Source: Escherichia phage vB_EcoM_Lh1B
Reading direction: 5' to 3' (one strand)
Sequence record: OK428535.1
DNA length: 64,000 nt
Part shown: positions 1 through 64,000 of the stretch, piece by piece
Layout: every line of letters begins with the position of its first letter
Position numbering within the stretch: the stretch's first letter is position 1
Made by a program: the position numbers and the translations under genes
The notes under the pieces: model-generated
What the model was told of the DNA's origin: nothing
The model's input: the letters and a program-made list of their open reading frames with translations, nothing else
Databases searched by the model: none

Positions 1-984
1 TATTAAGATCTTAAAACGCGTGCAGGCGCGCGCGTGATCCTTATTAAGAGATCGTGATCGGACGGAAGTCCTAGTTTGGGTACCCTGTGTATTTTTTACG
101 TGGTTTCCCTATCGTGTGTTCAGACCACCACTCGATGTCCAAAAACCCATAGCTTCGGTGGTCGCCTCCCTGGTCGGTAGACTCTGACAAGTCGACCCAC
201 AACACCAACCCGTCCGGGGACGGATTTTTATTCCAACGACAAGCTCCACGAAAATCCCCGCAGAGGGACTCACTGCTGTGTGACTCACCGGCTCCTGGAC
301 GCCTACGCCTCGAGCCGGTAATTTTTTGATTACGTGAGTTTGTTGTTATATGCGAATAGCGATTGACCGCGCCAATGGTCCAATCACTTTTAAACCCTGT
401 ACGCTAGGGCTCCAAGTCCTGGGATTGTTACCCAGGACGCTTTTTCGAAAATACCTACCGTGGTGTCTTCGACAAAGCGCAATCTAACACTGCGTGATTT
501 ATTATGTTCTGGAAAACTTTCGCCGTGGAACAGAACCGGTGAGCGTCGGCGGGGATTCCGACAATCACCACCCATTCAGGTACTCGGTAAATAACCGACC
601 TGCCGACGGTGCTACGTCGGGCGTAGTTCGGTTTGCGAGAGTGTCGAGAAAGTCGACTGCGCACCCATGACAAAATCCGAGTTGACCGTGGCAGCGCCAG
701 AGGACTGGGCAGCGGAGAGACGTCGTTGAACTTACCTCCGATAGTTATCGCTGATTCCGCTCTGGCGTCGGGCCAAAACTGATTCGAATTCGGCGTTGCG
801 TCGAAAAGGGGTCTGCGTGTAGAACCGCAGACTTGGGGGATGACTCCAGACGGAGGTGGTCATATCTTGCCGGCTCGGAACAGACGAGAGGGGTGGGTAC
901 TCCCGTTGAGAAACGACGGTACCTGGCTGATTAAAATTTACAGATTCTGCGTGAGGTATGATAAACCAAACGGAGAATTAAATC

Positions 985-1560
985 ATGAACTTGTATCGCA
1001 TCGGGTTTTACCGGAACGAGGTACCAGAATCGGTTTTGGTTGTCTTAGCCGAAAACGAGGAGCAGGCCAAATCCTTCTGGCCGGTTAGCGCAGAGCGTAC
1101 AGCGGTTGCGTGCTGCTACGACGGTCCAGTTGCCGCAACGGATGTCGCTGCAGGCGTAGTCCTGAAGATGGGCCGATGGGAAGATTACTCCCATCCCGGT
1201 TTGGAGTTTGTTTCCGAACCTGCCAGACATTCCTGGGAATTTCCCTCAGGCAACACCGAGACGTATTTCGGATTTCAGGTTAAACAACCTTCGACGCTCA
1301 AACTGTACCTGGTGTACAGCGACGCCGCTACCGAAGACTACGTCGATTCCGGAATCATCGTCGGGGCAACAACCCCTGCTGCGGCATTCGCACATTGGGA
1401 CGGTGATAAACCCGGAATCGTTTCGGTCTGTGAGCTACCACTTGAAGCCGGTTTGGTTACGAACATCAAGTGTGAGCAAGGCCAGGAGCTGACTTGGATC
1501 CGCCAGGATTACCTGACGGAAACGACATTCGAGTACACACCGAGGAAGGTGACCCAATGA
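985..1560 (+). CDS. hypothetical protein
   Basis: 191-aa ORF, ATG 8 nt after GGAGA; N-terminal ~40 aa resemble the N-terminus of ORF 2283..2525 (MNLY..., ...VAAPTEQA...). Confidence 0.5.
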   Translation: MNLYRIGFYRNEVPESVLVVLAENEEQAKSFWPVSAERTAVACCYDGPVAATDVAAGVVLKMGRWEDYSHPGLEFVSEPARHSWEFPSGNTETYFGFQVKQPSTLKLYLVYSDAATEDYVDSGIIVGATTPAAAFAHWDGDKPGIVSVCELPLEAGLVTNIKCEQGQELTWIRQDYLTETTFEYTPRKVTQ

Positions 1561-2048
1561 CCACGATAGCGTTCGATGGAAAAGTCTTAGCTGCTGACGG
1601 CCAGTTAACCCGTGGGTCGAATATCTGCAACCTGAATACCCAGAAGTTATTCGTCTGTCCTCCTGACGAGGAGTGGTGGATTACCGGTGAACGAATTGTG
1701 GTGTTCGGGGTAAGCGGCGACATCACAGGACAATTGGCCCTGCTGGAAACGGTCCGCTTGAGACCCGGCTACAAGGGGTTAACACAAAGCTCGCAGTTAC
1801 CTGCGAAGATGGATTTTACTTTCCTGATGCTTTTGGCCTCAGGAAAAGCGATAGTCGGTGGGAAGCGTGAAGACGACGTGTCGTTGTGGTGGAGTGAAGC
1901 CACACCACCTCTGGCAACCGGAAGCGGTTACGAGTATGCGTTGGGTGCGATGAAGATGGGCGCGAATGCGGTTCGTGCTGTTGAGATTGCGTCCGAATGC
2001 GATATCTACACCGGTGGTGAGATTAGCACTTACGAACTACGGAGGTGA
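1557..2048 (+). CDS. hypothetical protein
   Basis: ATG overlaps upstream stop (ATGA), GAGGAAGG upstream; 164 aa (MTTIAFDG...). Confidence 0.45.
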   Translation: MTTIAFDGKVLAADGQLTRGSNICNLNTQKLFVCPPDEEWWITGERIVVFGVSGDITGQLALLETVRLRPGYKGLTQSSQLPAKMDFTFLMLLASGKAIVGGKREDDVSLWWSEATPPLATGSGYEYALGAMKMGANAVRAVEIASECDIYTGGEISTYELRR

Positions 2049-2140
2049 ATCATGCGGGAGTCAGAAGCACGCAAGCTTGACCCCATCAATCGCCTGCGAT
2101 AACGGGGTAGCGCATCCGTATAAACACGTTAAAGAATTCT

Positions 2141-2216
2141 AGGAAAGTGACGCAATTGGTAGCGTACCGGTCTCCAAAACCGGCTGTTTAGAGTTCGAGT
2201 CTCTACTTTCCTGCCA
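2141..2216 (+). tRNA. tRNA-Trp (anticodon CCA), 3' CCA encoded
   Basis: Hand-folded cloverleaf: 7-bp acceptor AGGAAAG/CTTTCCT, D-stem ACGC/GCGT, anticodon stem CCGGT/ACCGG with loop CTCCAAA, T-arm TAGAG-TTCGAGT-CTCTA, discriminator G then CCA. Confidence 0.85.
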
Positions 2217-2282
2217 CATTTAGCCAACAAGGCCATGATTCAAAGCAGAATGACACCGAATGTCTAACTGCGGAGAATAATC

Positions 2283-2525
2283 ATGAACTTGTATTTGCTA
2301 GAACGAACTGACGATATCGGGTATGATGAATTTGATTCCATAATCGTGGCGGCTCCTACGGAGCAAGCTGCGTGTGCAATTCCTCCCGACTGTGGTCATT
2401 GGATGGACTGCCGCTGGTTACCGAAAGAGCGCTGGGATGAAGGGCTTACCCTGACCGTTACTCTTATCGGTACTACGCACTATCCTGCTGGGACCGTCGT
2501 TCATGAATCGTTCAATGCTGGCTAA
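2283..2525 (+). CDS. hypothetical protein
   Basis: 80-aa ORF, ATG 8 nt after GGAGA; N-terminus resembles ORF 985..1560. Confidence 0.45.
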   Translation: MNLYLLERTDDIGYDEFDSIIVAAPTEQAACAIPPDCGHWMDCRWLPKERWDEGLTLTVTLIGTTHYPAGTVVHESFNAG

Positions 2526-3300
2526 ACAGTGGGCTTCGGCCCACTAACCCTATTCGAGCCGTGATACTTACTCAGATTGTGCGGGTTGATGTCCCGCATG
2601 AGCCGGTAGCAGCTCAGACCTACGGTAGACCAATAAATCCGTAGCAGCCAGGTACACAAAGCACCAGGTCGCTTGTACAGGATGCTGGGTATCTGACCGG
2701 TCATAACCTCATTCGATACGAGACACGTTTATGCATGAAATACTCCAGTACATCAGGATGTTGATTTCCAACGTCCGGTTCTGGGTATTCAATCATGTTT
2801 GGTTTACAGGCGATGGGTTTTCCCGCAAGGGCCCCACTTACAGACTGGCGTCTCCACGACAACCGTCCCTAGGGGACAGGCAAGCACCGGCCCATTAAGC
2901 CGCCACGCTACGCCTGTAAATCCACAATCTGATAACCGAATGGGATTGAGTTCCCAGTGTTAGGGTGACTATGTGTCACCGTAGGCGCGGTACCTCATAC
3001 GGCCGGTACGCCACGAATGTACGTGATAGCGGGTGGTGCTTGGAGACGCTAAGACCTGACCTTGCGGCCAGGCTCAGAAGAAGAAGTCCATCACCCGCAT
3101 TCAGAAATGAATTTAGGTTAATTATTGGAAGTGATGAAATCGTTTACGTGATAACTTAGTAGTATGCAACGAACAATACCAGAGTGACTTTACGAGGTTA
3201 CTGTGGTATATGTCGGTGCTCCGGGCAACGTGTTGCCGTAGATAAGCCCGAGGGAGCTGAGTGCACTAACACACACCGGGATGCACCGGCACCTTACAAT

Positions 3301-3370
3301 GGCTTTGTAGCTCAGGTAGGTAGAGCAACCTCTTCGAGGAAGGTCGCCGGTTCGAGTCCGGTCAAAGCAA
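3301..3370 (+). tRNA. tRNA-like element, non-canonical (possible pseudo-tRNA)
   Basis: Canonical D-arm GCTC-AGGTAGGTA-GAGC and T-arm GCCGG-TTCGAGT-CCGGT, 6-bp acceptor; the segment between them is too short for a standard anticodon arm plus variable loop. Confidence 0.4.
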
Positions 3371-3371
3371 G

Positions 3372-3447
3372 AGCAGCGAAGTTAGAGGAATTAACACCCG
3401 ACTCATAATCGGATATTTCGACGGTTCGAATCCGTGCCGTTTGCTCG
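3372..3447 (+). tRNA. tRNA-like fragment with Met-type anticodon loop (CTCATAA)
   Basis: Stem-loop CCGA-CTCATAA-TCGG and T-arm ACGG-TTCGAAT-CCGT are visible, but I could not close an acceptor stem. Confidence 0.25.
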
Positions 3448-3828
3448 CCCCATTTGTGTTATCCTTATCCCGAAGGCATTCGAAATAAGACGCGTATCCA
3501 CACACGGGTCAAGGGTAACACGAACCACTTCCGCGGTCACCGTGTCCATTGCCGCCTACCTGCATGGGCTGTCCTCCGACACGGTGACTTCGGGCCAACT
3601 TACAGGCCAGGGCCGTTTGGGTTTTTCTTACGCATCCATCCAGAGCCACCTCGCGCCCTAGTCTGTTACCCCTTTTCTGTTCCTGGTTTGCCAACTAAAT
3701 CAATTAAGCCTGGTGCGTTGCCCTGGGAACAGAAAAACTTATTCGGTTACACACCGAACCCACCCACGAGGGATATGTCGTGGACTACCAATAGAAGCAG
3801 CAATAGTAGAAGTAAGAAGGAAAGCAAC

Positions 3829-4650
3829 ATGTTTACAGTTAAACGTGTAATTGATGGTGACCGCATTATTACCGAACATGAAAAAGTTCGTATCGGTGAC
3901 CGTAAGTCTCGTGTATTCCGCGAGGCGTTAAAGATGCTCGAGAACGAGCGCTTCGACATCGTTGTCGATGATGAAAAGTTAGCCCTTAATCCGGGGTTAA
4001 AACGCGTTGCCCCTGATGTGGCTGATCCGAACACCATGCATTTGTCTGACTACTGCAGCTGGTCGCACAGATTATATAAAAGTCAGGTTTATGCACACAC
4101 GTATTTGCGGCAGCTTTTCCCCAACCTTATTATCCCCGATTTGGAAACGGTCGAGGTGTTTAACTGCAACGCACGCGAGTTTATTAGCTACGTGCTAGAT
4201 AATAAGGGCAATGCTATCTTGGTATTGGACACAAATTCCCGCATACCTGATGCTGTGGCTAGCATACGTGGTGAAATCATCGGTTACGGTACTCCCCCAG
4301 AGAAATTAGGCTGGTACAAACCATCTCCTGATAGCGACATGGCGATCATTGTCTACACTCAGGAAGAACTGCAACAAGTCGAATTAGAGCCTGGTCCATC
4401 TATCGAGTTCACTGATGTCCAGGAGCAGTCGCAGTGGATTAACGGTGAGTCTGTTGTTACTGTTTTAAAAGGCGCTCGCCCTGGCGACCGGTCAGTCGAT
4501 GAACTGATTGGCGCAATGTGCATCGAAGAAGAATCTGGATACGATCCTGATAACCAGATCAGTACCGGTGCGTTGTACGAACTGTTTTATAAAGGCGACG
4601 AAGTCTACGTGGTTAACTCTCACGGTAAGACTACCGACGTCCTTCGCTGA
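3829..4650 (+). CDS. hypothetical protein
   Basis: ATG at 3829 with AAGGAA 8 nt upstream; the track ORF 3454..4650 extends 5' over the tRNA-like region and is probably not translated there. Confidence 0.5.
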   Translation: MFTVKRVIDGDRIITEHEKVRIGDRKSRVFREALKMLENERFDIVVDDEKLALNPGLKRVAPDVADPNTMHLSDYCSWSHRLYKSQVYAHTYLRQLFPNLIIPDLETVEVFNCNAREFISYVLDNKGNAILVLDTNSRIPDAVASIRGEIIGYGTPPEKLGWYKPSPDSDMAIIVYTQEELQQVELEPGPSIEFTDVQEQSQWINGESVVTVLKGARPGDRSVDELIGAMCIEEESGYDPDNQISTGALYELFYKGDEVYVVNSHGKTTDVLR

Positions 4651-4740
4651 ATTAGCTAACGCCCAGTAGCTATGTTCCTGACGATTAGCCCTCGTCTGAC
4701 CTTGTAAGACCTTGTAGATTTACATGCCAACACCAGGGAA

Positions 4741-4784
4741 GTCCTCACTCTTCGGAGTGAGGACAACTCTTTTATTTTTTTTTG
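4741..4784 (+). terminator. rho-independent terminator
   Basis: Hairpin GTCCTCACT-CTTCGG-AGTGAGGAC followed by T-rich run. Confidence 0.7.
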
Positions 4785-4800
4785 TATCCCAAATATTCAC

Positions 4801-4827
4801 AGATAGATATTACCTAAGTGAGATGAG
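4801..4827 (+). promoter_or_regulatory. promoter-like motif AGATAGATATTACCTAAGTGAGATGAG
   Basis: Member of a recurrent motif family (see findings); sits between a terminator and the ATG at 4875. Confidence 0.5.
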
Positions 4828-4874
4828 AAAGCCTCATCTGAATTTCCCCAACTCGACTATAAAAGGTAAGCATC

Positions 4875-5825
4875 ATGTACAGACCAAGTAATCCTAGTGC
4901 TATTGAAGGATTAAACCAGGATGGCTTCAGCCTCGCAGAAGCAACCCGCATTCGACCTTTCTTACCTCGCAGATTCTTCCCTTTCGGTTCGTTATACAGA
5001 ACGAATTTCGACGCTTGGGAAGCGATACGTGCTGTAAAAGATGCACTACAGTACAAGAACTTCGAATTCCGATTTGTTTTCAAATGGGGCAACGGCGAAT
5101 TGCTCCACCACTTCGGATTCCAACAGAACGAGTTCATTGAGTATACCTCACCTACGTACCACACCAGGTTCTTAAGTATCGAATTCGTTCGCCATTTCGG
5201 CGATGCACTCTTTACGGAACGGGCTACAGATGAAAACCACGGACGTAGGCTGATGTTAACGAACGGCGCACTGCGCATCAAGATGAATCGTTTACGGGAA
5301 GCGTATAACCAGCTTATCAATCCTGAACCGGTAATGTTTCCAACTGTAGCTGATTTGAACATTACACCGCTCCAGTTGCCTGTGGATGTGGATAGACCGA
5401 TTCTGGCAATCCACGCTCTCCAGGCAGGCTATGCAAACTGGTATAAAGAGCACAGTCTCCCGAACACCAGATTGAACATCGCACCGTTTGAGTTGTGCCT
5501 GTTCTTAACGTTACGCAAACAGCTCGAGCCAGAAAACTTAGACTTACGTTATCTGGCTAAAACAGATAGCGGTAATTACTACCCAACGACCTGGATGCTG
5601 GCGGCTGTACTACCCGGCGGTGAAATTATCGGTAACCCAGTCACCGATGTTCAACAGTTACCATCACCGTTAGCACCACCGAAAGATTCAATCTATCCGT
5701 ACGCTTCGTGGTACGCGAGCAGTATTGGCGTGAGATGGTTAATGTTACACGTTCCTGAAGAGGTCTATAATTTATTCCCGCATGAGCAATGGCTCCGTGC
5801 GTATGAAAATCGGTTTGGTTACTAG
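4875..5825 (+). CDS. hypothetical protein
   Basis: 316-aa ORF downstream of promoter-like motif. Confidence 0.55.
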   Translation: MYRPSNPSAIEGLNQDGFSLAEATRIRPFLPRRFFPFGSLYRTNFDAWEAIRAVKDALQYKNFEFRFVFKWGNGELLHHFGFQQNEFIEYTSPTYHTRFLSIEFVRHFGDALFTERATDENHGRRLMLTNGALRIKMNRLREAYNQLINPEPVMFPTVADLNITPLQLPVDVDRPILAIHALQAGYANWYKEHSLPNTRLNIAPFELCLFLTLRKQLEPENLDLRYLAKTDSGNYYPTTWMLAAVLPGGEIIGNPVTDVQQLPSPLAPPKDSIYPYASWYASSIGVRWLMLHVPEEVYNLFPHEQWLRAYENRFGY

Positions 5826-5835
5826 TCGATGCTTT

Positions 5836-5871
5836 TGGGGGAACTTCGGTTCCCTCTTTTTTTTCTTTTTT
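5836..5871 (+). terminator. rho-independent terminator
   Basis: Hairpin GGGAAC-TTCG-GTTCCC then TTTTTTTTCTTTTTT. Confidence 0.7.
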
Positions 5872-5907
5872 CACGACTGCCTCAGAATCTTAATGGAGGA
5901 AGTTACC

Positions 5908-6324
5908 ATGATTACGCAGTGCTCATACCAGACGCAAGATTTATTTAAAGCATTGGAAGAAAATAAGCTACCCACGACTTTAAGACCGCAGTGCAGTTAT
6001 TCAAGAATGCTTGCAAGTGAGGTCTTTCCGGTGCTAATGCAGTTGCCTCAATTCCAACCGTGGCTCGACTCGCTAGATGTGGTAGATGTTGTGGCTATCT
6101 ACACTGGGTCAGACACACCAACAATAAATACAAGCGAGTGTTTATCCCGTAGCGAATCGTCGGCGATAAATGAAATGCCGCAGCTAATGCCTTCTTTATT
6201 CGATTCGATGTGCGCTGCAGTTATGCAGAAACGACTACCTTATGAGGAAGTATTCGCCATTGTGTTAGACAGCATCCACGCAATGAATTATAAACACTAT
6301 AAAACCCTCGGAACCTTACACTGA
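5908..6324 (+). CDS. hypothetical protein
   Basis: ATG at 5908 preceded by GGAGGA 7 nt upstream; the longer track ORF start at 5782 lies inside the terminator. Confidence 0.45.
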   Translation: MITQCSYQTQDLFKALEENKLPTTLRPQCSYSRMLASEVFPVLMQLPQFQPWLDSLDVVDVVAIYTGSDTPTINTSECLSRSESSAINEMPQLMPSLFDSMCAAVMQKRLPYEEVFAIVLDSIHAMNYKHYKTLGTLH

Positions 6325-6391
6325 CTTTTTTACGGCAGGCACCTATCTTGTAGGGAGTCTGTGCTGTAATAGATTCCAAAGGAGATGCTCG

Positions 6392-6781
6392 ATGAAAAAC
6401 AAACTGCGTCCGCTGGACGTGATTATGGCGCATCCGGATACCCTCAAGAAAATTAAAGTGGTCAATGAACTTGACCGTGGTCTCCTGGATACTATTCAAT
6501 GGGGTTTTACTTTCCACCCCGATGAAGAGAACAACACGCGTCAATTAGATGTCTGCGACGGCGTAGAAATTGATTGGTCTTCTAACGAAGGCTTCAACGA
6601 TGTCGTCGATTATGTCAAACAAGCCACCGTTCCACCTGTGTTTCCCGTAGCTGGTTTAGCGGAACACACAATTTCTCTCCGCCGACTGGTTAACGCTCAA
6701 CCAGAAATCGTGCGTGAAGGCGAGGCGTGGACGTCAGGCATTACCCATCATCTTAAGGATGTGCTGGGTGTTGCCGGTTAA
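6392..6781 (+). CDS. hypothetical protein
   Basis: 129-aa ORF, AGGAG upstream. Confidence 0.5.
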   Translation: MKNKLRPLDVIMAHPDTLKKIKVVNELDRGLLDTIQWGFTFHPDEENNTRQLDVCDGVEIDWSSNEGFNDVVDYVKQATVPPVFPVAGLAEHTISLRRLVNAQPEIVREGEAWTSGITHHLKDVLGVAG

Positions 6782-6783
6782 AA

Positions 6784-6832
6784 AAGAAGAAGTACCTCTA
6801 CTCACGTAGAGGTACGGAATCTTTCTTTTTTT
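6784..6832. terminator. bidirectional terminator between convergent genes
   Basis: Hairpin GTACCTCTAC-TCAC-GTAGAGGTAC flanked by an A-run upstream and a T-run downstream. Confidence 0.65.
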
Positions 6833-6833
6833 G

Positions 6834-7646
6834 TTACGACTTGAAGCGTCCACCGTTCATGTAGTTCCAACGGTTTCCGATGTTGTCGTTGTGGACCAGA
6901 CAACGTTGCATTTTCGGCAAGGTGTCTTCGAACATTTGACCCGCGTCCGAGTAACCTTCAATAACGTTTCTGAAGGCACCGAACTCCATACCATTTTCCA
7001 GTTTACCGGAGTCCATGTCGAAGATCATGGTGTTGTAAATATATTGCTTAACAGCCATGACTGCCAGCTCACCTACAACCGGATAGAATGCTGGTTTGAT
7101 TTCGTTCATCTCCTGGGATAGTTCGTACTTCACCACGAGTTTGGTAGAGTAAACGAACATGCCTGGGTCTTTGATACGGATGGTATTCGGGCCGAGTACC
7201 TCGACCTCTGGTGAGGCGATACGTGGCATCGCCGACTGACTATCAACCACTTGTTGGGTGGATGCTAATACGCCAGAGGTGGCACCGTCCAGATATGAAC
7301 CTGCGGGAGGCATGGTGTACGCCTGTCCGGCAACGGGTGTTACAGAAATGTGGGCATCCAGAATAGGACGACCGCCTGTTTTGATGTCGTCGAGATAATA
7401 CACGCGACTGAAATAATCTTGCGTGTCGTTATCCCAAGGGACACCTTGCAAATCTACTTCTTGATACTGCCCCATTCTGGAGATTTCAGGGACCAGAATC
7501 TCACGAATAACACGTTGTTGGATTTCGTTATCTACAGAGCTTGCAATTCCCAGTAACTTGAGGTTTTCTGGAACAAAAGCCGCCTGTAGAATCGGGGCAG
7601 GAATATGCTGTCTGATTTTACGCAGACAGTAGTCGATAACATTCAT
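6834..7646 (-). CDS. hypothetical protein
   Basis: Minus-strand ORF; start chosen at the ATG (MNVIDY...) with AGGAG 7 nt upstream; track ORF extends to 7898. Confidence 0.5.
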   Translation of the reverse strand: MNVIDYCLRKIRQHIPAPILQAAFVPENLKLLGIASSVDNEIQQRVIREILVPEISRMGQYQEVDLQGVPWDNDTQDYFSRVYYLDDIKTGGRPILDAHISVTPVAGQAYTMPPAGSYLDGATSGVLASTQQVVDSQSAMPRIASPEVEVLGPNTIRIKDPGMFVYSTKLVVKYELSQEMNEIKPAFYPVVGELAVMAVKQYIYNTMIFDMDSGKLENGMEFGAFRNVIEGYSDAGQMFEDTLPKMQRCLVHNDNIGNRWNYMNGGRFKS

Positions 7647-7765
7647 TCTAAGGCTCCTATGAAGCTCGTAGGACAACTCATACCATCGGGTAATGCTATC
7701 CCATTGCCTGACATTAAAATACGTTTTACGACCTTTATGTGCGCACCATACTCGAAGAAATTTTG

Positions 7766-7784
7766 CATAGATATTATCTTCGTG
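7766..7784 (+). promoter_or_regulatory. promoter-like motif CATAGATATTATCTTCGTG
   Basis: Motif family copy 26 nt upstream of the ATG at 7810. Confidence 0.45.
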
Positions 7785-7809
7785 AATTATCCTTAAGGAG
7801 CATTTCTCG

Positions 7810-8130
7810 ATGACGCGCATGTTCTTTAATTTCTCTCCAGGGACAAATGAACAGATTGTGCCTGCGGACATGTTACTGTGCGCGATACAAGAAGTCATTT
7901 ATCCCGGCACGCATGAGTTTCCACGCGAGTGGACACGCATTGCCGAAAGTTATTTTGGCACGGAAGCGTGGTTTGTTATTTCGGCGTTGGGCCGAAACCA
8001 TAGCTATCCCTTTCATTACAAAAATGGAGTTGTGCAAACGTGGTCAGAATATACCTCGAACCAGCTGCGGTTCATTCTAGCTTCTGGGGGCCTGTCGATG
8101 CTTCCCAGTACGCTACCGCTCTGCGGATGA
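7810..8130 (+). CDS. hypothetical protein
   Basis: 106-aa ORF with strong TAAGGAG site. Confidence 0.45.
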   Translation: MTRMFFNFSPGTNEQIVPADMLLCAIQEVIYPGTHEFPREWTRIAESYFGTEAWFVISALGRNHSYPFHYKNGVVQTWSEYTSNQLRFILASGGLSMLPSTLPLCG

Positions 8131-8690
8131 GCCAAAAAGAACGCGAGATGTTAACTGTACAACTGTTACACACTGCGCTCGAAGATATCTTTTACTCCGT
8201 TCCGGAAATGCCTAATGCACGTATGGAACCTTTGCTGGAACCTTATACTGACGCTTTTAATCTCACGATGATGTTGGTGGCTGACCAGATCATACTTCCA
8301 CCGAAAACAGTTCCTGTGGAACGTACACACGTTTCCAGTGGCGGTTTGGGTACTCCGGTTAATAAGACGAAAGAGACCGTAGCGATTTTACGTTCTACCG
8401 AATATCTTATCGGATTAGCATTCGAAGACTGTTACAACAGTTTCCTGGACAGTATCCATGCGCTTGTGGAGAATGCTGTGAAAGCCGCCAAACACCCGTT
8501 TAATCGTTATGCGACGATTAAACTGGAACCACACATAACCCGTCGTGGGCAGGTGCAATCTCTGGAGTTACAAAATGGAGAAGACATCAGATTCATCCAC
8601 TACCGCCAATGCTTCCCAAACAAACGATATCGTCCGTCTGGTACTGATCGATCACATTGCCTCGACGGCATACGTCAGGATATTGAATGA
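8126..8690 (+). CDS. hypothetical protein
   Basis: ATGA overlap with upstream stop (MSQKEREML...); 3' end overlaps next ORF by >100 nt, so one frame may be wrong. Confidence 0.4.
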
Positions 8691-9012
8691 CCCCAGCGAC
8701 ATCATGTTCAGCATGTATGATGTTAACACGGGGTTGAAGCATATCATTCTCTGTATGCTCGAATACATGATTCCGACATTTACAGAACACGGTGCGTGGG
8801 ACACAGAAACAGTCTCACTGATTGTTAGGTGTTATCGTCCCAGAAGTCATTCGCGGGAAATCCACACCATCGCGTCACACGTTCATCGTGCTATCTGTGA
8901 GGAAATGGGCATTCCTCCGAAAGGGTATCGGTATCATTATAATCAAGCAGACAGAATTCTCCGTTTCATTCCACGTAAGGTAACAGATGTCTATGATGAC
9001 GGTTTATACTGA
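8575..9012 (+). CDS. hypothetical protein
   Basis: ATG at 8575 after GGAG; long overlap with preceding ORF. Confidence 0.35.
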   Translation: MEKTSDSSTTANASQTNDIVRLVLIDHIASTAYVRILNDPSDIMFSMYDVNTGLKHIILCMLEYMIPTFTEHGAWDTETVSLIVRCYRPRSHSREIHTIASHVHRAICEEMGIPPKGYRYHYNQADRILRFIPRKVTDVYDDGLY

Positions 9013-9394
9013 GTTCGTGCGATTGACTTGCCGACTCACCGCACTCGTCAAAGAGAATCTCGGCATCGATTACCAGGATGCTGCGGTAGAGCTTGACGAC
9101 TATATCGAGCAAATTGTTCGGTTGCATGTTCTGCGGAAAAAATATGGCGTTATCGATAGCATGATACGCCAGTTCTTTATGGAGTATGTTCACGATAACC
9201 CAATCATTACTCCAACCACGTCGGCAAAATACTGGGCTCTTTGTCGATTTGAGTTGTTGATACGGGACACCGATTGCATCTGGCAAGCAATCGACGAGGA
9301 CATGACTTATTTACCACAATCCGACTTCCTCCTTTGGCATGTAGGAGATGGTGTCTGGAAAATGTTAACTACAGGGGTTACTTACAATGATTGA
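8987..9394 (+). CDS. hypothetical protein
   Basis: 135-aa ORF, AAGGT upstream. Confidence 0.45.
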   Translation: MSMMTVYTEFVRLTCRLTALVKENLGIDYQDAAVELDDYIEQIVRLHVLRKKYGVIDSMIRQFFMEYVHDNPIITPTTSAKYWALCRFELLIRDTDCIWQAIDEDMTYLPQSDFLLWHVGDGVWKMLTTGVTYND

Positions 9395-9896
9395 GCGATC
9401 TCATTTTTATATCCCCGGCTATCAGTTATTGGCTGGGCCGTTAACGGAGTTTTCGCCAAACGATGTGCTCCGCGAAGTGAATGACGATTTGAACTCGATA
9501 ATCAATACCGCCATGAGCTTCGTGGAACGTGGAACCATTGGTAGTGAGTTAAAGTTTATGATGAACAATACCTTTGGGTTTGTTTCTCGTACACTGAATG
9601 CGCACGGCGTTGTGTTGGAAAATGTGCAAGTAATCACTTACGGCACCGCAATTCAAAACATCGGTCGTGCGTATATGACCGCCGTATCGCAGTCTCCTTA
9701 TTGGTTTACTCACTACGGTCGTTGGGTCGGTGCACAATACACAACGCGCAATCCGGCGGATGTCGAATTCTTATTAGACTATAACGGTGGTGATAAATTC
9801 CCACAGTTTGCCAGCCAAGAAGCGTACGAGCGAATCACCCCACAACTTCTGCCTGTTATCGATTTGCTTATCGGTAATCTCGGAGGTCGTGTATGA
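9387..9896 (+). CDS. hypothetical protein
   Basis: 169-aa ORF in a coupled gene series. Confidence 0.5.
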   Translation: MIERSHFYIPGYQLLAGPLTEFSPNDVLREVNDDLNSIINTAMSFVERGTIGSELKFMMNNTFGFVSRTLNAHGVVLENVQVITYGTAIQNIGRAYMTAVSQSPYWFTHYGRWVGAQYTTRNPADVEFLLDYNGGDKFPQFASQEAYERITPQLLPVIDLLIGNLGGRV

Positions 9897-10381
9897 GTGT
9901 TCTGTTTGATGTGGCGGATATTGCGAACCAATATAGCGCGACTCGGTTTTACGAGCATGTTCGTGAAGCGGCATTGCGTGTACTGGAAGCCAGTAACCTG
10001 GAGATTGATGAAACACAGATACGTGATTTTTATCAACGTTTTGCGTTTGCGTATATCATCGGTGTGAAAACTCGTGACCCTTCGACGATGGTTGATTTGT
10101 TACAGGAAGACACGCTTGAACCTCTGGGCAATTGGGAGTTGGTGTCCGATGGTCTGTCCGTTGACCAGTTCGCTAAGGAAACGTCTGTCGATACGACGTT
10201 TCTGGCAGCACAAGGTTCGCCCGAACAACATCAAGCCGCCTTCGGCGCTGCGGTAAGTTTGCTGGCCGAAGAGTTAACAAACTTAACTGGTTTTGCTGGA
10301 CTGATAGAGTCGCTGTATCCGGGGCGATATCAAACGTATGTAGGTGATAGTTTTAACGATGTGGTGTTAATCTGCGAATGA
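9893..10381 (+). CDS. hypothetical protein
   Basis: ATGA overlap, GGAGG upstream. Confidence 0.5.
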   Translation: MSVLFDVADIANQYSATRFYEHVREAALRVLEASNLEIDETQIRDFYQRFAFAYIIGVKTRDPSTMVDLLQEDTLEPLGNWELVSDGLSVDQFAKETSVDTTFLAAQGSPEQHQAAFGAAVSLLAEELTNLTGFAGLIESLYPGRYQTYVGDSFNDVVLICE

Positions 10382-10809
10382 AACTGTACATGACCATAGG
10401 CGAAGTCTTCAAATATGAGTCGTTGTTGGCACGGGCCGAGATTGCTGATACTAGCGAGATCGAGCCCGCTGTCGCTTATTTGTTTCTGGCCAGTTACGCC
10501 GAATTAACGGTACGTTCTATTGTTAATGGGCTAGGTAAGGGTAAGAACTTTCTTACTTTTATTCCCCCGGACCCTGCGTTGATACTGGAACAGTTGCGCG
10601 GGCTGTGGGGTACTGAAAAGGTGCTGCCTCTAAACTGCTACAGCATGAGCAGTGGGATTAAGGATGATGTTCGGTTCTATGAAATCCTTTCCGTGATAGA
10701 ACGTGTGTGGGGCATGGCTGGCTTGACTCCAGAAGACGGAGCAAAAAAGACAAAGGTTTCACTCCTTATGAATGAAATTGGCAACGCACTCATCTGTGTT
10801 GAATGTTAA
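10378..10809 (+). CDS. hypothetical protein
   Basis: ATGA overlap with upstream stop. Confidence 0.5.
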   Translation: MKLYMTIGEVFKYESLLARAEIADTSEIEPAVAYLFLASYAELTVRSIVNGLGKGKNFLTFIPPDPALILEQLRGLWGTEKVLPLNCYSMSSGIKDDVRFYEILSVIERVWGMAGLTPEDGAKKTKVSLLMNEIGNALICVEC

Positions 10810-10818
10810 GGAGTACGA

Positions 10819-11418
10819 ATGATCTACAAGGTGATCGCCAACCACTTGATTAATGTGGACTTGGGGGTCGTGGGGTATCTTCCGGACGGTATGCGGTTTT
10901 TGGATTTGGTGGTTGACACCGTGGTCCGCCTACCGCGTATCACCGTGGAGATACCCGTAAAAGAATTGGACCAGGACGAGATACACGAACTTATACGTGA
11001 AACGCTGACTAGCTATACGTACGAGTTTCGCTGCATGTTGCCTCGCACCGACCTTACGTTCTTGCACGACTTCTTTACGTTACTGACTGACGAGTACCGT
11101 CGGTGGAAGTTTAATGTTGCAATGGAAGCCAGCACTGAGTCACATTTTAACGGGCTGACACCATTGTTAGATTTAGCGTTGGTGTACAAAGAGCAAGACA
11201 GTTCACACTGGGCTACGCTCAAGCACTACACGTTGGATCTAATGGCGACCGCCGTAACGGAGGCAGTTATGGCGCATTATGTTGAGCCGGTGAAGATGTT
11301 CTTAGAGGCGCATAATGGCGCTATCCGTACGTTGGTTCTCAAGGTGGACTTCCCGAAAACACCAGTGACCAATGCTTTGGATATGAGGCTGCTTATTGAT
11401 GTTCCTGAGGAGGAATAA
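10819..11418 (+). CDS. hypothetical protein
   Basis: 199-aa ORF behind conserved TTAAGGAGTA site. Confidence 0.55.
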   Translation: MIYKVIANHLINVDLGVVGYLPDGMRFLDLVVDTVVRLPRITVEIPVKELDQDEIHELIRETLTSYTYEFRCMLPRTDLTFLHDFFTLLTDEYRRWKFNVAMEASTESHFNGLTPLLDLALVYKEQDSSHWATLKHYTLDLMATAVTEAVMAHYVEPVKMFLEAHNGAIRTLVLKVDFPKTPVTNALDMRLLIDVPEEE

Positions 11419-11828
11419 TGTTCGATTTACGCACACTGGTCGCTGGGCAAAAAGTTAACATTGTTTACGACACCCCTTTGAAAGGGCAAGAGACGCGTGT
11501 AATTATTCTGGCAACCGGCGTTGGCTACGAGATGGCCAAAAGTTATATGGATGTGATGGCGGAGCAGAAGAATATCTACTCGTCCATCGTTTCCCAGCCA
11601 GAAGATAATGTGAACAAATACACGTATCTGATTTTCAAAGGTGTTGACGGCAAACCAAAAGTCGCTGCCGATGCCTGGATTCGTGATGTTCAGATTATCG
11701 AAAACACGAAGGTGCGCTTCACCGTCACCCTGGATAACAAACAGGAGATTGACGACCTTAAACGCGCCCTGGCTGCCAATGGTTTCAATGACGTCGATTT
11801 TGAAATCGTTGAGAGTATTGCCGGTTAA
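11418..11828 (+). CDS. hypothetical protein
   Basis: TAATG overlap, GAGGAGG upstream. Confidence 0.55.
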   Translation: MFDLRTLVAGQKVNIVYDTPLKGQETRVIILATGVGYEMAKSYMDVMAEQKNIYSSIVSQPEDNVNKYTYLIFKGVDGKPKVAADAWIRDVQIIENTKVRFTVTLDNKQEIDDLKRALAANGFNDVDFEIVESIAG

Positions 11829-11834
11829 AGTAAG

Positions 11835-11871
11835 CCCACACTTCGGAGTGGGTTATTTTTTTTTCTTTTTT
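11835..11871 (+). terminator. rho-independent terminator
   Basis: Hairpin CCCACAC-TTCGG-AGTGGG then TTTTTTTTTCTTTTTT. Confidence 0.7.
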
Positions 11872-11919
11872 CACGTATCCCGCAAGTCTTATAGCTGAGT
11901 AAAAACCAAGGGGCCAGAC

Positions 11920-14211
11920 ATGGACTACAATTCACCATTTCGTCTTAGTCAAGACGAGTATCATCGCGACATTGACGTTATCGATGCGTACTACGAACAA
12001 CTGGCGCTCTACATTCATACCGTCACCAACGGGAAATATTCTTTGGAGTTCTGTCGACAGCAGGTCGAAGAAATGTTCCAACCTGGTGGTGAGTTAGTAC
12101 ACGAATTCCCCGTGTGTAAGATGTGGGTGCGCAATCAAAAGACCGGCGATCGCGAAGAAAAATACACCACGGTAGATAAACTGTTCCGTACAGTGATTGA
12201 TAAGCAGATTATCTCTGCACCGTCGCTGACCTTTTATCTGCCTGAGCACGTCAAGCGCTCTAAGCTTGCTGAATTTACCGCAGAGAACGTGCGTAAGCGT
12301 GCGGTTGTTAAGAAAGAGATGTACGCAGCAGGTGCTGCGGGTAATGAAGTTCTGCGTATTAACAAAAAGAACGAACAGAACGCTGTTAAGACGTTGAACA
12401 ACGGGATGTCGGGTGCATTCTCATCACCGTACACGGTAATCTTTAACCAGTCTTCGCACTCTGTATTGACGTCAACCTGCCGTACGGCTACATCGTTCGG
12501 TAACGCGGGCAACGAACGTCTACTGGGCGGTAATCGTCACTACGACACGCCGTCCCGTGTTATCGACCACTTACTGTCTATTGGTACACTGACTAACTTT
12601 GCGGAGTTCAAGAAGTGTATGGAACTCTATAACCTCCACTACCCAACAGTGGACGAGGTTATGGAAGTGGTTATGTACTCTGCAGAGTTTTACTTCCGTA
12701 ACGACGAAGGGCTGGAGTTCATTCGTCACTACGTCGGTAATTGTAGCCCGCTGGTACGTGCAGCGTTTGTCTACATGGGTGACTTCTACCACCTGGCGAA
12801 ATACAACGATGAATTCATGCGCGGATTTATCGGTGCGCTGATTGCCGAGGAGATGGAAGACGAGATCACCGATTGGGATGCTGCTGAGCGCTCTATCGAC
12901 GGTGACATGCAGATCATTATCTCGCAGTTCCGTACTGATATCGTGCCGTTAGGTAAGTCGTTCTCTGACGTTAAACTCAAAGACGAAAACACGAACAAAG
13001 CGGAACCGTGGGATAAGCAGGAAAAATACAAAGAGCTGATTCGCTCAGCTGTGTATCTGCAGAAAACCATCGGTAAGTACGCGTGCTTGATTCGTAATAT
13101 CCTGACTACCAAAAACCTGCCGATTAACATTGCCAGGATGCCTGACGTGGTTCGTCGTGTCGGTGTGGTATCTGATACCGACTCCACGATGATGACTGCA
13201 CAGTGGTGGGCACAGTGGTATACCGGTCAACATTACGGTCGTGAAGCTACGCGCGTATCGGATGCGATGATTTATATTGCAACCCAGCACTTACGTCATC
13301 TGATGGCGAGCATGTCGGCGAACATTGGCGTGGCGAAAGAGCGTCTGTTTTTGTACGCAATGAAGAACGAATTTAAGTTCGACTCCTTTGCGTTAACCAC
13401 AAAAGCAAAACACTACTTCTCCATCATCACTGGCCAGGAAGGACAATTGAAGTCCGACCCTGAGTTAGAAGTTAAAGGTGTGTCTTTACGTACGTCGAAC
13501 ATACCGCCTGTGGTCATGAAAGAGTTCAAACGCACGATTAAAGAACTCTGTGAGATTGTAGCGCGCGGCGATAAGATTAAGATTCTGCCTCTGCTGGAAA
13601 AGGTTGCTGCAATTGAGCACGTTGTGGTGGACTCTATTCGTGCTGGTAAAGCAGGCTACCTGAAAACAACCAACGTCAAAGACCGTAGTGCGTACTCTGA
13701 AGATGATGAAAAGAGCTACCACTACCACCGCATGTACAACGCCATCTTTGGACCGAAGTACGGCTACCTGGACGAACCGCCTTATGACGCCGTGAAACTT
13801 CCGGTAAACCTGGAGAACAAAACAGCCGTTAAAGAGTGGCTGGAAAACATTAAAGACCCGATGATTAAGACCACTGCAACACGGTGGTTCGAAGAGAACA
13901 ACTATCGCACCTATCGTACTCTGATACTGCCAGAGTTCTTGGTGGAAAACTTCGGTATTCCTCCGGAGCTGATTGATGCTGCAGACACACGTCGAAGCGC
14001 ATTCTCCACAGTAGAACCTTACTATCACATCCTGGAATGTCTGGGTGTGTTCATGATGGACAAGAATAGAACTCGTCTGCTTTCGGATTACTACGGCGAG
14101 TCCGTAGACTCCGTCAAGGAAGAATTAGGTAGCGGCGAGTACGTTAAGAAATCTGAACGTGATGGAGAGGAAGAAGATGGGGAAGAAGATGGGGAAGAAG
14201 CGGAGGAGTAA
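11920..14211 (+). CDS. large protein; candidate polymerase-domain half of a split family-B DNA polymerase (tentative)
   Basis: 763-aa ORF; SDTDS (nt 13171..13185, motif C-like), motif B-like helix ~45 aa upstream (KELIRSAVYLQKTIG), KAKHY (KKRY-like) ~75 aa downstream; acidic C-terminal tail. Confidence 0.55.
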   Translation: MDYNSPFRLSQDEYHRDIDVIDAYYEQLALYIHTVTNGKYSLEFCRQQVEEMFQPGGELVHEFPVCKMWVRNQKTGDREEKYTTVDKLFRTVIDKQIISAPSLTFYLPEHVKRSKLAEFTAENVRKRAVVKKEMYAAGAAGNEVLRINKKNEQNAVKTLNNGMSGAFSSPYTVIFNQSSHSVLTSTCRTATSFGNAGNERLLGGNRHYDTPSRVIDHLLSIGTLTNFAEFKKCMELYNLHYPTVDEVMEVVMYSAEFYFRNDEGLEFIRHYVGNCSPLVRAAFVYMGDFYHLAKYNDEFMRGFIGALIAEEMEDEITDWDAAERSIDGDMQIIISQFRTDIVPLGKSFSDVKLKDENTNKAEPWDKQEKYKELIRSAVYLQKTIGKYACLIRNILTTKNLPINIARMPDVVRRVGVVSDTDSTMMTAQWWAQWYTGQHYGREATRVSDAMIYIATQHLRHLMASMSANIGVAKERLFLYAMKNEFKFDSFALTTKAKHYFSIITGQEGQLKSDPELEVKGVSLRTSNIPPVVMKEFKRTIKELCEIVARGDKIKILPLLEKVAAIEHVVVDSIRAGKAGYLKTTNVKDRSAYSEDDEKSYHYHRMYNAIFGPKYGYLDEPPYDAVKLPVNLENKTAVKEWLENIKDPMIKTTATRWFEENNYRTYRTLILPEFLVENFGIPPELIDAADTRRSAFSTVEPYYHILECLGVFMMDKNRTRLLSDYYGESVDSVKEELGSGEYVKKSERDGEEEDGEEDGEEAEE

Positions 14212-14315
14212 GAATAAGTCACGATCGTGTGTACCACAAACAATAACCGTTACGGGGGTGGACCCAGCACCGGTACCGACGGCGTTACTCAATCTTTGGT
14301 TATCTTATCTAAAGG

Positions 14316-14597
14316 ATGAACATTATGTCGAAACGAAACAGTAAAGCAAATAACTGGGGCTGGCGACAGCTCTATTTGCACAGCCAGCCTAACCTGGTAC
14401 GGCAGCATGTGTTGTCTTTGCCAACGCAGTTTCAAACACTGGCATCGTGTGAAGGTTCAGTGTCGCCACGCGACGATCGTTGGAAAACCATGAAACCGGT
14501 TGTGTCTATTGACAAGCAATTTGACAATCCTCTCGACGGTTGGTTTGCAGCAATAGGCGGTTTAAACGTGCTGGTGGAAGGGTATGTATCGAAATAG
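14316..14597 (+). CDS. hypothetical small protein
   Basis: 93-aa ORF; start ambiguous (14316 or 14325). Confidence 0.3.
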   Translation: MNIMSKRNSKANNWGWRQLYLHSQPNLVRQHVLSLPTQFQTLASCEGSVSPRDDRWKTMKPVVSIDKQFDNPLDGWFAAIGGLNVLVEGYVSK

Positions 14598-14781
14598 CGG
14601 GAAGTCCACAGAGATGATAACCGCAATCCGTCGCGACCTCGAAGAACGGGGTTGCGTGGATATTGAGTTACATCAGGCAGGCGAAACGGTGCATATCACG
14701 GCATTGGATGCCAAACGGAAACGTAGTATCACTGTGTGGGGTAAACCGTACGCAAGTGATTTCATGGAGACGATAAAATGA
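14584..14781 (+). CDS. hypothetical small protein
   Basis: 65-aa ORF with GGAAGG upstream. Confidence 0.3.
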   Translation: MYRNSGKSTEMITAIRRDLEERGCVDIELHQAGETVHITALDAKRKRSITVWGKPYASDFMETIK

Positions 14782-15449
14782 GTGATGAACAAGATTTGAA
14801 GTTACCAATGTCAATACCCGAATTGACTTATCTCACCGTCAACCGAGACGATCTCATTAATCAAGTAAGCAAACGCGTAGAGAAAGCCTTTGCTCAGAGT
14901 GGTTATAGTGAAGCGATTCGTAATTTCCGTACACCACTGGCACAATCAGTTACACAACCGCATGGTAAAGGCACTCAGTTATTAGTCGCTGTTCACCCGA
15001 CCTCACCTCTGGCAAAACAGCTGCTTACTGAAATGAACTGGCACTATAAGTGTGTTGAAGAAGTTCAGTCAGCTAATATCGAATGGGCTATGTCGCACAA
15101 GTCTCGCGAAGTGGCGTTAGTCGAATACCTGCGAAAACTACCTTGGGTTGGTGATTCTGCTGTTCTCCGCGATGGCGTAGGTGGGCCGGAAGTCTGGTCA
15201 CCTAATGCGGTGATTGATGTCGATTTCGTGGTTATCGATCCGGGTAGCAATACGCATGTCGTTCGTTTTACGGATGCGAATGTCGCTTCTGTGTGTAAAC
15301 AGTTGGGTATTGCCTACTATCAATGCGGGAAGAAAAAGAAGTCGTCGAGTGTTGAAATTGAGGTGGCGTTTACTGCGGTACAAACCCTAGATCCCGCTGC
15401 GGTTGAACATGCTTTAAACTTCCTCAAGAACCACCCAGACAGCAAATAA
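14778..15449 (+). CDS. hypothetical protein
   Basis: 223-aa ORF, ATGA overlap, GGAGA upstream. Confidence 0.5.
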   Translation: MSDEQDLKLPMSIPELTYLTVNRDDLINQVSKRVEKAFAQSGYSEAIRNFRTPLAQSVTQPHGKGTQLLVAVHPTSPLAKQLLTEMNWHYKCVEEVQSANIEWAMSHKSREVALVEYLRKLPWVGDSAVLRDGVGGPEVWSPNAVIDVDFVVIDPGSNTHVVRFTDANVASVCKQLGIAYYQCGKKKKSSSVEIEVAFTAVQTLDPAAVEHALNFLKNHPDSK

Positions 15450-15451
15450 AA

Positions 15452-15484
15452 AAAGAACTACACACCGAAGTGTGTAGTTTTTGT
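15452..15484. terminator. bidirectional terminator between convergent genes
   Basis: Hairpin AACTACACAC-CGAA-GTGTGTAGTT with A-run before and T-run after. Confidence 0.65.
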
Positions 15485-15531
15485 ATATAGTATGAATACT
15501 CGAAAGAGTGTTCGCGAGGAGAGAGTAAGTC

Positions 15532-16599
15532 TTATTTTTCTTCTAGCTCTGTCGTCAACGGGATAATCAAATCCCGTTGGATAAAGTTATAGAAGGATTT
15601 AGTCAGACGTGTGAGGACTTTAGAGTCCACATAACGCGCCAAATCAACCAACATCGTACGTTTATGCTTTTCCATATTCCCCTGGTTGTATTGAAGACAA
15701 AACAGTGCCCAGTACCAGTTCACCATGTTCTGGTGCCAGGTGTTCTGCAGTGTTTGACCTGGTTCTCGAAAGACAATCAGTTCCAGTGCTGTGTGGCCTT
15801 CTTCATCAGGGTGTTGGAAGAACAATGGGATGTTGTTTAAGACTTGTCCCGGTAACGGGTTGGCAGCCAGTAGTTTACTACGGATGCCTTTTGCGTGCTT
15901 CACAGCTAAAGCTTGAAGCGGCGGAACAGGAATGACACGTAATGTTTCATCCGGTTCAATCTCTTTCCCGAAGGCTATCGCACGATGTATATTTACAAAG
16001 GCGATATCCATGTAGCTCGGCAACATGCGAGAGATCACATGTCGTTGGAGATACACAGGTGTGGCAATAGGTTCGGTACCGCGACTGTAGTGCTGCTGAC
16101 CTTTGACATATTGCCAAAGCAAAGCAACCAGGTTGATTTCGATCACCGTAACACCTCGGGGCCGTCCGTCACCGAACTTCCAATTGAGGTTGGTATACTC
16201 ATGGTAGAGGTAACGTGCGGGGGTGTAGTCGCGGAACGAAAGGTCTGGATTTACTGGGCGGGCTACGAGAGAGATTACCTCATCTTGGCCCTGGATAAAC
16301 TTGCTATTAAAGATTTGACCGTACTCACCAACAGACGTCAAGCGTAAGGCGTTACCGATCTGAACAAGTTTGCGACGGCAAGCCCATTCGATGTCTTCGT
16401 ACTCTGGTTCACCGGCATAGCCGATGGCAGACAACACCTCTTGCAACAAATGGCCATTACCAGCACTGCGATTAAGCTGTTCGTAGTAGTTGCGTATACG
16501 CTGGCTGTTGTTTTTTACGTGAGCCGCTAATGTTATAGCGGAGGGGTCCGTGCTGTGACCCTTTATGGCCACTTGGTTTAACTCGGCTTGGCTGAACAT
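15532..16599 (-). CDS. hypothetical protein
   Basis: Minus-strand ORF; start at ATG (MFSQAEL...) with AAGGAG 7 nt upstream. Confidence 0.5.
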   Translation of the reverse strand: MFSQAELNQVAIKGHSTDPSAITLAAHVKNNSQRIRNYYEQLNRSAGNGHLLQEVLSAIGYAGEPEYEDIEWACRRKLVQIGNALRLTSVGEYGQIFNSKFIQGQDEVISLVARPVNPDLSFRDYTPARYLYHEYTNLNWKFGDGRPRGVTVIEINLVALLWQYVKGQQHYSRGTEPIATPVYLQRHVISRMLPSYMDIAFVNIHRAIAFGKEIEPDETLRVIPVPPLQALAVKHAKGIRSKLLAANPLPGQVLNNIPLFFQHPDEEGHTALELIVFREPGQTLQNTWHQNMVNWYWALFCLQYNQGNMEKHKRTMLVDLARYVDSKVLTRLTKSFYNFIQRDLIIPLTTELEEK

Positions 16600-16651
16600 G
16601 GCAGACTCCTTAGATTCCACATAGGAAGTCAGTCACAGTCAAAAATATCTC

Positions 16652-16673
16652 AGATTGATATTATCTATGTGAC
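16652..16673 (+). promoter_or_regulatory. promoter-like motif AGATTGATATTATCTATGTGAC
   Basis: Motif family copy ~140 nt upstream of the ATG at 16806 (distal of two). Confidence 0.45.
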
Positions 16674-16747
16674 AGTTCCTGAGAAATGTCTGGACTATGT
16701 GCCTTGTAAGTAAGCGACGGCGTACTTGCATTCCATGAAATTACAGG

Positions 16748-16764
16748 CAGATATTATCTCTGCG
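16748..16764 (+). promoter_or_regulatory. promoter-like motif CAGATATTATCTCTGCG
   Basis: Motif family copy 44 nt upstream of the ATG at 16806 (proximal of two). Confidence 0.45.
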
Positions 16765-16805
16765 AACCGAACTATGATTGCAATCACTATTAAGGAATAT
16801 TTAAA

Positions 16806-18659
16806 ATGGTAAAAATCGTTGACTCTAACAACAACGCTCAGCAGAACAACACTCAGACTCAAGACACCGCACCACTGGGCGGTCTGGGCAACGAGACTGT
16901 AAAAGTGCAAACTGCTGTGCCGGGTACTTCTACTGTCAGCCAATTCGATAACGCATTTGGCATCCGCAACATCAGCACCTATGCAATGCACTTCGTCAAC
17001 CTCCTGGACGAGCTGAAGAAAAGCAACGAATACCTCAACGCTTTCCGCTGGGGCACCATCGCCGGCGTGGGTAACGAAATGGGTTCCGCGGCGTATGTCG
17101 CAGGCCAATGGCAGGGCCACTGGCTGTATGGTATCATCTTCTTTGAACGCGGTCAGTCTCTGCGTCTGAAAGAAACTACCAACAACGGCCAGGAAGACTA
17201 CTACACCATCACTGAACTGTTCAACAAAGACGTGCTGGCAGTAGTACAGAAAAACATCATGGAAGCGCATGGTCTGACCAATGCGAACTTCATGATCATC
17301 AACTCCGTACCAGACCTGGGTAAAGTTCTGGATGCTGAGTGGGCACGTACTCTGATGGGTCAGATGATGATGGGCATCTTCGGTCGTATCGCAGGCTACC
17401 TGGGTACGCTGAACCTGCGTAAGCATGACCGTTATCAGGCTGCAGTAATGCCGCTGGAAGATGGTGCGGTTGTGGATGCTAACGGCCACGCACAACGTGC
17501 TGATTTCGCAATCACCGTTGAGCACAGCCCAAGCAACGTATCCGACGCCACTCCGACTCTGCTGGACACCAATCAGGTACAGGTGTATCCGCGTGTATCC
17601 GGTACTGGTTTCGTCAACATGCGTTTCACCGGTCAGAAGCCTGTCGTTAACGGCGTCTACGACCTGAAACAGCTGCAGGCTGAAATCGTAGTAAGTCTGG
17701 TCGATTCTCAAACTGAAGGTGCAATGGCACCGTATGAACGTCAACTGCTGCTGCTGGCTGCATTTGCAGAAATCGCGGCAATCGGTGGCTGGCGTGACCT
17801 GTTTGTGAAACGTCTGAACAAACAAGATCGCAAGTTCTCCCGTGTGGCAGAATACCTGTCCTGGGGTGCTGACGCTCGTCCTGATGTATCCAAAATCGAC
17901 GGTAGCCGTGAAGCTATCGAAGGTTGCCTGGATATGTTCGCACCGCGTGAAGCAGCACTGGTAGTTAGCCATCGTGCCGGTAACGGTCTGGGTGGTCTGT
18001 CTACTATGCTGTCTGAAATTGCGGTCGGTTACGACAACTCTCTGAAACAGCTGCTCGCTATTCTGAATTCCATGTCCCCGCGTGATCAGAACGGCGAAGT
18101 TGTTGCAGCGACCAGCTTCACTGCAGTATTTGCTTCTGCACTGAAAGCACAGCTGGGCGATGCCTTCAATGGTACCATCCATTGCAGCCACATCGTGAAA
18201 GCAGCCGTACCGACTGTTTCCGGTGTTTACACCGGTACTGCACAGAAACGTAGCTTCCAGGATATGGACCTGATTTCCGTTGTTACCAAACTGGGTGATA
18301 ACGCGAACGACGTCTATAGCTACCTGAACGCACAGTCCTACAGCCACCGTGAACTGAACGAGCGTCAACAGCGTATCTACATGCTGAAACTGGCCGCTTC
18401 TCTGTTCGCATCCAAAGCACCGCAAGCTACCGGTGAATCTCTGGATATGGCTATCAACCCGATCTTCGGTAAATGCCTGCTGGACTTCGTCCGTAACAAC
18501 TGCACCTGGTCTATGACTGGTGTAAATGCCTACAACACGATGGCGACCTCTCTGTTCTTCAACAACGGTGGGGAAGACTTCACGCTGTCTGGCAACGGCC
18601 TGTCTGCAAGCGGTTCCGATTTCGGTCTGGGCGTGTCTCTGAGCAACTTCAAACTGTAA
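16806..18659 (+). CDS. abundant early protein; candidate phage-nucleus shell (chimallin-like) or major structural protein
   Basis: 617-aa ORF with strongly E. coli-optimal codons (CTG, CGT, GGT, AAC, ATC, TTC), unlike neighbours; TAAGGAA site; two upstream promoter-like motifs; next to RNAP beta-prime-like gene. Confidence 0.7.
   Translation: MVKIVDSNNNAQQNNTQTQDTAPLGGLGNETVKVQTAVPGTSTVSQFDNAFGIRNISTYAMHFVNLLDELKKSNEYLNAFRWGTIAGVGNEMGSAAYVAGQWQGHWLYGIIFFERGQSLRLKETTNNGQEDYYTITELFNKDVLAVVQKNIMEAHGLTNANFMIINSVPDLGKVLDAEWARTLMGQMMMGIFGRIAGYLGTLNLRKHDRYQAAVMPLEDGAVVDANGHAQRADFAITVEHSPSNVSDATPTLLDTNQVQVYPRVSGTGFVNMRFTGQKPVVNGVYDLKQLQAEIVVSLVDSQTEGAMAPYERQLLLLAAFAEIAAIGGWRDLFVKRLNKQDRKFSRVAEYLSWGADARPDVSKIDGSREAIEGCLDMFAPREAALVVSHRAGNGLGGLSTMLSEIAVGYDNSLKQLLAILNSMSPRDQNGEVVAATSFTAVFASALKAQLGDAFNGTIHCSHIVKAAVPTVSGVYTGTAQKRSFQDMDLISVVTKLGDNANDVYSYLNAQSYSHRELNERQQRIYMLKLAASLFASKAPQATGESLDMAINPIFGKCLLDFVRNNCTWSMTGVNAYNTMATSLFFNNGGEDFTLSGNGLSASGSDFGLGVSLSNFKL
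17676..17733 (+). repeat. copy A of ~58-bp direct repeat (inside CDS 16806..18659)
   Basis: caggctgaaatcgtagtaagtctggtcgattctcaaactgaaggtgcaatggcaccg; about 90 percent identical to 18677..18732. Confidence 0.8.
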
Positions 18660-18676
18660 TCGAATCGGTTACTGAG

Positions 18677-18732
18677 CAGGCTGAAATCGTAGTAAGTCTA
18701 TCGATTCCAAACTTGAAGGTGCAATGGCACCG
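18677..18732 (+). repeat. copy B of ~58-bp direct repeat (intergenic, includes ATG of next gene)
   Basis: caggctgaaatcgtagtaagtctatcgattccaaacttgaaggtgcaatggcaccg; ends in the first three codons of ORF 18724. Confidence 0.8.
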
Positions 18733-20250
18733 ATTGACAGAATGAGAAAGGTACCAAAATTCTACGGAATATCCGGCCGGTTGGTTAGTCAGGATAACTA
18801 TTTGTCCGATTTGCAAATAGAAGCTGCTGCCAAAGGTATTAAACCACCCACTATTATTAACGATGTCGCCGTTAACGGGGATGCGATCGAGGTTGCTGAA
18901 CTTATCGATCGCATGGTACAGAACAGAATCGTTGACGAAGAACTGAACTCTGCACCGATTTGTAGTTTGGATTGTCCGGCACCGATCGCGCATCGTTACA
19001 ATCTCGGTTGTAAGTGTCCGACGTGTGGCTATGTTGTAACTGAACATCGAATTGAATCCGATGTCTGGTTACGTGCACCTGATGAAATGGGTAACTTCGT
19101 CAACCCACGATTCTGGGCAATGTTCAATGCTTTCTTTAATAGCAAGTTGAAGAAGTTTGAACGTAACAAGGTCACTATCGAACGCGGTAATGACTTGATG
19201 ATGTGGATGATTGACCCGTATTACCGTATAGAAGAACCAGACGGTAAACGCGCACATGCTGTGAAACGTGTATTGGAAGAACATGGTTTCGTTCGTGGCT
19301 TGCGCAATCTGGTTGATAACCACGTTAGTATCTTTAACATCCTTACCACGCCAGAAGCCTGGAAGGAAATCTTCGCACCTAATCGGCATAACGCCGCTGA
19401 AGGTGAACGCTTACGTTTACAATGGAAGGAGCTATTCGAAACGCAACGTCACGCATTCTTTCCAAGACATTTACCGCTAATCTCCTCTAAACTTATCGTT
19501 ACTGAGGAAGGTCGTCGTGGTGTCATGGTAGACCCAGTGTTCACGGGTGCTATTGACGCGGTGAAAAATATCGCGTTGCTCTATACGCGGCGTAAAGCGA
19601 TCGAACCACGTTTTCTGATTAGTCGTGCTTTGAAGGCGAACCGTCAGCTAACGTACTTCCACATGGACTTCCGTCGTGAGTCTATGGAAGGTAAACCGGG
19701 TGACTATCGTGCGAAATTGGGTTCTACCCATATCCCGTTCGGTGGTCGTGCAACCATCTCACCTATCTCAGAACCACACGATGCCTGGAAGTTAAAAGCA
19801 CCGTGGCGTTGGATGGTTGGGTTGATGTCGACCCACATCGAGAACAAACTGCTACGACGGGGTTATTCGTCGCGGCAATGTGAGCGTATCGTTGCAAAAG
19901 CGGCAATGCAGTATGACCCGCTTGTAGACGAAATCTTTAAAGAACTGATTCGTGAATCCCCAGGCGGTCTTGGGATCATGGTCATACCGTTACGTAACCC
20001 AACGCTGGTACAGTTGTCTATTCAAACGCTGTACATCGATGAAGTTGTTACCGATGTTAACCAGTGTTCGCTGCGTATCTCTGACCGTGTGATCAAGATG
20101 GCTAACGGTTCGAAAAGAGCCCCATCGGACGGGAAACCTCTGATGCGTATTCTCCTGAAATGCTGGGAAACCCTAAAGCGTATCTACCAGAAATGGGGAC
20201 GAAAGTCTGAAACAACAGATACGATGGCCTACGCTAAACAATACTGCTAA
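18724..20250 (+). CDS. multisubunit RNA polymerase beta-prime-like subunit, N-terminal fragment
   Basis: Zinc-ribbon CSLDC...CKCPTCGYVVT (cf. beta-prime CxC...CxxCGVEVT); ELIRESP and RNPTLVQLSIQT match beta-prime EVIREHP / RAPTLHRLGIQA. Confidence 0.65.
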   Translation: MAPIDRMRKVPKFYGISGRLVSQDNYLSDLQIEAAAKGIKPPTIINDVAVNGDAIEVAELIDRMVQNRIVDEELNSAPICSLDCPAPIAHRYNLGCKCPTCGYVVTEHRIESDVWLRAPDEMGNFVNPRFWAMFNAFFNSKLKKFERNKVTIERGNDLMMWMIDPYYRIEEPDGKRAHAVKRVLEEHGFVRGLRNLVDNHVSIFNILTTPEAWKEIFAPNRHNAAEGERLRLQWKELFETQRHAFFPRHLPLISSKLIVTEEGRRGVMVDPVFTGAIDAVKNIALLYTRRKAIEPRFLISRALKANRQLTYFHMDFRRESMEGKPGDYRAKLGSTHIPFGGRATISPISEPHDAWKLKAPWRWMVGLMSTHIENKLLRRGYSSRQCERIVAKAAMQYDPLVDEIFKELIRESPGGLGIMVIPLRNPTLVQLSIQTLYIDEVVTDVNQCSLRISDRVIKMANGSKRAPSDGKPLMRILLKCWETLKRIYQKWGRKSETTDTMAYAKQYC

Positions 20251-20453
20251 CGGTTGTGATAATGGGTAATCAGCAGCGAAGCCTCGTGAGAGGAACGTTC
20301 AACGACTATCGCTGAAATGCGAGTAGGGGTCCCAGTGGACTTCGAAGTGGGAGAACACCTAAGGCGATAGCTATGGTGAAGATATAGTCTGTGCCTTATC
20401 GAGAGATAAGGAGGGTGTCTTAGCACACCTGCTGTATACGGAAACGGTATACG

Positions 20454-20693
20454 ATGGACAAACAGGATTTCGATGGTGACCAGTTCCAGGTACGTTTGCC
20501 AGTCGATGAAACTGAGATGAAGTTGGCGCTCCAATTCCGTCCAGATAACGGCTTTATGTCTTCTACTGATGTGGACCGCGTAGAACACGGCATGGTTTTA
20601 CATAACGAGCTAATCAGTATGCAGAACCAGTTCCTTATTGAAGCAGATGAGGATGATGAAGAAGGCATTCCGTTGGAAGCGGTGATGGGCTAA
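20454..20693 (+). CDS. hypothetical small acidic protein
   Basis: 79-aa ORF, weak ribosome-binding site. Confidence 0.3.
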   Translation: MDKQDFDGDQFQVRLPVDETEMKLALQFRPDNGFMSSTDVDRVEHGMVLHNELISMQNQFLIEADEDDEEGIPLEAVMG

Positions 20694-20706
20694 TAGGAGT
20701 ATTGTA

Positions 20707-21288
20707 ATGTGGCTACAAGGTAGCACGGTGTGGACGAAACAGACCGAAGGTAGCGGGGCACTCAGCGTATTCAAAGAATCGTTTTCGCTGTCTAGCCTGG
20801 CACCCGATCTCGTTGACCGTGTAAAAGAACATTGTCAGGACTTAATCTCACTGGAGCGTTTCCGTGAAACATTCAGTACCGCACGTAAATTACGTTATAG
20901 CGATGCGGTAGAGATGGTAAGACAGATCGAAGAGTTGGGTGAATTCCAGTTCGCCAATGCTGCTTTACAGCCATTCCTCGTTGCCATGCCGGAATATCGT
21001 AAGTTGTATAATGACGGTATGGCGACTGGTTATGAGAACGGCTTTTCGCGGTTGGATGTGTTCAAAGGCAATGCGTATATGCGTACCGATGACCACTTCC
21101 GCGAAGCAACATCGGGCATTTCGACGAAGTACGACGAAGATAAGATTTGGCAATGGGCTACCAATGAAGATCGTGCAGTACGACTGAGTCGAATCGATAA
21201 AGTGGATATTCAACTTAACTGGGCACGCATGTCAGCTTTCGACTGGGAAGATGATGATCCCTGTTCGGAACTTGGCGCTACGTGTTAA
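20707..21288 (+). CDS. hypothetical protein
   Basis: 193-aa ORF, AGGAG upstream. Confidence 0.5.
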   Translation: MWLQGSTVWTKQTEGSGALSVFKESFSLSSLAPDLVDRVKEHCQDLISLERFRETFSTARKLRYSDAVEMVRQIEELGEFQFANAALQPFLVAMPEYRKLYNDGMATGYENGFSRLDVFKGNAYMRTDDHFREATSGISTKYDEDKIWQWATNEDRAVRLSRIDKVDIQLNWARMSAFDWEDDDPCSELGATC

Positions 21289-21293
21289 AAAAG

Positions 21294-21320
21294 ATGGGGA
21301 TTCGGCCCCCCTTTTTTTCT
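21294..21320 (+). terminator. rho-independent terminator
   Basis: Hairpin GGGGA-TTCG-GCCCC then CCTTTTTTT. Confidence 0.6.
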
Positions 21321-21370
21321 TCACTGGGGGCTGTATGCAGCATCCTACCTTGAATTTGACAGGAGCTAAC

Positions 21371-21757
21371 ATGATTGCGGTAGGAACCTTATCCACACGT
21401 GGCTGGGCACGTACACCCCAGGAAAAGGCGCGTGAGTTGATGAACCATTACACCGAGTCTGGCTATAGCCAATCGGTGGTATATCGTGGGAACATTAAAT
21501 CACTTGCGTATACGCAAGCTGTGTTTGCACAAGATCCCGACGGGATGGTTGCCCAGATTAAAATGGATTTGGAGAACCTCTACGGGAACGTATTTCCTGC
21601 TGGCGTTGAAGTTGAAACCAGCTGGGAGTTTTTAAAAGATTCAGATGTGCGTTACCGCATCTTCATTAGTGTCCGTGTGCAAGAAGTTGTAGACGGTGAA
21701 TGGTACGATGTTGAGCGGTACGTGGATACCGAGTCGAGTGCGATTGAGGATATGTAA
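21371..21757 (+). CDS. hypothetical protein
   Basis: ATG at 21371 with AGGAG 6 nt upstream; track ORF start 21251 lies in the terminator. Confidence 0.45.
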   Translation: MIAVGTLSTRGWARTPQEKARELMNHYTESGYSQSVVYRGNIKSLAYTQAVFAQDPDGMVAQIKMDLENLYGNVFPAGVEVETSWEFLKDSDVRYRIFISVRVQEVVDGEWYDVERYVDTESSAIEDM

Positions 21758-22431
21758 TGAGCCAGGAACCTACATTTAACGGTGTACCGTTAAGTCAGAT
21801 GAATGAGCAGATGCGCTTTGAGTATAACAAACTCAAAGAGATTGAAAACGATTTGGCGGAAAGCCAGAACGTCTGTAGTGTCTTCACCGAAGCACAGTTC
21901 CGTCGACAGGGCTTACCACTGCTGTCCGGGATGCTTGATGGTACTTTTAACGAAGAGACCTGGACGGCTTACGTAGGAAGTCCATTTGTACCCCTACAGA
22001 TTGTGGACGATGCTGATAACAGCAAACTGCTATTTACCATCCCTGCTCTGCTGAACACCGGCCGCTCGTTAATCACCGTTGACGGCGAACCCTCCCTCTC
22101 CGATGAGACTGAGTACATCCGTCGTCAGGTTGATGTGATTGCAACCGTCGGTGAAACCCAGATGTACAAGATGATCGATTACACCTTAACCGGGATCGAA
22201 AATATGTCTCTGGCTGAAAATTCAGTTCGTGCGAAGTACATTATTGACTTGCTGAACTGGATTTTCCGACGCTACGGTGTGGGTGGTCAATTGCCATATC
22301 CGGAAGGGTTGGTTGAATACGTCGATAAAATTACCGGCGGTAAAAACACGGCGACAGCTGCAGAGACTTCGGTGCAAGCCCCAGCTCAAACGCAGCCAAT
22401 CGTAGGGATCGGTGATGGAGAAGATTACTAA
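21757..22431 (+). CDS. hypothetical protein
   Basis: TAATG overlap, GAGGA upstream. Confidence 0.5.
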   Translation: MSQEPTFNGVPLSQMNEQMRFEYNKLKEIENDLAESQNVCSVFTEAQFRRQGLPLLSGMLDGTFNEETWTAYVGSPFVPLQIVDDADNSKLLFTIPALLNTGRSLITVDGEPSLSDETEYIRRQVDVIATVGETQMYKMIDYTLTGIENMSLAENSVRAKYIIDLLNWIFRRYGVGGQLPYPEGLVEYVDKITGGKNTATAAETSVQAPAQTQPIVGIGDGEDY

Positions 22432-23563
22432 ACCTCCTAAGAAACCAGAAGGCGTTAAGCGCCTTTTGAACACTAACGATATCCATTTGTTGCATAAGCG
22501 TGTGCCTACTTGGCACATCGTGGATGTGATACGTGAGGTACTCATTAGCTGCGAAAATACGCTTGACGCCTTTTATATAGCAGGGGATTTATTTGATGAT
22601 TCCCGACATCTTCGCCAGGAAGATTCTCAAGAAGCTGTGGGCTTCTTGACGTGGTTGCTCCAGTGGTCTAAGGCCACTAATACCGCAGTTCGCATCGTTG
22701 AGGGAACACCATCCCATGACCATGGCCAGTCCAAAATAGTTGAGTCGCTGAACATCAGTATAGGCGCAGACTGTTTGTATTTGGCAGGGATCGGGATATT
22801 TTACGATCCGGCTCTCGATGCGATGGTAGGTTGGGTGCAGGACGAATATAAAGCTGCTGGCGTCGATGAAATTAATGCTGCTGCCACTGAGGCAGAAATG
22901 GCAGAACTGATGGCGACACGAGGCTTGGAGAAGTTAGACTTTATCTTCATGCACGGCTGCTTCCAGTTTCAACTCCCTGTCGAGTCCCCTCGTTCTTTCC
23001 ACGAGGAGTTCTGGTTGCCGAGAGTCAAGCACCTGATATTTATCGGGCATGACCATCGACCCAAGGAATTAGACAAGATAAGAGTTGTAGGTAGTCCTGA
23101 GCGACTATCTCAAGGTGAAGAGGAGGACAAAGGCGTAGCTCTTGTCGATTTCACCGATACGGTTGCCAGGGATTATTTCCTGGTTAACCCACGCGCGTGC
23201 CCGCAGAAAAAGATTCGGGCACAGGAAGACTTTGATGCGCAGTTAGCAGCTTGTCTTTCTGCATTAGAATACATCGACAATCATCCCTCGTCCGCTATTG
23301 GGCGATTTGAGGTCGAGTATTACGCAGGCTCACCGATGGCCGAATACGTCAGTCGGTGGAAAAAAGAATACACGTTCCACATTTCTGGAGAGCGTGTGCG
23401 CTCCTCTGAAGAGGAGGAGTTGTTAGTGAAGAGTTTTTCGAACGAAGCCCCAGTGTACGAAAAACCTACTCCTGAGAACTTCGAACGGTTGGTTCTCGAA
23501 GAGCTAACATCAGTGAAGTACGACCCTGATGTTGTTACTGCAATCATTAGGAAAATAGAATGA
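22415..23563 (+). CDS. calcineurin-like metallophosphoesterase, SbcD/Mre11-type nuclease candidate
   Basis: Ordered motifs NDIHL (DxH), AGDLFDD (GDxxD), GTPSHDH, FMHGCF, GHDH. Confidence 0.6.
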   Translation: MEKITKPPKKPEGVKRLLNTNDIHLLHKRVPTWHIVDVIREVLISCENTLDAFYIAGDLFDDSRHLRQEDSQEAVGFLTWLLQWSKATNTAVRIVEGTPSHDHGQSKIVESLNISIGADCLYLAGIGIFYDPALDAMVGWVQDEYKAAGVDEINAAATEAEMAELMATRGLEKLDFIFMHGCFQFQLPVESPRSFHEEFWLPRVKHLIFIGHDHRPKELDKIRVVGSPERLSQGEEEDKGVALVDFTDTVARDYFLVNPRACPQKKIRAQEDFDAQLAACLSALEYIDNHPSSAIGRFEVEYYAGSPMAEYVSRWKKEYTFHISGERVRSSEEEELLVKSFSNEAPVYEKPTPENFERLVLEELTSVKYDPDVVTAIIRKIE

Positions 23564-24396
23564 ATCCAATCAGTGTTGATCGCACTTTCGGGTTCTATTC
23601 AGTGTCAATCGCCAGTTCGCTGGCGTTTGAAGGTCTGCTGCATACCGGCGAATACGCCGACTGGAAAGGCGAATTGCCTATCCATTCCTATCAGGAAATA
23701 TACCTGAATCTCCGGACATTGTTCCGTAACGCCTTCTATGCGTTTGAAGAGAATAGAGAACGGTTAACACCCGACGTGATGCTAACATCGATTGAAGAAG
23801 ATATTAATAATCTTACGGCTACCGCGAGAGCGGTAGCCCCTTCGGTGTTATGCGTTCCGTACCTTTGTAGCTATCGTAGCGCTAACAAAGTGTTTCCCGA
23901 AGCCTCGTTCAAAAACATTGCAGGCGGTCAGGATAAGATGACGCCAAACCAGCTGCACTATAATGCACTGGAACACGACACCTTAAAAATGTACGGTGAG
24001 AAACACGAAAATGACTTCCGTCAATTCGATGTTTTCCCAGAGGGTAGCCGCGACACACTGTTACTGACCCACATGCCAGCTGATCTCCTGGCACGTAAAG
24101 ATTTCCCTAAACTGGGTTTGTTGGAATCGCACACCGGTAAAGTGAAAACACAACTGGAGTGGTACACCAAACTTAACGGGAAACCCCAACATATTCCGTT
24201 TAACAAAGCGTTCCTGACGTTGTTTGGCGACGGGATAATGTTTTCACCCCTCGATCGCAAAACGCGTGGGGTGGTGTTAAAAACCGCAGAGAAGTACAGC
24301 TGGAAACAGGATACCACAATGGACCGTATTTATAACTGTCTAAAACTGGTGAATGAGCCATTTGTAATTGAACTGCTCCGCAGGCTTATGAAGTAA
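23560..24396 (+). CDS. hypothetical protein
   Basis: 278-aa ORF, ATGA overlap with phosphoesterase gene. Confidence 0.5.
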   Translation: MNPISVDRTFGFYSVSIASSLAFEGLLHTGEYADWKGELPIHSYQEIYLNLRTLFRNAFYAFEENRERLTPDVMLTSIEEDINNLTATARAVAPSVLCVPYLCSYRSANKVFPEASFKNIAGGQDKMTPNQLHYNALEHDTLKMYGEKHENDFRQFDVFPEGSRDTLLLTHMPADLLARKDFPKLGLLESHTGKVKTQLEWYTKLNGKPQHIPFNKAFLTLFGDGIMFSPLDRKTRGVVLKTAEKYSWKQDTTMDRIYNCLKLVNEPFVIELLRRLMK

Positions 24397-24461
24397 GTTA
24401 AAATTTACGTTAGTGGGAAATCATGTGTGAACCACTAGACTGCTTTTCCGAAAAGGATGAA

Positions 24462-25115
24462 ATGATGATTAACCAAGAAATTTTCAAAGACAAATGGCTT
24501 TACCCGCAGACCGAACCGGATCAGCAAAACCGTACGCGTAAACTCAACATCGAACCGAATGATTTCAACGGCGATGTTGAAACTATGAAGTTTAGCTACT
24601 CCTTTGGTAAGGGCGAAGGTCTCTATTTCTCTGCGCCAATTACGGTTTGTCGTACCATTATCGAAGCTCTGCAGGATTGTCTGCGTAAGAGCGAAAAGAG
24701 TATGCTGAAGTTTACTAACGAAAACGGCAACAAACCGCCCGTTAGTCTGATTGTTGGCCGTGAAGACAACCTGGTACCGTTCATCGCTATTGCCGGTGAA
24801 ATCCAGGGCGTTGGTGCCCGCCAGAAGAAGTTCTACTTCTCCTACCCGAAAGGCTTCCGTATTTTCCGCGACGGTCAGCAGGTTTCTGATTTAGAACTTG
24901 CCGAGCGCTGCGCACGTGCGTTTATCACTAACTTCGAGAAGTTCTTACAGAACCTGGAAGAGAAATATAAGCCGCGTGAATTCCAGCAAGGGGGTGGTAG
25001 CTTCGGTCGTGGCGGATACGGCGGTGGCCAGGGTGGCGGTCAGCGTAGCGGCGGTTATCAACAGCAACAATCTGCACCTCCAGCAACCACTGATTCTTAC
25101 GACGAATTCCTCTAA
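24462..25115 (+). CDS. nucleic-acid-binding-like protein with Gly/Arg-rich tail (SSB-like, tentative)
   Basis: C-terminus QQGGGSFGRGGYGGGQGGGQRSGGYQQQQSAPP...DSYDEFL (Gly-rich linker, acidic/hydrophobic tip); optimal codon usage; start may instead be 24423. Confidence 0.5.
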   Translation: MMINQEIFKDKWLYPQTEPDQQNRTRKLNIEPNDFNGDVETMKFSYSFGKGEGLYFSAPITVCRTIIEALQDCLRKSEKSMLKFTNENGNKPPVSLIVGREDNLVPFIAIAGEIQGVGARQKKFYFSYPKGFRIFRDGQQVSDLELAERCARAFITNFEKFLQNLEEKYKPREFQQGGGSFGRGGYGGGQGGGQRSGGYQQQQSAPPATTDSYDEFL

Positions 25116-25200
25116 GAAACAAAATAAAAAATACGCCCAAGGGAAACCTTGGGCTATTAACGCTTATGCGTGGTCCTGCAACACACACTGTAAGAAGATT

Positions 25201-25221
25201 TAGATAGATATTATCTCAGTG
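25201..25221 (+). promoter_or_regulatory. promoter-like motif TAGATAGATATTATCTCAGTG
   Basis: Motif family copy 30 nt upstream of the ATG at 25251. Confidence 0.5.
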
Positions 25222-25250
25222 CAATCGACTATTCGCGGAGTTCAACTATA

Positions 25251-26885
25251 ATGAAAATTATGAAGATTAAAGACCGGATGACAATCGAGCATCATGGTCA
25301 AGAGGTCACATTTATTGGCTTACGTTATCGGAAGGATAACAACGCACCCGACTACATCACTGTTAAAGGTAAACAGATTGCACGCGACAACATTCTCTTC
25401 ATGGAATTACAACGCGTGTGGGATTATTTAACGCCAGACGAACAAGATGAACTGTTCATGGCGTATCTGATGCTGGACGAGCTGGCAAACGAATCGACGG
25501 AAACGCAGCGTAAGCACATGCCGAAGATTGTGCAGACGATTGCGAAGTTCCACAAGGCCGAAGTGTATCGTAAGCTGTATCCCATCGATAAGCTGTGGAT
25601 TCCGCAGAACATGGAAGATACGCACGATGAAATGAACAGTAATTATCCGGAAGCGATGACGTACATTCGTCCGGACTATTACGAGTTGTTGATACTGGTC
25701 CTGATGATTAAACCGTATATTCCGGTGTTCCTCACCATGGGGACGTTCCCGATAGGTAAGAACTTGCCAATCGAAACACATCGGAAAATGGTGTACAATC
25801 TGACATACTGTCTGGAGATGCTTCAAGACACAGAAGTCATGTCTTTACCTGCTATTCCGAAACTGCGTGGGTTCCTACAGACAGTGATGGAAAAGGTAGA
25901 AAAAGAACTGGCAAACAAAGGTACGAACAGCACCAGTTTGTCGGTACTAGCTACGGTGCGGGGCTATGGCACGGATATGATGGAAGATTATATCCTGGCG
26001 TATGCTATTATTAAATTGTTGGCTGTCCGTGAAGTCGGTGGTGAATTACCGGTTGAAATCATGGTTAACAACAATATCGTCACCGGCATGTATTTTCTGG
26101 TTAAACAAGAGATTGAAACAGGTTTTGCAAACAAAATCTCTAACCAGCCGGTGCTGTTAAAAGCGCATCCGGAAAGTGTGGTATTCAATGGCGAAAAGGG
26201 TAAGATAAACGCCATGGATTTGGTGCAGGCACGTTCTCCTGCACAGATGAAAGAATACGTCCGTACCGAGTACGTATTTAAAGAATACCGCTCTTTCTTG
26301 AAAACAATGCGTCTGGATAATGCCGCTCCAGCAGATGTTAAGTTATTGATTGATTCGCAACTGGCAACACATGACGGTCCTGTCTATACGTTGCACGAAT
26401 GGTTAGTCGCATTAGCACTCCATCGTAGCGTGCATTATAAGACGTATACTGAATGTGGACCAGAAGCGTTTCGCTACGGTATGGCGTTGGCACAGGCAAC
26501 TTATCTCAATTATGGAATGTATGACGTTGCGCAACTGTTAAGTTGCAATATGGTGCGTTCTGAGATGTCTGCCGGTTATGCAGCCGACCCAATTCGATCT
26601 GAACTCAAAGCAGATTTAGATAGATATTATCTTCAGGAGTATCGCAACCCGCGTAATCTCGAACCGCAATCTACACCACGGGAATCACTGACCTTGTTAC
26701 ACAAGGATCACATCAACCCGTATCTGTTCCATCTCAGGGCTACACCAGAAGCAGCTGCGCTGCTGAAGTGTGAGACGGATCAGCCAAACTATATACCTCA
26801 CTTGTCACTGCACAATAGCCTGGCGGAGTTTATGGTGTTGAATGCACGTCGCAAGTTAGAAGAAGTTGAATGGTTTAATTCTTAA
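25251..26885 (+). CDS. hypothetical protein
   Basis: 544-aa ORF; contains an intragenic promoter-like motif near its 3' end. Confidence 0.6.
   Translation: MKIMKIKDRMTIEHHGQEVTFIGLRYRKDNNAPDYITVKGKQIARDNILFMELQRVWDYLTPDEQDELFMAYLMLDELANESTETQRKHMPKIVQTIAKFHKAEVYRKLYPIDKLWIPQNMEDTHDEMNSNYPEAMTYIRPDYYELLILVLMIKPYIPVFLTMGTFPIGKNLPIETHRKMVYNLTYCLEMLQDTEVMSLPAIPKLRGFLQTVMEKVEKELANKGTNSTSLSVLATVRGYGTDMMEDYILAYAIIKLLAVREVGGELPVEIMVNNNIVTGMYFLVKQEIETGFANKISNQPVLLKAHPESVVFNGEKGKINAMDLVQARSPAQMKEYVRTEYVFKEYRSFLKTMRLDNAAPADVKLLIDSQLATHDGPVYTLHEWLVALALHRSVHYKTYTECGPEAFRYGMALAQATYLNYGMYDVAQLLSCNMVRSEMSAGYAADPIRSELKADLDRYYLQEYRNPRNLEPQSTPRESLTLLHKDHINPYLFHLRATPEAAALLKCETDQPNYIPHLSLHNSLAEFMVLNARRKLEEVEWFNS
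26617..26637 (+). promoter_or_regulatory. intragenic promoter-like motif TAGATAGATATTATCTTCAGG
   Basis: Motif family copy inside CDS 25251..26885, ~265 nt upstream of the next ATG. Confidence 0.4.
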
Positions 26886-26897
26886 GGAGTATTTAAA

Positions 26898-28598
26898 ATG
26901 CAGCTTGTAAATCTACTGATGTATCCGGTCTACGATGTTCCAGAGCAAGTTCGTCGCCGCATCGGCTTTAACGCATCGACGGGTGCACTGGATGACTTAG
27001 CAGCAGCGGTTGAACTGGGCGGGGAAAAAGCTGTGGGAACACAGCAGTATCAAGAAGCATTATCTGCCATCGTGGGCTTCGATGGCACCCAGAATGGTTT
27101 TGAGCGTCCATTCATCAACGTGTCCGATGATGACAATCGTCCTGTACAGTTCCAATGGGAATCACGTGATACCGGTATCTTTAACTTCGTGGCGGTGTTT
27201 ATTGCTAAACCTCTGAATGCAACACGCACTCAGGAAACGCAATACATCGTATCCGGTTATACCAGTCAGGCAGAAACCAGCCTGGGTAGCTTGCTGCCGG
27301 ACGATATGGTGTTGTACATTAACGACATCTACGGCTTACAGGCAACGTATACACACGATGCCCTGGGCGGCAAAACATTGAACCCAGACTCATTCCGTCT
27401 ACTGGATAACTACGTTTTATCGAAAGCGCTGTCTGTTGAAGGTCAAACAGAAAGTACGGTAGATATCATTTCGATCGCGAAAGCGGCGGATATGGTAAAA
27501 CGTATTGAAATGAATAGCGGTGAGAAGTTCGTCCCAACGAGCGACTCTGTGCTATCCGCAACCAGTAGCTCTGCACCACAGTTGATGGTATCCCAACTCC
27601 AGCGTCCAGAAAACTACGTATCTGCCATCAGTAATGCGTATCTGGCAAGCTCTGGGGTAGATACCGAACTCGGTAGCGTGGAAAGCTTCTTTGCAGGTAA
27701 TAACTCCATCGGCGTTGAATCTGAATTGAAGCAACGTGGTGTTATCCGTAACTACAGCAACCACGAACTGATTGCTGCGATGCGTCAAGCACTCCAGAAC
27801 GGGATGTCTGATGTATCTGGCGGCTGGAAAGCAACCAGTAAGGCGACGTTCCGTTTGGCTGATTTGCGTAATGCGATTGTCAACCCAATGCGGTTGGATG
27901 AATGTATCCGTGAATCGCTGGCGCTGGCAAGTCGCCGTGGGTTGGGTGCAGGGCTGGTTAACCAAACCGACCACTGGATTGGACGTAATGGCTTCTCCAC
28001 GCAGGGTAGTCTAGTTGCGTATGATCTGGCTATGTCTATCGGGCCGATTATGTCACGTAACCTGATTGGTGAAGTGAGCTTTGTCTTTGATAACCGCAAC
28101 ACAGATATCATGATAGAGCCTACGCTGGAAGTTATTCCTAACTCAGTCAGCAGCATCACGCACCATCAGTTACCTGCTGCATTAGGTCGTCGTTTCTTGC
28201 AGAACATGAAAGAAGCGATGGTTCAGGTTACTAAACATAACCATATTCGCTGCCACATGCTGGTCACCGCATTGTTGGGGACCGTTACTCGTATTGAAAT
28301 CCGTGTCGACGACGAACCGCTGGAATATTACACCTACGCGTCGTTTATGCAATTCCGTCTCCATACCGGCAACACCACCGATCTCAAATACGTTGGTGAG
28401 CTGGCACAGAACACCGCAACGCTGTTGAAAGCCGTGGAAGAAGGTTATACAGAATTCGAGAAAGGCCAAGGCCGGGGTCGAATGCTATCTAACATTCCAA
28501 CTAACACAGGTGGCTTAGATCCTCTTGGAGGTCTTGACCTGGGTGGTGGCTTAGCCGGTTTAGGCGGAAACGGACTCGGCAACGGTCTCATTGATTAA
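26898..28598 (+). CDS. hypothetical protein with Gly/Leu-rich C-terminal tail
   Basis: 566-aa ORF behind CTTAAGGAGTATTTAAAATG; tail GGLDPLGGLDLGGGLAGLGGNGLGNGLID. Confidence 0.6.
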   Translation: MQLVNLLMYPVYDVPEQVRRRIGFNASTGALDDLAAAVELGGEKAVGTQQYQEALSAIVGFDGTQNGFERPFINVSDDDNRPVQFQWESRDTGIFNFVAVFIAKPLNATRTQETQYIVSGYTSQAETSLGSLLPDDMVLYINDIYGLQATYTHDALGGKTLNPDSFRLLDNYVLSKALSVEGQTESTVDIISIAKAADMVKRIEMNSGEKFVPTSDSVLSATSSSAPQLMVSQLQRPENYVSAISNAYLASSGVDTELGSVESFFAGNNSIGVESELKQRGVIRNYSNHELIAAMRQALQNGMSDVSGGWKATSKATFRLADLRNAIVNPMRLDECIRESLALASRRGLGAGLVNQTDHWIGRNGFSTQGSLVAYDLAMSIGPIMSRNLIGEVSFVFDNRNTDIMIEPTLEVIPNSVSSITHHQLPAALGRRFLQNMKEAMVQVTKHNHIRCHMLVTALLGTVTRIEIRVDDEPLEYYTYASFMQFRLHTGNTTDLKYVGELAQNTATLLKAVEEGYTEFEKGQGRGRMLSNIPTNTGGLDPLGGLDLGGGLAGLGGNGLGNGLID

Positions 28599-28610
28599 GG
28601 ATTATTAACC

Positions 28611-29978
28611 ATGAAATTGATTGAATTCTACCGTTCGTTTCTGACCTCGCTCGGATACGGATTCGAAGGTGACATGCTGACTATCGATGATGGTCATCCG
28701 GCAATGTTCACCTACAACAAAGTGAAGCGCCGCTTGGTGCTTCCAACTGCAGCGATGATTAAGCGTGGGTTGGAAGATGACGAAGGTAGTGAATGTCATG
28801 CGTTCCACCCGCTGTGTGAATCGGTGCTGGCTGGCGAATCTGGAACGATTCGTTTCCTGAAGAAAGCCATCAACGCGAACCTCTTCCTGAAAAGCTTCGA
28901 GTTAATCGATGCGATTTTGGAAACAGCAGCCGAAGGAAAAAATATCCGTCTGGCAGCGTACAAGAAGTTTTTAAGCGATGTGGTTTGTGCTGACCTGAAA
29001 GATCCAACGATGGATAAGAAACTGGTTCAGAGCTGGCACGCAGTGAAGAACTACGTTTACGGGTTGCTGGAAGAAGATAAAAAGACAAAGATCACCAGTA
29101 TCTTCATCTCCAGCGATATGACCATTGAAGGTATCAAATATATCCGTGTGGCGAACTACAAACACATGTTTGAAGAAGAGTCACTGGATGGTACGGCAAC
29201 ATTCTTCGGTGCCAAGCTCCAGCGTAAGCAGGATAAGGTCATTATCTTTAACCTGCTAACTGCAGTGTTTGGTTGGTATCCTTCGGTTACTGGTTCTAAC
29301 GATCCGCGTCCGTACTTCGGTTCTTTGGCACGCGGTTGGGCACAATACGTGACCAACTACAATCAAGTGGTTCGTGGTCTGCGTGACCACACTCCACTGC
29401 GTCCGTTAGAAGAAGAATGGATTGGCCAACTGGATAACATGAGCGTTTATGATAACGTTATCCAAACTCTGCCGTATAATACCGGCCCACGCACCGATCA
29501 GGCAACAGACACCACCGCAACGGATTTCCGTATCGGGCGTACACCTGCCGGCACAAAGCCGGTCGTTGCTTTAGCTTCTCAACAAGCTCCGCAGGAAAAT
29601 CTTGATCTCAACGATCCGGTAAACTATTTCCGTGCGAAGAAAGCGCAACAGGCGTCTTCAGCTAATAGCTTCAATGCGTTAGCACCGAAGATTCAGGAAG
29701 CGCTGCGTGAGAACAACGGCCATTTACCGAAAGGGACAATTAAAGAACTGTCTCTCGGTGAAGCGCTGCGTGGTAATGCGGTGACGAAAGAAAGTGGTCT
29801 GGGTTCTGGTTTGCTGGTAAGTAGTAATAATCTCTTGGGGGGTAGCACGCAGTTGGGCGGCGGTAGCACCAACCTCTTAGGAGGGAGTAGTGACGTGTTA
29901 GGTGGTCTGGGTGGTTTAGGTGGCGGAAGTAGCAGCAGTTTAGGCAACCTACCATTCTCATCAGCTAATTTACGTTAA
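28611..29978 (+). CDS. hypothetical protein with Gly/Ser-rich C-terminal tail
   Basis: 455-aa ORF; tail LGGSTQLGGGSTNLLGGSSDVLGGLGGLGGGSSSSLGNL. Confidence 0.6.
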   Translation: MKLIEFYRSFLTSLGYGFEGDMLTIDDGHPAMFTYNKVKRRLVLPTAAMIKRGLEDDEGSECHAFHPLCESVLAGESGTIRFLKKAINANLFLKSFELIDAILETAAEGKNIRLAAYKKFLSDVVCADLKDPTMDKKLVQSWHAVKNYVYGLLEEDKKTKITSIFISSDMTIEGIKYIRVANYKHMFEEESLDGTATFFGAKLQRKQDKVIIFNLLTAVFGWYPSVTGSNDPRPYFGSLARGWAQYVTNYNQVVRGLRDHTPLRPLEEEWIGQLDNMSVYDNVIQTLPYNTGPRTDQATDTTATDFRIGRTPAGTKPVVALASQQAPQENLDLNDPVNYFRAKKAQQASSANSFNALAPKIQEALRENNGHLPKGTIKELSLGEALRGNAVTKESGLGSGLLVSSNNLLGGSTQLGGGSTNLLGGSSDVLGGLGGLGGGSSSSLGNLPFSSANLR

Positions 29979-29985
29979 GCGTTAG

Positions 29986-30015
29986 AAAGAAGGGACTGGG
30001 CGTCCCTTCTTTTTT
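29986..30015. terminator. bidirectional terminator
   Basis: Hairpin GAAGGGAC-TGGG-CGTCCCTTC with A-run before and T-run after. Confidence 0.65.
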
Positions 30016-30339
30016 TCAAGATTCTACGATAGTCGATAAGATGTTACTTACCACACCGACACTAGGAACCAATAAGGTCCTTATCTCTGGCGTGAAATCA
30101 AACGGAGTAGAAATTCCGTTCATTAACATCATCGGATAAATAATACTATTATCGTACTGTTTGAGACGACAGTACGCGTAGAAACTGTGTACCTCTGGGT
30201 AGGCATATTTTGGGTCAACAACTTCTTCTGTAGTATCTGGGTGTTTGCGAAGGAAGTCTGTATAGTCATGCAACACCTTATACTTGGTCGAATCAGGCGA
30301 AGGTATCATTTCGGATAAGGTAGCAAATTTATCTAGCAT
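30016..30339 (-). CDS. hypothetical protein
   Basis: 107-aa minus-strand ORF, AAGGAGAG upstream. Confidence 0.5.
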   Translation of the reverse strand: MLDKFATLSEMIPSPDSTKYKVLHDYTDFLRKHPDTTEEVVDPKYAYPEVHSFYAYCRLKQYDNSIIYPMMLMNGISTPFDFTPEIRTLLVPSVGVVSNILSTIVES

Positions 30340-30360
30340 CGTCTCTCCTTAAAATAAAAC

Positions 30361-30375
30361 AGATAGATATTATCT
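30361..30375 (+). promoter_or_regulatory. promoter-like motif AGATAGATATTATCT
   Basis: Motif family copy 30 nt upstream of the RNAP beta-like gene. Confidence 0.5.
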
Positions 30376-30405
30376 TACCGAGGTAACCAAAAGGAGCATT
30401 TACGA

Positions 30406-32643
30406 ATGAAAACACCAGTCGAACTCATGTCAAGCGTTGCTGACCGTGAGGTGAATATCACTGGCGTATCTGGGGCACGTGCCTCAATGGTGGGTGGACA
30501 TATGAAGTCGGCGGTACCACTGGACAATCCAGATCCGACTATCCATTTTACCGGCGCTGATGTGAACTACCACGATTATTGTTTTAACGATATCGTGGAA
30601 GACAGTGGTACCGTGTGCAGTTACACAACCAAAGAAGGTGTTACTCGTGCAGCTGTTTTTGCACGCTATGGTCGTGAAGGGGATCACGATCCGCTCCAAC
30701 ATGTTATCTTCTTCACGCGCGCAGATTTAACCAACCAGCGCAAAGTGATGATTGATGTAATCGATATCAAGTATTACACCAACCACGATAACATTTTCTC
30801 GTCTAAGAAAGAGGCTACTGGGAAACTTCAGGCGTTGCTGCGCGGGCAGACTCAGCACCTGGAAAAAGATGAAATGCTTACCGTGCTGCCGGCACAGAAA
30901 GACGGTGAGTTTGTCGATGGGGTCAACCTGCACACCGTGACAATGTCGCACCCGGACATTATCGAGGACTCGTACACCATCTCCGAAACTGCAGCGAAGG
31001 CGATGCACGCTTATGGTTTGCGTGCAATTGACTTTACCCTCCGTGACGACGAGTACCTGCTTGACACGTATGGGACAACGGGTATTGATGGCGTTCGTCG
31101 ACCACAGTACCTACCCAATAAAGGACAGGCAATTCGTGATGATGGGTTGGTTATTGCCGCGCGCCGTTTCGATAAGCTATGGGCAGCCATTGACTCGCAC
31201 GTAGGTGAAACACAACATATCTCTCCGCACTTCGACCGTTGTGAGTATGTTGATGCTGACCCTGAGCATTACAAAGCGCGTCAGGCTGGCGACTTTGAAA
31301 AGATGGAACGTACTGGTTCTCGTGTCGTTGATATTCAGGTATGGCGGGACGAAACCAAATGCGATCGTGGTGTTAACAATATCGCATGTACCGAAGAGAA
31401 CAAACGCGAGTTAGATCACTACGCGAACGCTTTGAAACGTTTTTACAATGATATCGTGCGGTTCTATTTTGCGATGTCCAAGGACAAGAATATTGTCTGG
31501 TCACCGAAAGCGTTTGAGATTCTTGACAAGGCGTTCTGTTCTGAGACGTATGAAGTCTATAACGACTTCCGTGAAGAGATTGGTCGTGAATACGATGAAG
31601 CCATGCGTAAAGGTGAGTATAACCGTTCTGCTGATAAGAACGTGTTGAACAAACTGGCGCAGCCGGTTCAGCGTGGTCTCTGGGACCCAATTGGTAGCTA
31701 CACGATACGCATCGTGGTACGTTATCCAATCCCAGTTACCGTCTCATCGAAAATCACCGACCGTTCAGGTACAAAAGGTATCGTGGGCGCAGTGCGGCCT
31801 GATGAAGAAATGCCGATTAACGAGTTCGGAGAACGTGTGCATGTCATTCGTTCCATGAACGCCGTAATTCGTCGTTCGACTTATGCTGCGCTGTTCCACA
31901 TGTATTGGTCTGCTGCATCCGAGCAGTTGAAGATGCGGTTGAAACCATTACTTGCTGCCAACCAGGTTGATGAAGCCTGGGAAATCCTGATGGACTATAT
32001 CGATCGCTATAACCCACGCTGGACATTCTATCTCAATGCCAGTCACCCAGATACTGAGTCACGTCTGGAACTCTTTAAAGAGATTTACGACTTCACGATT
32101 CGTATCTGGCTTCCCCACGAATTGAATGCCACCCAGGTAGAAATCTGCCGTGCTCTAGGCGAGTATGCACCACGCAAGTCTAAGCTACTGATTACTAACT
32201 ATCAGGGTGAGAAAGAGTGGACGAAGAACCAGTTCTACGTCGGCATGGTAGAGACTCTGCGCCTGGATAAAACCGGTCGTGAGTTCTCCAGTATCTCATC
32301 GATGTACACGAACTATTTGGGTTGTATTGATGCATCCAACCAAGGACGTGGTTCATATCCGATTAACCTGAAAGGGTTGAAGTGGGGTGGTCCTTCCGAG
32401 CAGCGTCTTACCGACGGCTTTGGTCCGGGCAACTTCCCCGAAACTCATGACCGCGCTAATAACCCTGCGGTACACCGTGCGATCGTAACGGGGTTGTATA
32501 ACTCGCCAACACCAACCAATCCGGGGGTGCTGGTCGATCGTAAGAAACTGCCAATGGGAGATTCGCAGATTGACAGGATGATACGTAACATCCATCGCTG
32601 TGAAGGTTTTGAATTAGTGCGTCCAATTCGGGAGGATAAATAA
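30406..32643 (+). CDS. multisubunit RNA polymerase beta-like subunit (C-terminal portion)
   Basis: KITDRSGTKGIVGAVRPDEEMPINEFGERVHVI...SMNAV parallels beta [33 protein letters not shown]...SRMNIG. Confidence 0.7.
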   Translation: MKTPVELMSSVADREVNITGVSGARASMVGGHMKSAVPLDNPDPTIHFTGADVNYHDYCFNDIVEDSGTVCSYTTKEGVTRAAVFARYGREGDHDPLQHVIFFTRADLTNQRKVMIDVIDIKYYTNHDNIFSSKKEATGKLQALLRGQTQHLEKDEMLTVLPAQKDGEFVDGVNLHTVTMSHPDIIEDSYTISETAAKAMHAYGLRAIDFTLRDDEYLLDTYGTTGIDGVRRPQYLPNKGQAIRDDGLVIAARRFDKLWAAIDSHVGETQHISPHFDRCEYVDADPEHYKARQAGDFEKMERTGSRVVDIQVWRDETKCDRGVNNIACTEENKRELDHYANALKRFYNDIVRFYFAMSKDKNIVWSPKAFEILDKAFCSETYEVYNDFREEIGREYDEAMRKGEYNRSADKNVLNKLAQPVQRGLWDPIGSYTIRIVVRYPIPVTVSSKITDRSGTKGIVGAVRPDEEMPINEFGERVHVIRSMNAVIRRSTYAALFHMYWSAASEQLKMRLKPLLAANQVDEAWEILMDYIDRYNPRWTFYLNASHPDTESRLELFKEIYDFTIRIWLPHELNATQVEICRALGEYAPRKSKLLITNYQGEKEWTKNQFYVGMVETLRLDKTGREFSSISSMYTNYLGCIDASNQGRGSYPINLKGLKWGGPSEQRLTDGFGPGNFPETHDRANNPAVHRAIVTGLYNSPTPTNPGVLVDRKKLPMGDSQIDRMIRNIHRCEGFELVRPIREDK

Positions 32644-34748
32644 TGGCGGGTCGTTCTGTACACGTGCGTGATTTGCGTATGCTTAACTCTGATCAGGTGT
32701 GGAAACTACGCGGGCGTTATTACGTGACATTCGACGATGGTAAGTCGTTGGAAATGTCTAGTCGCCACATCAAACTCAGCTGGCCGTATTGGGGTGTGTC
32801 GCGTCTGTATCCGCAGGTGCCCACTCCATCGACCATGGCGTATCGTCCAGGTCAGGTAGCAACAGATGACCTGCATCTGGACTTTATGTCGGAAGCAGCG
32901 GTACTGGCCCGTAAAGCAGGTGTCGACCTTGCTGAAACGCGTTATATCCTGAGTCAACATGTCTACGCCGATGCGTTCAACATGACAGTGAAGAACTTGC
33001 TGTCGTATTGTACGACAATCGACTTTGACACGATGATGGAGATCTACGACCACCCGAACTTCGAACTCATCCGTCAGTGGGAAGTGCAATACCCTACTGG
33101 CTACGATGAAGATGGTCAGGATATGGTTGAAGAAGCGTACAAGCTTATCGAGAAAATCTTCAAAGACCCTGCGCTACGGTATAACCCGGTCGTGATGTCG
33201 GTACTGGACGGTACTGTGAAGATGAACCAGGTACTGCAAGCCTTCGTGCGTGGTAAAACGTCAGAAATTGACTCACGTGTATACACCAATCAGGTGTGGG
33301 AAGGCTTCTTTACCGGAATGCACTCGGTTATTTCGCGTTTGAAAGAATCCGGTGCAACATCACGTTCCCACTTGTACAACACTGACAAGATTGCCGAAGC
33401 AGAATACGCCTCACGTAAACTGCAGCTGGCAGCAAACGTACTGATGTATTTCACGTACGACGACTGCGGTACAACTCACGCACACCGCTACACGTTTAAG
33501 GATACGCAGCTGGATGAGCGTGCCTATAAAGCGATGGTGGGGATGCGTTATCGTTTAGAAGGCGATAATGGTCCGTGGTTGAGATTTGAGAAAGGTGGAT
33601 ACGCAGACCTGGTTGGTAAACCGCTGGTCTTCCGTAGTGCAATGACCTGTAAAGAGATGGCGAATCAGTCCATCTGTGCGACCTGCATGGGGGATTTGAT
33701 TTATAACCTCTCTGAAGGCACGTCACCGGGTCACCTGGCATCCACTTCCATCTCAGAAAAGGGTACACAGGGAATTCTCTCCACCAAGCACCTTGACTTC
33801 TTGCGTTATCTGCTCAACCTGGTACTCACGCCGAGAATGCGTGAGTACATGACCGAATACAAACATAACTCTCTGAAAGGGTTGTGCTTGCTACCAAAAC
33901 CACAGCGTGGTAATTGGTCAGAATACGAGTTGGTCGTTACCGACAAAGTTTATTCGGAGCTGAGCCAGATTGCGTATCATGAAGATCTCGATGCAATCGA
34001 TGAAACAGCATTGCCGGAAATCACCGACTTGACATTCCAGCGTCGTTTAGAAGATGGGCAAATCATCGCTGCAGATTCTATCGATGTGCGAATGGGTGTT
34101 TGTGGGAACTTCTCTAAACCGTTCTTGCATTACTTCTTGAAACAACGTGCGAACATTCGTATCGAGAAGAAGACGGTTCAGATTCCTTTGAAAGGATGGA
34201 ACCCGAAACACCCGGTACTGGTCTACACCAACCGTTCTGAATCGATGGCAGAATTCGTGGCAGGGTTAGAAACCAAGCTACGTTCAATCGCAGCCGATAA
34301 GAACGAAGACATTGTGGAAATCATCAACACAGCCTCGACTGTGAAGTTGAACAAGAAACAAGGTCGTGTGAAACCGGTAACGTTGGTTGAAATGGGTGGT
34401 GCTACAGAGAAACAGTGTACTTATGCGTTGATGGATACGTTTAAGTACATCCAGCGTAAGCTGAGCGGTATACCGATGACGCACATTGCGATTATGTTGG
34501 CGATATCTCGTGTAGAGTCACCAACCAATCCGTTCCCGGCAGTAGGATTTGACAGTGAGGATTCTACTAATGCCACCGGGAAACGGTTTGTCGATCACAA
34601 CACGCTCATTAGTTTGCGCTCGGCAATTCCGATGTTGTTGTTTGAAGGACAGCAGGGGAATATCGATCGCGTTGGTTTTTATACCGAGTACAAAATCCCG
34701 GCATCGTTGTACGATGACCTAGGAGCCGCTGTGGTAATTGAGTTGTAA
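32643..34748 (+). CDS. multisubunit RNA polymerase beta-prime-like subunit (C-terminal portion)
   Basis: CATCMGDL (cf. CAHCYGRDL) and trigger-loop-like TSISEKGTQGILSTKH (cf. QSIGEPGTQLTMRTFH); TAATG coupling to beta-like gene. Confidence 0.65.
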   Translation: MAGRSVHVRDLRMLNSDQVWKLRGRYYVTFDDGKSLEMSSRHIKLSWPYWGVSRLYPQVPTPSTMAYRPGQVATDDLHLDFMSEAAVLARKAGVDLAETRYILSQHVYADAFNMTVKNLLSYCTTIDFDTMMEIYDHPNFELIRQWEVQYPTGYDEDGQDMVEEAYKLIEKIFKDPALRYNPVVMSVLDGTVKMNQVLQAFVRGKTSEIDSRVYTNQVWEGFFTGMHSVISRLKESGATSRSHLYNTDKIAEAEYASRKLQLAANVLMYFTYDDCGTTHAHRYTFKDTQLDERAYKAMVGMRYRLEGDNGPWLRFEKGGYADLVGKPLVFRSAMTCKEMANQSICATCMGDLIYNLSEGTSPGHLASTSISEKGTQGILSTKHLDFLRYLLNLVLTPRMREYMTEYKHNSLKGLCLLPKPQRGNWSEYELVVTDKVYSELSQIAYHEDLDAIDETALPEITDLTFQRRLEDGQIIAADSIDVRMGVCGNFSKPFLHYFLKQRANIRIEKKTVQIPLKGWNPKHPVLVYTNRSESMAEFVAGLETKLRSIAADKNEDIVEIINTASTVKLNKKQGRVKPVTLVEMGGATEKQCTYALMDTFKYIQRKLSGIPMTHIAIMLAISRVESPTNPFPAVGFDSEDSTNATGKRFVDHNTLISLRSAIPMLLFEGQQGNIDRVGFYTEYKIPASLYDDLGAAVVIEL

Positions 34749-34751
34749 ACC

Positions 34752-34778
34752 GAGGGGCCTTGCGCCCCTCTTTTTTTG
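34752..34778 (+). terminator. rho-independent terminator
   Basis: Hairpin GAGGGGC-CTTG-CGCCCCTC then TTTTTTT. Confidence 0.7.
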
Positions 34779-34794
34779 GGCGAAGAGGGGCAGC

Positions 34795-37539
34795 ATGGTA
34801 GAAATTCAAATGACTTACACGAGTATGGGGGTACGGGTTGAAGTCCCCATCCGCCAGGCTGAAAGGGCCATACTCGCGTGGGCCGAAGAGAATATGCACG
34901 CCCCAAAGATGGGCAAGCAACATGGACGAATAACCACGGAACGCGGCGATGCGTACTACGCCCACATTCCGTCTTTAAGGACATTCATTTTCCATAAAGT
35001 GTTCGCTGAGAAGATTAAACATATCCTCCAACGGGCAGCAATTGAATACGCTTTTCAGTACAAGCTTACAGAGCACCATCCTGAACGAGGAACACCTTAC
35101 AGCTGTACATTTGATAACTACGGTTTCTCGATGGTAGAAAGCGATCCGGAGTCGCGGTTCTATTATCAGAACGAGGTTGTGGATGCAGCATCCGATCCAA
35201 ACCGACCACAGACAATCTTTGCCATTCAGACAGGGAGAGGAAAATGCTGTGCTCATGGTACGCGTGTGCGTGTACCGGGTGGTTGGAAGAACATTGAGGA
35301 TATACAGCTAGGTGATTACGTTACGGGGCGTGACGGAAAACCAGCAATGGTCTCTGGAGTGTTCCCACAGGGTGTGGTTGACCTGTATCAGGTGACGTTT
35401 TGGGATGGTAGGAGTGTTGACGTATGTGGCGAGCACTTGTGGCAAAGCTACTACGTTAATACCACCGAGAATCGTCGCTGGGGTGTACGTGATACCCTAG
35501 AGATGAAACGTTTAATTTCGATGCCTAATCCACGGGTATACATCCCATTACCAGAACCAGAGGAAATGCCAGCTAAGGATTTTGTCATTCATCCGTATTT
35601 ACTCGGTATCCTCTTGGGTGATGGCTCCCTATCGATGCCTGGTGTTTTATACACCAAAGGCGATGTGGAGATTCGTGACCGTGTTGCTGAGGTCATGCCC
35701 GCTGGACATGCAATCCATGATTCATCGTACAGCGATGGGATAACGAAGTGCATCTCTTGTCCCGGCGGTGTTAACCTTGTCCGCAGAGAGCTTGAGCGGT
35801 TAGGGTTAATTGGCTGCAGGTCTTGGGAAAAGTTCATACCTGGAGATTACTTCGAAACGTCCATCGAACAACGGTGGGAGTTGTTGCGTGGCTTGATGGA
35901 TACTGACGGTACTGTGGATAAGGATGGTGGTACGCCTTCTTTCTGTTCCACCAGTAAAGAATTGGCTTTAGGTGTTCAGGAACTTGTGCGGTCTTTAGGA
36001 GGGATTGCAACACTACGCGAGAAACGTCCGTTCTTCACACACAACGGCGAACGTCGTGAAGGTCGTTTGGCTTATAACGTCTCCATCCGCCACAAAACAC
36101 CATCGAAACTGTTCCACCTTCCAAGGAAGAAAGAACTGTGTCGTGATAACGGACAATACACCGATATACTGAAACTCCGTGTTAAGTCTATCGAACCCAT
36201 TGGTCGTGATCTTGCCACGTGTATTCGTGTCGAGAACGACGATGCGTTGTTTGTGGTGGACAAGTGGATCGTTACGCACAACACCAAGACCTGTATGAAG
36301 TCGATGGTTAAACGGGGAACCCGTACCGCATTGATTCACCGTCCGTCATACGTTCCCAAATGGCTGTTTGACGTCTGTGATGATGAAACAGGACTTCGTA
36401 TACTTCGTGACGAGGTGTTAGTTTGTACAGGCGTACAGGCGATTTACGACGCACTGGAGATGGGTAAGTCGGGAGAGCTAGATAGACGCGGTATTAAGGT
36501 AATAATCCTCCCCACGGTCTCTCTACAGCGTTTCCTGAAGGAGTACATTAACACTGCTGCGACTAACCCTGTGGACCTGGATACGTTTTATGATGTTCTG
36601 GGTGTGGGTCTGGTGGCGATGGATGAGGTGCACGAGCATTTTCACCTCGTTTACATGGCTGGTATAATGTTGAACCCGCCGGCATCGATAGAGATGTCTG
36701 CAACTCTTAAACCGGGTAGCAGTAAAGCCTTTATCGCGGAGCGGTATTTAGAACGTTTCCCAATGGAGTACCGAATCAGTATTCCAATCATTCCGGTGGT
36801 TGACGTGAAAGCGTTGTACTATCGACTGGATGATAAGAAGTTCGCGTGGTGGGCGTCGAAGATGACGCCGTATAACCACAAACTCTTCGAAGGGAAGCTG
36901 ATTAAAGAGAACTTGCATTTAGAATACGCGAACATGATCTGGGATGTGGTTGAGAAATCGTTCCTTAAACGGTATCAACCCGGCCAGAAGTGTTTGCTGC
37001 TATTTGCCACGGTTGCAATGTGTGAGTTCTTTACCGAGTATGTGAAAGATAAGTTATCGCGTGACCCTGTATTCCATCCACTGATGGTGGCGAAATATAA
37101 TGCAGGCGATTCGTATGACGACTTTATCCAAGCAGACTTCTCTATCTCCACACCGGGGAAAGCGGGGACTGCGGTCGATAAACCTGGGTTGGTGCACATG
37201 TACATTTCAACCCCGGTAGAAGACCAGCAACTGAACGAACAGATGGCCGGTCGTCCACGTAAGATTCTCCACAACGAGTGGGGTGAAATAGACCCAACGG
37301 TGTGGTTATTCCATGCGTATAACGTACCGAAGCATTGCAATTACTTGAATGCCCGCCAGAAATCACTCAAGGATGTCGTATTGTCGTTCCGTATCGCGAC
37401 ATCCCCCTACGTTGTAAGGAAATCACATGCTCACTCCGCCGCGTCCAGCAGAGCCACTGCCGCCCTACATCGGAATGACTTTAGCAAGTTTTCTCGAAAA
37501 CATTCTAAAGGCGTATCCCGGCGTAGAAGACGTCGCTAA
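34795..37539 (+). CDS. DExH-box SF2 helicase interrupted by an intein
   Basis: Extein motifs: I AIQTGRGK|T (split by intein), II VAMDEVHEH, III SAT, VI QMAGRPRK; start at ATG 34795 after GAGGGG; 3' end uncertain (overlaps ORF 37427). Confidence 0.75.
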   Translation: MVEIQMTYTSMGVRVEVPIRQAERAILAWAEENMHAPKMGKQHGRITTERGDAYYAHIPSLRTFIFHKVFAEKIKHILQRAAIEYAFQYKLTEHHPERGTPYSCTFDNYGFSMVESDPESRFYYQNEVVDAASDPNRPQTIFAIQTGRGKCCAHGTRVRVPGGWKNIEDIQLGDYVTGRDGKPAMVSGVFPQGVVDLYQVTFWDGRSVDVCGEHLWQSYYVNTTENRRWGVRDTLEMKRLISMPNPRVYIPLPEPEEMPAKDFVIHPYLLGILLGDGSLSMPGVLYTKGDVEIRDRVAEVMPAGHAIHDSSYSDGITKCISCPGGVNLVRRELERLGLIGCRSWEKFIPGDYFETSIEQRWELLRGLMDTDGTVDKDGGTPSFCSTSKELALGVQELVRSLGGIATLREKRPFFTHNGERREGRLAYNVSIRHKTPSKLFHLPRKKELCRDNGQYTDILKLRVKSIEPIGRDLATCIRVENDDALFVVDKWIVTHNTKTCMKSMVKRGTRTALIHRPSYVPKWLFDVCDDETGLRILRDEVLVCTGVQAIYDALEMGKSGELDRRGIKVIILPTVSLQRFLKEYINTAATNPVDLDTFYDVLGVGLVAMDEVHEHFHLVYMAGIMLNPPASIEMSATLKPGSSKAFIAERYLERFPMEYRISIPIIPVVDVKALYYRLDDKKFAWWASKMTPYNHKLFEGKLIKENLHLEYANMIWDVVEKSFLKRYQPGQKCLLLFATVAMCEFFTEYVKDKLSRDPVFHPLMVAKYNAGDSYDDFIQADFSISTPGKAGTAVDKPGLVHMYISTPVEDQQLNEQMAGRPRKILHNEWGEIDPTVWLFHAYNVPKHCNYLNARQKSLKDVVLSFRIATSPYVVRKSHAHSAASSRATAALHRNDFSKFSRKHSKGVSRRRRRR
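35245..36282 (+). mobile_element. intein with LAGLIDADG homing-endonuclease domain, inserted in helicase P-loop
   Basis: Starts with Cys directly after the Walker-A lysine (CCAHGTRVRV...), ends ...VVDKWIVTHN followed by Thr; two LAGLIDADG motifs (YLLGILLGDGS, ELLRGLMDTDGTV); 346 aa. Confidence 0.75.
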
Positions 37540-37810
37540 GAAACTCTGCACCGACGCCACTATCAACCAGGCGTTTCATTACTACATGGTCACTGAACAT
37601 TACAGCGGCCTGTTCCTTAACCAACGCGGGTTGACGTATTACGTCACCCGCACGTCAAGTATCCGTAACACTTCGTCGTACGAGTTATATACGTACGTGT
37701 TGTGGAATGAGAACCCGGCCGGTAGTGTCGATCAGAATCCAAAGATGGCTTATCGTCTTTACTCTGAAAAATGGCACGATTGGGTGACTGTTCCACACGA
37801 TGCAAGTTAA
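37427..37810 (+). CDS. hypothetical protein
   Basis: 127-aa ORF, AAGGAAA upstream; overlaps end of helicase ORF by ~110 nt. Confidence 0.4.
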   Translation: MLTPPRPAEPLPPYIGMTLASFLENILKAYPGVEDVAKKLCTDATINQAFHYYMVTEHYSGLFLNQRGLTYYVTRTSSIRNTSSYELYTYVLWNENPAGSVDQNPKMAYRLYSEKWHDWVTVPHDAS

Positions 37811-37870
37811 TCACGTTTTGGGTGTATATTGTTTATACCCCCAACCCCTAATTGCAAAAGGATTATTACG

Positions 37871-38491
37871 ATGAGTCGTCGCAAAAAGAAACCCGCTTAT
37901 AACCCACGTAAAGACGCACGCGATTTCGTCAAGGCGATGATGCAGTCTGTGTTGAAAAAACAAGCTGTGTTTATCGAAAGTACCGAATTCCTGTCAGGCA
38001 AAATTGATCGGGAGCGTGAAGTAACTGAAGCCATTGCGCACGAAGAGCTGAAAGCTTTCACGTTGAAAGCGCTGGATGAAGCACAAGCGGCATTCCTCGG
38101 CATGTGCCAACAAGGCAAAGAGCTGTTCGGTAAACTGATTGTTGAGGCAGATGCTAAGGCTGTGCCGGTGTTTGACATGCTGAACGATAACAGCAAAACC
38201 TGGAAAGAGGTTAAAGACCAGTTCCACGTCGACCACACCGAGCTGTCTTTGATTGACCAGCGGGCGAATATGCTCGCGATGGATATCCAGGGCACCAGTA
38301 TCGAAATCTTCTCTACGTATAACGCGAAAGTGAAGTTCGTGAAGCAGGCGCTGAATAACGGGCATACCGTGGAACAAGCCGAAGTTCTGTTGGCCGAAGC
38401 TCTGGCTAATAATTCGAAAGAACTCCCTAAAAACGCCATCGTCGATCACAACGACGTTGTAGTAGAAACCGAGGAAGCGGCACATGTCTGA
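37871..38491 (+). CDS. hypothetical protein
   Basis: ATG at 37871 with AAAGGA upstream (MSRRKKKPAY...). Confidence 0.5.
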   Translation: MSRRKKKPAYNPRKDARDFVKAMMQSVLKKQAVFIESTEFLSGKIDREREVTEAIAHEELKAFTLKALDEAQAAFLGMCQQGKELFGKLIVEADAKAVPVFDMLNDNSKTWKEVKDQFHVDHTELSLIDQRANMLAMDIQGTSIEIFSTYNAKVKFVKQALNNGHTVEQAEVLLAEALANNSKELPKNAIVDHNDVVVETEEAAHV

Positions 38492-40454
38492 GATCCAAGA
38501 TCAGCGTCCGGGTAATGCCCGTCNCCCTAATCCCGATCAGCCAGCCCCTGTGGCGGCTGCTACCCAACAAGAGATGATTCTTCCGACCGTGCCTGATGAC
38601 GCGAATCCGGATGCAATCATCATGNCTATTAAACANNNNNACCCCNATTTTNNTTTTGCCCGTGCAGAAGAAGTTTATCACCAACATTATCATCAGCCGG
38701 AGCCTAAGCTCGAGCGTCCGACGTTTGTAGAAGAAGCTTTGCCCGAACCTGCTGCACCGGTACAGCCTGTATCCCAGACCTTCTCTGAACAGGTGCATGA
38801 GCATATTCATCACACCCCAGAACCGGNGGNAGAGAAANCGCCNGNGGNANAACCNNCNCCCCNNCNAAAAACNCCGGNNGGGGGNGNCCCNNNNAACCCG
38901 GGGNNAAAAAAAAAGNAAAACNCNNCNCCNAAGGTTCCGGAANAANAACAGGNCCNNGNGANTNACTTNGGTAANACCCATTTAGCTGAAACCGCCGAAA
39001 TGGGTGAAGATGAAGCTGATCGTATCCTGACACAGTCGAAGATGTTGATTGGTCTGAAACAAGACCCTAACATCATTGCAGACTCTCTGCAAAAGTTCCT
39101 CGGTAACATTAAACGTTCACCGAAAGACGGTCGGCTGCTGTTCGAAAGCCCTGAACAACAACAGGTTTACGACGACATCTATCGTGCTTTGAACATGACA
39201 CCGCCACGTCTACAGGACGGCGTACCGGCATTCGCTGGTGCACTGGACCGTGGTGACACCGCTTGGGAACAGCGTGTGATGTTGCCGGACGGTAAGGCAT
39301 CTGGTGCTATTGCACCGCGTGACAATATGCACACTGGCGCGCTGGCTGCTTTGCGTCGTGTACGTAAGTCGGGTATTCCGAACATGGTTTGGCTGCCGGC
39401 CACAGGTATCTACGTGNGCTTCCNCGCACCACATGAACGCGACCTTTGTGACTTCGACATGCGTCTAACACTGGAAACTGCGACCATCGGTATGCAGACC
39501 TACGGATTGATGCTGTCGTCGTCTTCTGGCGTGTACATGCGTCACATGGTTGAATTCGCACTTCAGTTTGTTACCGAAGCAACCATCGATTGTGCAGGTA
39601 ACGATCTGCGTACGGTGCTGTTGGATACCATTGATCTGGCTGACTACTGGCTGGTTATTCTGGGTCCGTTGCAGGCGAAGTGGCCGTCTGGTATTCCATG
39701 GACGCTGATGTGTGGCGAAGACGGTTGCACTCAGCAGGAAGATGTGAAGCTGAATATCGCACGTTGTATCCGTTTTGGTTCCGGTCTGTTTAGCGACCTG
39801 CAGAAANAACNGTGGGNACGTCAGCGCGGTACTGAGCGTCCAGTGATTTCTATTGCTGAACAGCGCGAATATATCGCGGCGCATCAGGTTGACCCATCCT
39901 CGGTATTTGAATACCACGACGTGCGTGTTGAATTTGGCCGTTCTACCCTGGGTAGCTTCTTTGACTCCACCGAGAAGTGGATTGAAGACGTTAACGCGTC
40001 AACTACGGCAGCGCTGTCTGAATTTGCTACCGAGCGTGAACGTGAATCCCATATGCGTTTAACTGCGGAAGCCCGTCGCTTAACGCGCTACGCTCACATG
40101 GTGAAATCTATCACTGTTAATGAGCAACGTGAAGTAAACGGTGAAATGCAGGTTATCCCACAAACTGAAACCGACACAGCGAAAATCGTTGAGATGCTGG
40201 AAGAGCTGTCTTCCGACCGTATCTACGTTGGTCAGTTTGAAAACGCGATTGCTGAATACAACGAACGTACACGTTTAGCGGTATTCGGTTACATGGGTAA
40301 ACGCTGCCCGGCGTGCGGTAAAACACACGGCGAGAAAGACGGTCTGTATCGCGGTATTGTTACCATCTCACCGGACAGGGTTTTTTTCGTGCTCTCTCGA
40401 GTGGTGTCCGAGATTCAGAAATTCTTGCTGGATCAATACGCCGATATTGGCTAG
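38484..40454 (+). CDS. hypothetical protein; Pro/Glu/Lys-rich low-complexity N-region, C-terminal CPACG zinc-ribbon-like motif
   Basis: 656-aa ORF; frame through 38521..38990 is provisional because of many N calls. Confidence 0.45.
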   Translation: MSEIQDQRPGNARXPNPDQPAPVAAATQQEMILPTVPDDANPDAIIMXIKXXXPXFXFARAEEVYHQHYHQPEPKLERPTFVEEALPEPAAPVQPVSQTFSEQVHEHIHHTPEPXXEKXXXXXXXPXXKXPXGXXXXNPGXKKKXNXXXKVPEXXQXXXXXXGXTHLAETAEMGEDEADRILTQSKMLIGLKQDPNIIADSLQKFLGNIKRSPKDGRLLFESPEQQQVYDDIYRALNMTPPRLQDGVPAFAGALDRGDTAWEQRVMLPDGKASGAIAPRDNMHTGALAALRRVRKSGIPNMVWLPATGIYVXFXAPHERDLCDFDMRLTLETATIGMQTYGLMLSSSSGVYMRHMVEFALQFVTEATIDCAGNDLRTVLLDTIDLADYWLVILGPLQAKWPSGIPWTLMCGEDGCTQQEDVKLNIARCIRFGSGLFSDLQKXXWXRQRGTERPVISIAEQREYIAAHQVDPSSVFEYHDVRVEFGRSTLGSFFDSTEKWIEDVNASTTAALSEFATERERESHMRLTAEARRLTRYAHMVKSITVNEQREVNGEMQVIPQTETDTAKIVEMLEELSSDRIYVGQFENAIAEYNERTRLAVFGYMGKRCPACGKTHGEKDGLYRGIVTISPDRVFFVLSRVVSEIQKFLLDQYADIG

Positions 40455-40498
40455 ACCAGGAAGACGTTCCGTCCGAGCAAATCATTACAACGCTCAAG

Positions 40499-40870
40499 AT
40501 GGATACCACCTCTCTCTTCAAGCAGCGTAGCACACGTCCTATTACGTATCAGGAAGCCCATAACGAGCTTCTGGAAGCGTATGACCGTACACTGGCTCTT
40601 AATACCGGCGACCATCAGGTAGGGTTGTCAGATTTTGAAAACCCGGTATACGGTAGTCTTTACGATATCTGGTACGCCACTTACTTACGTGAAGAGGTCG
40701 GTGAAAACTACCGGATGTCGATAGACGAGTTCCTCGACCGTCCCCNCTGGCAGATACTNCTNATGCNCGACAATGCCCGTCGCCCCAATGNGTTTTTCCC
40801 CAAANCCGGGGAATACGCGGCGGGTAAACGCGGGCAAAAGGAGCCGGATAAATATATGACGGGATATTAA
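40499..40870 (+). CDS. hypothetical protein
   Basis: 123-aa ORF, weak ribosome-binding site, contains N calls. Confidence 0.3.
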   Translation: MDTTSLFKQRSTRPITYQEAHNELLEAYDRTLALNTGDHQVGLSDFENPVYGSLYDIWYATYLREEVGENYRMSIDEFLDRPXWQIXXMXDNARRPNXFFPKXGEYAAGKRGQKEPDKYMTGY

Positions 40871-40879
40871 AANAAATTN

Positions 40880-40908
40880 GGGGNTTCGGCCCCGTTTTCT
40901 TTTTTTTA
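40880..40908 (+). terminator. rho-independent terminator
   Basis: Hairpin GGGGnTTCGGCCCC then T-run (contains N). Confidence 0.55.
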
Positions 40909-40950
40909 TTCGCCTTGGTATGAATGCCCTTTTCACTATGGAACAGAGCC

Positions 40951-41808
40951 ATGATTGATATTTATACCGACTATGCGGCTGTATTGACAGTCAACCGTCA
41001 CGAAGGTCGTGCAGCACCGATGCTAGATTTAGTGACGCTCGGTATGGATTACGGTTACGATGTGGCGTTATCCGATGTTTATAGCAACCCGTTGTCTGAC
41101 CCTGCGGACGAAACTGTTCGTCTGGAATCCATTATCGTGAAGGTAGCGGTTGGGTTAGGCAACCGCCTCGGTATCGGACTTAATCCACAAATCGTCTTCC
41201 AGAAACCGAAAGAAACCGTACGTATCCTTCACGGTGTGTTGGAAGCCTTCGAAGAGTTCGAAGACAGTGATGCCCTTTACGGGATTGTCTCCTCTGGTGA
41301 GACACCAGAGTATATCCTGGAGAACATGTGTCGTTATGTTTACGGTGACGAAAACCTGCACTTCGAAGACCTGATTACTGTTGTCAGCCCACGCGTGCTT
41401 ACCGTGATGGAAAACTTCTTAGCGGCAGAGTCGTTGGAAAGCCAGAAAAGAAATGGCGATGATGAGCGCCAAGAGCGTATCGTCACTTACTTGCGGTTGT
41501 TCCCTGAGAACCCGTCAGCGTTTGTCTTTATGAATCTGCCTGCTGAACCAGACTTAACAGTGGTGCAACAATCGTTAGAATTTCGCGTAGAAGACATTAG
41601 CGAAATTGATTTGCTGACGATGTATGCGGTAGGTTTATCGATTATTCCTCATGCGGAGTTTGACGGGGCTTACGGTGACTTAGAAAAGAACCTTGCCTTG
41701 TTGAACGTCGACAACGTCCCGCCTGGAGAAATCTTGCGGAAAGGATTGGAAGCGTTGAAAGTCATATACGCTAGTGGGGTCGCGGAGGTAGATGATGAAC
41801 AAGATTGA
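40951..41808 (+). CDS. hypothetical acidic protein
   Basis: ORF; start ambiguous between 40924 and 40951. Confidence 0.45.
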   Translation: MIDIYTDYAAVLTVNRHEGRAAPMLDLVTLGMDYGYDVALSDVYSNPLSDPADETVRLESIIVKVAVGLGNRLGIGLNPQIVFQKPKETVRILHGVLEAFEEFEDSDALYGIVSSGETPEYILENMCRYVYGDENLHFEDLITVVSPRVLTVMENFLAAESLESQKRNGDDERQERIVTYLRLFPENPSAFVFMNLPAEPDLTVVQQSLEFRVEDISEIDLLTMYAVGLSIIPHAEFDGAYGDLEKNLALLNVDNVPPGEILRKGLEALKVIYASGVAEVDDEQD

Positions 41809-43090
41809 TTATCTGGTTGCTGCGTGTAAAGCAGAAGCTTGGCGTAGACTGGTGTGGCGTATTGCGGTTTTCAACGTGGCCATCTTTAATGAAAAAGGTG
41901 AGCCACCTGAGCAATACGACCTGAACTACATTGACGGCTTACCCCACTACTGGGAAAACGAAGAAACCAAGTGGGTGCCGATTGAAGGGTGCAAAAAAGA
42001 TGAAGAGCTGTTCGTGCCGGAAGAGCAGTTTGAATTGCGTCCTGAGATGTACCCAGGTTTAGCTGGTCCCATTCCAACTACTGTGGGTCGCTATGTCTTT
42101 AACTGGATTGCTATCTACTATGCTTTCGGTACCCGTCTCCCGTATCTGGCAGAGTCTCGTGACCCGCTAGCCTACCGTAAAGAGATGTATGAGCGTTGTG
42201 TGGAATATGATGACACCGATCCAGACAACGAAGACGCGATTCGACCGTACATGATAGGACGCTTTGTAGGGGGTCTGCACGAGCTTGCTCCGTTGTGTCG
42301 TGGGATTGCCCCAACAGGAACTATTAGAAGCCTTACAACGCATCCTGACGCGTATAAGGTACGAGATGCGTTGCTGTTGAAGCACAAAGACGAACTGGAT
42401 AACCCTGCGGTTATCGTTATGATTGAAAAAGCTCTCGACGAACTTGATAAAGAGTGGTTGAGTGGCGACCAGTCCGTTGAGTTCTACAGCTCTCCTAAAG
42501 CGCGTATGCGTCGCCGTAAGCTGATGCTGATGTACGGTATTCAGACCGCTTTTAAAGAAGGTGCAGATTTTACCTTAATCCCAACGAGCCTGATGGAAGT
42601 TGATCAGACCGGGATGAAGTATCTGGTAGAGAAATTCAATGATACGCGAGAAGGTTCCTTCATGCGTGGTGCAGAAACTGCCAAGGGCGGGGAGCAAGTA
42701 CGTATCATCCAGATGATTTTCCAGAACCACAAAATCGTGCCTGGGGATTGCGGGACAAAACTGACACATGCACTTGTAATTAACCAGTATAACTACAAGC
42801 GTTATGTTGGCATGAACGCGATGATTAACGGTAAAGTTACCCAACTTACTGAAGAGTATTTGAAAACGCAATTTGGTAAAGTTGTTCGACTCCGCCGACC
42901 CATCTTATGTCAGCAAGGTCACGTAGACTGTTGNGCGGCGTGCGCCTCTGCACACAAAGCAGAAGAGCCACGGGCAATCGCTGCGGATATCTCTTCCGGC
43001 TTCTCGAACGTTATGACCACTGCAATGGGTGCGATGCACGGTCGCGAAACCGTGGTTAAAGAGTACATCCCTAAATTCCACATCACCTAA
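41792..43090 (+). CDS. hypothetical protein
   Basis: 432-aa ORF, GGAGG upstream. Confidence 0.5.
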   Translation: MMNKIDYLVAACKAEAWRRLVWRIAVFNVAIFNEKGEPPEQYDLNYIDGLPHYWENEETKWVPIEGCKKDEELFVPEEQFELRPEMYPGLAGPIPTTVGRYVFNWIAIYYAFGTRLPYLAESRDPLAYRKEMYERCVEYDDTDPDNEDAIRPYMIGRFVGGLHELAPLCRGIAPTGTIRSLTTHPDAYKVRDALLLKHKDELDNPAVIVMIEKALDELDKEWLSGDQSVEFYSSPKARMRRRKLMLMYGIQTAFKEGADFTLIPTSLMEVDQTGMKYLVEKFNDTREGSFMRGAETAKGGEQVRIIQMIFQNHKIVPGDCGTKLTHALVINQYNYKRYVGMNAMINGKVTQLTEEYLKTQFGKVVRLRRPILCQQGHVDCXAACASAHKAEEPRAIAADISSGFSNVMTTAMGAMHGRETVVKEYIPKFHIT

Positions 43091-43103
43091 GGATTGTTTC
43101 CTC

Positions 43104-43604
43104 ATGACTAAGAAAGACACTACTACCCTTGACCCGCGTACAGAAGGCGTGGTCCGTGATAGCGCTTCTTACAGCAACGACGACCAATATCATGTTAAAC
43201 TGATCACCACAATGCTTGATGAAGCAGGTAACAATGCCGGCCCACGTAAAGCATCTGGTACCCAGGCTGAGAAAGATGCGTATAATAAGCTGCATCACTC
43301 TTTCCGTGAGCTGTTTAAACTGCGCGGTCAGGCCTTCCTGGACGGTTTCTACGCCTTTGTAGAAGCGGCTAATAAGCACCGTAACGGTATTTTCTACGCA
43401 CCGGCTGCTAATAACCGTATCAGTGAGAACTTCCCGAATCGTGACGAGCGTGAAGTCTTCGTTATCTTTATTAACATGCTGATTCGTTACGCACGTTGCG
43501 CCGATAAAGGCCGTTTCCGTGATACCAACGATGTTGACCGTCTGGCTCGTCGCCTGAACGACCCGGACCTGCGTTCGCTGGTTATGCACGCCTTTGGCGG
43601 TTAA
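43104..43604 (+). CDS. hypothetical protein, probably highly expressed
   Basis: ATG at 43104 after TAAGGA; CGT/CTG-rich optimal codons; followed by strong terminator. Confidence 0.55.
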   Translation: MTKKDTTTLDPRTEGVVRDSASYSNDDQYHVKLITTMLDEAGNNAGPRKASGTQAEKDAYNKLHHSFRELFKLRGQAFLDGFYAFVEAANKHRNGIFYAPAANNRISENFPNRDEREVFVIFINMLIRYARCADKGRFRDTNDVDRLARRLNDPDLRSLVMHAFGG

Positions 43605-43607
43605 ATA

Positions 43608-43652
43608 AAAGTACCTCTCTACCCTAGGGTAGAGAGGCCTTTCTTTTTTTGT
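43608..43652. terminator. bidirectional terminator between convergent genes
   Basis: Hairpin CCTCTCTACCC-TA-GGGTAGAGAGG with A-run before and T-run after. Confidence 0.7.
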
Positions 43653-43653
43653 T

Positions 43654-45438
43654 TTAGAACCCGCAGATGTACTCCATAGGCTCTGTCACTACTTCCCCTT
43701 GCTTACGTAAGAACGTAGACAGGACAGTGTCTTTGTCCGGTAAGCAGAAGAAGTCTGTCGCTATTTCCATGGCATTAACTCGCCCAGCAGTTAAGTTGAC
43801 GCCCGTGCGACGTCGAATCTCTTCACTAACCCCATTGATGGACAGTAGTTCGATGAGTGTGGTCTCACGAGATTGGTTCATCATGTTTGTGGCCGAAGGG
43901 TAGGCCTGGGTTAAGTCCGCATCCGCAGTTTGTCCACGGAACGCAGAGTAATATTCGTCAATCTCCTCCAGAATGTTATTCAGACCGTTCTCAGCATTCA
44001 TACATGCTGTCAGGGTAACAATCCAACCGTCTGTACCGATAACCTCTTCATCGTAATCGTTACGCATTGCAGACCCTACGGAACCGATGACGTATCCTTT
44101 GTCATACAGATAATAGGTAAAGGCCACGCAGATACGTTTTGGTAGCGACGGGAAGATATCGTACATCGAGAAACCTGCCAGAATGGATATTGCCGAAGAC
44201 AAGTCGTTCGTTTTCTTATCCAACAACACGATTAACAAGTTATCCATCATGTTGTATACGGCATATTCGGCAGGGTAGTCCCGTTGTGCTTTTATGTGCC
44301 ATTGCAGGTTATCTTCATACGGCAGTCCAGGAATGTCGAGTTTGTGTAAACCGAGTTCGGTGTACAGTATGGCAGATAACTTGTACGAAGGACGTTGCCC
44401 TTCGTGGACACGCAACGAACGGAATAACACCATGGCATCCACACAGTAGAAAGACGCAGTACAGTAGAGTACGTGCCACTGTTGTGACGGTGCTTTGGTG
44501 AGTGACTTGGATTCCGTCTTTTTGTTCGCCTGGTCTTCTTTAAACCACAGACGACGGTATTTCTCCGGCACATCCGGATGGTTAAAGACGCCCAGTGGAT
44601 CGATACCTTCTTTCTGCAAGGTTTCCAACATGCGTGAAATATCGAACTGGTGGTTCCATGCGACCAGCAAATCAGGAAGACGCGGATGAATCTCTTCGAA
44701 CATCCTGACGATGCACTGCCCTGCCGTAGCGCAGGTATAGGTGAAGATTTTATAACCNCTGATAATGTCTTTGGTCTTTGTCNCCTTTTCGCCGGTCTTT
44801 TTGTCTTTNTCNTCGNATTCGNTTTTGNTTAAGAGTTCCTGCGCTTTTTTGANAATGACTTCTTCCGCGTTTTTACCGATGCGGTCCATGTAGTTCTTAG
44901 CACCAAAGAAATGGATTTCGTCGTCTAAGATAAATGACACGATCCACGGTTCCTTCGTGCCGTCCATTTCGTTGGTCTCCACGTCGTATACGCAAAGACG
45001 GTTAGGGCTGATGTTGTTCGGCCAGCGCTTTAAATATTTCTGTTTAATCCAGCTGGTAATCGGTAAGTCGGCCCAATAAACGTACGGGCTAGTACAGACA
45101 CGACGCAGGTTCTTTTTCGGGTCAGGGAAACGTGCACCTAAACCCATCTGCAACGTCTTCGCCATCTGCGCATCAGTAGTCCAGAGTTCTTGACATTTTC
45201 CTTTTTCTTCGAACTCTTTTTTCTCCTGGTGGTTACGATATTCTTCACGGGTAACGTACACCGGACGCTTTAAATTCTCACGCATTACCAAGCGCGGGAT
45301 AAGCCTGCCATCCTTAGTATGGATGACCTCTTTGATGAGGACAAAGTCATTTTCTTTTTCTTCGTCCGTCGCATAAGCGACGTGTTTGCACTCTTTAGCG
45401 ATGACATCCTCGGGTGCGTAATAGGTATTGATTTCCAT
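43654..45438 (-). CDS. family-B DNA polymerase, N-terminal fragment (3'-5' exonuclease domain plus motif A)
   Basis: Exo I YDVETN, Exo II WNHQFD, Exo III YNMMD with typical spacing; motif A DLTQAYPS (cf. T4/RB69 DLTSLYPS); ORF ends ~85 aa after motif A; some N calls. Confidence 0.65.
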   Translation of the reverse strand: MEINTYYAPEDVIAKECKHVAYATDEEKENDFVLIKEVIHTKDGRLIPRLVMRENLKRPVYVTREEYRNHQEKKEFEEKGKCQELWTTDAQMAKTLQMGLGARFPDPKKNLRRVCTSPYVYWADLPITSWIKQKYLKRWPNNISPNRLCVYDVETNEMDGTKEPWIVSFILDDEIHFFGAKNYMDRIGKNAEEVIXKKAQELLXKXEXXXKDKKTGEKXTKTKDIIXGYKIFTYTCATAGQCIVRMFEEIHPRLPDLLVAWNHQFDISRMLETLQKEGIDPLGVFNHPDVPEKYRRLWFKEDQANKKTESKSLTKAPSQQWHVLYCTASFYCVDAMVLFRSLRVHEGQRPSYKLSAILYTELGLHKLDIPGLPYEDNLQWHIKAQRDYPAEYAVYNMMDNLLIVLLDKKTNDLSSAISILAGFSMYDIFPSLPKRICVAFTYYLYDKGYVIGSVGSAMRNDYDEEVIGTDGWIVTLTACMNAENGLNNILEEIDEYYSAFRGQTADADLTQAYPSATNMMNQSRETTLIELLSINGVSEEIRRRTGVNLTAGRVNAMEIATDFFCLPDKDTVLSTFLRKQGEVVTEPMEYICGF

Positions 45439-45508
45439 GGTCTACTCTCAAATATGGTGTCTGCTATACTGATTTGTGGGTAACGTATTTTCTAAAAGGA
45501 ACGTCTAA

Positions 45509-46861
45509 ATGGGACACNGGNAAAANNANANAANCCCNTTGGCNNNCGNNAAANCCGNGGCCNCNGAANCCNNNGNNTTCNAAAAAAAAAAAAAANNCCC
45601 CTNTTTGGNGGNAGNGGNANGNANGTTNCGTGNTGCGGGNGACTTCTCGCCAGNGGGTTATCAGAGTTCTGGTATTGCTGCCTGGGTCTTTGACAACAAC
45701 GGTATTACAGTCCTGCCTCGTAACGGGTCCGACTTAGGTGTGGCGGACGTTGTGTTTGCGGGTGTGGAGCCGCCGAAGCTCGATGCGAACAACCCAATCA
45801 TCGCCGACCTGCAACGCAAGATGGTGCAGGGTAACACCGACCTGGATGTCTACAGTAAGTTCTTAAAAGAGAACGAACTGAACGGCGAGTTCGACGATAA
45901 AAATGCGAAGCTTTCAGGCGAACTCAGCAAGGTGCCGTCCCCACTTTGGCTGACCCCGAAACTACTGACCAGTATCGACTTAACGGATTTAGAAGTCGCG
46001 GCGATTATTCTACATGAAGTCGGCCACGTCTATTACTATTTCCGTACCTTGATGCGTACGGTGGTAACGAACCTGATTGCGGATGCTGCAGCGAACCGCA
46101 TGATGCAAACCGAAGACCCGACAGTGCGTTTGAAAGTCGTAAAAGACGTTGAACGTATGCTGAACACCAAAGTGAATCAGCCGGAAACTATCTGCAAAGA
46201 GATGTCTAAAGAGAACATCTACATGCATCTGGTGACGGACATTCTGCTTGAGCGTCCATTTGTTACCGGTTCGGAAGGGTTCGCTAACCGTACCTGGGAA
46301 CGTGCTGCAGATGACTTCGCAGCTCGCTTTGGTGCAGCCCCGTACCTGGCGTCAGCCCTGTACAAAATCGAAACGTCCCAATTCTATCTCTGCCGGAACG
46401 CGTCGTACATGAACTACGGTGTGCATCTGATGCTGGAAATGCTTAACGTTTCGCTGCTGATTGTGGCTTCGACTAATCCAGTTGGCCTGTTCTTCACGAC
46501 TATCTCGGTGGCGTTCGGTCTGATTGTGAACGACCCACGCAACACCATCTACGATCCGCCGCAGGAACGTTTTGAGACGATGCGTCGTAACTTAGTGGAA
46601 GAGCTGAACACCTTAAAAGGTAGCACCACGAAAGAAGCGAACGAACATCGTAAACGTATTCTGCAGGGCATTGCGTCTATCGACGAATTACTGAAAACCG
46701 TGAAAGACAAAGACAACGTCTTTAGCTTCATCATGAAAACGCTGACCCCTGGCGGTCGCCGTGAGCGCGCTGGTGTGGATTATCAGCGTACGATGGAGCG
46801 NTATCTTTCTAATGACCTGCGTGTGGCTTCATCAAAGCTAAGCCGGGCTACCGTTTCTTAA
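45509..46861 (+). CDS. M48-like (HtpX/Ste24-type) zinc metalloprotease candidate with C-terminal hydrophobic segments
   Basis: HEVGH ~95 aa before ERAADDFAA (ExxADxxA third-ligand motif); hydrophobic stretch LLIVASTNPVGLFFTTISVAFGLIV; true start uncertain because N calls fill 45518..45653. Confidence 0.5.
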   Translation: MGHXXXXXXXLXXXKXXAXEXXXFXKKKKXPXLXXXXXXXRXAXDFSPXGYQSSGIAAWVFDNNGITVLPRNGSDLGVADVVFAGVEPPKLDANNPIIADLQRKMVQGNTDLDVYSKFLKENELNGEFDDKNAKLSGELSKVPSPLWLTPKLLTSIDLTDLEVAAIILHEVGHVYYYFRTLMRTVVTNLIADAAANRMMQTEDPTVRLKVVKDVERMLNTKVNQPETICKEMSKENIYMHLVTDILLERPFVTGSEGFANRTWERAADDFAARFGAAPYLASALYKIETSQFYLCRNASYMNYGVHLMLEMLNVSLLIVASTNPVGLFFTTISVAFGLIVNDPRNTIYDPPQERFETMRRNLVEELNTLKGSTTKEANEHRKRILQGIASIDELLKTVKDKDNVFSFIMKTLTPGGRRERAGVDYQRTMEXYLSNDLRVASSKLSRATVS

Positions 46862-46876
46862 GTAAGGGTACTTAAC

Positions 46877-47320
46877 ATGACGCATAAAGTTTCTTTAAAT
46901 AACCTGGTACTGGATTTCAAACGTACCAACGAAGGGAAAGGTGTACACGCCCAGCGTGCTTTGACCGGTCTGGTTGCTTTCTCACTGGCGTATAACGCGG
47001 TATTGGCTGACAATGGCCAATATGGCGCTGCAGAGGCCGCTGGGACGTTTTTACGTCCGGTAATGCGTAATATCGTCTCTGACGTTAACGAGCTGTACTG
47101 TGTTGATTTAGGCGTGATTGAGGACATGACCGTGGGTCTGTACTGCAATCGTTACTGCAACGTGTATGGCGGCGCTAAAGCTCTGGAAAGTTTCTCAGTT
47201 CGTGAGATTTTCAACCAGGCACTCGGGGAAGATATCTGGGAAACCGTCGGTCTGTGGATTAGCCGCTTTATGGAAGTGGTTGGTTTCTACATGGCAGAAC
47301 TGAAAGGGCAGATTTCATGA
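46877..47320 (+). CDS. hypothetical protein
   Basis: 147-aa ORF, AAGGG upstream. Confidence 0.5.
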   Translation: MTHKVSLNNLVLDFKRTNEGKGVHAQRALTGLVAFSLAYNAVLADNGQYGAAEAAGTFLRPVMRNIVSDVNELYCVDLGVIEDMTVGLYCNRYCNVYGGAKALESFSVREIFNQALGEDIWETVGLWISRFMEVVGFYMAELKGQIS

Positions 47321-49050
47321 GCATGGAAATGACAGGTAACGCCACCCACCCCAAATGGCGTTTGGGGGAGATCGGTGAAGTCCTGCGTTCACGTATGGCC
47401 GAGCGTATTGATTCTGNCANCCANCTCAATCTGTACATGCAACGCAACGAAGCCGACTTAATCTACGGCTCTCGACTGATTCTGCAAATAGACGCGATTC
47501 TTGATGAGGTGCGACGCGCTGGCCTATCGAAAGATGTCGCTGTCGCTGTTGAATCTTCCCGCCCAGGCACAATTCCCGAAGCTGTCCGCAAAATCCTGAC
47601 CTCTAACTATACCCGCACGCACCAGAAAGAGACTATTGTTGCGCTCGAGTCCTGGGCAAATGCAGGTAAAGTGGGATTGGTTGTGTTAATCATGACCGCG
47701 ATTATCAAAATCATCGGTTGGATTATCAGCAACGGTAACGGGTTTGCTGGTAATGGCGAATTCGACGGCGAAGGTTACGCTGAGAAAGTCGGCGAAAAAG
47801 CAGAGAGTTTCTCCCAGACCGAAAACACTATCATCGGTCAGCTGAAAATCAGCGCAGTGAAAGATGCATACATCGAAGCCTCTAAGGGTCTGAAAGGTCG
47901 TGACCTGGAAAACCTGAACTTGGCTATCGCGATGGCCGACGAAGTGTTTACGAACATGAACGCGGAAGAGTATCTGAACGACTTGAGCAGCGCGCTGGGC
48001 CGTTCGCCGTTCACTGAATTGTTCAAAGGTTACACTAAGAAACGCCAATCGAGCCAGCAGGTTATTCACGACCTGTTAGATACCCTGTTACAACACAACG
48101 TAACTTACGGTATCTATCCGATTGAGGTGGGTAAGAAAGCCTGGCAGGCATTGCCGAAGTCTGCACGTGAAGCCGGTGTACGTATTCCGAACCTGTTGAA
48201 CTTCCAACAGATGTCGAATGTTGCCAGCGAACTTATCGGCTACTTTGGCTCCCTCCAAAGTGCCTTTAAAGCAATGATCGACCCAAGCGTTGCCGAGGGT
48301 TTTAAGAATCAGCAAGGTTCAACCACTACCCATAACGGTAAGCAGGTCAATAAAGCAGCACACGACACCGCGCTTATCTTCGGCCAGGCGTTAGCGCAGC
48401 TGAACACCACGATGAACTTCATCATCAGCGACGTTTCCCGCAAAGGATTCGAATACGCTACTGCACCTTTGGTCGTTATCCCAGAAAACAAAGTTCGCGG
48501 TTTAGTGGGTCATGACGATGGTGTGGACTTCGTGCCTGGTAAGGTATTGGTTAATGCACAAGCATCGGCGTTCTTGGGACGTGAATGCTTAGAGCAAATG
48601 CGCCAAGCGGGCACGTTATCGGTTGGCGACGAACGTGAGCTGCTGGCCGTGGTAGTAACGCTAGGTAAACAAGGTTTTACTAACGACACCGCCGCGACTA
48701 ACCTGAACCGTTACAGTGCACTGGATAAGGCGGTTAATAACACGATTAAAGTGTTGGAGCAGTTCCAGAAAGCAACCAAGGATAACGCTGAATACGTTAA
48801 CCTGATTAGCGAAGTCATTATGAACGAGCTTAATCAACCTTCTGGTCTGCGCACCGACGGTCGTGAACTCTCGATGGTGTTATTCTCCCCAGACGGTGAT
48901 GAAGACCTCTTCGTCGGCTTGCGTCGTAACCTGTCGTTGGTGCGTCGTTGTTGCGGTGCTGCCGCTACACTGCAGACGATACTGAACCTGGCCAAACGTA
49001 ACCCGTTGGTGAAAGGCAATAATCGCAAAAACATGCTTGACGGCGAATAA
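47317..49050 (+). CDS. hypothetical protein with one predicted transmembrane helix
   Basis: 577-aa ORF, ATGA overlap; hydrophobic segment KVGLVVLIMTAIIKIIGWIIS. Confidence 0.55.
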   Translation: MSMEMTGNATHPKWRLGEIGEVLRSRMAERIDSXXXLNLYMQRNEADLIYGSRLILQIDAILDEVRRAGLSKDVAVAVESSRPGTIPEAVRKILTSNYTRTHQKETIVALESWANAGKVGLVVLIMTAIIKIIGWIISNGNGFAGNGEFDGEGYAEKVGEKAESFSQTENTIIGQLKISAVKDAYIEASKGLKGRDLENLNLAIAMADEVFTNMNAEEYLNDLSSALGRSPFTELFKGYTKKRQSSQQVIHDLLDTLLQHNVTYGIYPIEVGKKAWQALPKSAREAGVRIPNLLNFQQMSNVASELIGYFGSLQSAFKAMIDPSVAEGFKNQQGSTTTHNGKQVNKAAHDTALIFGQALAQLNTTMNFIISDVSRKGFEYATAPLVVIPENKVRGLVGHDDGVDFVPGKVLVNAQASAFLGRECLEQMRQAGTLSVGDERELLAVVVTLGKQGFTNDTAATNLNRYSALDKAVNNTIKVLEQFQKATKDNAEYVNLISEVIMNELNQPSGLRTDGRELSMVLFSPDGDEDLFVGLRRNLSLVRRCCGAAATLQTILNLAKRNPLVKGNNRKNMLDGE

Positions 49051-49052
49051 AA

Positions 49053-49098
49053 TAAAAGGCTACCCTCTCCTTCGGGAGAGGGTAGTGCTTTTTTTATT
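49053..49098. terminator. bidirectional terminator between convergent operons
   Basis: Hairpin CTACCCTCTCC-TTCG-GGAGAGGGTAG with A-run before and T-run after. Confidence 0.7.
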
Positions 49099-52054
49099 CT
49101 TTTTCGGTATCGTGACGGTTGTACGACAGTACGATGTCATCTTTCAAACCGATGTCGCCGTTGGCTTCAATATCGAGTTTCTTACCAATTGTAGCTCGCG
49201 CTGCTTCGGTAATGACAGTGAACAGTCGCAGGTCTTTATCTGGCCCCATGTCGTCGAGTTCAACACCGATAATGGCATCGTTAAGCGTATTGCGTAACGC
49301 ATTACCGATCTCGGTTGCTGAAACGGTCAGATGTGTTGACAGATAGTCGTTAATGACTTGCGAAGTCCGTTTCCGGATTTGTGCCAGAAGCTCGCTGTTT
49401 GCTCGGTTCGCTGCCGTGAGGTAATATTTGACAGTGAACTGGTTTTCAGCAGGCAACGGTGACACAACTCCGTCTTCGGTACGTACATCGATATAACCCA
49501 TCGTGGTAATAGGAACAAAGAAGCCTTCAGTTTGCTCCAACAGCAGCGGTTTCAGATTCGGTAGTACCACCGTAACGTAGTTGATGATATTGTCAATCAC
49601 GCTATCAAGGTACGCTTTAACCGCTTTCGAGGTTGCGAACTTATAACGGGCATCGAAGACAGCCATTTCACTACGGAACTTAATACTGCGCGGCTTCGCA
49701 ATAATAGGCTGACCGTTCCCGTCGAAGATTTGTTCCCCAACGTGGTGTGCGATTTCTTGCTCACCGGTGGCCGGGTCTATTTTCGGATCGCCTTTGCGAT
49801 GCAGGTACGTGATTTGCAACGGTGGAACAGCATCAGGGTCGTACGTGTACTCAGGTGTTACGCCATCGTCTTTGGTTTTAATAACATCCTTTTCCCAATA
49901 CGCCAGAACGTCCTCCTGGTAGTATTCGTAGTTGATGCTGTCCGTTACTGCACGTGCTTTTCGCCNGTAATAGGACATGGCTTTACCCAGCTCGATTTTG
50001 AAAATCTCATGAGTAATCCCAATACCATCACGCGCAGGTGGTACAATCATTGTATCCATTTCAGCACGTTCGTAATTACCGGGGTAGTAACCCGTACAGC
50101 CGTAGAACACGTTATACTCGGTTAACAACGGTGCAGGTGTGTCCACATCCACTTCGGTGGTGATTCGGGTGTTGTTGATAATCAGCTCATCGTTACGGTC
50201 AACGTCGAGATTGGTTTTCAACAAGAATTCCCATACACGCTCCGAACCTTGACGACCCACTAAGGTGCCGTTGATGTACNCCAACTTACCGTNNGNGTTA
50301 CGCGGCGAGAAGGAAATCTGCGCAAAGACTTGGTCATCACTTAACGCCTGGTATGGCGGTTCTGATTTAGTCACAGTGCGCAGGATATAACCTTCGGCCG
50401 TTTTCTCAATCTGATAATCTGCAGTGACAACACTCAGCTCCGTTGTCACGTTGGTGCTAACGAAACGTTTTGAGTTCAACTGCGGTTTATCGAGTTGGTA
50501 AATACGAACATCGCAAGATTTGTTGTTAATGTCCACCACGTAATGGAACGGCGTGAACAGGTAACGGTTAGTGTTACCCGCGTTAACCAAATCTTCTTTA
50601 CGCATGGTCTTCGCAAGGATGGTCATCTCCGCATCGATTTGTAGACTGGTATCCGTAAAGCGATACAGCGTATCTGGCTCAATTGTCAAACGGTTGCCGT
50701 TAATACGGACCGTCGGCAGTTTCACCAGTTCATCCCAGCTAAAGTACAGCGGGGCGGTGATGGTCCCGATAGGGGAACTCACTTTAGATAACGTGGATTC
50801 CGGCATCGGCGCGGTCAGGAAGTAAGTACGCCCAGTTACGTAATCGTTCGGCTTAGACAAGGTCAGGCCGTAATCCGATACCGTGGCTTCTAACTGTTTC
50901 TCTGTTACTGGCAGTTTGCGAATCCCCACTGCATTGTTTACCANACGGTCACGCAACTCATCAAACGAAAGTTGTGTACGGCCCCCGGTGGCGTAACTGC
51001 CTTCTTCCGCAACCAGCATTTTGATGGAGAATGATTTCAACGGGTTGATGTATCCCGCATCGTATTCACCGTTCAAGTCTCGCAATGAGAAGGTGTACTC
51101 GTCCGCCGGGAATGCAGAAACGTCGAGGTCGAGTGGCCCGATGGTCGTATATACGTCCATGCGGATTTCACCACTTACCAGGTTCTTCGCCATGTAGATA
51201 GACGGTATCGTACAACGAATGGACTGGTTAACGACTTGAATCAGCGCCGTAGGCGTGTTTGGATCGTAAACGTCACGACTGTGCGTGTGGTGGATTTCTG
51301 TCCAGGTGTTTGAATTGGACGGTTTATTCCACACCCGTGCGTAGAAGAACTTGTTGGTGAACGTGCGCGTCATCACAAACGTGTTCTGCCCCAACAACGT
51401 ATCGTTCTCGTCCTTTACACTGTACTGCATCACCGGAATACGGATAGCCAGTATCTGCGACGGTGTGCTAGGAACACTTGTCAACTCCCAGTCCAACGCG
51501 TTAGTGGTTACGGGCGATATCGGTGACTGAGTTTCGGTAATCCACAAGACCTGGAAGGCTGGATTATCAACGGTACCATACGGCAGCACTCGAATTTCGA
51601 TAGGATACTGGATGGCAAAGTTGTAACCTGAAACAGTAAAGACGGTATCCCGTGGAATCACGACTTTACGAATACCTGCCACGTTTAACGGCATCGCCTT
51701 CGCTAATAGAGAGTCGACATCTAGAAGCAGCAGTAAGGTCGCTTGTGATGGCTGGGCAAAAACATCGACATAATCCACGTCAGACATGTGGCGGAACAGA
51801 TCGTCGTGAGTTTGTGCCATAGAGGGGAACATTTTCGGAATGGTGTCCCGATCGCCCTGGATAATAGTGTGGCCCATCGTAATTCCGACCTCGGTCATGT
51901 AGACCACCGGGTCGGTCGGGTCACGTAGCAGAATTTGCCCGTCGGCGTCCTGCACGTCTTGGAGCTGGTTCAGCATTAATGACTGCATTGCCGATGGGTT
52001 ATGTGCCATCAGCAGCAAGTCTTTCGATAATGCGTCGTACGTTTTCGTAGTCAT
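49094..52054 (-). CDS. large hypothetical protein (possibly structural)
   Basis: 986-aa minus-strand ORF, 1-nt TAATG coupling with upstream ORF. Confidence 0.6.
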   Translation of the reverse strand: MTTKTYDALSKDLLLMAHNPSAMQSLMLNQLQDVQDADGQILLRDPTDPVVYMTEVGITMGHTIIQGDRDTIPKMFPSMAQTHDDLFRHMSDVDYVDVFAQPSQATLLLLLDVDSLLAKAMPLNVAGIRKVVIPRDTVFTVSGYNFAIQYPIEIRVLPYGTVDNPAFQVLWITETQSPISPVTTNALDWELTSVPSTPSQILAIRIPVMQYSVKDENDTLLGQNTFVMTRTFTNKFFYARVWNKPSNSNTWTEIHHTHSRDVYDPNTPTALIQVVNQSIRCTIPSIYMAKNLVSGEIRMDVYTTIGPLDLDVSAFPADEYTFSLRDLNGEYDAGYINPLKSFSIKMLVAEEGSYATGGRTQLSFDELRDRXVNNAVGIRKLPVTEKQLEATVSDYGLTLSKPNDYVTGRTYFLTAPMPESTLSKVSSPIGTITAPLYFSWDELVKLPTVRINGNRLTIEPDTLYRFTDTSLQIDAEMTILAKTMRKEDLVNAGNTNRYLFTPFHYVVDINNKSCDVRIYQLDKPQLNSKRFVSTNVTTELSVVTADYQIEKTAEGYILRTVTKSEPPYQALSDDQVFAQISFSPRNXXGKLXYINGTLVGRQGSERVWEFLLKTNLDVDRNDELIINNTRITTEVDVDTPAPLLTEYNVFYGCTGYYPGNYERAEMDTMIVPPARDGIGITHEIFKIELGKAMSYYXRKARAVTDSINYEYYQEDVLAYWEKDVIKTKDDGVTPEYTYDPDAVPPLQITYLHRKGDPKIDPATGEQEIAHHVGEQIFDGNGQPIIAKPRSIKFRSEMAVFDARYKFATSKAVKAYLDSVIDNIINYVTVVLPNLKPLLLEQTEGFFVPITTMGYIDVRTEDGVVSPLPAENQFTVKYYLTAANRANSELLAQIRKRTSQVINDYLSTHLTVSATEIGNALRNTLNDAIIGVELDDMGPDKDLRLFTVITEAARATIGKKLDIEANGDIGLKDDIVLSYNRHDTEKE

Positions 52055-53316
52055 TACAGTAAGCCCGCTCGTTTAAGGATGAATTGGTAATCTGCCTGAT
52101 AAACATACCAGGTCAGTTTACGACGCAGGGAGTCGATGTGCGGATAGCCGTAGTAGTTGAACAGCGGTAGTAGCTGTGGTGCAATCGGCACAAGCTGGTC
52201 TTCAGCAATCGGGATAAAGTTGCCCGCTGCAACACTCCCTGGTTGCGGCATCATATCCGGGTTAAACATAGACACCGTCAAGTTGAACATCTCCATGTAC
52301 AATGGGTCATCGAAGCGCGCCCCGATACATTGCCAGTTGAGGTTAATTGTGGTGTCGTCATTTAATTGAGGCTTGGTGTTATCGACATTCGCCATTTGAC
52401 CGGCGTTATCGTTCATCGGCCAACAAACACACGCTGTCCAGAAACGAGTGATGTTTCCGAGCGCGTCGTATTTAAACCCGTACATCCTCGACTGGTAGTC
52501 AATGCGGCGTTGGATGGAGTTACGCATCTTCGGTTTGAACTTACCCATCTTAATGCCGGACATATACTCCAGCCACACGCCCATCATTCGCATGATAGGG
52601 TTGCCGTATGGGTTGTTCAGCGACATCGACATACTGTACTGGTTATTGATTTCATGTGTGGAGTCAACCATACCCCACTGTTCGCGCATTAAACCTTCTT
52701 CAGACATCCAGTTATCGACAGACTGGTCAGGCATCCCCGAGAGGCTCAGCATCTGCGTACTCAGCAATGGTATGAATGCCTGAAGATTGTCAAACATAAT
52801 GTCCTTCATGAATGGCGTGCCCAAACGGTTCTTTCTTCGCCCATCTTCCATCGGTGAATCAGAGAACCCCAATTCAAAATCTGGGTCTAACGCTGCCAGA
52901 ATGGAATAGTCGAGTGACGATTTCGGCTGAGAAGCCATGTTCGACATCTTGCGCGAGTTGGCAATGTTGTCAAAGCACAAGTTGAAGTCAGGGCGGGTAA
53001 TGAAGGTTAGGCCACCGTACTCACGGTTAACAGGCGTCGGGTTCGACGCCATCATATGGTTGAACCCCATGTAGGGGTTGGTCACACGCTGCGCAGCCAG
53101 ACCCAAACCTAACGTAAGACGGATACGGTCATTCCAACCCGATAACTCATCATTAACGTTGTACGCCGTGGTGGGTTTCGCATCGGACAGTCGACGGTCA
53201 AAGTAGTCGGCGACCGATGGTACTGCATCGATATTATTCGGGTTTTGATACGAATTGTCGTAGTCGGTATTCGGGTCATACCCCGGATCGTTCTTATCGG
53301 TCTCGTTACTCATCAT
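52054..53316 (-). CDS. hypothetical protein
   Basis: 420-aa minus-strand ORF, GGAG upstream. Confidence 0.6.
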   Translation of the reverse strand: MMSNETDKNDPGYDPNTDYDNSYQNPNNIDAVPSVADYFDRRLSDAKPTTAYNVNDELSGWNDRIRLTLGLGLAAQRVTNPYMGFNHMMASNPTPVNREYGGLTFITRPDFNLCFDNIANSRKMSNMASQPKSSLDYSILAALDPDFELGFSDSPMEDGRRKNRLGTPFMKDIMFDNLQAFIPLLSTQMLSLSGMPDQSVDNWMSEEGLMREQWGMVDSTHEINNQYSMSMSLNNPYGNPIMRMMGVWLEYMSGIKMGKFKPKMRNSIQRRIDYQSRMYGFKYDALGNITRFWTACVCWPMNDNAGQMANVDNTKPQLNDDTTINLNWQCIGARFDDPLYMEMFNLTVSMFNPDMMPQPGSVAAGNFIPIAEDQLVPIAPQLLPLFNYYGYPHIDSLRRKLTWYVYQADYQFILKRAGLL

Positions 53317-53338
53317 TAACTCCGGAGTTTAGTTAAAA

Positions 53339-54457
53339 ATGGCAGAAAAAACATTTGAGACATCGCTCGTCTCCTTTCTTTCTAAGTTTCCCATGCTGCT
53401 TCGCCAGCGGGCGGAATCGACGGAAGAATTCAACTCTGTGCTGTACAACGAGCACACCACGNTGGTTGAANAAAGTCTGTTGGGCTTAGATTACCTGCCA
53501 GGTATTCTGGAGAAAATCCAAATCCTGCTCGCGGGCAACCAACTTACCGCCATCTCAATTCTGGTAGGTGTTCCTGAGGTTGATATCCTTGGTACGCTTG
53601 ACCAGGTTAGCACCCGTCGTAATGCCCTCGATGCGGCTGCACGTTCGGGTTCTCGCTTAGCGTCTTTCGCAATCGGCGAGTCCTCCCGTCACGCGCTGCC
53701 GTCATACGATAAAATCGGGCTTGCGGTCGGTGAATCCCGTCGCCAGAAATCCGATAACAAAGTAGCGACTGAATCGTCCGCAGGTTCTGTGCTGCCGAAC
53801 AACACGCTGAAGCTCCTGCATGATCAAGAAGGTCTGTCCAACGGTAAACTGTTCTCTGTTACCTTCGAACGTGACGGTAATAAAGTCGAGCTGCCAATGC
53901 GTCTACGTCTTGATGTGAAGTCTCTGCCGACCGANGAAATGAAAACGNTCATTGCGTTCAGCGATCAAACCAAAACCTTCTGGGAACGTGTGCTGCGTGC
54001 GAAGGTCGGTTCTCTCAGCTACGCGAAAGATATCGCGCTGTGTAATGACCTCATTGAAGAATACCGTAAGAACCGCTTCCGTGATAAGTCCGGTTATTAC
54101 CGTAAGATGATGGAAAAGAAAAACGCCAACTGGCTGTCTGGCCTGCTGACGCTGAGCCCATCCATCAACAACGCGTCTTCGGTTATGGTGGTTTCTCAAG
54201 AAACTATCGACGATCTGACTGCTCAGCTGGGCGGTGACTTCGATGATTACAATATCCGCCAGCGTGTGTTCAAAGACACCCTGACTGTTTACTACGTGGT
54301 TGTCGACCAGACCTGGAACCGTGTAACCATTTATACGCGTGGCCAGACCGGGTCTCAAGAACTCGACAAATCAGACTTTAGCAAGGCGAAGTCCGGTAGC
54401 GGCGATGTAAACAAAATCATCGATGCCTATCGCGTCGGCGCGAATCCGGTACTGTAA
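53339..54457 (+). CDS. hypothetical protein, probably abundant
   Basis: 372-aa ORF with optimal codon usage; diverges from minus operon across a 22-bp palindromic spacer. Confidence 0.6.
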   Translation: MAEKTFETSLVSFLSKFPMLLRQRAESTEEFNSVLYNEHTTXVEXSLLGLDYLPGILEKIQILLAGNQLTAISILVGVPEVDILGTLDQVSTRRNALDAAARSGSRLASFAIGESSRHALPSYDKIGLAVGESRRQKSDNKVATESSAGSVLPNNTLKLLHDQEGLSNGKLFSVTFERDGNKVELPMRLRLDVKSLPTXEMKTXIAFSDQTKTFWERVLRAKVGSLSYAKDIALCNDLIEEYRKNRFRDKSGYYRKMMEKKNANWLSGLLTLSPSINNASSVMVVSQETIDDLTAQLGGDFDDYNIRQRVFKDTLTVYYVVVDQTWNRVTIYTRGQTGSQELDKSDFSKAKSGSGDVNKIIDAYRVGANPVL

Positions 54458-54467
54458 GGGGAAAAGA

Positions 54468-55400
54468 ATGCCGATTCCGAATATGTTGGCGATGTTGCTG
54501 CCGAGCTTCGAAGCCACGAACTTAAAAAACCAACTGTCATCTAACTGCGACTCGATTGCTGCGTTAGAGCCACAGTTCCAGAACCTCCAGGAACTGGTGG
54601 GAAGTGTCCAGGGTAAGCCATTTAAAGCGAAGCCTGTTGCAGACCTTTCTACTGAAATCGTTAAGTACCTGCATAGCTCCGGTTTGGAAGTTAAAGGGTT
54701 ACGTAACGCAAGTATGCTGGAGTACGTCATCGCGTCTATGCAGAACGTACAGGCGCTGCGACCTTTCCTGGAGCAGTGTATCGACCGCGACATCGGGAAG
54801 ACGTTGGTGACATCATCTCTAACGTTCAACAAACAAACCGTGTTGCAGTTGCTGGATATGATCGAATTCTTCGTCGGTTACGCTAGCACCCTGATTAACT
54901 ACATCACGGCCGAAGAGATTGCCGCTGTACAAGACTCGAACATTGCAGTGAAGGGAATCGGTCCGAAAGACCTTCAGTATCTGCAAACCCGTAAGACGTC
55001 TTTCTGTATTGCGGTGCGCGTCCTGGCAACCCCCATTACCAAACTGAAAGCAGACTACGCTGAGATACCTGAAGCGGTGTTTGACGAAGAGACATATAGC
55101 CAATTGGTTCAGCAGTTCGGTTCGAACACCACTGATCCACTGGGTATGTCCTCCGTTCCGTTCCCGCTGTCAATTGTCTACCGCGTGCGTCTGAATATTG
55201 CAGAATGGCAAATGGATCGTTATGACGAGTGCGTGGAAGCCGCGAAAGCGACTGAGCTGCGTATTCTGTTGTACAAGAAACAACAGGCTGCCGGTGAAGG
55301 GGACGTGCACATTGAGAAACTCATCGAAGCACACGAAAAGCGCTTGATGGAACTCAAGTACAAACGTGAACGTCTGGAGAAAAAATACGGTCTGGTTTAA
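54468..55400 (+). CDS. hypothetical protein
   Basis: ATG at 54468 after AAGGGGAAAAG (MPIPNML...). Confidence 0.5.
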   Translation: MPIPNMLAMLLPSFEATNLKNQLSSNCDSIAALEPQFQNLQELVGSVQGKPFKAKPVADLSTEIVKYLHSSGLEVKGLRNASMLEYVIASMQNVQALRPFLEQCIDRDIGKTLVTSSLTFNKQTVLQLLDMIEFFVGYASTLINYITAEEIAAVQDSNIAVKGIGPKDLQYLQTRKTSFCIAVRVLATPITKLKADYAEIPEAVFDEETYSQLVQQFGSNTTDPLGMSSVPFPLSIVYRVRLNIAEWQMDRYDECVEAAKATELRILLYKKQQAAGEGDVHIEKLIEAHEKRLMELKYKRERLEKKYGLV

Positions 55401-55423
55401 GGCCGTATTATCAGGAGAGTCTC

Positions 55424-55981
55424 ATGTTTGACAATGACCAGAATTTTAACCTCGCCGAGAAGTTGATTAAAAACTACATGGCGAAACTGACCCAAAACCC
55501 CGTGCTGGTTCATGACGACGAACTGATACATGAAACCCTGGAAGCTGCAGCCGTTGTGCTGCCGTATTTCCGCATGATGGGCGCTGACTCTGTCCAACAA
55601 GTATTATATGACGAATATCCGCAGGTCGGTTTTACGTTTAATACGTTTTATAACGAATCTGCATCGTTCATACTTGACGGTAAACGCCGTACAGTGTCAA
55701 CAGGACAGTGGTCCGTTCTTCTGGTATCGTACATGAACGATATCCACTCTACTAAGCAAGTAGAGCGAACCGGTTCCCTGGGCTCACGACTTCTTGCTGC
55801 GGCTTACGGTCGTAGTGGGCAAGTTCGCCATATGGGAACTGCGCATCAGACGTACACGCCTGACCGGCGTCTATTATCTTATGCAGACCACGAACTGCTG
55901 GCACGTTGGTTGACACGTCCGAACGGGTTATCCGATATGATCTCGTCGTTAGCAGTGTTTTTAAAAATCGCACGTCCCTAA
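55424..55981 (+). CDS. hypothetical protein
   Basis: 185-aa ORF, AGGAGAG upstream. Confidence 0.5.
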   Translation: MFDNDQNFNLAEKLIKNYMAKLTQNPVLVHDDELIHETLEAAAVVLPYFRMMGADSVQQVLYDEYPQVGFTFNTFYNESASFILDGKRRTVSTGQWSVLLVSYMNDIHSTKQVERTGSLGSRLLAAAYGRSGQVRHMGTAHQTYTPDRRLLSYADHELLARWLTRPNGLSDMISSLAVFLKIARP

Positions 55982-56037
55982 GGGGGCCCCTTATCTAGGG
56001 GCGTGTAATTGGGTTATAACCAAAGGAACCGAAACAA

Positions 56038-57315
56038 ATGGCAAACTTTGTAAAAAGTAAACTCGCCCGCGAGTCCGTTGAAGCTACCGGCGACGTAATC
56101 GACGGTCTGAGCAACGTTGAACCGGCAGAAGAGAACATCGACGTTCAGCTGGCAGAAGTTGCGTCTATCGACGGTCAGCTGGAACAGCTCGATGGTGACC
56201 AGGAAACCCTGGCTGCTGATACCGAGTGTACCGAAGCTGCTATCGACGCTGCTGACGAAAAAATCGAAAACGGTGAAGAGATGCCTGAAGAAGCCATCGC
56301 TCACACCGAAGTGGCGCAGGAATCTATCCGTAAACGTTGGGCTATCGATCGTACCAAACTGGCACGCGAATCTTATCGCCGTGGCCGTGGCATGACCAAA
56401 GCAGCTCAGGAAGGCTGGAAAGAAACCCTGAAAGATCTGTTCAAGCGCTTCGTTGAACTGTGTAAAGCAGTTATCGCGAAAGCGAAAGAGCTGAAACTGA
56501 AATACATCAACGTTGGTAAGTCTGCACAGAAACGTGCGAAAGCTTACCAAGAGATGCTGCGTAAGCTCGGTAAGCAGAAGAAAGAAAACATCTCTGGCGG
56601 CTTTATTAGCAAACTGTCTATCGAAGGCGACTTCGATGTGGCCAACTCCATCGCTATCGCGAAAGAGCTGACCGGCGGTAAAGCGAAAGACGCTATCAAC
56701 AAGCTGTCCTCTCAGGCGTCCGAATCTGCTGTAGCGATCACCAAAACCGCAGAAGGTACTGCAACGGCTGCTAAAGGCGCTGTTGATGTTGCCCTGTTCG
56801 GTACCGCTGCTAAGAAACTGCGCACCCTGCCGCAGTTCGAAGATGGCGAAGGCGGTCAGAAAGTTCTGGCACTGCCAGGCAACGCCTATGTGCAGATCGG
56901 TAGCAAAACTCTGGCCGGCGGCCAGGACTTCACTGCGGTGGCGTTCCTGTCAACTGGCGACTCTACCGACACGAAAGAGATTGCTACCCCGGCAATTACC
57001 GCACTGGCGTCTGCAGCAACCGCTCTTGATGCGATCGGTAAAGGCTTCGAGAAAGTGCTGCAGGACTTCCGCTCCTATGACGCCGATGTTGAGAAACTGG
57101 AGCAGGCTGCTAGCAAAGCTGCTGCTGCCCTGGATAAATCCAACGACGAAGGCGAGTGGGAAGCACTGCGTAATGCACGTACTGCAGCCGACCAGGCTGT
57201 GCGTAACTACCAGACTCTGAACCGTGCCGTGGCGCATGTTGGTAACACTGTTATCAGCGGCCTGAACGGTTACATCGGTGCTGGTATCGGCGCGTACGAA
57301 AAGTCTAAAGCTTAA
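56038..57315 (+). CDS. acidic alpha-helical protein, paralog A (probably abundant)
   Basis: 425 aa; starts MANFVKSKLARESVE, contains AQESIRKRWA and LGKQKKE..SGGFI, ends GAGIGAYEKSKA; optimal codons. Confidence 0.65.
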   Translation: MANFVKSKLARESVEATGDVIDGLSNVEPAEENIDVQLAEVASIDGQLEQLDGDQETLAADTECTEAAIDAADEKIENGEEMPEEAIAHTEVAQESIRKRWAIDRTKLARESYRRGRGMTKAAQEGWKETLKDLFKRFVELCKAVIAKAKELKLKYINVGKSAQKRAKAYQEMLRKLGKQKKENISGGFISKLSIEGDFDVANSIAIAKELTGGKAKDAINKLSSQASESAVAITKTAEGTATAAKGAVDVALFGTAAKKLRTLPQFEDGEGGQKVLALPGNAYVQIGSKTLAGGQDFTAVAFLSTGDSTDTKEIATPAITALASAATALDAIGKGFEKVLQDFRSYDADVEKLEQAASKAAAALDKSNDEGEWEALRNARTAADQAVRNYQTLNRAVAHVGNTVISGLNGYIGAGIGAYEKSKA

Positions 57316-57392
57316 TCCGCTTTACGTACCAAACGTCGGTTGACATATCATTACAAACGGCACGCGTCTTATCGCCTAGCGGACCGAAAAAG

Positions 57393-58652
57393 ATGGCTAA
57401 CTTTGTAAAAAGTAAACTCGCGCGTGAATCTGTCGAAGGCACAGGTACTGTCGTTCCGGACGGTATCGAGCTGCCGGCTGAGTCCGTAGAAGGTACTCTG
57501 GCTGACATCGAGCACGACACTAAACCGATCGACCAGCTGGATGCTGAAGCAGATGTGCTGGCAGAAGACGGCGACGAAACCGACGCGCAGCTGGATGCAG
57601 TTGATGCTGCTGAAGCTGCTGCTGACGGTGAAGGTGAAGATGGCGAAGAGCCAATGGAAGTGGAAGAAGATATGCCTGACGAAGCTGCTGAGCAGCTGGA
57701 CGTTGCGCAGGAATCTATCCGTAAACGTTGGGCATTCGACCACCGCGTAAGCGTTGCGCAGGAATCTTACGGTGCACGTAAGCGCCGCCAGGTTGCTCGT
57801 GAAAGCCTGTGGGACGACATCAAAGCGTTCCTGCAGCGCATCTACGACTGGCTGAAAGAACAAGGCCGTAAGGTTAAAGACCGTTGGCTGAAGTTCAGCA
57901 ACCAGGGTAAATCCATTCAGGCGCGTGCTAAGAAATATGACGCTGCTCTGCGTGGCCTGGGCAAGCAGAAGAAAGACACCGTTAGCGGTGGGTTCATTAA
58001 GAACCTGACCACCGGTGGTAAGTTCGTCGGTGACGACATCAACGTCCTGAAAGAGCTTCTGTCTTCTATCGGCAGCATCTACGGTGAGCAGGATGCAGTT
58101 GTTGCAGCCGCTACCACTATGGTTGGCGCAGTTGAGGCTGGCAAACGGGTTGGCGGTTTCGCAGCAGCGGTTAACAAAGCAACTGCAGGTAAAGCGGGCG
58201 AAGTTCAGCTGCTGGGCAACCAGATCGGTAAAGCCGAAGTGAAAGTGAACGGGGATGACCTGGAAGCTTCCTTCAATGTTATCGACGCCGAAGGTAGCGT
58301 AGAGCAGTCTGTTTCTACTCCGTCTCTCACGACTCTGTCTTCCCTGGTTGCGTTCTTCAACCAGCTGGGTAAAGCAGTCGAAGAGAACGTGAAAGCATAC
58401 CACAAAAATAACCAGGCTCAAGAGCGTTACGAGCAGGCTATTGAGAAACTGCTGAAACGTATCGACGGCGTGAAGATCGACGACAACGCAGAACTGACTT
58501 CCAACGTCCGTGTTGCACGTCGTGCAATCACCGTTGCGAACCAGTACATCTCCTGGACCGAACGTTGCGTTGCANCCGGCCANAAAAACCTGATCGCCGG
58601 CGTTAACGGCTACATCNGCGAGGGTATCGGTGCGTACGAAAAGTATAAGTAA
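57393..58652 (+). CDS. acidic alpha-helical protein, paralog B (probably abundant)
   Basis: 419 aa; same N-terminus, internal blocks and C-terminal GIGAYEKYK as paralog A. Confidence 0.65.
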   Translation: MANFVKSKLARESVEGTGTVVPDGIELPAESVEGTLADIEHDTKPIDQLDAEADVLAEDGDETDAQLDAVDAAEAAADGEGEDGEEPMEVEEDMPDEAAEQLDVAQESIRKRWAFDHRVSVAQESYGARKRRQVARESLWDDIKAFLQRIYDWLKEQGRKVKDRWLKFSNQGKSIQARAKKYDAALRGLGKQKKDTVSGGFIKNLTTGGKFVGDDINVLKELLSSIGSIYGEQDAVVAAATTMVGAVEAGKRVGGFAAAVNKATAGKAGEVQLLGNQIGKAEVKVNGDDLEASFNVIDAEGSVEQSVSTPSLTTLSSLVAFFNQLGKAVEENVKAYHKNNQAQERYEQAIEKLLKRIDGVKIDDNAELTSNVRVARRAITVANQYISWTERCVAXGXKNLIAGVNGYIXEGIGAYEKYK

Positions 58653-58663
58653 TTAGACTGGCG

Positions 58664-58703
58664 AATCCCCCACTTCGGTGGGGGATTTACCTTTTCTTTT
58701 TTT
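58664..58703 (+). terminator. rho-independent terminator
   Basis: Hairpin AATCCCCCAC-TTCG-GTGGGGGATT then T-run. Confidence 0.7.
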
Positions 58704-58725
58704 GTCTCCGATTACAANAATTTTC

Positions 58726-58750
58726 AGATATATATTACCTAGGTGAGATT
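58726..58750 (+). promoter_or_regulatory. promoter-like motif AGATATATATTACCTAGGTGAGATT
   Basis: Near-identical to the copy at 4801; 40 nt upstream of ATG 58789. Confidence 0.5.
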
Positions 58751-58788
58751 GCATTGGTAATCTTTTAACCGACTATCACTTAAGGAAT

Positions 58789-59550
58789 ATGAAAATGAAA
58801 ACTATCAATCTGCTTACTCTGGCTAATGGCTCTATCGAACGTAGCGAAGATGACGGTGCTATCCTGCAAGCAACCAACGGCTTTAAAATTATACTGTCCC
58901 CAATTCAATTCACCGGCTTACAAGTCTGGCTGCGCGAAATCAACAAACGCAAACTACCGCGCCGTATGGCGGTTGGCGACCTGCTCTTTACACTGGATAA
59001 CGTTGACGGTGTTAAACCGGAACTGTACGAAGTTCAGTACAAAGCCGCAGTCGATACACTGCGCCTGAAGAAAGGGGAAGAAATCAAATTCATTCCGGTG
59101 ACCTATAATGGTAACAATTACCTGCAGATGGAAGACACTCCGTTCGCTGCGCACGTCACTGACACTGCTGTTGAATTGGTCATTGCCTTTGGTCTGGTTG
59201 CGACTCCGGCGGTACTGGAAATCAGCGAAGACCCACTGCAAGATTTCGGTACGCTGTTCGATACCATGCTGGGTGGCATGAAGCTCGGGAATATCACCAA
59301 GGTCATCCGCCGTATTCCGATTCTGAATGCGCAGCCGAAAGTGATGACCCTGGCAGAAAGCATGATGGAACACCCGGAGCTGACTGCTGAAGAAATTCAG
59401 GCGCAAGAAGACGCAATTGAAGAAGAACGTCAGAACGCCCAGCGTGAAGCCATGAAGCCGTTCCGTGGTTTCCTGGATGCTATCTTCGACTGTGCGAACT
59501 CGCTGATGAAACCAGTTGAAGTGAAAACCGCTGAAGAACCAGCAGCGTGA
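58789..59550 (+). CDS. hypothetical protein
   Basis: 253-aa ORF behind TTAAGGAATA site. Confidence 0.5.
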   Translation: MKMKTINLLTLANGSIERSEDDGAILQATNGFKIILSPIQFTGLQVWLREINKRKLPRRMAVGDLLFTLDNVDGVKPELYEVQYKAAVDTLRLKKGEEIKFIPVTYNGNNYLQMEDTPFAAHVTDTAVELVIAFGLVATPAVLEISEDPLQDFGTLFDTMLGGMKLGNITKVIRRIPILNAQPKVMTLAESMMEHPELTAEEIQAQEDAIEEERQNAQREAMKPFRGFLDAIFDCANSLMKPVEVKTAEEPAA

Positions 59551-59608
59551 ATATCACGTTACCCTCAAACCCTATGCAATCGACCATTAATCTTAAGGAG
59601 TATTTATA

Positions 59609-60154
59609 ATGAAACGTGTCAATCTTAAAGATATTATTAGCGTAAGTAACGATAAATCATCGCCCCTTTGGGATGAGGTTACTACGCTGCAATTTAGTAC
59701 CAGTGTCATGGCAATCCCACGTCCAGTTATGATTGGTCTGGGCGTATTCATTTTAGAATGCGACCGTCGTTCAGCAGGCACGCACATTCTAACGTACGGT
59801 GGGTACGAGTTTGTCGTCGAAAGCGAACTTAACAAACATTGCTCAGAGGGCATCATCGGTCTTTGGAAATACTTAATCGATGCGGGATTGTCCGACATGT
59901 CTAAAGTCTGTAGTCACGATTACGGTAAGTTGGAACATTTTGTTCGTCGTAACGGTGAGCGTGTTCCGGTGACGATTGATGGTTACCAGACCAAAATGGT
60001 CACCGCGCCTTACAGCGCTGAGGGGATACGTGCAACGCTTTACATTCGCCAGACGCTCGTACGTGATGACCTGTTAGACGAAGCAGAGCAAACTCTACAT
60101 GGTCGTGTTGTGAACCTCGCACCGTCTTACGACGCGCAGCGTATGGTTCAATGA
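59609..60154 (+). CDS. hypothetical protein
   Basis: 181-aa ORF behind CTTAAGGAGTATTTATAATG. Confidence 0.55.
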   Translation: MKRVNLKDIISVSNDKSSPLWDEVTTLQFSTSVMAIPRPVMIGLGVFILECDRRSAGTHILTYGGYEFVVESELNKHCSEGIIGLWKYLIDAGLSDMSKVCSHDYGKLEHFVRRNGERVPVTIDGYQTKMVTAPYSAEGIRATLYIRQTLVRDDLLDEAEQTLHGRVVNLAPSYDAQRMVQ

Positions 60155-60160
60155 TTTAAT

Positions 60161-60190
60161 AAGGTGGCCTAACAAGCCACCTTCTTTTTT
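60161..60190 (+). terminator. rho-independent terminator
   Basis: Hairpin AAGGTGGC-CTAACAA-GCCACCTT then TTTTTT. Confidence 0.7.
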
Positions 60191-60198
60191 GGGATTGT

Positions 60199-60573
60199 GT
60201 GATGACTGATAAATTTAAATTTGAGATGACGCCAGAAACCGCAAACGTAGAACCGCAGATTCGCCTCCGTGTACGAGATGACGAATACTGTCTAGCGATA
60301 GTTGAAGAAGACCTGGCAGAGGCCTTGTTGCTGCTCGGCGACAGAGAATGGCTTGGCACGCTAACTATTAGGCTTAAGAGGCCGTTGGTTGGTAGTGGGA
60401 TGTTTGCAGGTTGCTGTACGAACAGTCTGTTGGTCGAAGTGGATGCCAGAACGGTATCACTGTCGGTGATTCTGGACTATCCGGTGACATTCTCGTATAG
60501 CCGTCTTGAATTTAGTCGTTATTTACGTCGCGCAATGAAAGAATTATCTAAAGCACGTAGGAGCAAACCATGA
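60199..60573 (+). CDS. hypothetical protein
   Basis: 124-aa ORF, coupled (ATGA) to the DHFR gene. Confidence 0.45.
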   Translation: MMTDKFKFEMTPETANVEPQIRLRVRDDEYCLAIVEEDLAEALLLLGDREWLGTLTIRLKRPLVGSGMFAGCCTNSLLVEVDARTVSLSVILDYPVTFSYSRLEFSRYLRRAMKELSKARRSKP

Positions 60574-61121
60574 AACTCTCTATTATCGTCGCGATGGACC
60601 GCAACAACGCCATCGGTAAAAACAACGAACTGCCGTGGCGTCTGCCTGCCGACCTGGCTAACTTTAAGGCAATCACCACAGGGAAGAACGTTATCATGGG
60701 CAGTAAGACCTGGGAATCGTTAGGTTGTCGTCCTTTGCCTAACCGCGGCAACTTAATTGTTACTCGTAACCCAGAAGGGTATATCAGTGGCCGGGAAGAA
60801 CACACGGACATGCGTTTGGTGACGTTTCACACGAGTATTGATTTAGCCATCAAAGCTCTGGAACGTATCGAGAAAGATACCGGGAAAGAGCAAGAGGTGA
60901 TGATTATTGGCGGCGCATCAATTTATCAACAAACCCTCGCTCGTGCGGATCGTATTTATCTATCGCGTATTGACATTGCTGTTGAAGGTGCAGATGCTTT
61001 CTTCCCAGAAATTGACAGAGATGTTTTTCAAGTCGATTACACCATGACCCATTTACCCGACGGCCAGAAACACACGCACCGTTGGACGTATCAAATTTTA
61101 AATCGTATCGCTGGAGTTTAA
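60570..61121 (+). CDS. folA: dihydrofolate reductase
   Basis: MKLSIIVAMDRNNAIGKNNELPWRLPADLANFKAITTGKNVIMGSKTWESLG..RPLPNRGNLIVTRN matches the DHFR N-terminal fold signature (cf. E. coli FolA ...[42 protein letters not shown]...). Confidence 0.9.
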   Translation: MKLSIIVAMDRNNAIGKNNELPWRLPADLANFKAITTGKNVIMGSKTWESLGCRPLPNRGNLIVTRNPEGYISGREEHTDMRLVTFHTSIDLAIKALERIEKDTGKEQEVMIIGGASIYQQTLARADRIYLSRIDIAVEGADAFFPEIDRDVFQVDYTMTHLPDGQKHTHRWTYQILNRIAGV

Positions 61122-61122
61122 A

Positions 61123-61452
61123 ATGGAAAAGAAATCTGTTAAAGGTTACGTGATGGAAGTAACCCCAAAAGCGGCTGAACTGGCGAGAGAATATACCGGA
61201 TGTATCGTGCCACTGACCTCAATCGTGGTGTGTGAGGGTTCCTTCTATCTCATCTTCGGCAGTAATGAGCCGGTCTATGCGTACATCGATGACCCTGATC
61301 AAGTTACAGCCCTCTCTATTGCGATGGGTAAAATGGTATCAGACAAGATGATTGAATTCGTTGTCGGGAAAACGATGGACATTATCCGCAATCCGGTTGG
61401 ACACAGCGGAATAAAATGTAAGAAGTGGCAGCTAGCTTGGCTGGCACATTAA
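61123..61452 (+). CDS. hypothetical protein
   Basis: 109-aa ORF, GGAG upstream. Confidence 0.5.
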   Translation: MEKKSVKGYVMEVTPKAAELAREYTGCIVPLTSIVVCEGSFYLIFGSNEPVYAYIDDPDQVTALSIAMGKMVSDKMIEFVVGKTMDIIRNPVGHSGIKCKKWQLAWLAH

Positions 61453-61479
61453 ACGGTTATCTTCTTAAGGAGTATTAAA

Positions 61480-62070
61480 ATGCTTAGTGAACGTGCGCCC
61501 CGTTTAGAAGCGGCGGTATTGAAAATTGAACGTGTGAATATCAAATTGTTATCGAACGATGTTGGTCGGGCATCGTACAGTGACTTATGGAGTATCCCCG
61601 CACCACCGCGTACGTTGGTGGTGAACTGGTTAACGAATCGTTTGGGCTCATGCGATGTTAAAGCCAAGGATGTCGTACTAACGCTACCTGACGGCAAAAC
61701 AACTACCGGCGATGTGTTGATTGCCAGTGGTTCTAAATTGCGTATGGGCGATATTCGCTTGGGTGAGTCCTATCTTCCGGACGGTATGCGACCTATGCCG
61801 ATTGGCGAGGTAGAAAACCGAATTCTGGAAAAAGAAAGAGTGCTGGCGTTCATACGCCGCCCGCCGGATAGCACGGTGTCGTTTAAGCAACGTAAACCGG
61901 CTGCAGACAACACACCCGTTGTCGAGTGGCTCGAAAAGTATTTTGGCGAATATGGCATCAGTCCTGATGAGGTCATTCTCATCAACGGCCACGCCATGAT
62001 GCCGTTTAAGCCCAGCCCGTATTACACGATGGGACAACTGCGCGCTTCCTTCAAAGGGAAAGCACGCTAA
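61480..62070 (+). CDS. hypothetical protein
   Basis: 196-aa ORF behind CTTAAGGAGTATTAAAATG. Confidence 0.55.
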   Translation: MLSERAPRLEAAVLKIERVNIKLLSNDVGRASYSDLWSIPAPPRTLVVNWLTNRLGSCDVKAKDVVLTLPDGKTTTGDVLIASGSKLRMGDIRLGESYLPDGMRPMPIGEVENRILEKERVLAFIRRPPDSTVSFKQRKPAADNTPVVEWLEKYFGEYGISPDEVILINGHAMMPFKPSPYYTMGQLRASFKGKAR

Positions 62071-62074
62071 AGTG

Positions 62075-62103
62075 TGGGGGACTTCGGTCCCCTTTCTTTT
62101 TTT
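62075..62103 (+). terminator. rho-independent terminator
   Basis: Hairpin GGGGGAC-TTCG-GTCCCC then T-run. Confidence 0.7.
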
Positions 62104-62144
62104 GCGTTTTAGGCCAGTGATATGACTACAACGAGGGACAGCTA

Positions 62145-63647
62145 ATGCAACAGTATTTTGAAATTCCATCGTTGGACAAGACCATGCGCAAAGCTGTGGT
62201 CGACGGCGTCGTAGAACGTGTGCTAAACGAATCTGGTATTGAACGTGCCAGTGTTGTTTTCACGGATAGCTTCAACACCGCCCATCAGCCAGGCTCTACG
62301 CTCGGCGATGAGACACCGGTGGACTATTCAGCACCGAACCGTGTCTACGTCGAAGTGGAAGAAGAACGTGATGAACGCGCACGCATTAACCGTCAAGTTG
62401 GGTTAGCGGCAGAGATTCCATTCTTCCATAACCCCGAAGACCAAGTACGCGCCGCTCCTGTCCGCGTAATGTATAACGTGACTATCACGCTACGGCGTGT
62501 CGGCCCATCGCGTGACGAATTGTTACGTTGGGCGAACCGCCTGGATTCACTTATCGACATGGGTCGCTATTCAACCATGACGGAATCCGAAGCGTACTAC
62601 TTGATTCCAAAACCTGCGCTTAAGCTATTGAACGAATGCTATATCGCCGCAGGGACCCGTGTGCCGAAATACGATGACTTTAAAGATTATCTAAAGGCGC
62701 ACTTCACACCCGACGTTTTCACCACAGGTAATGTTGCCGGTGGTCAGAATGTCTTAGCGGTACGCTACGCACCAACCCGTATCGAGACGGTTTACGATGT
62801 TATCTCTCCTACCTGGGATAACGACGAAAACCGTTACGAGACCAGCTTCGTTATACGCTTCTCATATCAGCGACCCGAAGAGGTGGTGATTACCTACCCG
62901 TACATTATCAACCAGACACCGTTGCCTGATGAATGGTGGCCTGAGATAGACCCACCGTTTGTGAGTAATGAAGAGGGCGTGCAACGTCACCAACAGCAAA
63001 AGAACCTTGACGGCACTTGGTGGATTAATGAATCTCGCCAGTTCTTACGCCTACCGTATCTGCTGTCACCGACAGAACAGTTTGAACGTACACACTCGCC
63101 GCTAAAAGCAAAGCTTCTGCATGTGTTCGGCACCGATGTAGCATTCGGTGAAGAAAACATGACCGATCCTGAAGTTTGTAGCATTGACGACCTGCCGTAT
63201 GTTTGGAACGCTGAGGTGGTTCCTTATATCGAACACTGCCGCACGATAGACCCGACAGGTCAGACGGGCATTATCCGTATGGAGTTGTTCGAGAACGGTC
63301 AAATCATTGAACCACGTTTCTACCATTGGGAAAACGGTGTCTTCTCGCTACGTAACCGTGAAGTTCATGTCGAGAAAGCGTACTACTTAACAGAGTCGGC
63401 AATACACGACTGGCGTAATCTGGACTTATGGCCACTGCATCTTTATCCAAAAGCGGCAAAAGTGCTTATTGAGTGGTTATTCCCAGATTGGGATTGCCCG
63501 GATTGGTGGTGGGATAAACCTGTGTTACCACCAAGTGTGATTGATGAAATCACGAAGTTCTATCGCCGTGTCCTGTTGACGCAATTTAATACCACGATTA
63601 TAGCCATCAGAGGAGCCGATAATGCTCAAGGCGAACAAGAGGGGTGA
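62145..63647 (+). CDS. hypothetical protein
   Basis: 500-aa ORF, GAGGGA upstream. Confidence 0.55.
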   Translation: MQQYFEIPSLDKTMRKAVVDGVVERVLNESGIERASVVFTDSFNTAHQPGSTLGDETPVDYSAPNRVYVEVEEERDERARINRQVGLAAEIPFFHNPEDQVRAAPVRVMYNVTITLRRVGPSRDELLRWANRLDSLIDMGRYSTMTESEAYYLIPKPALKLLNECYIAAGTRVPKYDDFKDYLKAHFTPDVFTTGNVAGGQNVLAVRYAPTRIETVYDVISPTWDNDENRYETSFVIRFSYQRPEEVVITYPYIINQTPLPDEWWPEIDPPFVSNEEGVQRHQQQKNLDGTWWINESRQFLRLPYLLSPTEQFERTHSPLKAKLLHVFGTDVAFGEENMTDPEVCSIDDLPYVWNAEVVPYIEHCRTIDPTGQTGIIRMELFENGQIIEPRFYHWENGVFSLRNREVHVEKAYYLTESAIHDWRNLDLWPLHLYPKAAKVLIEWLFPDWDCPDWWWDKPVLPPSVIDEITKFYRRVLLTQFNTTIIAIRGADNAQGEQEG

Positions 63648-64000
63648 TACTAAATTCGTTCCTGTTGAACCNNAAATTCCGATTAACAATAAACCGCAGG
63701 NCGGGGTNAAAGAAGCCAGCAACTTGGTAACGATTCCAACCCGCACCACGGTAACGGACTTCGACAGGATTCCGAAACAGTATCTCCTGCAATACAACGA
63801 AGGTTCTGAATGGCCGGTTGATTTTTATCACGCGTTGTCGGGTCGCAACGATCCGAAGACGATGTTCGATACTCAGAATGACAGCCCTACGCAACAGCTG
63901 CTTAAGATTGTTAATCTGTCATTACGTGTTAACGCACCGCTCGACCGTACGCAGGACGAACAACGTAAGACTTTCGAACTGACCGGGACGTCGACCCTGG
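63621..64000 (+). CDS. hypothetical protein, 3'-truncated by window end
   Basis: ATG at 63621 with GAGGAG 9 nt upstream; frame open to the end of the window (contains N calls); not in the supplied ORF track. Confidence 0.4.

Follow-up and report, generated by a model that had tools for sequence, protein, structure and literature searches.

The minus-strand polymerase gene of Escherichia phage vB_EcoM_Lh1B very likely encodes the N-terminal subunit of a two-polypeptide family-B DNA polymerase

Introduction

Split DNA polymerases of phiKZ-like phages were discovered by Kazlauskas and Venclovas in 2011, with the exonuclease and the polymerase placed on separate chains (PMC3201878). In that study, the phage EL homologue of the C-terminal fragment was said to hold all polymerase domains together with the catalytic residues D229 and D398 (PMC3201878). 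A genetics paper on phage SPN3US from 2016 uses the term 'split subunit DNA polymerase' for phiKZ-related phages and describes a core gene set common to SPN3US and phiKZ (PMC5105663). More recently, a bioRxiv preprint (1 October 2026; PMC13648687), which treats phiKZ as a nucleus-forming chimallivirus, describes phiKZ DNAP-N and DNAP-C as a stable 1:1 core polymerase complex and reports that its structure, solved by cryo-EM at 2.1 Å, is homologous to B-family polymerases. The same preprint presents a third phiKZ protein, Rhc, which combines RNase H with a clamp-like domain and boosts activity (PMC13648687).

Family-B polymerases (PolBs) are also found in pieces outside the phiKZ-like phages. 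In T4-related phages of Aeromonas and Acinetobacter, gp43A and gp43B are likewise two co-purifying, active polypeptides (Petrov et al. 2006, 2010; PMC3061061, PMC2988022); they are also broken between motifs A and B, but in the fingertip, between the two finger helices. Their cistrons lie 2 bp to 3 kb apart, some with a homing endonuclease between them (PMC3061061, PMC2988022). The PolB of Methanothermobacter thermautotrophicus (Kelman et al. 1999) is encoded by two distant genes, 85 kb apart (PMC3061061), and its split lies further along the palm, about 83 aa past the position of the Pfu fingertip. The split in the PolB of phage RM378 precedes motif A and separates the N-terminal domain from the palm. 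In phage MIJ3, the PolB is proposed to be joined by a split intein, and its halves flank an HNH endonuclease gene (PMC6892783).

Here, we analysed 64,000 nt of one strand of Escherichia phage vB_EcoM_Lh1B (OK428535.1; this whole stretch is called the window below). The genome of the phage is approximately 240 kb, and the window covers part of it. An earlier note on this DNA, made from the letters alone, had read a minus-strand ORF as an exonuclease-plus-motif-A fragment of a PolB that is completed in trans, and had mentioned a similar split in some jumbo phages; this precedent proves to be the same phiKZ-like family (PMC3201878, PMC5105663). The split itself is already known from the computational report of 2011, from the 'DNA polymerase' annotations in SPN3US-like genomes and from the phiKZ structure of 2026. 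The fact that both the split and motif A can be recognised from raw sequence makes the locus a good positive control. We examined which parts of the active site each gene may supply.

Results and discussion

Source of the window and the two polymerase genes

Megablast of window positions 40000-50000 matched SPN3US-like jumbo phages of Salmonella and E. coli at 97-98.5% DNA identity over the full 10 kb, and Escherichia phage vB_EcoM_EC001 matched at identical coordinates. Judged by these matches, the source of the window is an SPN3US-like Seoulvirus, a chimallivirus. The minus-strand ORF has the same length as a gene annotated 'DNA polymerase' in SPN3US (NC_027402, 41224-43008), from which it differs at 23 nucleotides and, outside masked codons, at 0 amino acids. 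A second 'DNA polymerase' is annotated in SPN3US at 11544-13823, and its counterpart in the window is an intact plus-strand gene. The two genes, hereafter the N and C genes (and their products the N and C fragments), are 29 kb apart on opposite strands. Their features are collected in Table 1.

Table 1. Features of the two putative polymerase subunit genes and of the region beyond the stop codon of the N gene
Feature	Residues	Window position	Strand	Remarks
Predicted N-terminal polymerase subunit gene		43654-45438	-	594 aa + stop
Exo I, YDVETN (D152, E154)	151-156	44971-44988	-	aligned to RB69 'FDIEV'
Exo II, WNHQFD (N262, D266)	261-266	44641-44658	-	aligned to RB69 'WNVESFDIPY'
Exo III, YNMMD (Y395, D399)	395-399	44242-44256	-	aligned to RB69 'YNIIDV'
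Putative motif A, DLTQAYPS (D508, Y513, P514)	508-515	43894-43917	-	collinear with RB69 405-431
Predicted C-terminal polymerase subunit gene		11920-14211	+	763 aa; PF20286
First finger helix (R127, K131)		12292-12312	+	R and K in 116/116 ungapped homologues
Motif B, KTLNNGMSG (K157, N160/N161, G165)		12388-12414	+	invariant in 117/117 homologues
Motif C, SDTDS (D419, D421)	418-422	13171-13185	+	invariant in 118/118 homologues
KxY motif, KAKHY (K497, Y499)		13402-13416	+	invariant in 118/118 homologues
Convergent downstream ORF		43029-43604	+	phrog_7825, function unknown
Terminator-like hairpin between the convergent genes		43613-43638	both	11-bp stem; T-rich tails on either strand

The N fragment is related to family-B polymerases

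Pfam returned no match for the N fragment at E<=1, and a single-sequence phmmer search against the PDB gave a chance match only (granzyme M, E 2.7). Both of these searches are blind to the relationship, and recognition of PolB homology needed a family profile or a predicted fold. In PHROGs, the N fragment matches phrog_3011 'DNA polymerase' over its full length (E 1e-250). We built an N-family profile from an alignment of 41 diverse homologues, taken from a collection of 5.8 billion proteins, and its best match in the PDB was RB69 gp43 (E 1.3e-6), in three collinear stretches. Profile positions 129-260 correspond to RB69 residues 92-231 (Exo I and Exo II), positions 319-437 to residues 271-380 (Exo III), and positions 487-513 to residues 405-431, a stretch that covers motif A followed by N.S.ET and that is weak by itself (0.3 bits) but in register with the other two. 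The AlphaFold2 model of the N fragment has a mean pLDDT of 83.9 and is confident over residues 1-460. Foldseek searches of the PDB with this model also placed RB69 gp43 first (E 7e-13, probability 1.0, about 470 aligned columns). The TM-scores against RB69 gp43 are 0.49 for the N half and 0.23 for the C half, and they are modest because each model spans only half of the target and the domains are oriented differently. The reading of the ORF as part of a PolB with a proofreading exonuclease is thus borne out by profile and by fold. For annotators, it is relevant that the N fragment has no Pfam family, while PF20286 spans the C half only.

The layout of the N fragment comprises a PolB N-terminal domain, a 3'-5' exonuclease domain, a first palm segment with motif A, and a tail of 79 aa. 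Exo I (DxE), Exo II (NxxxFD) and Exo III (YxxxD) follow one another in the PolB order. For conservation, 246 homologues with a median length of 575 aa were collected, and at each position only sequences with an aligned residue were counted. D152 and E154 of Exo I, as well as Y395 and D399 of Exo III, are kept in 240/240 aligned homologues, and the D266 position of Exo II holds Asp in 234 and Glu in 6 of 240; N262 of Exo II is likewise invariant or almost so. An invariant aspartate, D506 (229/229 ungapped homologues), stands just ahead of motif A, whose D508 is found in 224/224 and whose Y513 and P514 are found in 220/220 ungapped homologues. The assignment of motif A, weak on its profile score, draws on collinearity, invariance and the extended match DxxxxYPS...N.S.ET, which together argue for it. 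All four motifs lie at the places that the earlier note had given them. That note had also put the stop about 85 aa beyond motif A, with no motif B or C; the absence of both motifs stands, and the length is corrected by the 79-aa tail.

The C gene carries fingers, motifs B and C, and thumb

The C fragment matches PF20286, 'Divergent Family B DNA polymerase' (divDNApol), over its full length (E 4e-284) and is also a member of phrog_2927; PF00136 matches it partially, at aa 94-189. From its N-terminus, it consists of a head of about 97 aa, a beta-hairpin, both finger helices, motif B, a helical insertion, motif C, the KxY motif, the thumb and an acidic tail. A separate gene with motifs B and C thus exists in the window, as expected from the proposal that the polymerase is split and completed in trans. 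Conservation was examined in 120 homologues, with invariance counted among ungapped sequences (Table 1). Motif B aligns to 'KLLANVTYG' of yeast Rev3. R127 and K131 of the first finger helix appear to correspond to the triphosphate-binding residues R482 and K486 of RB69 gp43, whose roles have been described (PMC3061061).

Distant homology is harder to detect for the C fragment. The C-family profile gave no match in the PDB at E<=0.01, and at E<=10 it matched only Rev3 of yeast Pol zeta (E 0.011), with profile positions 83-165 aligned to Rev3 residues 1017-1098, which contain the beta-hairpin, both finger helices and motif B. This weak match is informative because it covers both finger helices. 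The AlphaFold model of the C fragment has a pLDDT of 84.1, and its best Foldseek match is RB69 gp43 (E 2e-5, probability 1.0).

RB69/T4 gp43 is accordingly the best solved-structure match for both halves, and it presents Exo I-III and motifs A, B, C and KxY in the same order. It is one polypeptide, whereas the jumbo-phage enzyme is cut after motif A. The two enzymes share 10-16% identity and differ further at motif B, which ends in YG in RB69 and in SG here: S164 is invariant in the C-fragment family, and canonical PolBs have Tyr at this position. In addition, about 254 aa separate motif B from motif C in the C fragment, a mostly helical insertion with an invariant D288, compared with a spacing in RB69 that we take to be about 61 (K560 to D621).

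Motif A and the assignment of 2011

The most serious alternative is a clean separation of functions, in which the ORF encodes a stand-alone proofreading subunit (epsilon/DnaQ-like) and the C fragment has a complete active site. Such a division was in effect credited to the EL C fragment, with all polymerase domains and D229 and D398 on one chain (PMC3201878), and it agrees with the confident part of the N-fragment model (aa 1-460), which consists of the N-terminal and exonuclease domains. We traced the EL numbering through the EL-like phage MIZ-Pa99, whose C fragment reproduces D229 and D398. D398 is the second Asp of motif C. D229, however, sits past motif B, which is the wrong order for a PolB motif A, and it aligns to N226 of the Lh1B C fragment; across 118 ungapped homologues, the equivalent position holds Asp in 94, Asn in 20 and Glu in 4. 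A position that is variable and follows motif B cannot be canonical motif A, and D229 was rejected in this role as non-conserved and out of order. In the C fragment, no acidic position before motif B is invariant. The N fragment has an invariant DxDxxxxYP that corresponds to RB69 D411-S418 and continues into N.S.ET. We regard the clean separation as improbable. The placement of motif A on the N fragment, as far as can be judged from the alignments, is better supported than the placement of 2011. The added value of the present analysis is modest and lies in explicit evidence that motif A is on the exonuclease-bearing chain, which corrects the assignment of 2011. The older labels '3'-5' exonuclease' and 'polymerase' understate an active site that is apparently split over both chains.

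Position of the break and a putative composite active site

We consider it very likely that the ORF encodes the N-terminal subunit of the chimallivirus two-polypeptide family-B replicative polymerase, an enzyme formed by non-covalent assembly and having a composite active site. With motif A on the N subunit, and the finger helices and motifs B and C on the C subunit, the break falls within the palm. The alignments place it between motif A with its helix on one side and the beta-hairpin leading into the fingers on the other. Given that motif A does not vary among about 220 homologues of the N fragment, the active site should comprise two polypeptides. In the proposed arrangement, the two subunits would be translated separately and would then assemble non-covalently into one enzyme. 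Besides the N-terminal domain and the proofreading (3'-5') exonuclease, the N subunit would contribute the strand of motif A, with D508 as a catalytic aspartate and Y513 as the steric-gate tyrosine. The C subunit would supply the fingers (R127, K131 and motif B), D419 and D421 of motif C, the KxY motif and the thumb.

The region between motif A and the hairpin is enlarged here, being made up of the 79-residue N tail and a C head of about 82-97 residues. In yeast Rev3, motif A is at what we take to be residues 975-982 (from rev3-L979 alleles), so that the matched Rev3 hairpin lies about 35 residues beyond motif A. About 165 junction residues (N tail 527-594 plus C head 1-97) would replace the connector of about 35 residues in Rev3, and the interface between the subunits is probably built from them. 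The AlphaFold monomers agree with a palm that is incomplete in either half: the N fragment is disordered at the motif-A region (pLDDT <50 for 467-481, 499-533 and 546-556), and motif C of the C fragment has no beta-strands by DSSP.

It is likely, with somewhat less certainty than the two-subunit assignment itself, that the cut runs through the palm in such a way that motif A (D508) and motif C (D419/D421) are on different subunits joined by a lineage-specific clamp of about 165 residues. If this is true, the active site would be obligatorily heterodimeric, and the phage would have a means of coupling polymerase activity to the stoichiometry of two genes that lie far apart and are expressed separately. 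The cryo-EM structure of 2026 very probably shows the palm cut and the composite site already, and the remaining novelty is then small.

The phiKZ enzyme, of the chimallivirus 'PolBrPhiKZ' clade, is the closest system with which the Lh1B genes can be compared. DNAP-N is the counterpart of the minus-strand product and DNAP-C that of the plus-strand product. Both halves are orthologous, with the same invariant motifs and the same layout of two genes tens of kb apart. In tblastn, the phiKZ N half has about 33% identity over 95% of the query and the C half about 34% identity, with both halves at 95-97% of length. The two phages differ in host (Pseudomonas versus Salmonella/E. coli) and in sequence, and the Lh1B genes are on opposite strands. 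By analogy, the 1:1 assembly and activity of the phiKZ orthologues would be expected to extend to the Lh1B enzyme. Among 10 large genes of the SPN3US region, mostly of unknown function, no Pfam match to an RNase H or clamp domain was found.

The chimallivirus break point is unlike those of the other natural PolB splits considered, namely the T4-like fingertip, the M. thermautotrophicus palm and the RM378 boundary between the N-terminal and palm domains. Unlike in gp43A/gp43B, the C fragment of Lh1B holds both finger helices, and its gene lies 29 kb from the N gene, on the opposite strand, with no mobile element in the vicinity.

Integrity of the N gene and mode of joining

A truncated ORF could also arise by artefact or as a pseudogene, namely if a frameshift or a break in the assembly interrupted it, or if an intron or intein at its 3' end had not been assembled. 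The window does contain 133 N bases, 8 of them inside the ORF, and the earlier note had named a continuous polymerase ORF, appearing once the N-containing region is corrected, as an observation against its reading. The Ns are in the middle of the gene (window 44758-44853, aa ~196-227), not near its 3' end, and because they are isolated single bases in frame, they hide no frameshift. No continuous ORF lies behind them: SPN3US, whose genome is free of Ns, has the ORF with identical length and stop. In addition, 286 of the 292 phage records that match in tblastn contain 80% or more of the protein at a single location, and the median length of the homologues given above points the same way, as does the intact partner gene. 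Past the stop, the terminator-like hairpin begins after 15 nt and is followed by a gene that is indeed convergent, as had been noted. Comparisons with SPN3US and with the homologues led us to reject a frameshift or N-masking artefact. By these sequence comparisons, the stop codon is the real end of the gene, and truncation has a negligible probability.

Equally negligible is the probability that the halves become covalently linked after translation through trans-splicing of a split intein. This mechanism has been proposed for the split PolB of MIJ3, an unrelated jumbo phage, and phages with split-intein PolB genes are known (PMC6892783, PMC2677866). For Lh1B, no intein, Hint or homing-endonuclease domain was found in either protein (Pfam E<=1) or in the flanking genes. 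The N tail ends in ...MEYICGF and the C head starts with MDYNSPF, and at the junction neither a conserved Cys/Ser N-intein start nor an HN-C/S/T C-intein end was seen. The preprint describes the phiKZ enzyme as a two-subunit complex (PMC13648687).

Distribution of the two-gene arrangement

We also checked how general the split is. An exhaustive profile search of 1.84 billion representative proteins gave 1633 hits in all, 624 of them at E<1e-30. The best 150 of these 624 strong representatives are 463-894 aa long, and no fused form of the polymerase was found among those 150. The outlier of 894 aa (P0220) was considered as a candidate fused form and rejected, as its extra length is an acidic low-complexity tail without a polymerase domain. 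By tblastn, the same host genera yield matches to both halves, with 292 phage records for the N half and 300 for the C half. Gene coordinates were compared in eight phages, and in each of them tens of kb separate the two genes; for example, they are at 78.0 kb and 40.6 kb in phiKZ, at 79 and 42 kb in OBP, and at 230 and 178 kb in Simmy50.

Annotation of the N subunit and gene arrangement

The N-terminal polymerase half (N subunit, 43654-45438, minus strand) has no Pfam family; PF20286 models the C subunit only, and a precomputed PF03104 match is present in just one (P0089) of the 99 N-fragment homologues listed. Domain-based pipelines therefore label its gene "hypothetical", and many GenBank records carry it under that name. 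Two positions downstream lies a gene for an RNA polymerase beta subunit fragment, one of several split multisubunit RNA polymerase genes within the window; four further such genes are annotated upstream in the reference genome SPN3US. Dispersed genes for split enzymes are a general habit of this phage group.

Features of the polymerase halves, a neighbouring gene and masked bases
Feature	Location	Strand	Details
GDFYHL, C fragment aa 287-292	window 12778-12795		contains D288
"RNA polymerase beta subunit" fragment	window 41792-43090	+	phrog_2962, E 6e-173
phiKZ N-fragment match (H17)	AF399011 78008-79888		
N cluster	window 38524-38975		50 N
N cluster	window 45518-45654		38 N; 5' end of virion-protein gene 45509-46861
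Further N clusters	elsewhere in window		14, smaller

Insertions and terminal extensions

In the C subunit, motifs B and C are separated by ~254 aa, compared with ~61 aa in the single-chain polymerase RB69 gp43, and the mostly helical insertion between them contains D288, which is invariant in 120 of 120 homologues. This residue is unlikely to represent motif A, because it is located outside any strand. The tail of the window's C subunit is likewise acidic (…DGEEEDGEEDGEEAEE) and contains one extra DGEE repeat relative to its closest database match (P0100).

Among relatives of the N fragment, the match in phiKZ-like Pseudomonas phages (phiKZ and its relatives H10-H16) is split into two BLAST pieces covering ~1.88-1.96 kb for 578-593 query residues, which hints that the gene of these phages contains either an insertion specific to their lineage or an internal segment of very high divergence. 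A metagenomic homologue of 894 aa (P0220) bears a ~330-aa acidic, Ala/Glu/Asp-rich C-terminal extension, in which polymerase motifs are absent.

Sequence quality

Annotated homologues of both polymerase halves in several SPFM records (P0046, P0049, P0051, P0055, P0057, P0058, P0186 and P0216, from Salmonella phages SPFM1/6/7/9/10/12/15/20) have high HMMER scores (430-510 bits), but their best BLASTP alignments reach a query coverage of just 3-9%, and short pieces are all that tblastn recovers in these records (H40, H114 and H115). This combination suggests that the sequences concerned are heavily frameshifted or error-rich. In the window itself, the 133 N in total are scattered single-base maskings clustered in a few stretches, and they leave reading frames unaltered wherever comparison with SPN3US is possible.

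Follow-up and report, generated by a model that had tools for sequence, protein, structure and literature searches.

The genes gp45, gp46 and gp47 of Escherichia phage vB_EcoM_Lh1B, located in the 64,000 nucleotide stretch of record OK428535.1 that was analysed (the window), can be assigned with high confidence to a conserved head-gene cassette that corresponds to gp84-85-86 of phiKZ and gp67-66-65 of Goslar. Within it, gp45 is a distant M48-like gluzincin whose catalytic set is complete, consisting of HExxH, a Glu in NRxxExxAD and a conserved Y/H-D-x-P-x-x-R. It is present in approximately 50 copies inside the head and is trimmed at ASE-20 by the serine prohead protease. Judging by its sequence, gp45 very probably has zinc-protease activity. 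The window belongs to a Seoulvirus (SPN3US-like jumbo phage), with 95-98 % DNA identity to SPN3US-like phages by megablast, and the products of the trio match PHROGs 2767, 8529 and 8131. They are encoded by the same genes as SPN3US gp45, gp46 and gp47 (protein identity 99-100 % over the readable part of the window), and each of the three is a head protein. In the SPN3US papers the function of the head protein gp45 is given as unknown, with no mention of a metalloprotease (PMC5694885, PMC10052503, PMC5105663). The metalloprotease nature of the gp45 family was likewise not mentioned in any of the jumbo-phage papers searched, and no biochemical, genetic or localisation experiments on gp45, gp84 or gp67 were found in the literature searched. 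The products of the trio are already known as internal head proteins.

The three open reading frames, the HEVGH and ERAAD motifs, the hydrophobic stretch of gp45, the helix of gp47, the divergent gap and the terminator all lie where the initial annotation had placed them (Table 1). By synteny, the DNA-polymerase gene gp44 runs divergently from the trio in the majority of relatives. No sigma-70-like site was found between gp44 and gp45, which is expected since the phage uses its own RNA polymerases. The proposed co-transcription of the trio is plausible. The genes gp45 and gp46 are separated by 15 nt, gp46 and gp47 overlap by 4 nt (ATGA) and no terminator-like site was found on the plus strand within the trio. 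The convergent gene gp48 is of a type described as a putative baseplate wedge protein in a phiKZ TnSeq preprint, and in published MS data SPN3US gp48 gave ~415 PSMs per replicate in whole virions versus 7 in tailless heads. The trio had been treated as a linked unit, and its co-conservation was found to be strong when checked in 71 loci of relatives: the modal order -gp44 +gp45 +gp46 +gp47 -gp48 is exact in 32 of them and gene-order variants were seen in most of the remaining loci, down to 24 % identity.

Table 1. Features of the gp45-gp46-gp47 locus, with positions in the window.
Feature	Position	Strand	Basis or remark
DNA-polymerase part (SPN3US gp44)	43654..45438	-	PHROG 3011, E=1.1e-250; synteny
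Divergent intergenic region between gp44 and gp45, 70 nt	45439..45508	.	ORF coordinates
gp45-type head protein, M48-like zinc metallopeptidase (predicted), 450 aa	45509..46861	+	PHROG 2767, E=2e-155
38 ambiguous bases, masking gp45 codons 4-49 including the ASE-20 site	45518..45654	.	Window sequence
HEVGH, two zinc-ligand His and catalytic Glu, aa 169-173	46013..46027	+	Motif conservation
NRTWERAAD, third zinc ligand E264 in (N/S)RxxExxAD, aa 260-268	46286..46312	+	PDB profile alignment
gp45 hydrophobic stretch, aa 303-341, inserted after third ligand	46415..46531	+	Kyte-Doolittle scan
YDPPQER, family motif [Y/H]-D-x-P-x-x-R right after the hydrophobic stretch, aa 348-354	46550..46570	+	Family alignment
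gp46-type small head protein, 147 aa	46877..47320	+	PHROG 8529, E=1.8e-77
gp47-type essential head protein, 577 aa	47317..49050	+	PHROG 8131, E=3.4e-248
gp47 prohead-protease sites AVE-79 (47545-47553) and ALE-111 (47641-47649)	47545..47649	+	A-x-E motifs in window
gp47 hydrophobic helix, aa 117-139, directly after maturation cleavage site	47665..47733	+	Single helix in ORF
Hairpin resembling a bidirectional intrinsic terminator; stem of 12 bp with 7 G-C pairs, T-runs on either strand	49059..49086	.	Closes trio and convergent gp48
gp48, 986-aa tail/baseplate protein, phiKZ gp87 family, convergent with trio	49094..52054	-	PHROG 3248; synteny

All three SPN3US proteins are listed as 'Head' in the published Table S2 and were detected by MS in purified tailless heads, with 899 PSMs for gp45 and 829 for gp47. 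The record of phiKZ gp84 is annotated 'structural head protein', and Goslar gp67 was estimated at ~48 (32-76) copies per virion, with a peptide spanning its HEIGH motif detected. Neither gp84 nor gp67 is present in the phiKZ and Goslar capsid maps or atomic models. In SPN3US a 20-residue propeptide of gp45 is cut at ASE-20 by the prohead protease gp245 (MS); by homology this site corresponds to nt 45560-45568 of the window, where the codons are masked. In the family alignment (A1) E20 and Q25 are invariant, and family members begin with a short propeptide whose last residues are x-x-E, with S/A-I-x-F-Q coming next. The capsid-targeting sequences (CTS) of T4 are similarly short (10-20 residue) N-terminal propeptides cut after glutamate by the prohead protease, a likeness already pointed out by Ali et al., and from this analogy we infer that the gp45 propeptide may be a targeting sequence. 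Unlike gp45, the T4 internal proteins are small and injected, and are not zincins.

The initial annotation had considered the trio a non-structural module and a candidate undescribed system, which is not upheld given that all three proteins occur in SPN3US heads, gp45 is a prohead-protease substrate and gp47 is essential. It had also raised a role in defence, counter-defence or envelope remodelling unrelated to virion structure. The sole point in support is that proteases generally occur in defence and anti-defence systems, and such a role is very improbable: it is contradicted by the published virion proteomics, the cassette is embedded among conserved virion genes in all relatives, and none of gp45, gp46 or gp47 matched a PADLOC model at E<=0.01. 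Furthermore, the cassette looks essential in phiKZ on a laboratory host, as no transposon insertions were recovered in orf84, 85 or 86 (TnSeq preprint). This finding also suggests that the phage requires the three genes, but polarity on orf85 and orf86 could account for it.

Full-length homologues of gp45 include phiKZ gp84 (probability 99.96 %) and Goslar gp67 (E=4.9e-106), both of which keep HEIGH and ExxAD. In gp45 itself, ERAAD (aa 264-268, nt 46298-46312) lies 95 residues from HEVGH. Residues G137, H169, E170, G172, H173, E264, D268 and R354 are invariant among 64 relatives with 22-67 % identity, and both motifs (HExxH and ExxAD) are kept in 145 of the 148 family representatives. In the AF2 model (pLDDT 75, pTM 0.76) HEVGH is inside a predicted helix (160-199) downstream of a strand (143-148), and the predicted fold of the catalytic domain is of the M48 type. 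The family profile matches ZMPSTE24 (E=5e-5), the two motifs pairing in the correct order, with NRTWERAAD aligned in PDB profile searches with SRRFEFQAD in the E415 region, and Pfam M48 is matched by 28 of 64 family members (E<0.01, best E=2e-5). The bare HExxH...ExxAD pattern would be insufficient, as it is non-specific and is matched by chance by a second ORF of the window (38466-40451) in an N-rich stretch; it is the family conservation, the Pfam and PDB profile matches and the predicted fold that raise the finding above chance, and these bear out the earlier reading of gp45 as an M48-like (HtpX/Ste24-type) gluzincin. Resequencing to fix the start of gp45, which had been suggested, is unnecessary because the start codon and frame agree with the complete SPN3US gene, whose protein is 99-100 % identical.

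The relationship to known enzymes is nevertheless distant, and gp45 differs in several respects from M48 proteases (Ste24/ZMPSTE24, HtpX, Oma1 and BepA) and from the minigluzincins proabylysin and projannalysin. It falls below the PF01435 gathering cut-off of 20.3 bits (17.9 for the window gp45 and 17.7 for SPN3US gp45) and scores 12.8 bits against the NCBIfam HtpX model, for which the cut-off is 422, and hhalign comparisons with single E. coli HtpX or BepA aligned the strand and HExxH helix only. Its N-terminal region (~150 residues) and its helical C-terminal region (~100 residues) have no M48 or minigluzincin counterpart, and it has neither a signal peptide nor a lipobox and, unlike those enzymes, is packaged in a virus capsid. 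A C-terminal HPxxxxR motif is typical of M48; at the usual position of the HP motif gp45 has Y/H-D-x-P, and the conserved family motif there (Y348 in 60 of 64 sequences with H in the other four, D349 in 63, P351 in 56 and R354 in all 64) is a possible counterpart. A fragment profile of this region matched no M48 chain in the PDB, and the HtpX and BepA hhalign alignments did not reach aa 348-354.

It could be argued that gp45 is a non-enzymatic head part, perhaps one that stabilises the vertex complex or inner body or serves there as an adaptor, which has kept the zincin fold and uses the motif for metal-dependent folding only. Its defined, moderate copy number, near that of the vertex-complex proteins, and its operon and fusion linkage with structural proteins are consistent with this, and its peptidase activity is a prediction made from sequence. 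However, the catalytic E170 is invariant together with all three ligands and D268 down to 22 % identity, both motifs persist in nearly all family representatives, and a purely structural metal site needs no general base, which makes a structural relic improbable.

The phiKZ and Goslar genes have the same order and orientation as the trio and lie beside a gp87-type tail gene, although their proteins share 20-25 % identity with those of the trio. An HMM of the gp46 family, built with the targets excluded, matched Goslar gp66 (E=1.9e-14) and phiKZ gp85 (E=4e-4) in small databases, and the three proteins have the same size (144-149 aa) and position. The gp47 family HMM matched Goslar gp65, which has two tandem gp47-like domains, over two domains (E=6.2e-21), and phiKZ gp86 (E=2.2e-12) mainly over the propeptide, cleavage site and following helix, where ALE|S of gp47 aligns with SQE|A of gp86; both matches come from a small database and the link is a transitive one. 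PhiKZ gp86 is shorter (422 aa) than gp47, and the counterpart aligned with the gp47 helix is amphipathic. The hhalign comparison of a narrow SPN3US-clade gp47 profile with gp86 was not significant, fold searches gave no match and the gp47 model did not resemble chain 8y6v_G, the solved gp86. In SPN3US, gp47 is essential, its cleavage at AVE-79 and ALE-111 was shown or inferred by MS, and its helix has been predicted as a TM helix by TMHMM in the literature.

In cryo-EM structures, gp85/gp86 of phiKZ and gp66/gp65 of Goslar form a 'vertex-binding complex' that lines the inside of the capsid at its vertices, with gp85 or gp66 as a dimer at the centre of the complex and gp86 or gp65 as the peripheral component (PMC11297242; bioRxiv 10.64898/2026.04.21.720040). 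By analogy, we infer that gp46 and gp47 would be located at the inner face of the capsid vertices in this phage. This differs from the SPN3US papers, in which gp47 is called an ejection protein, whereas profile homology here points to a capsid-bound vertex-complex family. Additionally, gp47-like domain(s) are fused upstream of the protease domain in seven of eight long gp45-family representatives, and the junction, x-x-E followed by S/A-I-x-F-Q, is kept in all gp47-like/gp45-like fusions and is the same as ASE|SIGFQ of gp45.

The hydrophobic stretch of gp45 (aa ~303-341) exceeds every other region of the family in hydrophobicity, and AF2 predicts two helices in it (303-320 and 324-340). At positions 314-341 charged residues occur in <=6 % of 64 sequences; this segment exceeds the classical Kyte-Doolittle threshold in most relatives, while the sequence itself is variable. 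The hydrophobic segments behind the 'membrane-anchored' label of the initial annotation are thus real, but in relatives with solved structures the gp47-type helix belongs to a capsid-bound protein. The segment differs in position from the TM hairpin of HtpX, as it follows the third ligand rather than preceding it, and the protein is found inside capsids. One explanation is that gp45 would leave the head with the DNA and embed this segment in the inner membrane of the host or in that of the early-infection (EPI) vesicle, where, so that infection can be established, it would cut proteins of the envelope or membrane or phage proteins injected along with it. The uncharged segment, with its conserved hydropathy and variable sequence, and the ~50 intact gp45 copies in mature heads, outside the ordered capsid models, would fit such a role; injection of numerous head proteins into a lipid vesicle is known for chimalliviruses, and Ali et al. 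argued likewise for gp47 from its predicted TM helix. However, two cryo-EM structures show the relatives of gp46 and gp47 attached to the capsid wall, so a TM-like helix in this cassette can be a protein-protein interface. The fusions to gp47-like domains also argue for association with capsid-bound proteins, and gp45 is highly conserved from host to host, whereas ejected proteins that interact with the host would be expected to evolve fast. An ejected membrane protease is considered rather unlikely.

Favoured over it, albeit tentatively, is the reading of gp45 as an intracapsid maturation peptidase. Here gp45 would enter the prohead alongside the gp47-type protein or be brought in by it, as suggested by their common operon, by copy numbers that are alike and by the fusions whose junction remains cleavable, and the prohead-protease cut would release or activate it. 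It may then act as a second, metal-dependent peptidase inside the (pro)head on unfolded phage polypeptides, likely substrates being the scaffold-like fragments and long propeptides that remain once the A-x-E-specific serine protease has cut; these would be degraded or trimmed so that they can exit from the shell, and gp45 may stay flexibly tethered near the vertices of the mature head. A phage-encoded substrate is suggested by the wide conservation of gp45, which was found by tblastn in 250 phage records versus 72 for gp47, has 2433 cluster representatives at E<=1e-3 and occurs in phages of many different Gram-negative host genera. Any association with the vertex complex is indirect, because the phiKZ and Goslar capsid maps do not show gp84 or gp67.

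Proteases retained in this way have analogues in large eukaryotic DNA viruses. The adenovirus protease AVP is present in tens of copies per virion, and the vaccinia metalloprotease G1 acts in core maturation alongside the cysteine protease I7. By analogy only, gp45 resembles AVP in being a protease kept inside the particle in tens of copies and G1 in being a metalloprotease beside a main processing protease; it has no sequence or fold relationship to either, and the demonstrated substrates are those of AVP and G1. Conversely, T4 and HK97 clear their propeptides with a single protease, which counts against a second peptidase. A maturation enzyme with a purely catalytic role also need not stay at ~50 intact copies in mature heads, where the serine prohead protease is scarce. 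The conserved uncharged, sequence-variable segment of ~28 residues resembles a lipid-facing helix and is left unexplained by an intracapsid role.

A more specific and doubtful proposal is that the gp45/gp84/gp67 family represents a virion-delivered, membrane-inserting metalloprotease that enters the inner membrane of the host once ejected and contributes to the formation, upkeep or later opening of the lipid EPI vesicle sheltering the chimallivirus genome, for which it might cleave host membrane proteins or co-injected phage proteins. If this were true, the gp45 family would be the first enzyme assigned to the newly discovered EPI stage.

The DNA of the region is 95-98 % identical to that of Seoulvirus jumbo phages (SPN3US-like phages of Salmonella, Escherichia and Proteus), and the trio corresponds to SPN3US gp45, gp46 and gp47, flanked by gp44 (part of the DNA polymerase) and gp48 (a 986-aa tail protein). 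The ORFs, motifs, hydrophobic stretch, gp47 helix and closing hairpin listed in the initial annotation were all found as described. The trio starts 70 nt from the divergently transcribed DNA-polymerase gene, with a 15-nt gap between the gp45 and gp46 ORFs and an ATGA overlap between those of gp46 and gp47, and a terminator scan detected no plus-strand terminator-like sites within it. Codons 4-49 of gp45 are masked by 38 ambiguous bases (45518-45654), despite which its start and frame agree with the complete gene of close relatives.

Features of the gp45-gp46-gp47 trio in the window
Feature	Position (nt)	Strand	Basis
gp45-type ORF, 450 aa	45509-46861	+	ORF calling
HEVGH, gp45 residues 169-173	46013-46027	+	
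ERAAD, gp45 residues 264-268	46298-46312	+	
Strongly hydrophobic stretch of gp45, residues ~303-341, downstream of ERAAD			
gp46-type ORF, 147 aa	46877-47320	+	ORF calling
gp47-type ORF (third ORF), 577 aa	47317-49050	+	ORF calling
Single hydrophobic helix of gp47, residues 117-139			
Hairpin with 12-bp stem and T-runs on both strands, end of trio	49059-49086		

The window holds 133 ambiguous bases in 21 clusters, those near the trio being at 44758-44853, 45518-45654, 46801, 47417-47424, 49966, 50280-50296 and 50944; runs of X in the translated gp44, gp45 and gp47 are a matter of sequence quality, not biology. Among DNA matches whose alignments were fragmented, the best were SPFM-series Salmonella phage records. 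Upstream of the trio, 41792-43090 encodes a split multisubunit RNA polymerase beta-type subunit (PHROG 2962), gp42 of SPN3US being a packaged virion RNAP subunit, and 43029-43604 is a small conserved ORF (PHROG 7825). With its mechanically called start at 43029, this ORF and the RNAP gene overlap; as the PHROG match begins at residue 26 and the SPN3US product is annotated as 166 aa, the true start is probably further downstream. Near-identical SPN3US-type gp45 and gp47 proteins were also found on ~240-kb contigs (P0001 and P0184-P0227 of the proteins collected here) from many assemblies labelled Salmonella enterica (172 contigs in one cluster alone) and some labelled E. coli, which suggests that isolates are frequently sequenced together with SPN3US-type phage, be it because of a carrier state, pseudolysogeny or contamination.

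Taken alone, gp45 falls just below the threshold for Pfam Peptidase_M48 (17.9 bits, threshold 20.3), and NCBIfam returned only an HtpX fragment at 12.8 bits. An exhaustive profile search gathered a family of 2433 cluster representatives (974 with E <1e-30), nearly all of 410-460 aa and alignable end to end. PF01435 was matched by 28 of 64 members; in these 64, which are at 22-67 % identity, invariance is limited to G137, H169, E170, G172, H173, E264, D268 and R354. Both HExxH and the second motif are kept in 145 of 148 representatives, the exceptions being two fragments and one sequence that has HExxH and lacks the second motif. The initial reading of the first ORF as an M48-like zincin is therefore borne out by the family profile, the PF01435 matches and the invariant motifs, and a predicted intact M48-like active site in gp45 is strongly supported at the level of sequence. 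The general-base glutamate is conserved alongside the three ligands, which argues for an active enzyme rather than a structural relic; with this base invariant, a non-catalytic, structural role for gp45 is improbable. The two-motif regular expression also matches an unrelated ORF of 662 aa (38466-40451, plus strand; HEHIH...EDEAD), by chance in an N-rich low-complexity stretch, so the zincin case rests on the family evidence and not on the motif pattern.

The relationship to M48 is remote. The family profile matches human ZMPSTE24 (E=5e-5), aligning HELGH with HEVGH and SRRFEFQAD with NRTWERAAD, and hhalign of the family against E. coli HtpX (85 % probability) and BepA (31 %) aligned only the strand and the HExxH helix. 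Single-sequence PDB searches with gp45, gp46 and gp47 gave nothing meaningful, and a profile of the YDxPxxR fragment of gp45 matched no M48 chain in the PDB. M48 enzymes carry an HPxxxxR motif in their C-terminal part, whereas the gp45 family has a nearly invariant Y/H-D-x-P-x-x-R at that position, a putative equivalent; it further differs from canonical M48 in its family-specific N- and C-terminal regions and in a hydrophobic insertion after the third ligand.

The premise of a non-structural module in the initial annotation proved wrong, since all three are head proteins in SPN3US and gp45 and gp47 are processed by the prohead protease. In the SPN3US proteomics (PMC5694885, PMC10052503, PMC5105663), gp45, gp46 and gp47 were assigned to the head because their counts do not drop when tailless heads are purified, and gp48 behaves as a tail protein; gp45 is cut after ASE-20 by the prohead serine protease gp245, and gp47, which is essential, is cut at AVE-79 and probably also at ALE-111. 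An internal head location for gp45 and its processing by the prohead protease are thus strongly supported. Spectrum matches in SPN3US heads were 899 for gp45 and 829 for gp47; in phage Goslar, the gp45 counterpart gp67 was estimated at ~48 (32-76) copies per virion and the gp47 counterpart gp65 was modelled in 55 copies. These numbers agree with a stoichiometric relationship between gp45-type and gp47-type proteins. Gp67 is unmodelled in the Goslar map, and a structure search found no homologue of gp84, the phiKZ counterpart of gp45, in solved structures. In phiKZ TnSeq, orf84, orf85 and orf86 were without insertions after filtering. Glycerol-gradient proteomics of phiKZ-infected cells (PMC10914614) placed 75 % of gp84 and 37 % of gp86 in the pellet and gp85 mostly in light fractions, in samples pooled 10-30 min after infection, in which injected and newly made protein are not separable; this distribution of the three proteins could stem from assembly intermediates or from association with membranes.

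The same cassette is present in phiKZ (gp84, 413 aa; gp85, 149 aa; gp86, 422 aa; convergent with gp87) and in Goslar (gp67, gp66, gp65), gp84 and gp67 being clear full-length gp45 homologues with both motifs kept. Family HMMs for gp46 and gp47 were built from proteins encoded next to gp45 homologues in 80 IMG/VR loci, with the phiKZ and Goslar targets excluded. The gp46 HMM matched Goslar gp66 (1.9e-14) and phiKZ gp85 (4e-4), and the gp47 HMM matched Goslar gp65 over two tandem domains (6.2e-21; 24884-27688 in the Goslar locus) and phiKZ gp86 (2.2e-12; 5677-6945 in the phiKZ locus). The gp47-gp86 alignment is strongest over the propeptide, the cleavage site (ALE|S versus SQE|A) and the helix after it. 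In the Goslar structure, gp66 and gp65 occupy the same place as phiKZ gp85 and gp86 in the vertex-binding complex (PMC11297242; bioRxiv 10.64898/2026.04.21.720040). A genetic coupling of gp45 to two vertex-complex proteins is strongly supported. SPN3US gp47 has elsewhere been inferred to be ejected and to carry a transmembrane helix; its profile-level relatives form part of the capsid wall in the phiKZ and Goslar cryo-EM structures, the phiKZ gp86 helix aligned to that of gp47 is amphipathic and part of a protein bound to the capsid, and the homology-based assignment of gp47 to the vertex complex sits uneasily with the published inference.

Conserved linkage of the trio in relatives, proposed earlier as a check, was observed: the exact order -gp44 +gp45 +gp46 +gp47 -gp48 occurs in 32 of the 71 loci where a gp45-type ORF was called, and the rest are mostly variants with the core unchanged, down to ~24 % identity; the loci include near-duplicates, and the counts describe this set rather than independent events. 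Furthermore, seven of the eight long representatives (804-1452 aa) are putative fusions from metagenomes in which the protease domain is preceded by one or two gp47-like domains (P0055, P0066, P0085, P0094, P0123, P0134 and P0166); the eighth, P0122 (963 aa), has a C-terminal extension instead. The junction x-x-E|S/A-I-x-F-Q, equivalent to ASE|SIGFQ, is kept in all seven; in such lineages a single polypeptide would be translated, which the prohead protease would split into the two proteins within the capsid.

An intracapsid role is favoured by the fusions, the operon, the copy number and the fact that gp45 is much more broadly conserved than gp47 (250 versus 72 phage records); this broader conservation also suggests a phage-encoded substrate. 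We tentatively propose that gp45 is a peptidase acting inside the (pro)head: it would enter together with a gp47-type protein, be released when gp245 cuts, and then break down unfolded polypeptides of the phage, for example the 111-254-residue propeptides that need clearance. The main rival, which we consider somewhat less likely, is an ejected protease inserting into the inner membrane or the EPI (early-infection lipid) vesicle; it draws on the 28-residue uncharged segment of gp45, variable in sequence and conserved in hydropathy, and on the ~50 intact gp45 copies retained in mature heads. A defence role, also raised initially, found no support and was dropped, as PADLOC gave no matches for the trio.

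The genes of the trio and their virion location are already known, and some GenBank records carry the automatic labels 'beta-barrel assembly-enhancing protease' or 'M48 family lipoprotein protease'. In recent cryo-EM, TnSeq and review papers the gp45-type protein is 'unknown' or absent; the literature searched (SPN3US proteomics, phiKZ and Goslar structures, TnSeq preprints and a 2026 review) makes no mention of a metalloprotease in jumbo-phage heads, and literature searches found no paper with an M48 or metalloprotease assignment for jumbo phage, phiKZ gp84 or Chimalliviridae. The gp45 family would be a capsid-packaged, divergent M48-like subfamily, and its assignment exposes the conflict over gp47, an ejection protein in the literature and a member of a capsid-bound vertex-complex family by homology. 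The hypothesis is testable in existing systems, namely SPN3US amber mutants, phiKZ Cas13 selection and Goslar GFP-packaging assays.

Nucleus-forming, phiKZ-like jumbo phages carry over 50 different proteins in their heads, most without known function, and a single serine protease is considered responsible for the maturation of their capsids. With the gp45 family, this picture would gain a second protease, a metal-dependent one; the protein appears essential, is conserved across phiKZ-like phages, is present at about one copy per vertex-complex protomer, and would act in head maturation or at the initiation of infection.

Follow-up and report, generated by a model that had tools for sequence, protein, structure and literature searches.

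A tandem gene pair of Escherichia phage vB_EcoM_Lh1B very probably encoding counterparts of the SPN3US internal head proteins gp53 and gp54

Two adjacent genes of Escherichia phage vB_EcoM_Lh1B, with related products and strongly biased codon usage, raise the question of which abundant protein they encode and how old the pair is. They lie in a stretch of 64,000 nucleotides from record OK428535.1, referred to here as the window. An initial annotation, made from the sequence, described two ORFs of ~420 aa that had arisen by recent duplication and suggested a structural or scaffold-like role. Both ORFs were found on the plus strand exactly as it had placed them, with lengths of 425 and 419 aa (Table 1).

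Identity and genomic setting of the gene pair

Orthology to the genes of phage SPN3US was one-to-one. Gene 1 corresponded to SPN3US_0053 (95.5% protein identity) and gene 2 to SPN3US_0054 (93.1%), with matching neighbours, and in the tree each protein adjoined its own SPN3US counterpart, within clade A or clade B (each 200/200). At the DNA level the region matched SPN3US with 94.5% identity and the SPFM series of Salmonella phages with 98.7%, and the window belongs to a nucleus-forming jumbo phage of the SPN3US-like (Seoulvirus) type. Both products matched the Pfam family PF12699 (phiKZ_IP, “phiKZ-like phage internal head proteins”) over its full length and above its gathering score of 27 bits, protein 1 with E = 4.8e-77 and 260.2 bits (profile 2–387 of 387) and protein 2 with E = 1.3e-54 and 186.4 bits (profile 2–385 of 387). 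Both also matched phrog_2497, “internal head protein” (E = 1.9e-150 and 503 bits; E = 4.4e-134 and 449 bits). Lengths (425/419 aa), tandem order and the N-terminal 15 residues are the same as in SPN3US gp53/gp54, the “paralog family A” of high-abundance ejection proteins. It is very probable that the two genes are the Lh1B copies of SPN3US gp53 and gp54, the major internal head/ejection proteins, and no feature of the sequence contradicts this identification. The profile matches and the orthology also bear out the abundant structural, internal head or inner-body-like role first proposed.

The mismatches to the SPN3US proteins, 19 in protein 1 and 29 in protein 2, were concentrated in the variable middle, and none hit a cleavage motif. 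Three of the 29 are X residues, resulting from N bases at 58575, 58583 and 58617 that leave the reading frame of gene 2 intact, and the few C-terminal differences beside them may be sequence-quality artefacts. A PDB sequence search with protein 1 gave no match at E <= 1; the phiKZ capsid entry 8y6v, which models gp93 residues 14–84 only (PMC11297242), was missed because it is too diverged in sequence.

The gene pair, its paralogy, identical N-terminus, abundance, propeptides and cleavage sites are already known, all having been published for the SPN3US orthologs in 2017–2023, and as a discovery the identification matters little. It does serve as a calibration point, the reading of raw sequence (codon bias, paralogy, composition) having correctly pointed to an internal head protein that is abundant and carries an acidic propeptide.

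The phiKZ gene order gp89-gp90-gp91-gp92..97 was matched in the window, where the pair sits downstream of the gp89, gp90 and gp91 homologs. With phiKZ gp92–gp97, gp162 and gp163 it shares this position, the family PF12699 and the helix-rich fold class (PMC11297242). The upstream gp50 of SPN3US is cleaved as well, at ATE-127 (PMC10052503 Table 2). For the gp51-like gene, the start at 54468 was set by the SPN3US annotation length, the longest ORF beginning at 54423. Late genes of phiKZ-like phages are transcribed by a phage RNA polymerase, so the absence of sigma-70 sites was expected: the promoter scan gave nothing above chance, and the plus strand near the genes was without a site. A phiKZ early-promoter-like motif, TATATTAC, at 58731 downstream of gene 2 was dropped, as it occurred once in the window against 1.37 occurrences expected by chance.

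Table 1. Features of the gene pair and its surroundings (positions in the window).
Feature	Position	Strand	Basis
gp50 ortholog (gp245 substrate in SPN3US), phiKZ gp89 homolog, upstream syntenic head gene	53339..54457	+	phrog_3239; BLASTP to gp89, E 1.6e-32
gp51 ortholog, phiKZ gp90 homolog, upstream syntenic head gene	54468..55400	+	BLASTP to gp90, E 5e-19
gp52 ortholog, related to phiKZ gp91 vertex-binding protein, upstream syntenic gene	55424..55981	+	PF25618 PhiKZ_gp91, 30.4 bits (cut-off 27); phrog_8199
Gene 1, very probable SPN3US gp53 ortholog, major internal head/ejection protein precursor, 425 aa, 45.2 kDa	56038..57315	+	ORF, PF12699, phrog_2497, SPN3US gene order
Gene 1 N-terminal propeptide, codons 1–125, pI 4.36, net charge -16; gp245-type sites ARE-12, AQE-95, AQE-125	56038..56412	+	motifs, charge
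Gene 1 mature part, residues 126–425, 31.5 kDa, pI 9.26, net charge +8; predicted long-helix bundle and small beta-rich domain	56413..57312	+	charge, AlphaFold2
77-bp spacer between genes 1 and 2	57316..57392	.	no terminator-like site called (terminator scan)
Gene 2, very probable SPN3US gp54 ortholog, second major internal head/ejection protein precursor, 419 aa, 45.3 kDa	57393..58652	+	ORF, PF12699, phrog_2497
Gene 2 N-terminal propeptide, codons 1–137, pI 4.10, net charge -26; sites ARE-12, AQE-107, AQE-124, ARE-137	57393..57803	+	motifs, charge
Gene 2 mature part, residues 138–419, 30.5 kDa, pI 9.23, net charge +7	57804..58649	+	motifs, charge
Intrinsic-terminator-like hairpin, 11-bp stem with 6 G-C pairs, loop TTCG, then T-rich run; 11 nt past gene 2 stop	58663..58698	+	terminator scan

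Codon usage in both genes was typical of very highly expressed genes, in agreement with the highly optimal codons first noted. The CAI, computed against the E. coli Sharp-Li table, was 0.687 for gene 1 and 0.663 for gene 2, compared to 0.332 ± 0.090 for the 54 other window ORFs (z ~3.8). The effective number of codons, which requires no reference set, was 34.6 and 34.8, compared to 51.1 ± 6.0. Together with one other gene (16806..18659), the pair was the most extreme in the window by both measures. The product of that gene had no match in Pfam and PDB sequence searches, and its identification as chimallin, the nuclear-shell protein, was rejected, since the SPN3US chimallin is gp244.

Shared blocks, propeptides and cleavage sites

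Proteins 1 and 2 were 36% identical over their full length (BLASTP E = 6e-59), far beyond chance. Their first 15 residues, MANFVKSKLARESVE, are identical, and GIGAYEK near the C-terminus recurs at residues 416 and 411, both as the initial annotation had described. Its internal block AQESIRKRWA was recovered as part of VAQESIRKRWA (residues 92–102 and 104–114), while the pattern LGKQKKE.SGGFI held only approximately, as LGKQKKENISGGFI at 177 in protein 1 and LGKQKKDTVSGGFI at 189 in protein 2. Two of the common blocks contain mapped cleavage sites. The region first described as a divergent acidic middle separated into two: the true middle (~201–318) is indeed the most divergent part, with 11% identity, but is nearly neutral, and the acidic Ala/Glu/Asp-rich stretch occupies residues ~16–91 of protein 1 and 16–103 of protein 2, within the N-terminal quarter and flanked by the first two common blocks.

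In SPN3US, the prohead protease gp245 cuts at AXE motifs, and a propeptide is removed from the N-terminus of each protein, 125 residues long in gp53 and 137 in gp54 (PMC10052503). A search for protease cleavage motifs, one of the checks suggested at the outset, found all five sites mapped there by MS (PMC10052503 Table 2) conserved in the window proteins, namely ARE-12, AQE-95 and AQE-125 of gp53 in protein 1 and AQE-124 and ARE-137 of gp54 in protein 2, with the following residues kept too. The P1 glutamates E12, E95, E111 and E125 of protein 1 were invariant across 15 homologs, and the P1 glutamates were also invariant in a set of 77 homologs. The predicted mature N-termini are GWKETLK in protein 1, identical to an SPN3US semi-tryptic peptide, and SLWDDIK in protein 2, which is conserved. 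An ortholog of the gp245 protease gene was not seen in the window, which aligns with only about the first quarter of the related ~240-kb genomes.

Both precursors are acidic (pI 5.3 for protein 1 and 4.8 for protein 2) and both mature parts basic (pI 9.2–9.3). The acidic propeptides suspected earlier are present, their pI of 4.1–4.4 belonging to the part that corresponds to the removed N-terminal part of the SPN3US orthologs, with the retained part basic (pI 9.2).

Age of the duplication and evolution of the N-terminal tag

The duplication was not recent, contrary to the initial annotation. Examination of synteny in related phages, also suggested there, revealed the tandem pair in five genera, with syntenic copies in Seoulvirus, Erskinevirus, Machinavirus, Wellingtonvirus and Derbicusvirus phages. 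When the tree was rooted on the single Vibrio phage copy, proteins of the gp53 type and of the gp54 type fell into separate clades, each recovered in 200/200 bootstraps, and the topologies of the two were broadly similar. The 36% identity of the paralogs, the synteny across five genera and the separate clades together indicate that the duplication is older than the split of these genera.

The N-terminal tag followed a different course from the rest of the protein. Between the two paralogs of one phage, the tag showed an identity of 0.865, compared to 0.692 ± 0.037 for shuffled pairings, and none of 50,000 permutations reached the observed value. Over the rest of the protein the values were 0.291 within phages and 0.288 when shuffled; recent gene conversion over whole genes was rejected, because paralog identity outside the tag was equal within and between phages. 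The tag itself differs among groups, being MNFMQKRAARESIE in a Derbicusvirus and MSLLKMLDKLSLE in phiKZ, whose paralogs show the same pattern with their other tag, which ends in SLE. Within each phage the tag has evolved in concert between the two paralogs, the other ~410 residues having diverged freely since the ancient duplication, which fits a common targeting or cleavage signal.

At the codon level, identical codons were over-represented in codons 1–9 (77% vs. a 58% baseline, p = 0.003) and under-represented in codons 10–15 (43%, p = 0.03), so that the sequence of the latter seems to be held at the protein level alone. The excess in codons 1–9 could reflect short-tract gene conversion or a 5′ mRNA constraint, and the codon comparison hints at two layers within the tag. 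Possibly, although we propose it tentatively, the 12–15 residue tag is a phage-specific “address” that both paralogs have to present to one common partner, which could be the prohead core, the protease or an incorporation factor of the gp243 type. Already in 2017 it was noted that the tag is identical in the two SPN3US proteins and resembles a T4 targeting sequence (PMC5694885). A concerted pattern across genera was not found in the available parts of the published work on SPN3US-type and phiKZ proteins, and this aspect may be new; it offers a cheap handle on the recruitment of these internal head proteins.

Role in the head and alternative explanations

In SPN3US, gp53 and gp54 were reported at more than 600 copies each per head in purified virions (PMC5694885), compared to a published 100–200 copies each for the phiKZ proteins, and both were detected in CsCl-purified virions and heads (PMC5694885, PMC10052503). 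This is the opposite of the absence from virions and low expression that the initial annotation had named as counter-evidence. In purified mature virions and in tailless heads, the ~31 kDa mature forms rank in the top three proteins by abundance (PMC5694885, PMC10052503, PMC7552025). Proteins of the gp53/gp54 type amount to tens of megadaltons per virion. The two proteins form an inner shell of T=1 type within the capsid intermediate termed “mottled”, and this shell is not seen in mature heads (PMC7552025); heads of a gp243 amber mutant, which are without gp53/gp54, are unstable (PMC5694885). Their ejection into the cell is, in the available part of PMC5694885, assumed by homology with the phiKZ inner-body proteins and not demonstrated. 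For phiKZ gp93, gp95, gp97 and gp90, ejection with DNA into the host was shown by microscopy, the helix-rich part of gp93 being injected with the DNA and marking the early infection vesicle (bioRxiv 10.1101/2024.03.24.586471).

The AlphaFold2 model of protein 1 (pLDDT 84, pTM 0.83) consisted of long helices and a small beta domain. A fold search with it gave 100 matches in BFVD (E <= 1e-3) to virion or internal head proteins of jumbo phages, 201phi2-1, PhiPA3 and Psa21 among them, and outside the phage family only generic helical-bundle matches. The helix-rich fold predicted by the model is that common to the phiKZ inner-body paralogs.

As published for the orthologs, the precursors would be produced late and at levels similar to those of the major capsid protein, and more than 600 copies of each would enter the prohead and together build the T=1 inner shell. 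Protease gp245 would then cut after A-X-E at residues 12, 95 and 125 (gp53) and 124 and 137 (gp54), and the ~31 kDa mature parts would remain within the DNA-filled head. The 12–15 residue tag common to the paralogs would act as a targeting or recognition signal, and the acidic propeptide may neutralise the basic mature domain and maintain its solubility up to DNA packaging. By analogy with phiKZ gp93, the mature proteins would leave the head together with the DNA and travel with it into the early infection vesicle, and some of the propeptide may stay attached to the inner wall of the capsid.

This last point leads to a reading in which capsid cementing is the main lasting function, with residues 13–95 staying under the hexamers to staple the capsomers and the helix-rich part being secondary. 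Its model is phiKZ, where the inner capsid surface carries fibre-like staples made of gp93 residues 14–84 and gp162 residues 19–134, whose start coincides exactly with the first protease site (PMC11297242). The SPN3US-type and phiKZ groups both conserve this first site, which follows residue 12 or 13. Peptides of the gp53 propeptide were also unusually many in SPN3US heads, but those of the gp54 propeptide are not reported as retained in the available part of the same study (PMC10052503). Moreover, the SPN3US-type propeptide is strongly acidic and predicted by AlphaFold2 to form helices (pLDDT ~83–92 for residues 41–100), unlike the gp93 staple of extended arms with beta-strand contacts, and N-terminal sequence similarity between the SPN3US-type and phiKZ proteins is marginal. 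The available parts of the published work contained no map of an SPN3US-type capsid in which densities on the inner surface are assigned, and we regard cementing as the main function as rather unlikely.

It is far less probable that the proteins are classical scaffolds, forming an inner shell that gives the T=27 prohead its shape, afterwards being completely degraded and expelled, and having no function in either the mature virion or infection. The T=1 shell of the intermediate and its loss from mature heads, the unstable gp243 amber heads, the long-helix-rich fold, as in many scaffolds, and the removal of large propeptides are all consistent with it. However, only ~30% of each chain is removed, and the mature parts, at hundreds of published copies, stay among the top three proteins of SPN3US virions and tailless heads. 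A scaffold-like assembly role is compatible with the best explanation, that of major internal head proteins, and is therefore an added role more than a true alternative. A reading as non-virion proteins made in large amounts, such as a DNA-coating or compartment protein, whose head association is incidental, is practically untenable. A histone-like or compartment protein could likewise have a basic mature domain and signals of very high expression, but the genes sit in a head-gene block syntenic with the phiKZ inner-body cluster, carry head-protease motifs at the mapped positions, and have orthologs whose presence in CsCl-purified virions and heads already refutes this reading for those orthologs.

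As major internal head proteins, the pair resembles the phiKZ inner-body proteins in having N-terminal propeptides with predicted prohead-protease cleavage after an X-E motif, one site lying ~12–13 residues from the start, and an N-terminal tag common to the paralogs within a phage. Pairwise identity to the phiKZ proteins is only ~25% (E 1e-3 to 1.5e-5), the protease motif has Ala at P3 here, with Ser in most of the phiKZ tags, and there are two paralogs here compared to seven or eight in phiKZ. A cylindrical inner body like that of phiKZ was not found described for SPN3US in the available parts of the published work, which report the T=1 shell of the intermediate instead. The T4 internal proteins IPI, IPII and IPIII are small to medium-sized basic proteins that are packaged with DNA via a short N-terminal capsid targeting sequence (CTS), cut after X-E by the prohead protease and injected with the DNA. 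This comparison was also made for SPN3US (PMC5694885). No family of T4 internal proteins was among the Pfam or PHROG matches of the two proteins, and the resemblance is functional only, with the tag taking a putative targeting role like that of the CTS; the window proteins are much larger, and their propeptides span 125–137 residues compared to ~10 in T4.

Identity and codon usage of the gene pair

The two ORFs read in the initial annotation as a tandem paralog pair at 56038-58652 were both found at exactly these coordinates on the + strand, and their products (proteins 1 and 2) were 36% identical over their full length (BLASTP, E = 6e-59). The common N-terminus, internal blocks and C-terminus it had listed were all present at matching positions. 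Residues 1-15 (MANFVKSKLARESVE, hereafter the tag) were the same in both proteins (94% in the by-segment identity tally), and VAQESIRKRWA, LGKQKK(E/D)..SGGFI and GIGAYEK were also common to the two. By-segment identity was 27% in the acidic stretch 16-91, 57% in 92-125, 43% in 126-200, 11% in 201-318 and 31% in 319-425. Antisense ORFs at 57369..58421 (-, 350 aa) and 56014..56550 (-, 178 aa) were rejected as separate genes, being shadow ORFs inside strongly codon-biased genes.

Location of the gene pair and of other features of the window
Feature	Coordinates	Strand	Description
Gene 1	56038..57315	+	425-aa ORF, SPN3US gp53 ortholog
Gene 2	57393..58652	+	419-aa ORF, SPN3US gp54 ortholog
Spacer, gene 1 to gene 2			77 bp
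Intrinsic-terminator-like hairpin, then T-rich run	58663..58698	+	directly 3' of gene 2
SPN3US gp52 ortholog	55424..55981	+	annotated 'hypothetical'
617-aa gene	16806..18659	+	annotated 'hypothetical'

Both proteins matched the Pfam family PF12699 ('phiKZ-like phage internal head proteins') from end to end (E = 4.8e-77 for protein 1 and 1.3e-54 for protein 2), as well as phrog_2497 ('internal head protein'). At the DNA level the surrounding region shared 98.7% identity with the Salmonella phage SPFM series and 94.5% with SPN3US, a Salmonella phage of the genus Seoulvirus, and the counterparts in the original SPN3US record were SPN3US_0053 and SPN3US_0054 (95.5% and 93.1% protein identity). The internal-head-like structural role first proposed from sequence is thus backed by both family matches and by orthology to gp53 and gp54, and the pair is already known in detail from these near-identical orthologs. 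In SPN3US, gp53 and gp54 are both pfam12699-like and form 'paralog family A', with an estimated >600 copies each per capsid; that both begin with MANFVKSKLARESVE, a stretch containing the motifs AXE-12 and SXE-15, has already been remarked upon, and the stretch has been likened to T4 capsid targeting sequences (Ali et al., 2017, PMC5694885). A gp243 amber mutant had unstable heads without gp53 and gp54 (PMC5694885).

The three genes 5' of the pair were orthologs of SPN3US gp50, gp51 and gp52 and homologs of phiKZ gp89, gp90 and gp91. Because gp89-gp91 in phiKZ are likewise followed by PF12699 paralogs (gp92-gp97), the head-gene block is syntenic between the SPN3US-like and phiKZ groups. The gp52 ortholog had a match slightly over the Pfam cut-off to PF25618 (phiKZ gp91 vertex-binding protein; 30.4 bits against 27), which suggests a capsid-vertex role absent from the annotation of the SPN3US and relative records compared.

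The highly optimal codon usage claimed for both genes was borne out. The CAI, referenced to E. coli highly expressed genes with Sharp-Li weights, was 0.687 for gene 1 and 0.663 for gene 2 vs 0.332 ± 0.090 in 54 other window ORFs, and the effective number of codons, a reference-free measure, was 34.6 and 34.8 vs 51.1 ± 6.0. The strong hairpin after gene 2 (GAATCCCCCAC-TTCG-GTGGGGGATTT), together with a scan of the spacer that revealed no terminator-like site between the genes, suggests that the pair closes a transcription unit.

An equally extreme codon bias (CAI 0.665, effective codon number 34.4) was found in the 617-aa gene, whose sole match was phrog_8316 (function unknown), with no Pfam or PDB sequence match. 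It was conserved in SPN3US-like, Erwinia and Cronobacter jumbo phages, annotated 'hypothetical' every time, and its product is presumably a very abundant protein. A nuclear-shell protein was ruled out, since that of SPN3US is gp244.

Gene 2 contained three N bases (58575, 58583 and 58617), giving three X residues with the frame unbroken, and residues near them differed from all relatives. Across the window there were 133 Ns, spread over 109 short runs within 38524..63708, mostly single bases in a few clusters (38.5-39.0, 40.7-40.9, 44.7-44.9 and 45.5-45.65 kb); they resemble consensus positions that were ambiguous or had been masked, more than they resemble gaps. Several SPFM phage records in the databases also carry the gp53 gene in fragments.

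Predicted propeptides, mature domains and fold

Mass spectrometry in 2023 mapped cleavages by the SPN3US prohead protease gp245 to ARE-12, AQE-95 and AQE-125 in gp53 and to AQE-124 and ARE-137 in gp54, leaving mature proteins of 31.5 and 30.3 kDa (PMC10052503), and recombinant gp245 cut gp53 in vitro (PMC7411985). All mapped sites were present in the window proteins with residue numbers unchanged, and the mature N-termini GWKETLK (protein 1) and SLWDDIK (protein 2) were kept. Two of the conserved blocks therefore hold protease sites: the tag includes ARE-12, and AQESIRKRWA is AQE-95 followed by SIRKRWA in protein 1 and contains AQE-107 in protein 2. The P1 glutamates E12, E95, E111 and E125 were among the positions of the N-terminal third that did not vary in 15 homologs drawn from six phage lineages; among 77 database homologs, E12, E95 and E111 were invariant and E125 occurred in at least 90%.

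The predicted propeptides, residues 1-125 of protein 1 and 1-137 of protein 2, were acidic (pI 4.36, net charge -16; pI 4.10, net charge -26) and the mature parts basic (pI 9.26, +8; pI 9.23, +7), so that the label 'acidic paralogs' suits the precursors and not the retained mature proteins. The AlphaFold2 model of protein 1 (77-sequence alignment; pLDDT 84, pTM 0.83) had propeptide helices at 34-77 and 84-100, very long helices at 119-175, 201-238, 320-367 and 372-418. Its beta elements, namely short strands at 177-186 and a beta-rich region around 277-316, adjoin or fall in 201-318, the segment of greatest paralog difference. A Foldseek search of BFVD gave 100 viral matches at E <= 1e-3; those with a name were large-phage proteins described as virion, internal head or uncharacterized, among them proteins of 201phi2-1, PhiPA3, Psa21, Noxifer, Ea35-70 and the Ralstonia phages RSF1 and RP12.

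In the mechanism we propose, the two genes, which are co-directional, separated by 77 bp and followed by a strong hairpin and T-run, would be very highly expressed, and the precursors would be taken into the prohead, assemble there as an inner shell, be cut by a gp245-type protease that divides the propeptides into several pieces, and leave their basic mature parts with the DNA, steps resting on the present results or on published work. In SPN3US, DNA-filled heads have a remodelled gp53/gp54 shell and retain both proteins (Heymann et al.). The acidic propeptide would neutralise the basic domain and may also fill space ahead of DNA entry. Some of its fragments may remain on the inner capsid wall, as do residues 14-84 of phiKZ gp93 (PMC11297242), and the persistence of gp53 propeptide peptides in SPN3US heads (PMC10052503) is consistent with such retention. 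At infection, by analogy with phiKZ gp93, the mature proteins would exit with the DNA and accompany it in the early infection vesicle. Bulk charge neutralisation is not their main role by arithmetic, as >1,200 published copies at a computed ~+7.5 each supply ~9,000 positive charges vs ~480,000 phosphates in a 240-kb genome.

Age of the duplication and evolution of the tag

The tandem pair occurred in the same context in other Seoulvirus phages and in Erskinevirus (Asesino), Machinavirus (ChrisDB, Huxley, pEa_SNUABM_9 and pSal-SNUABM-04), Wellingtonvirus (Kwan and pEa_SNUABM_11) and Derbicusvirus (CR5, EarlPhillipIV and Phobos). Neighbour-joining analysis of 387 columns, with the tag left out and the PF12699 protein of Vibrio phage pVa-21 as root, placed gp53-type and gp54-type proteins in one clade each in 200/200 bootstraps, with broadly similar internal topologies. 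The duplication is therefore older than the radiation of these five genera, and not recent as initially supposed.

Under independent evolution since so old a duplication, paralogs of the same phage should be no more alike than paralogs re-paired at random. Across ten lineages, identity outside the tag was 0.291 within phages vs 0.288 re-paired (p = 0.15), and identity in the tag was 0.865 vs 0.692 ± 0.037, the observed value being reached by 0 of 50,000 permutations. Tag residues 5-9 differed among phages (VKSKL, AQRKI, AQLKI, AQ(R/K)RA, IQRK(L/V) and MQ(K/Q)RA). Where paralog residues were identical, the codons were also identical for 77% in codons 1-9 and 43% in codons 10-15, vs 58% elsewhere (Fisher, p = 0.003 and p = 0.03). 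In the window pair, codons 3-9 were the same DNA, including the non-preferred TTT, GTA, AGT and CTC, and each of codons 10-14 differed at the third position. The ARES(V/I)E part, being a protease site, is probably maintained by selection on the protein, and codons 1-9 appear to be homogenised, the cause being short-tract conversion or else a constraint, common to both genes, on the 5' end of a highly translated mRNA. The whole tag may co-evolve with one partner common to both paralogs. Such cross-genus concerted evolution, the sole point that we did not find described in the literature consulted, provides a modest, testable lead on protein recruitment into the prohead.

Comparison of phiKZ (NC_004629.1, 91652..97605) with window positions 56038..56082 and 57393..57437 revealed that gp93, gp94 and gp95 also have a common N-terminal tag, as in the window pair, but of different sequence and ending in SLE (MSLLKMLDKLSLE, MNLNKLLDSLE and MTFKLNEYLDSLE). 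These sequences thus make a lineage-specific, paralog-wide tag look like a feature of PF12699 proteins in general.
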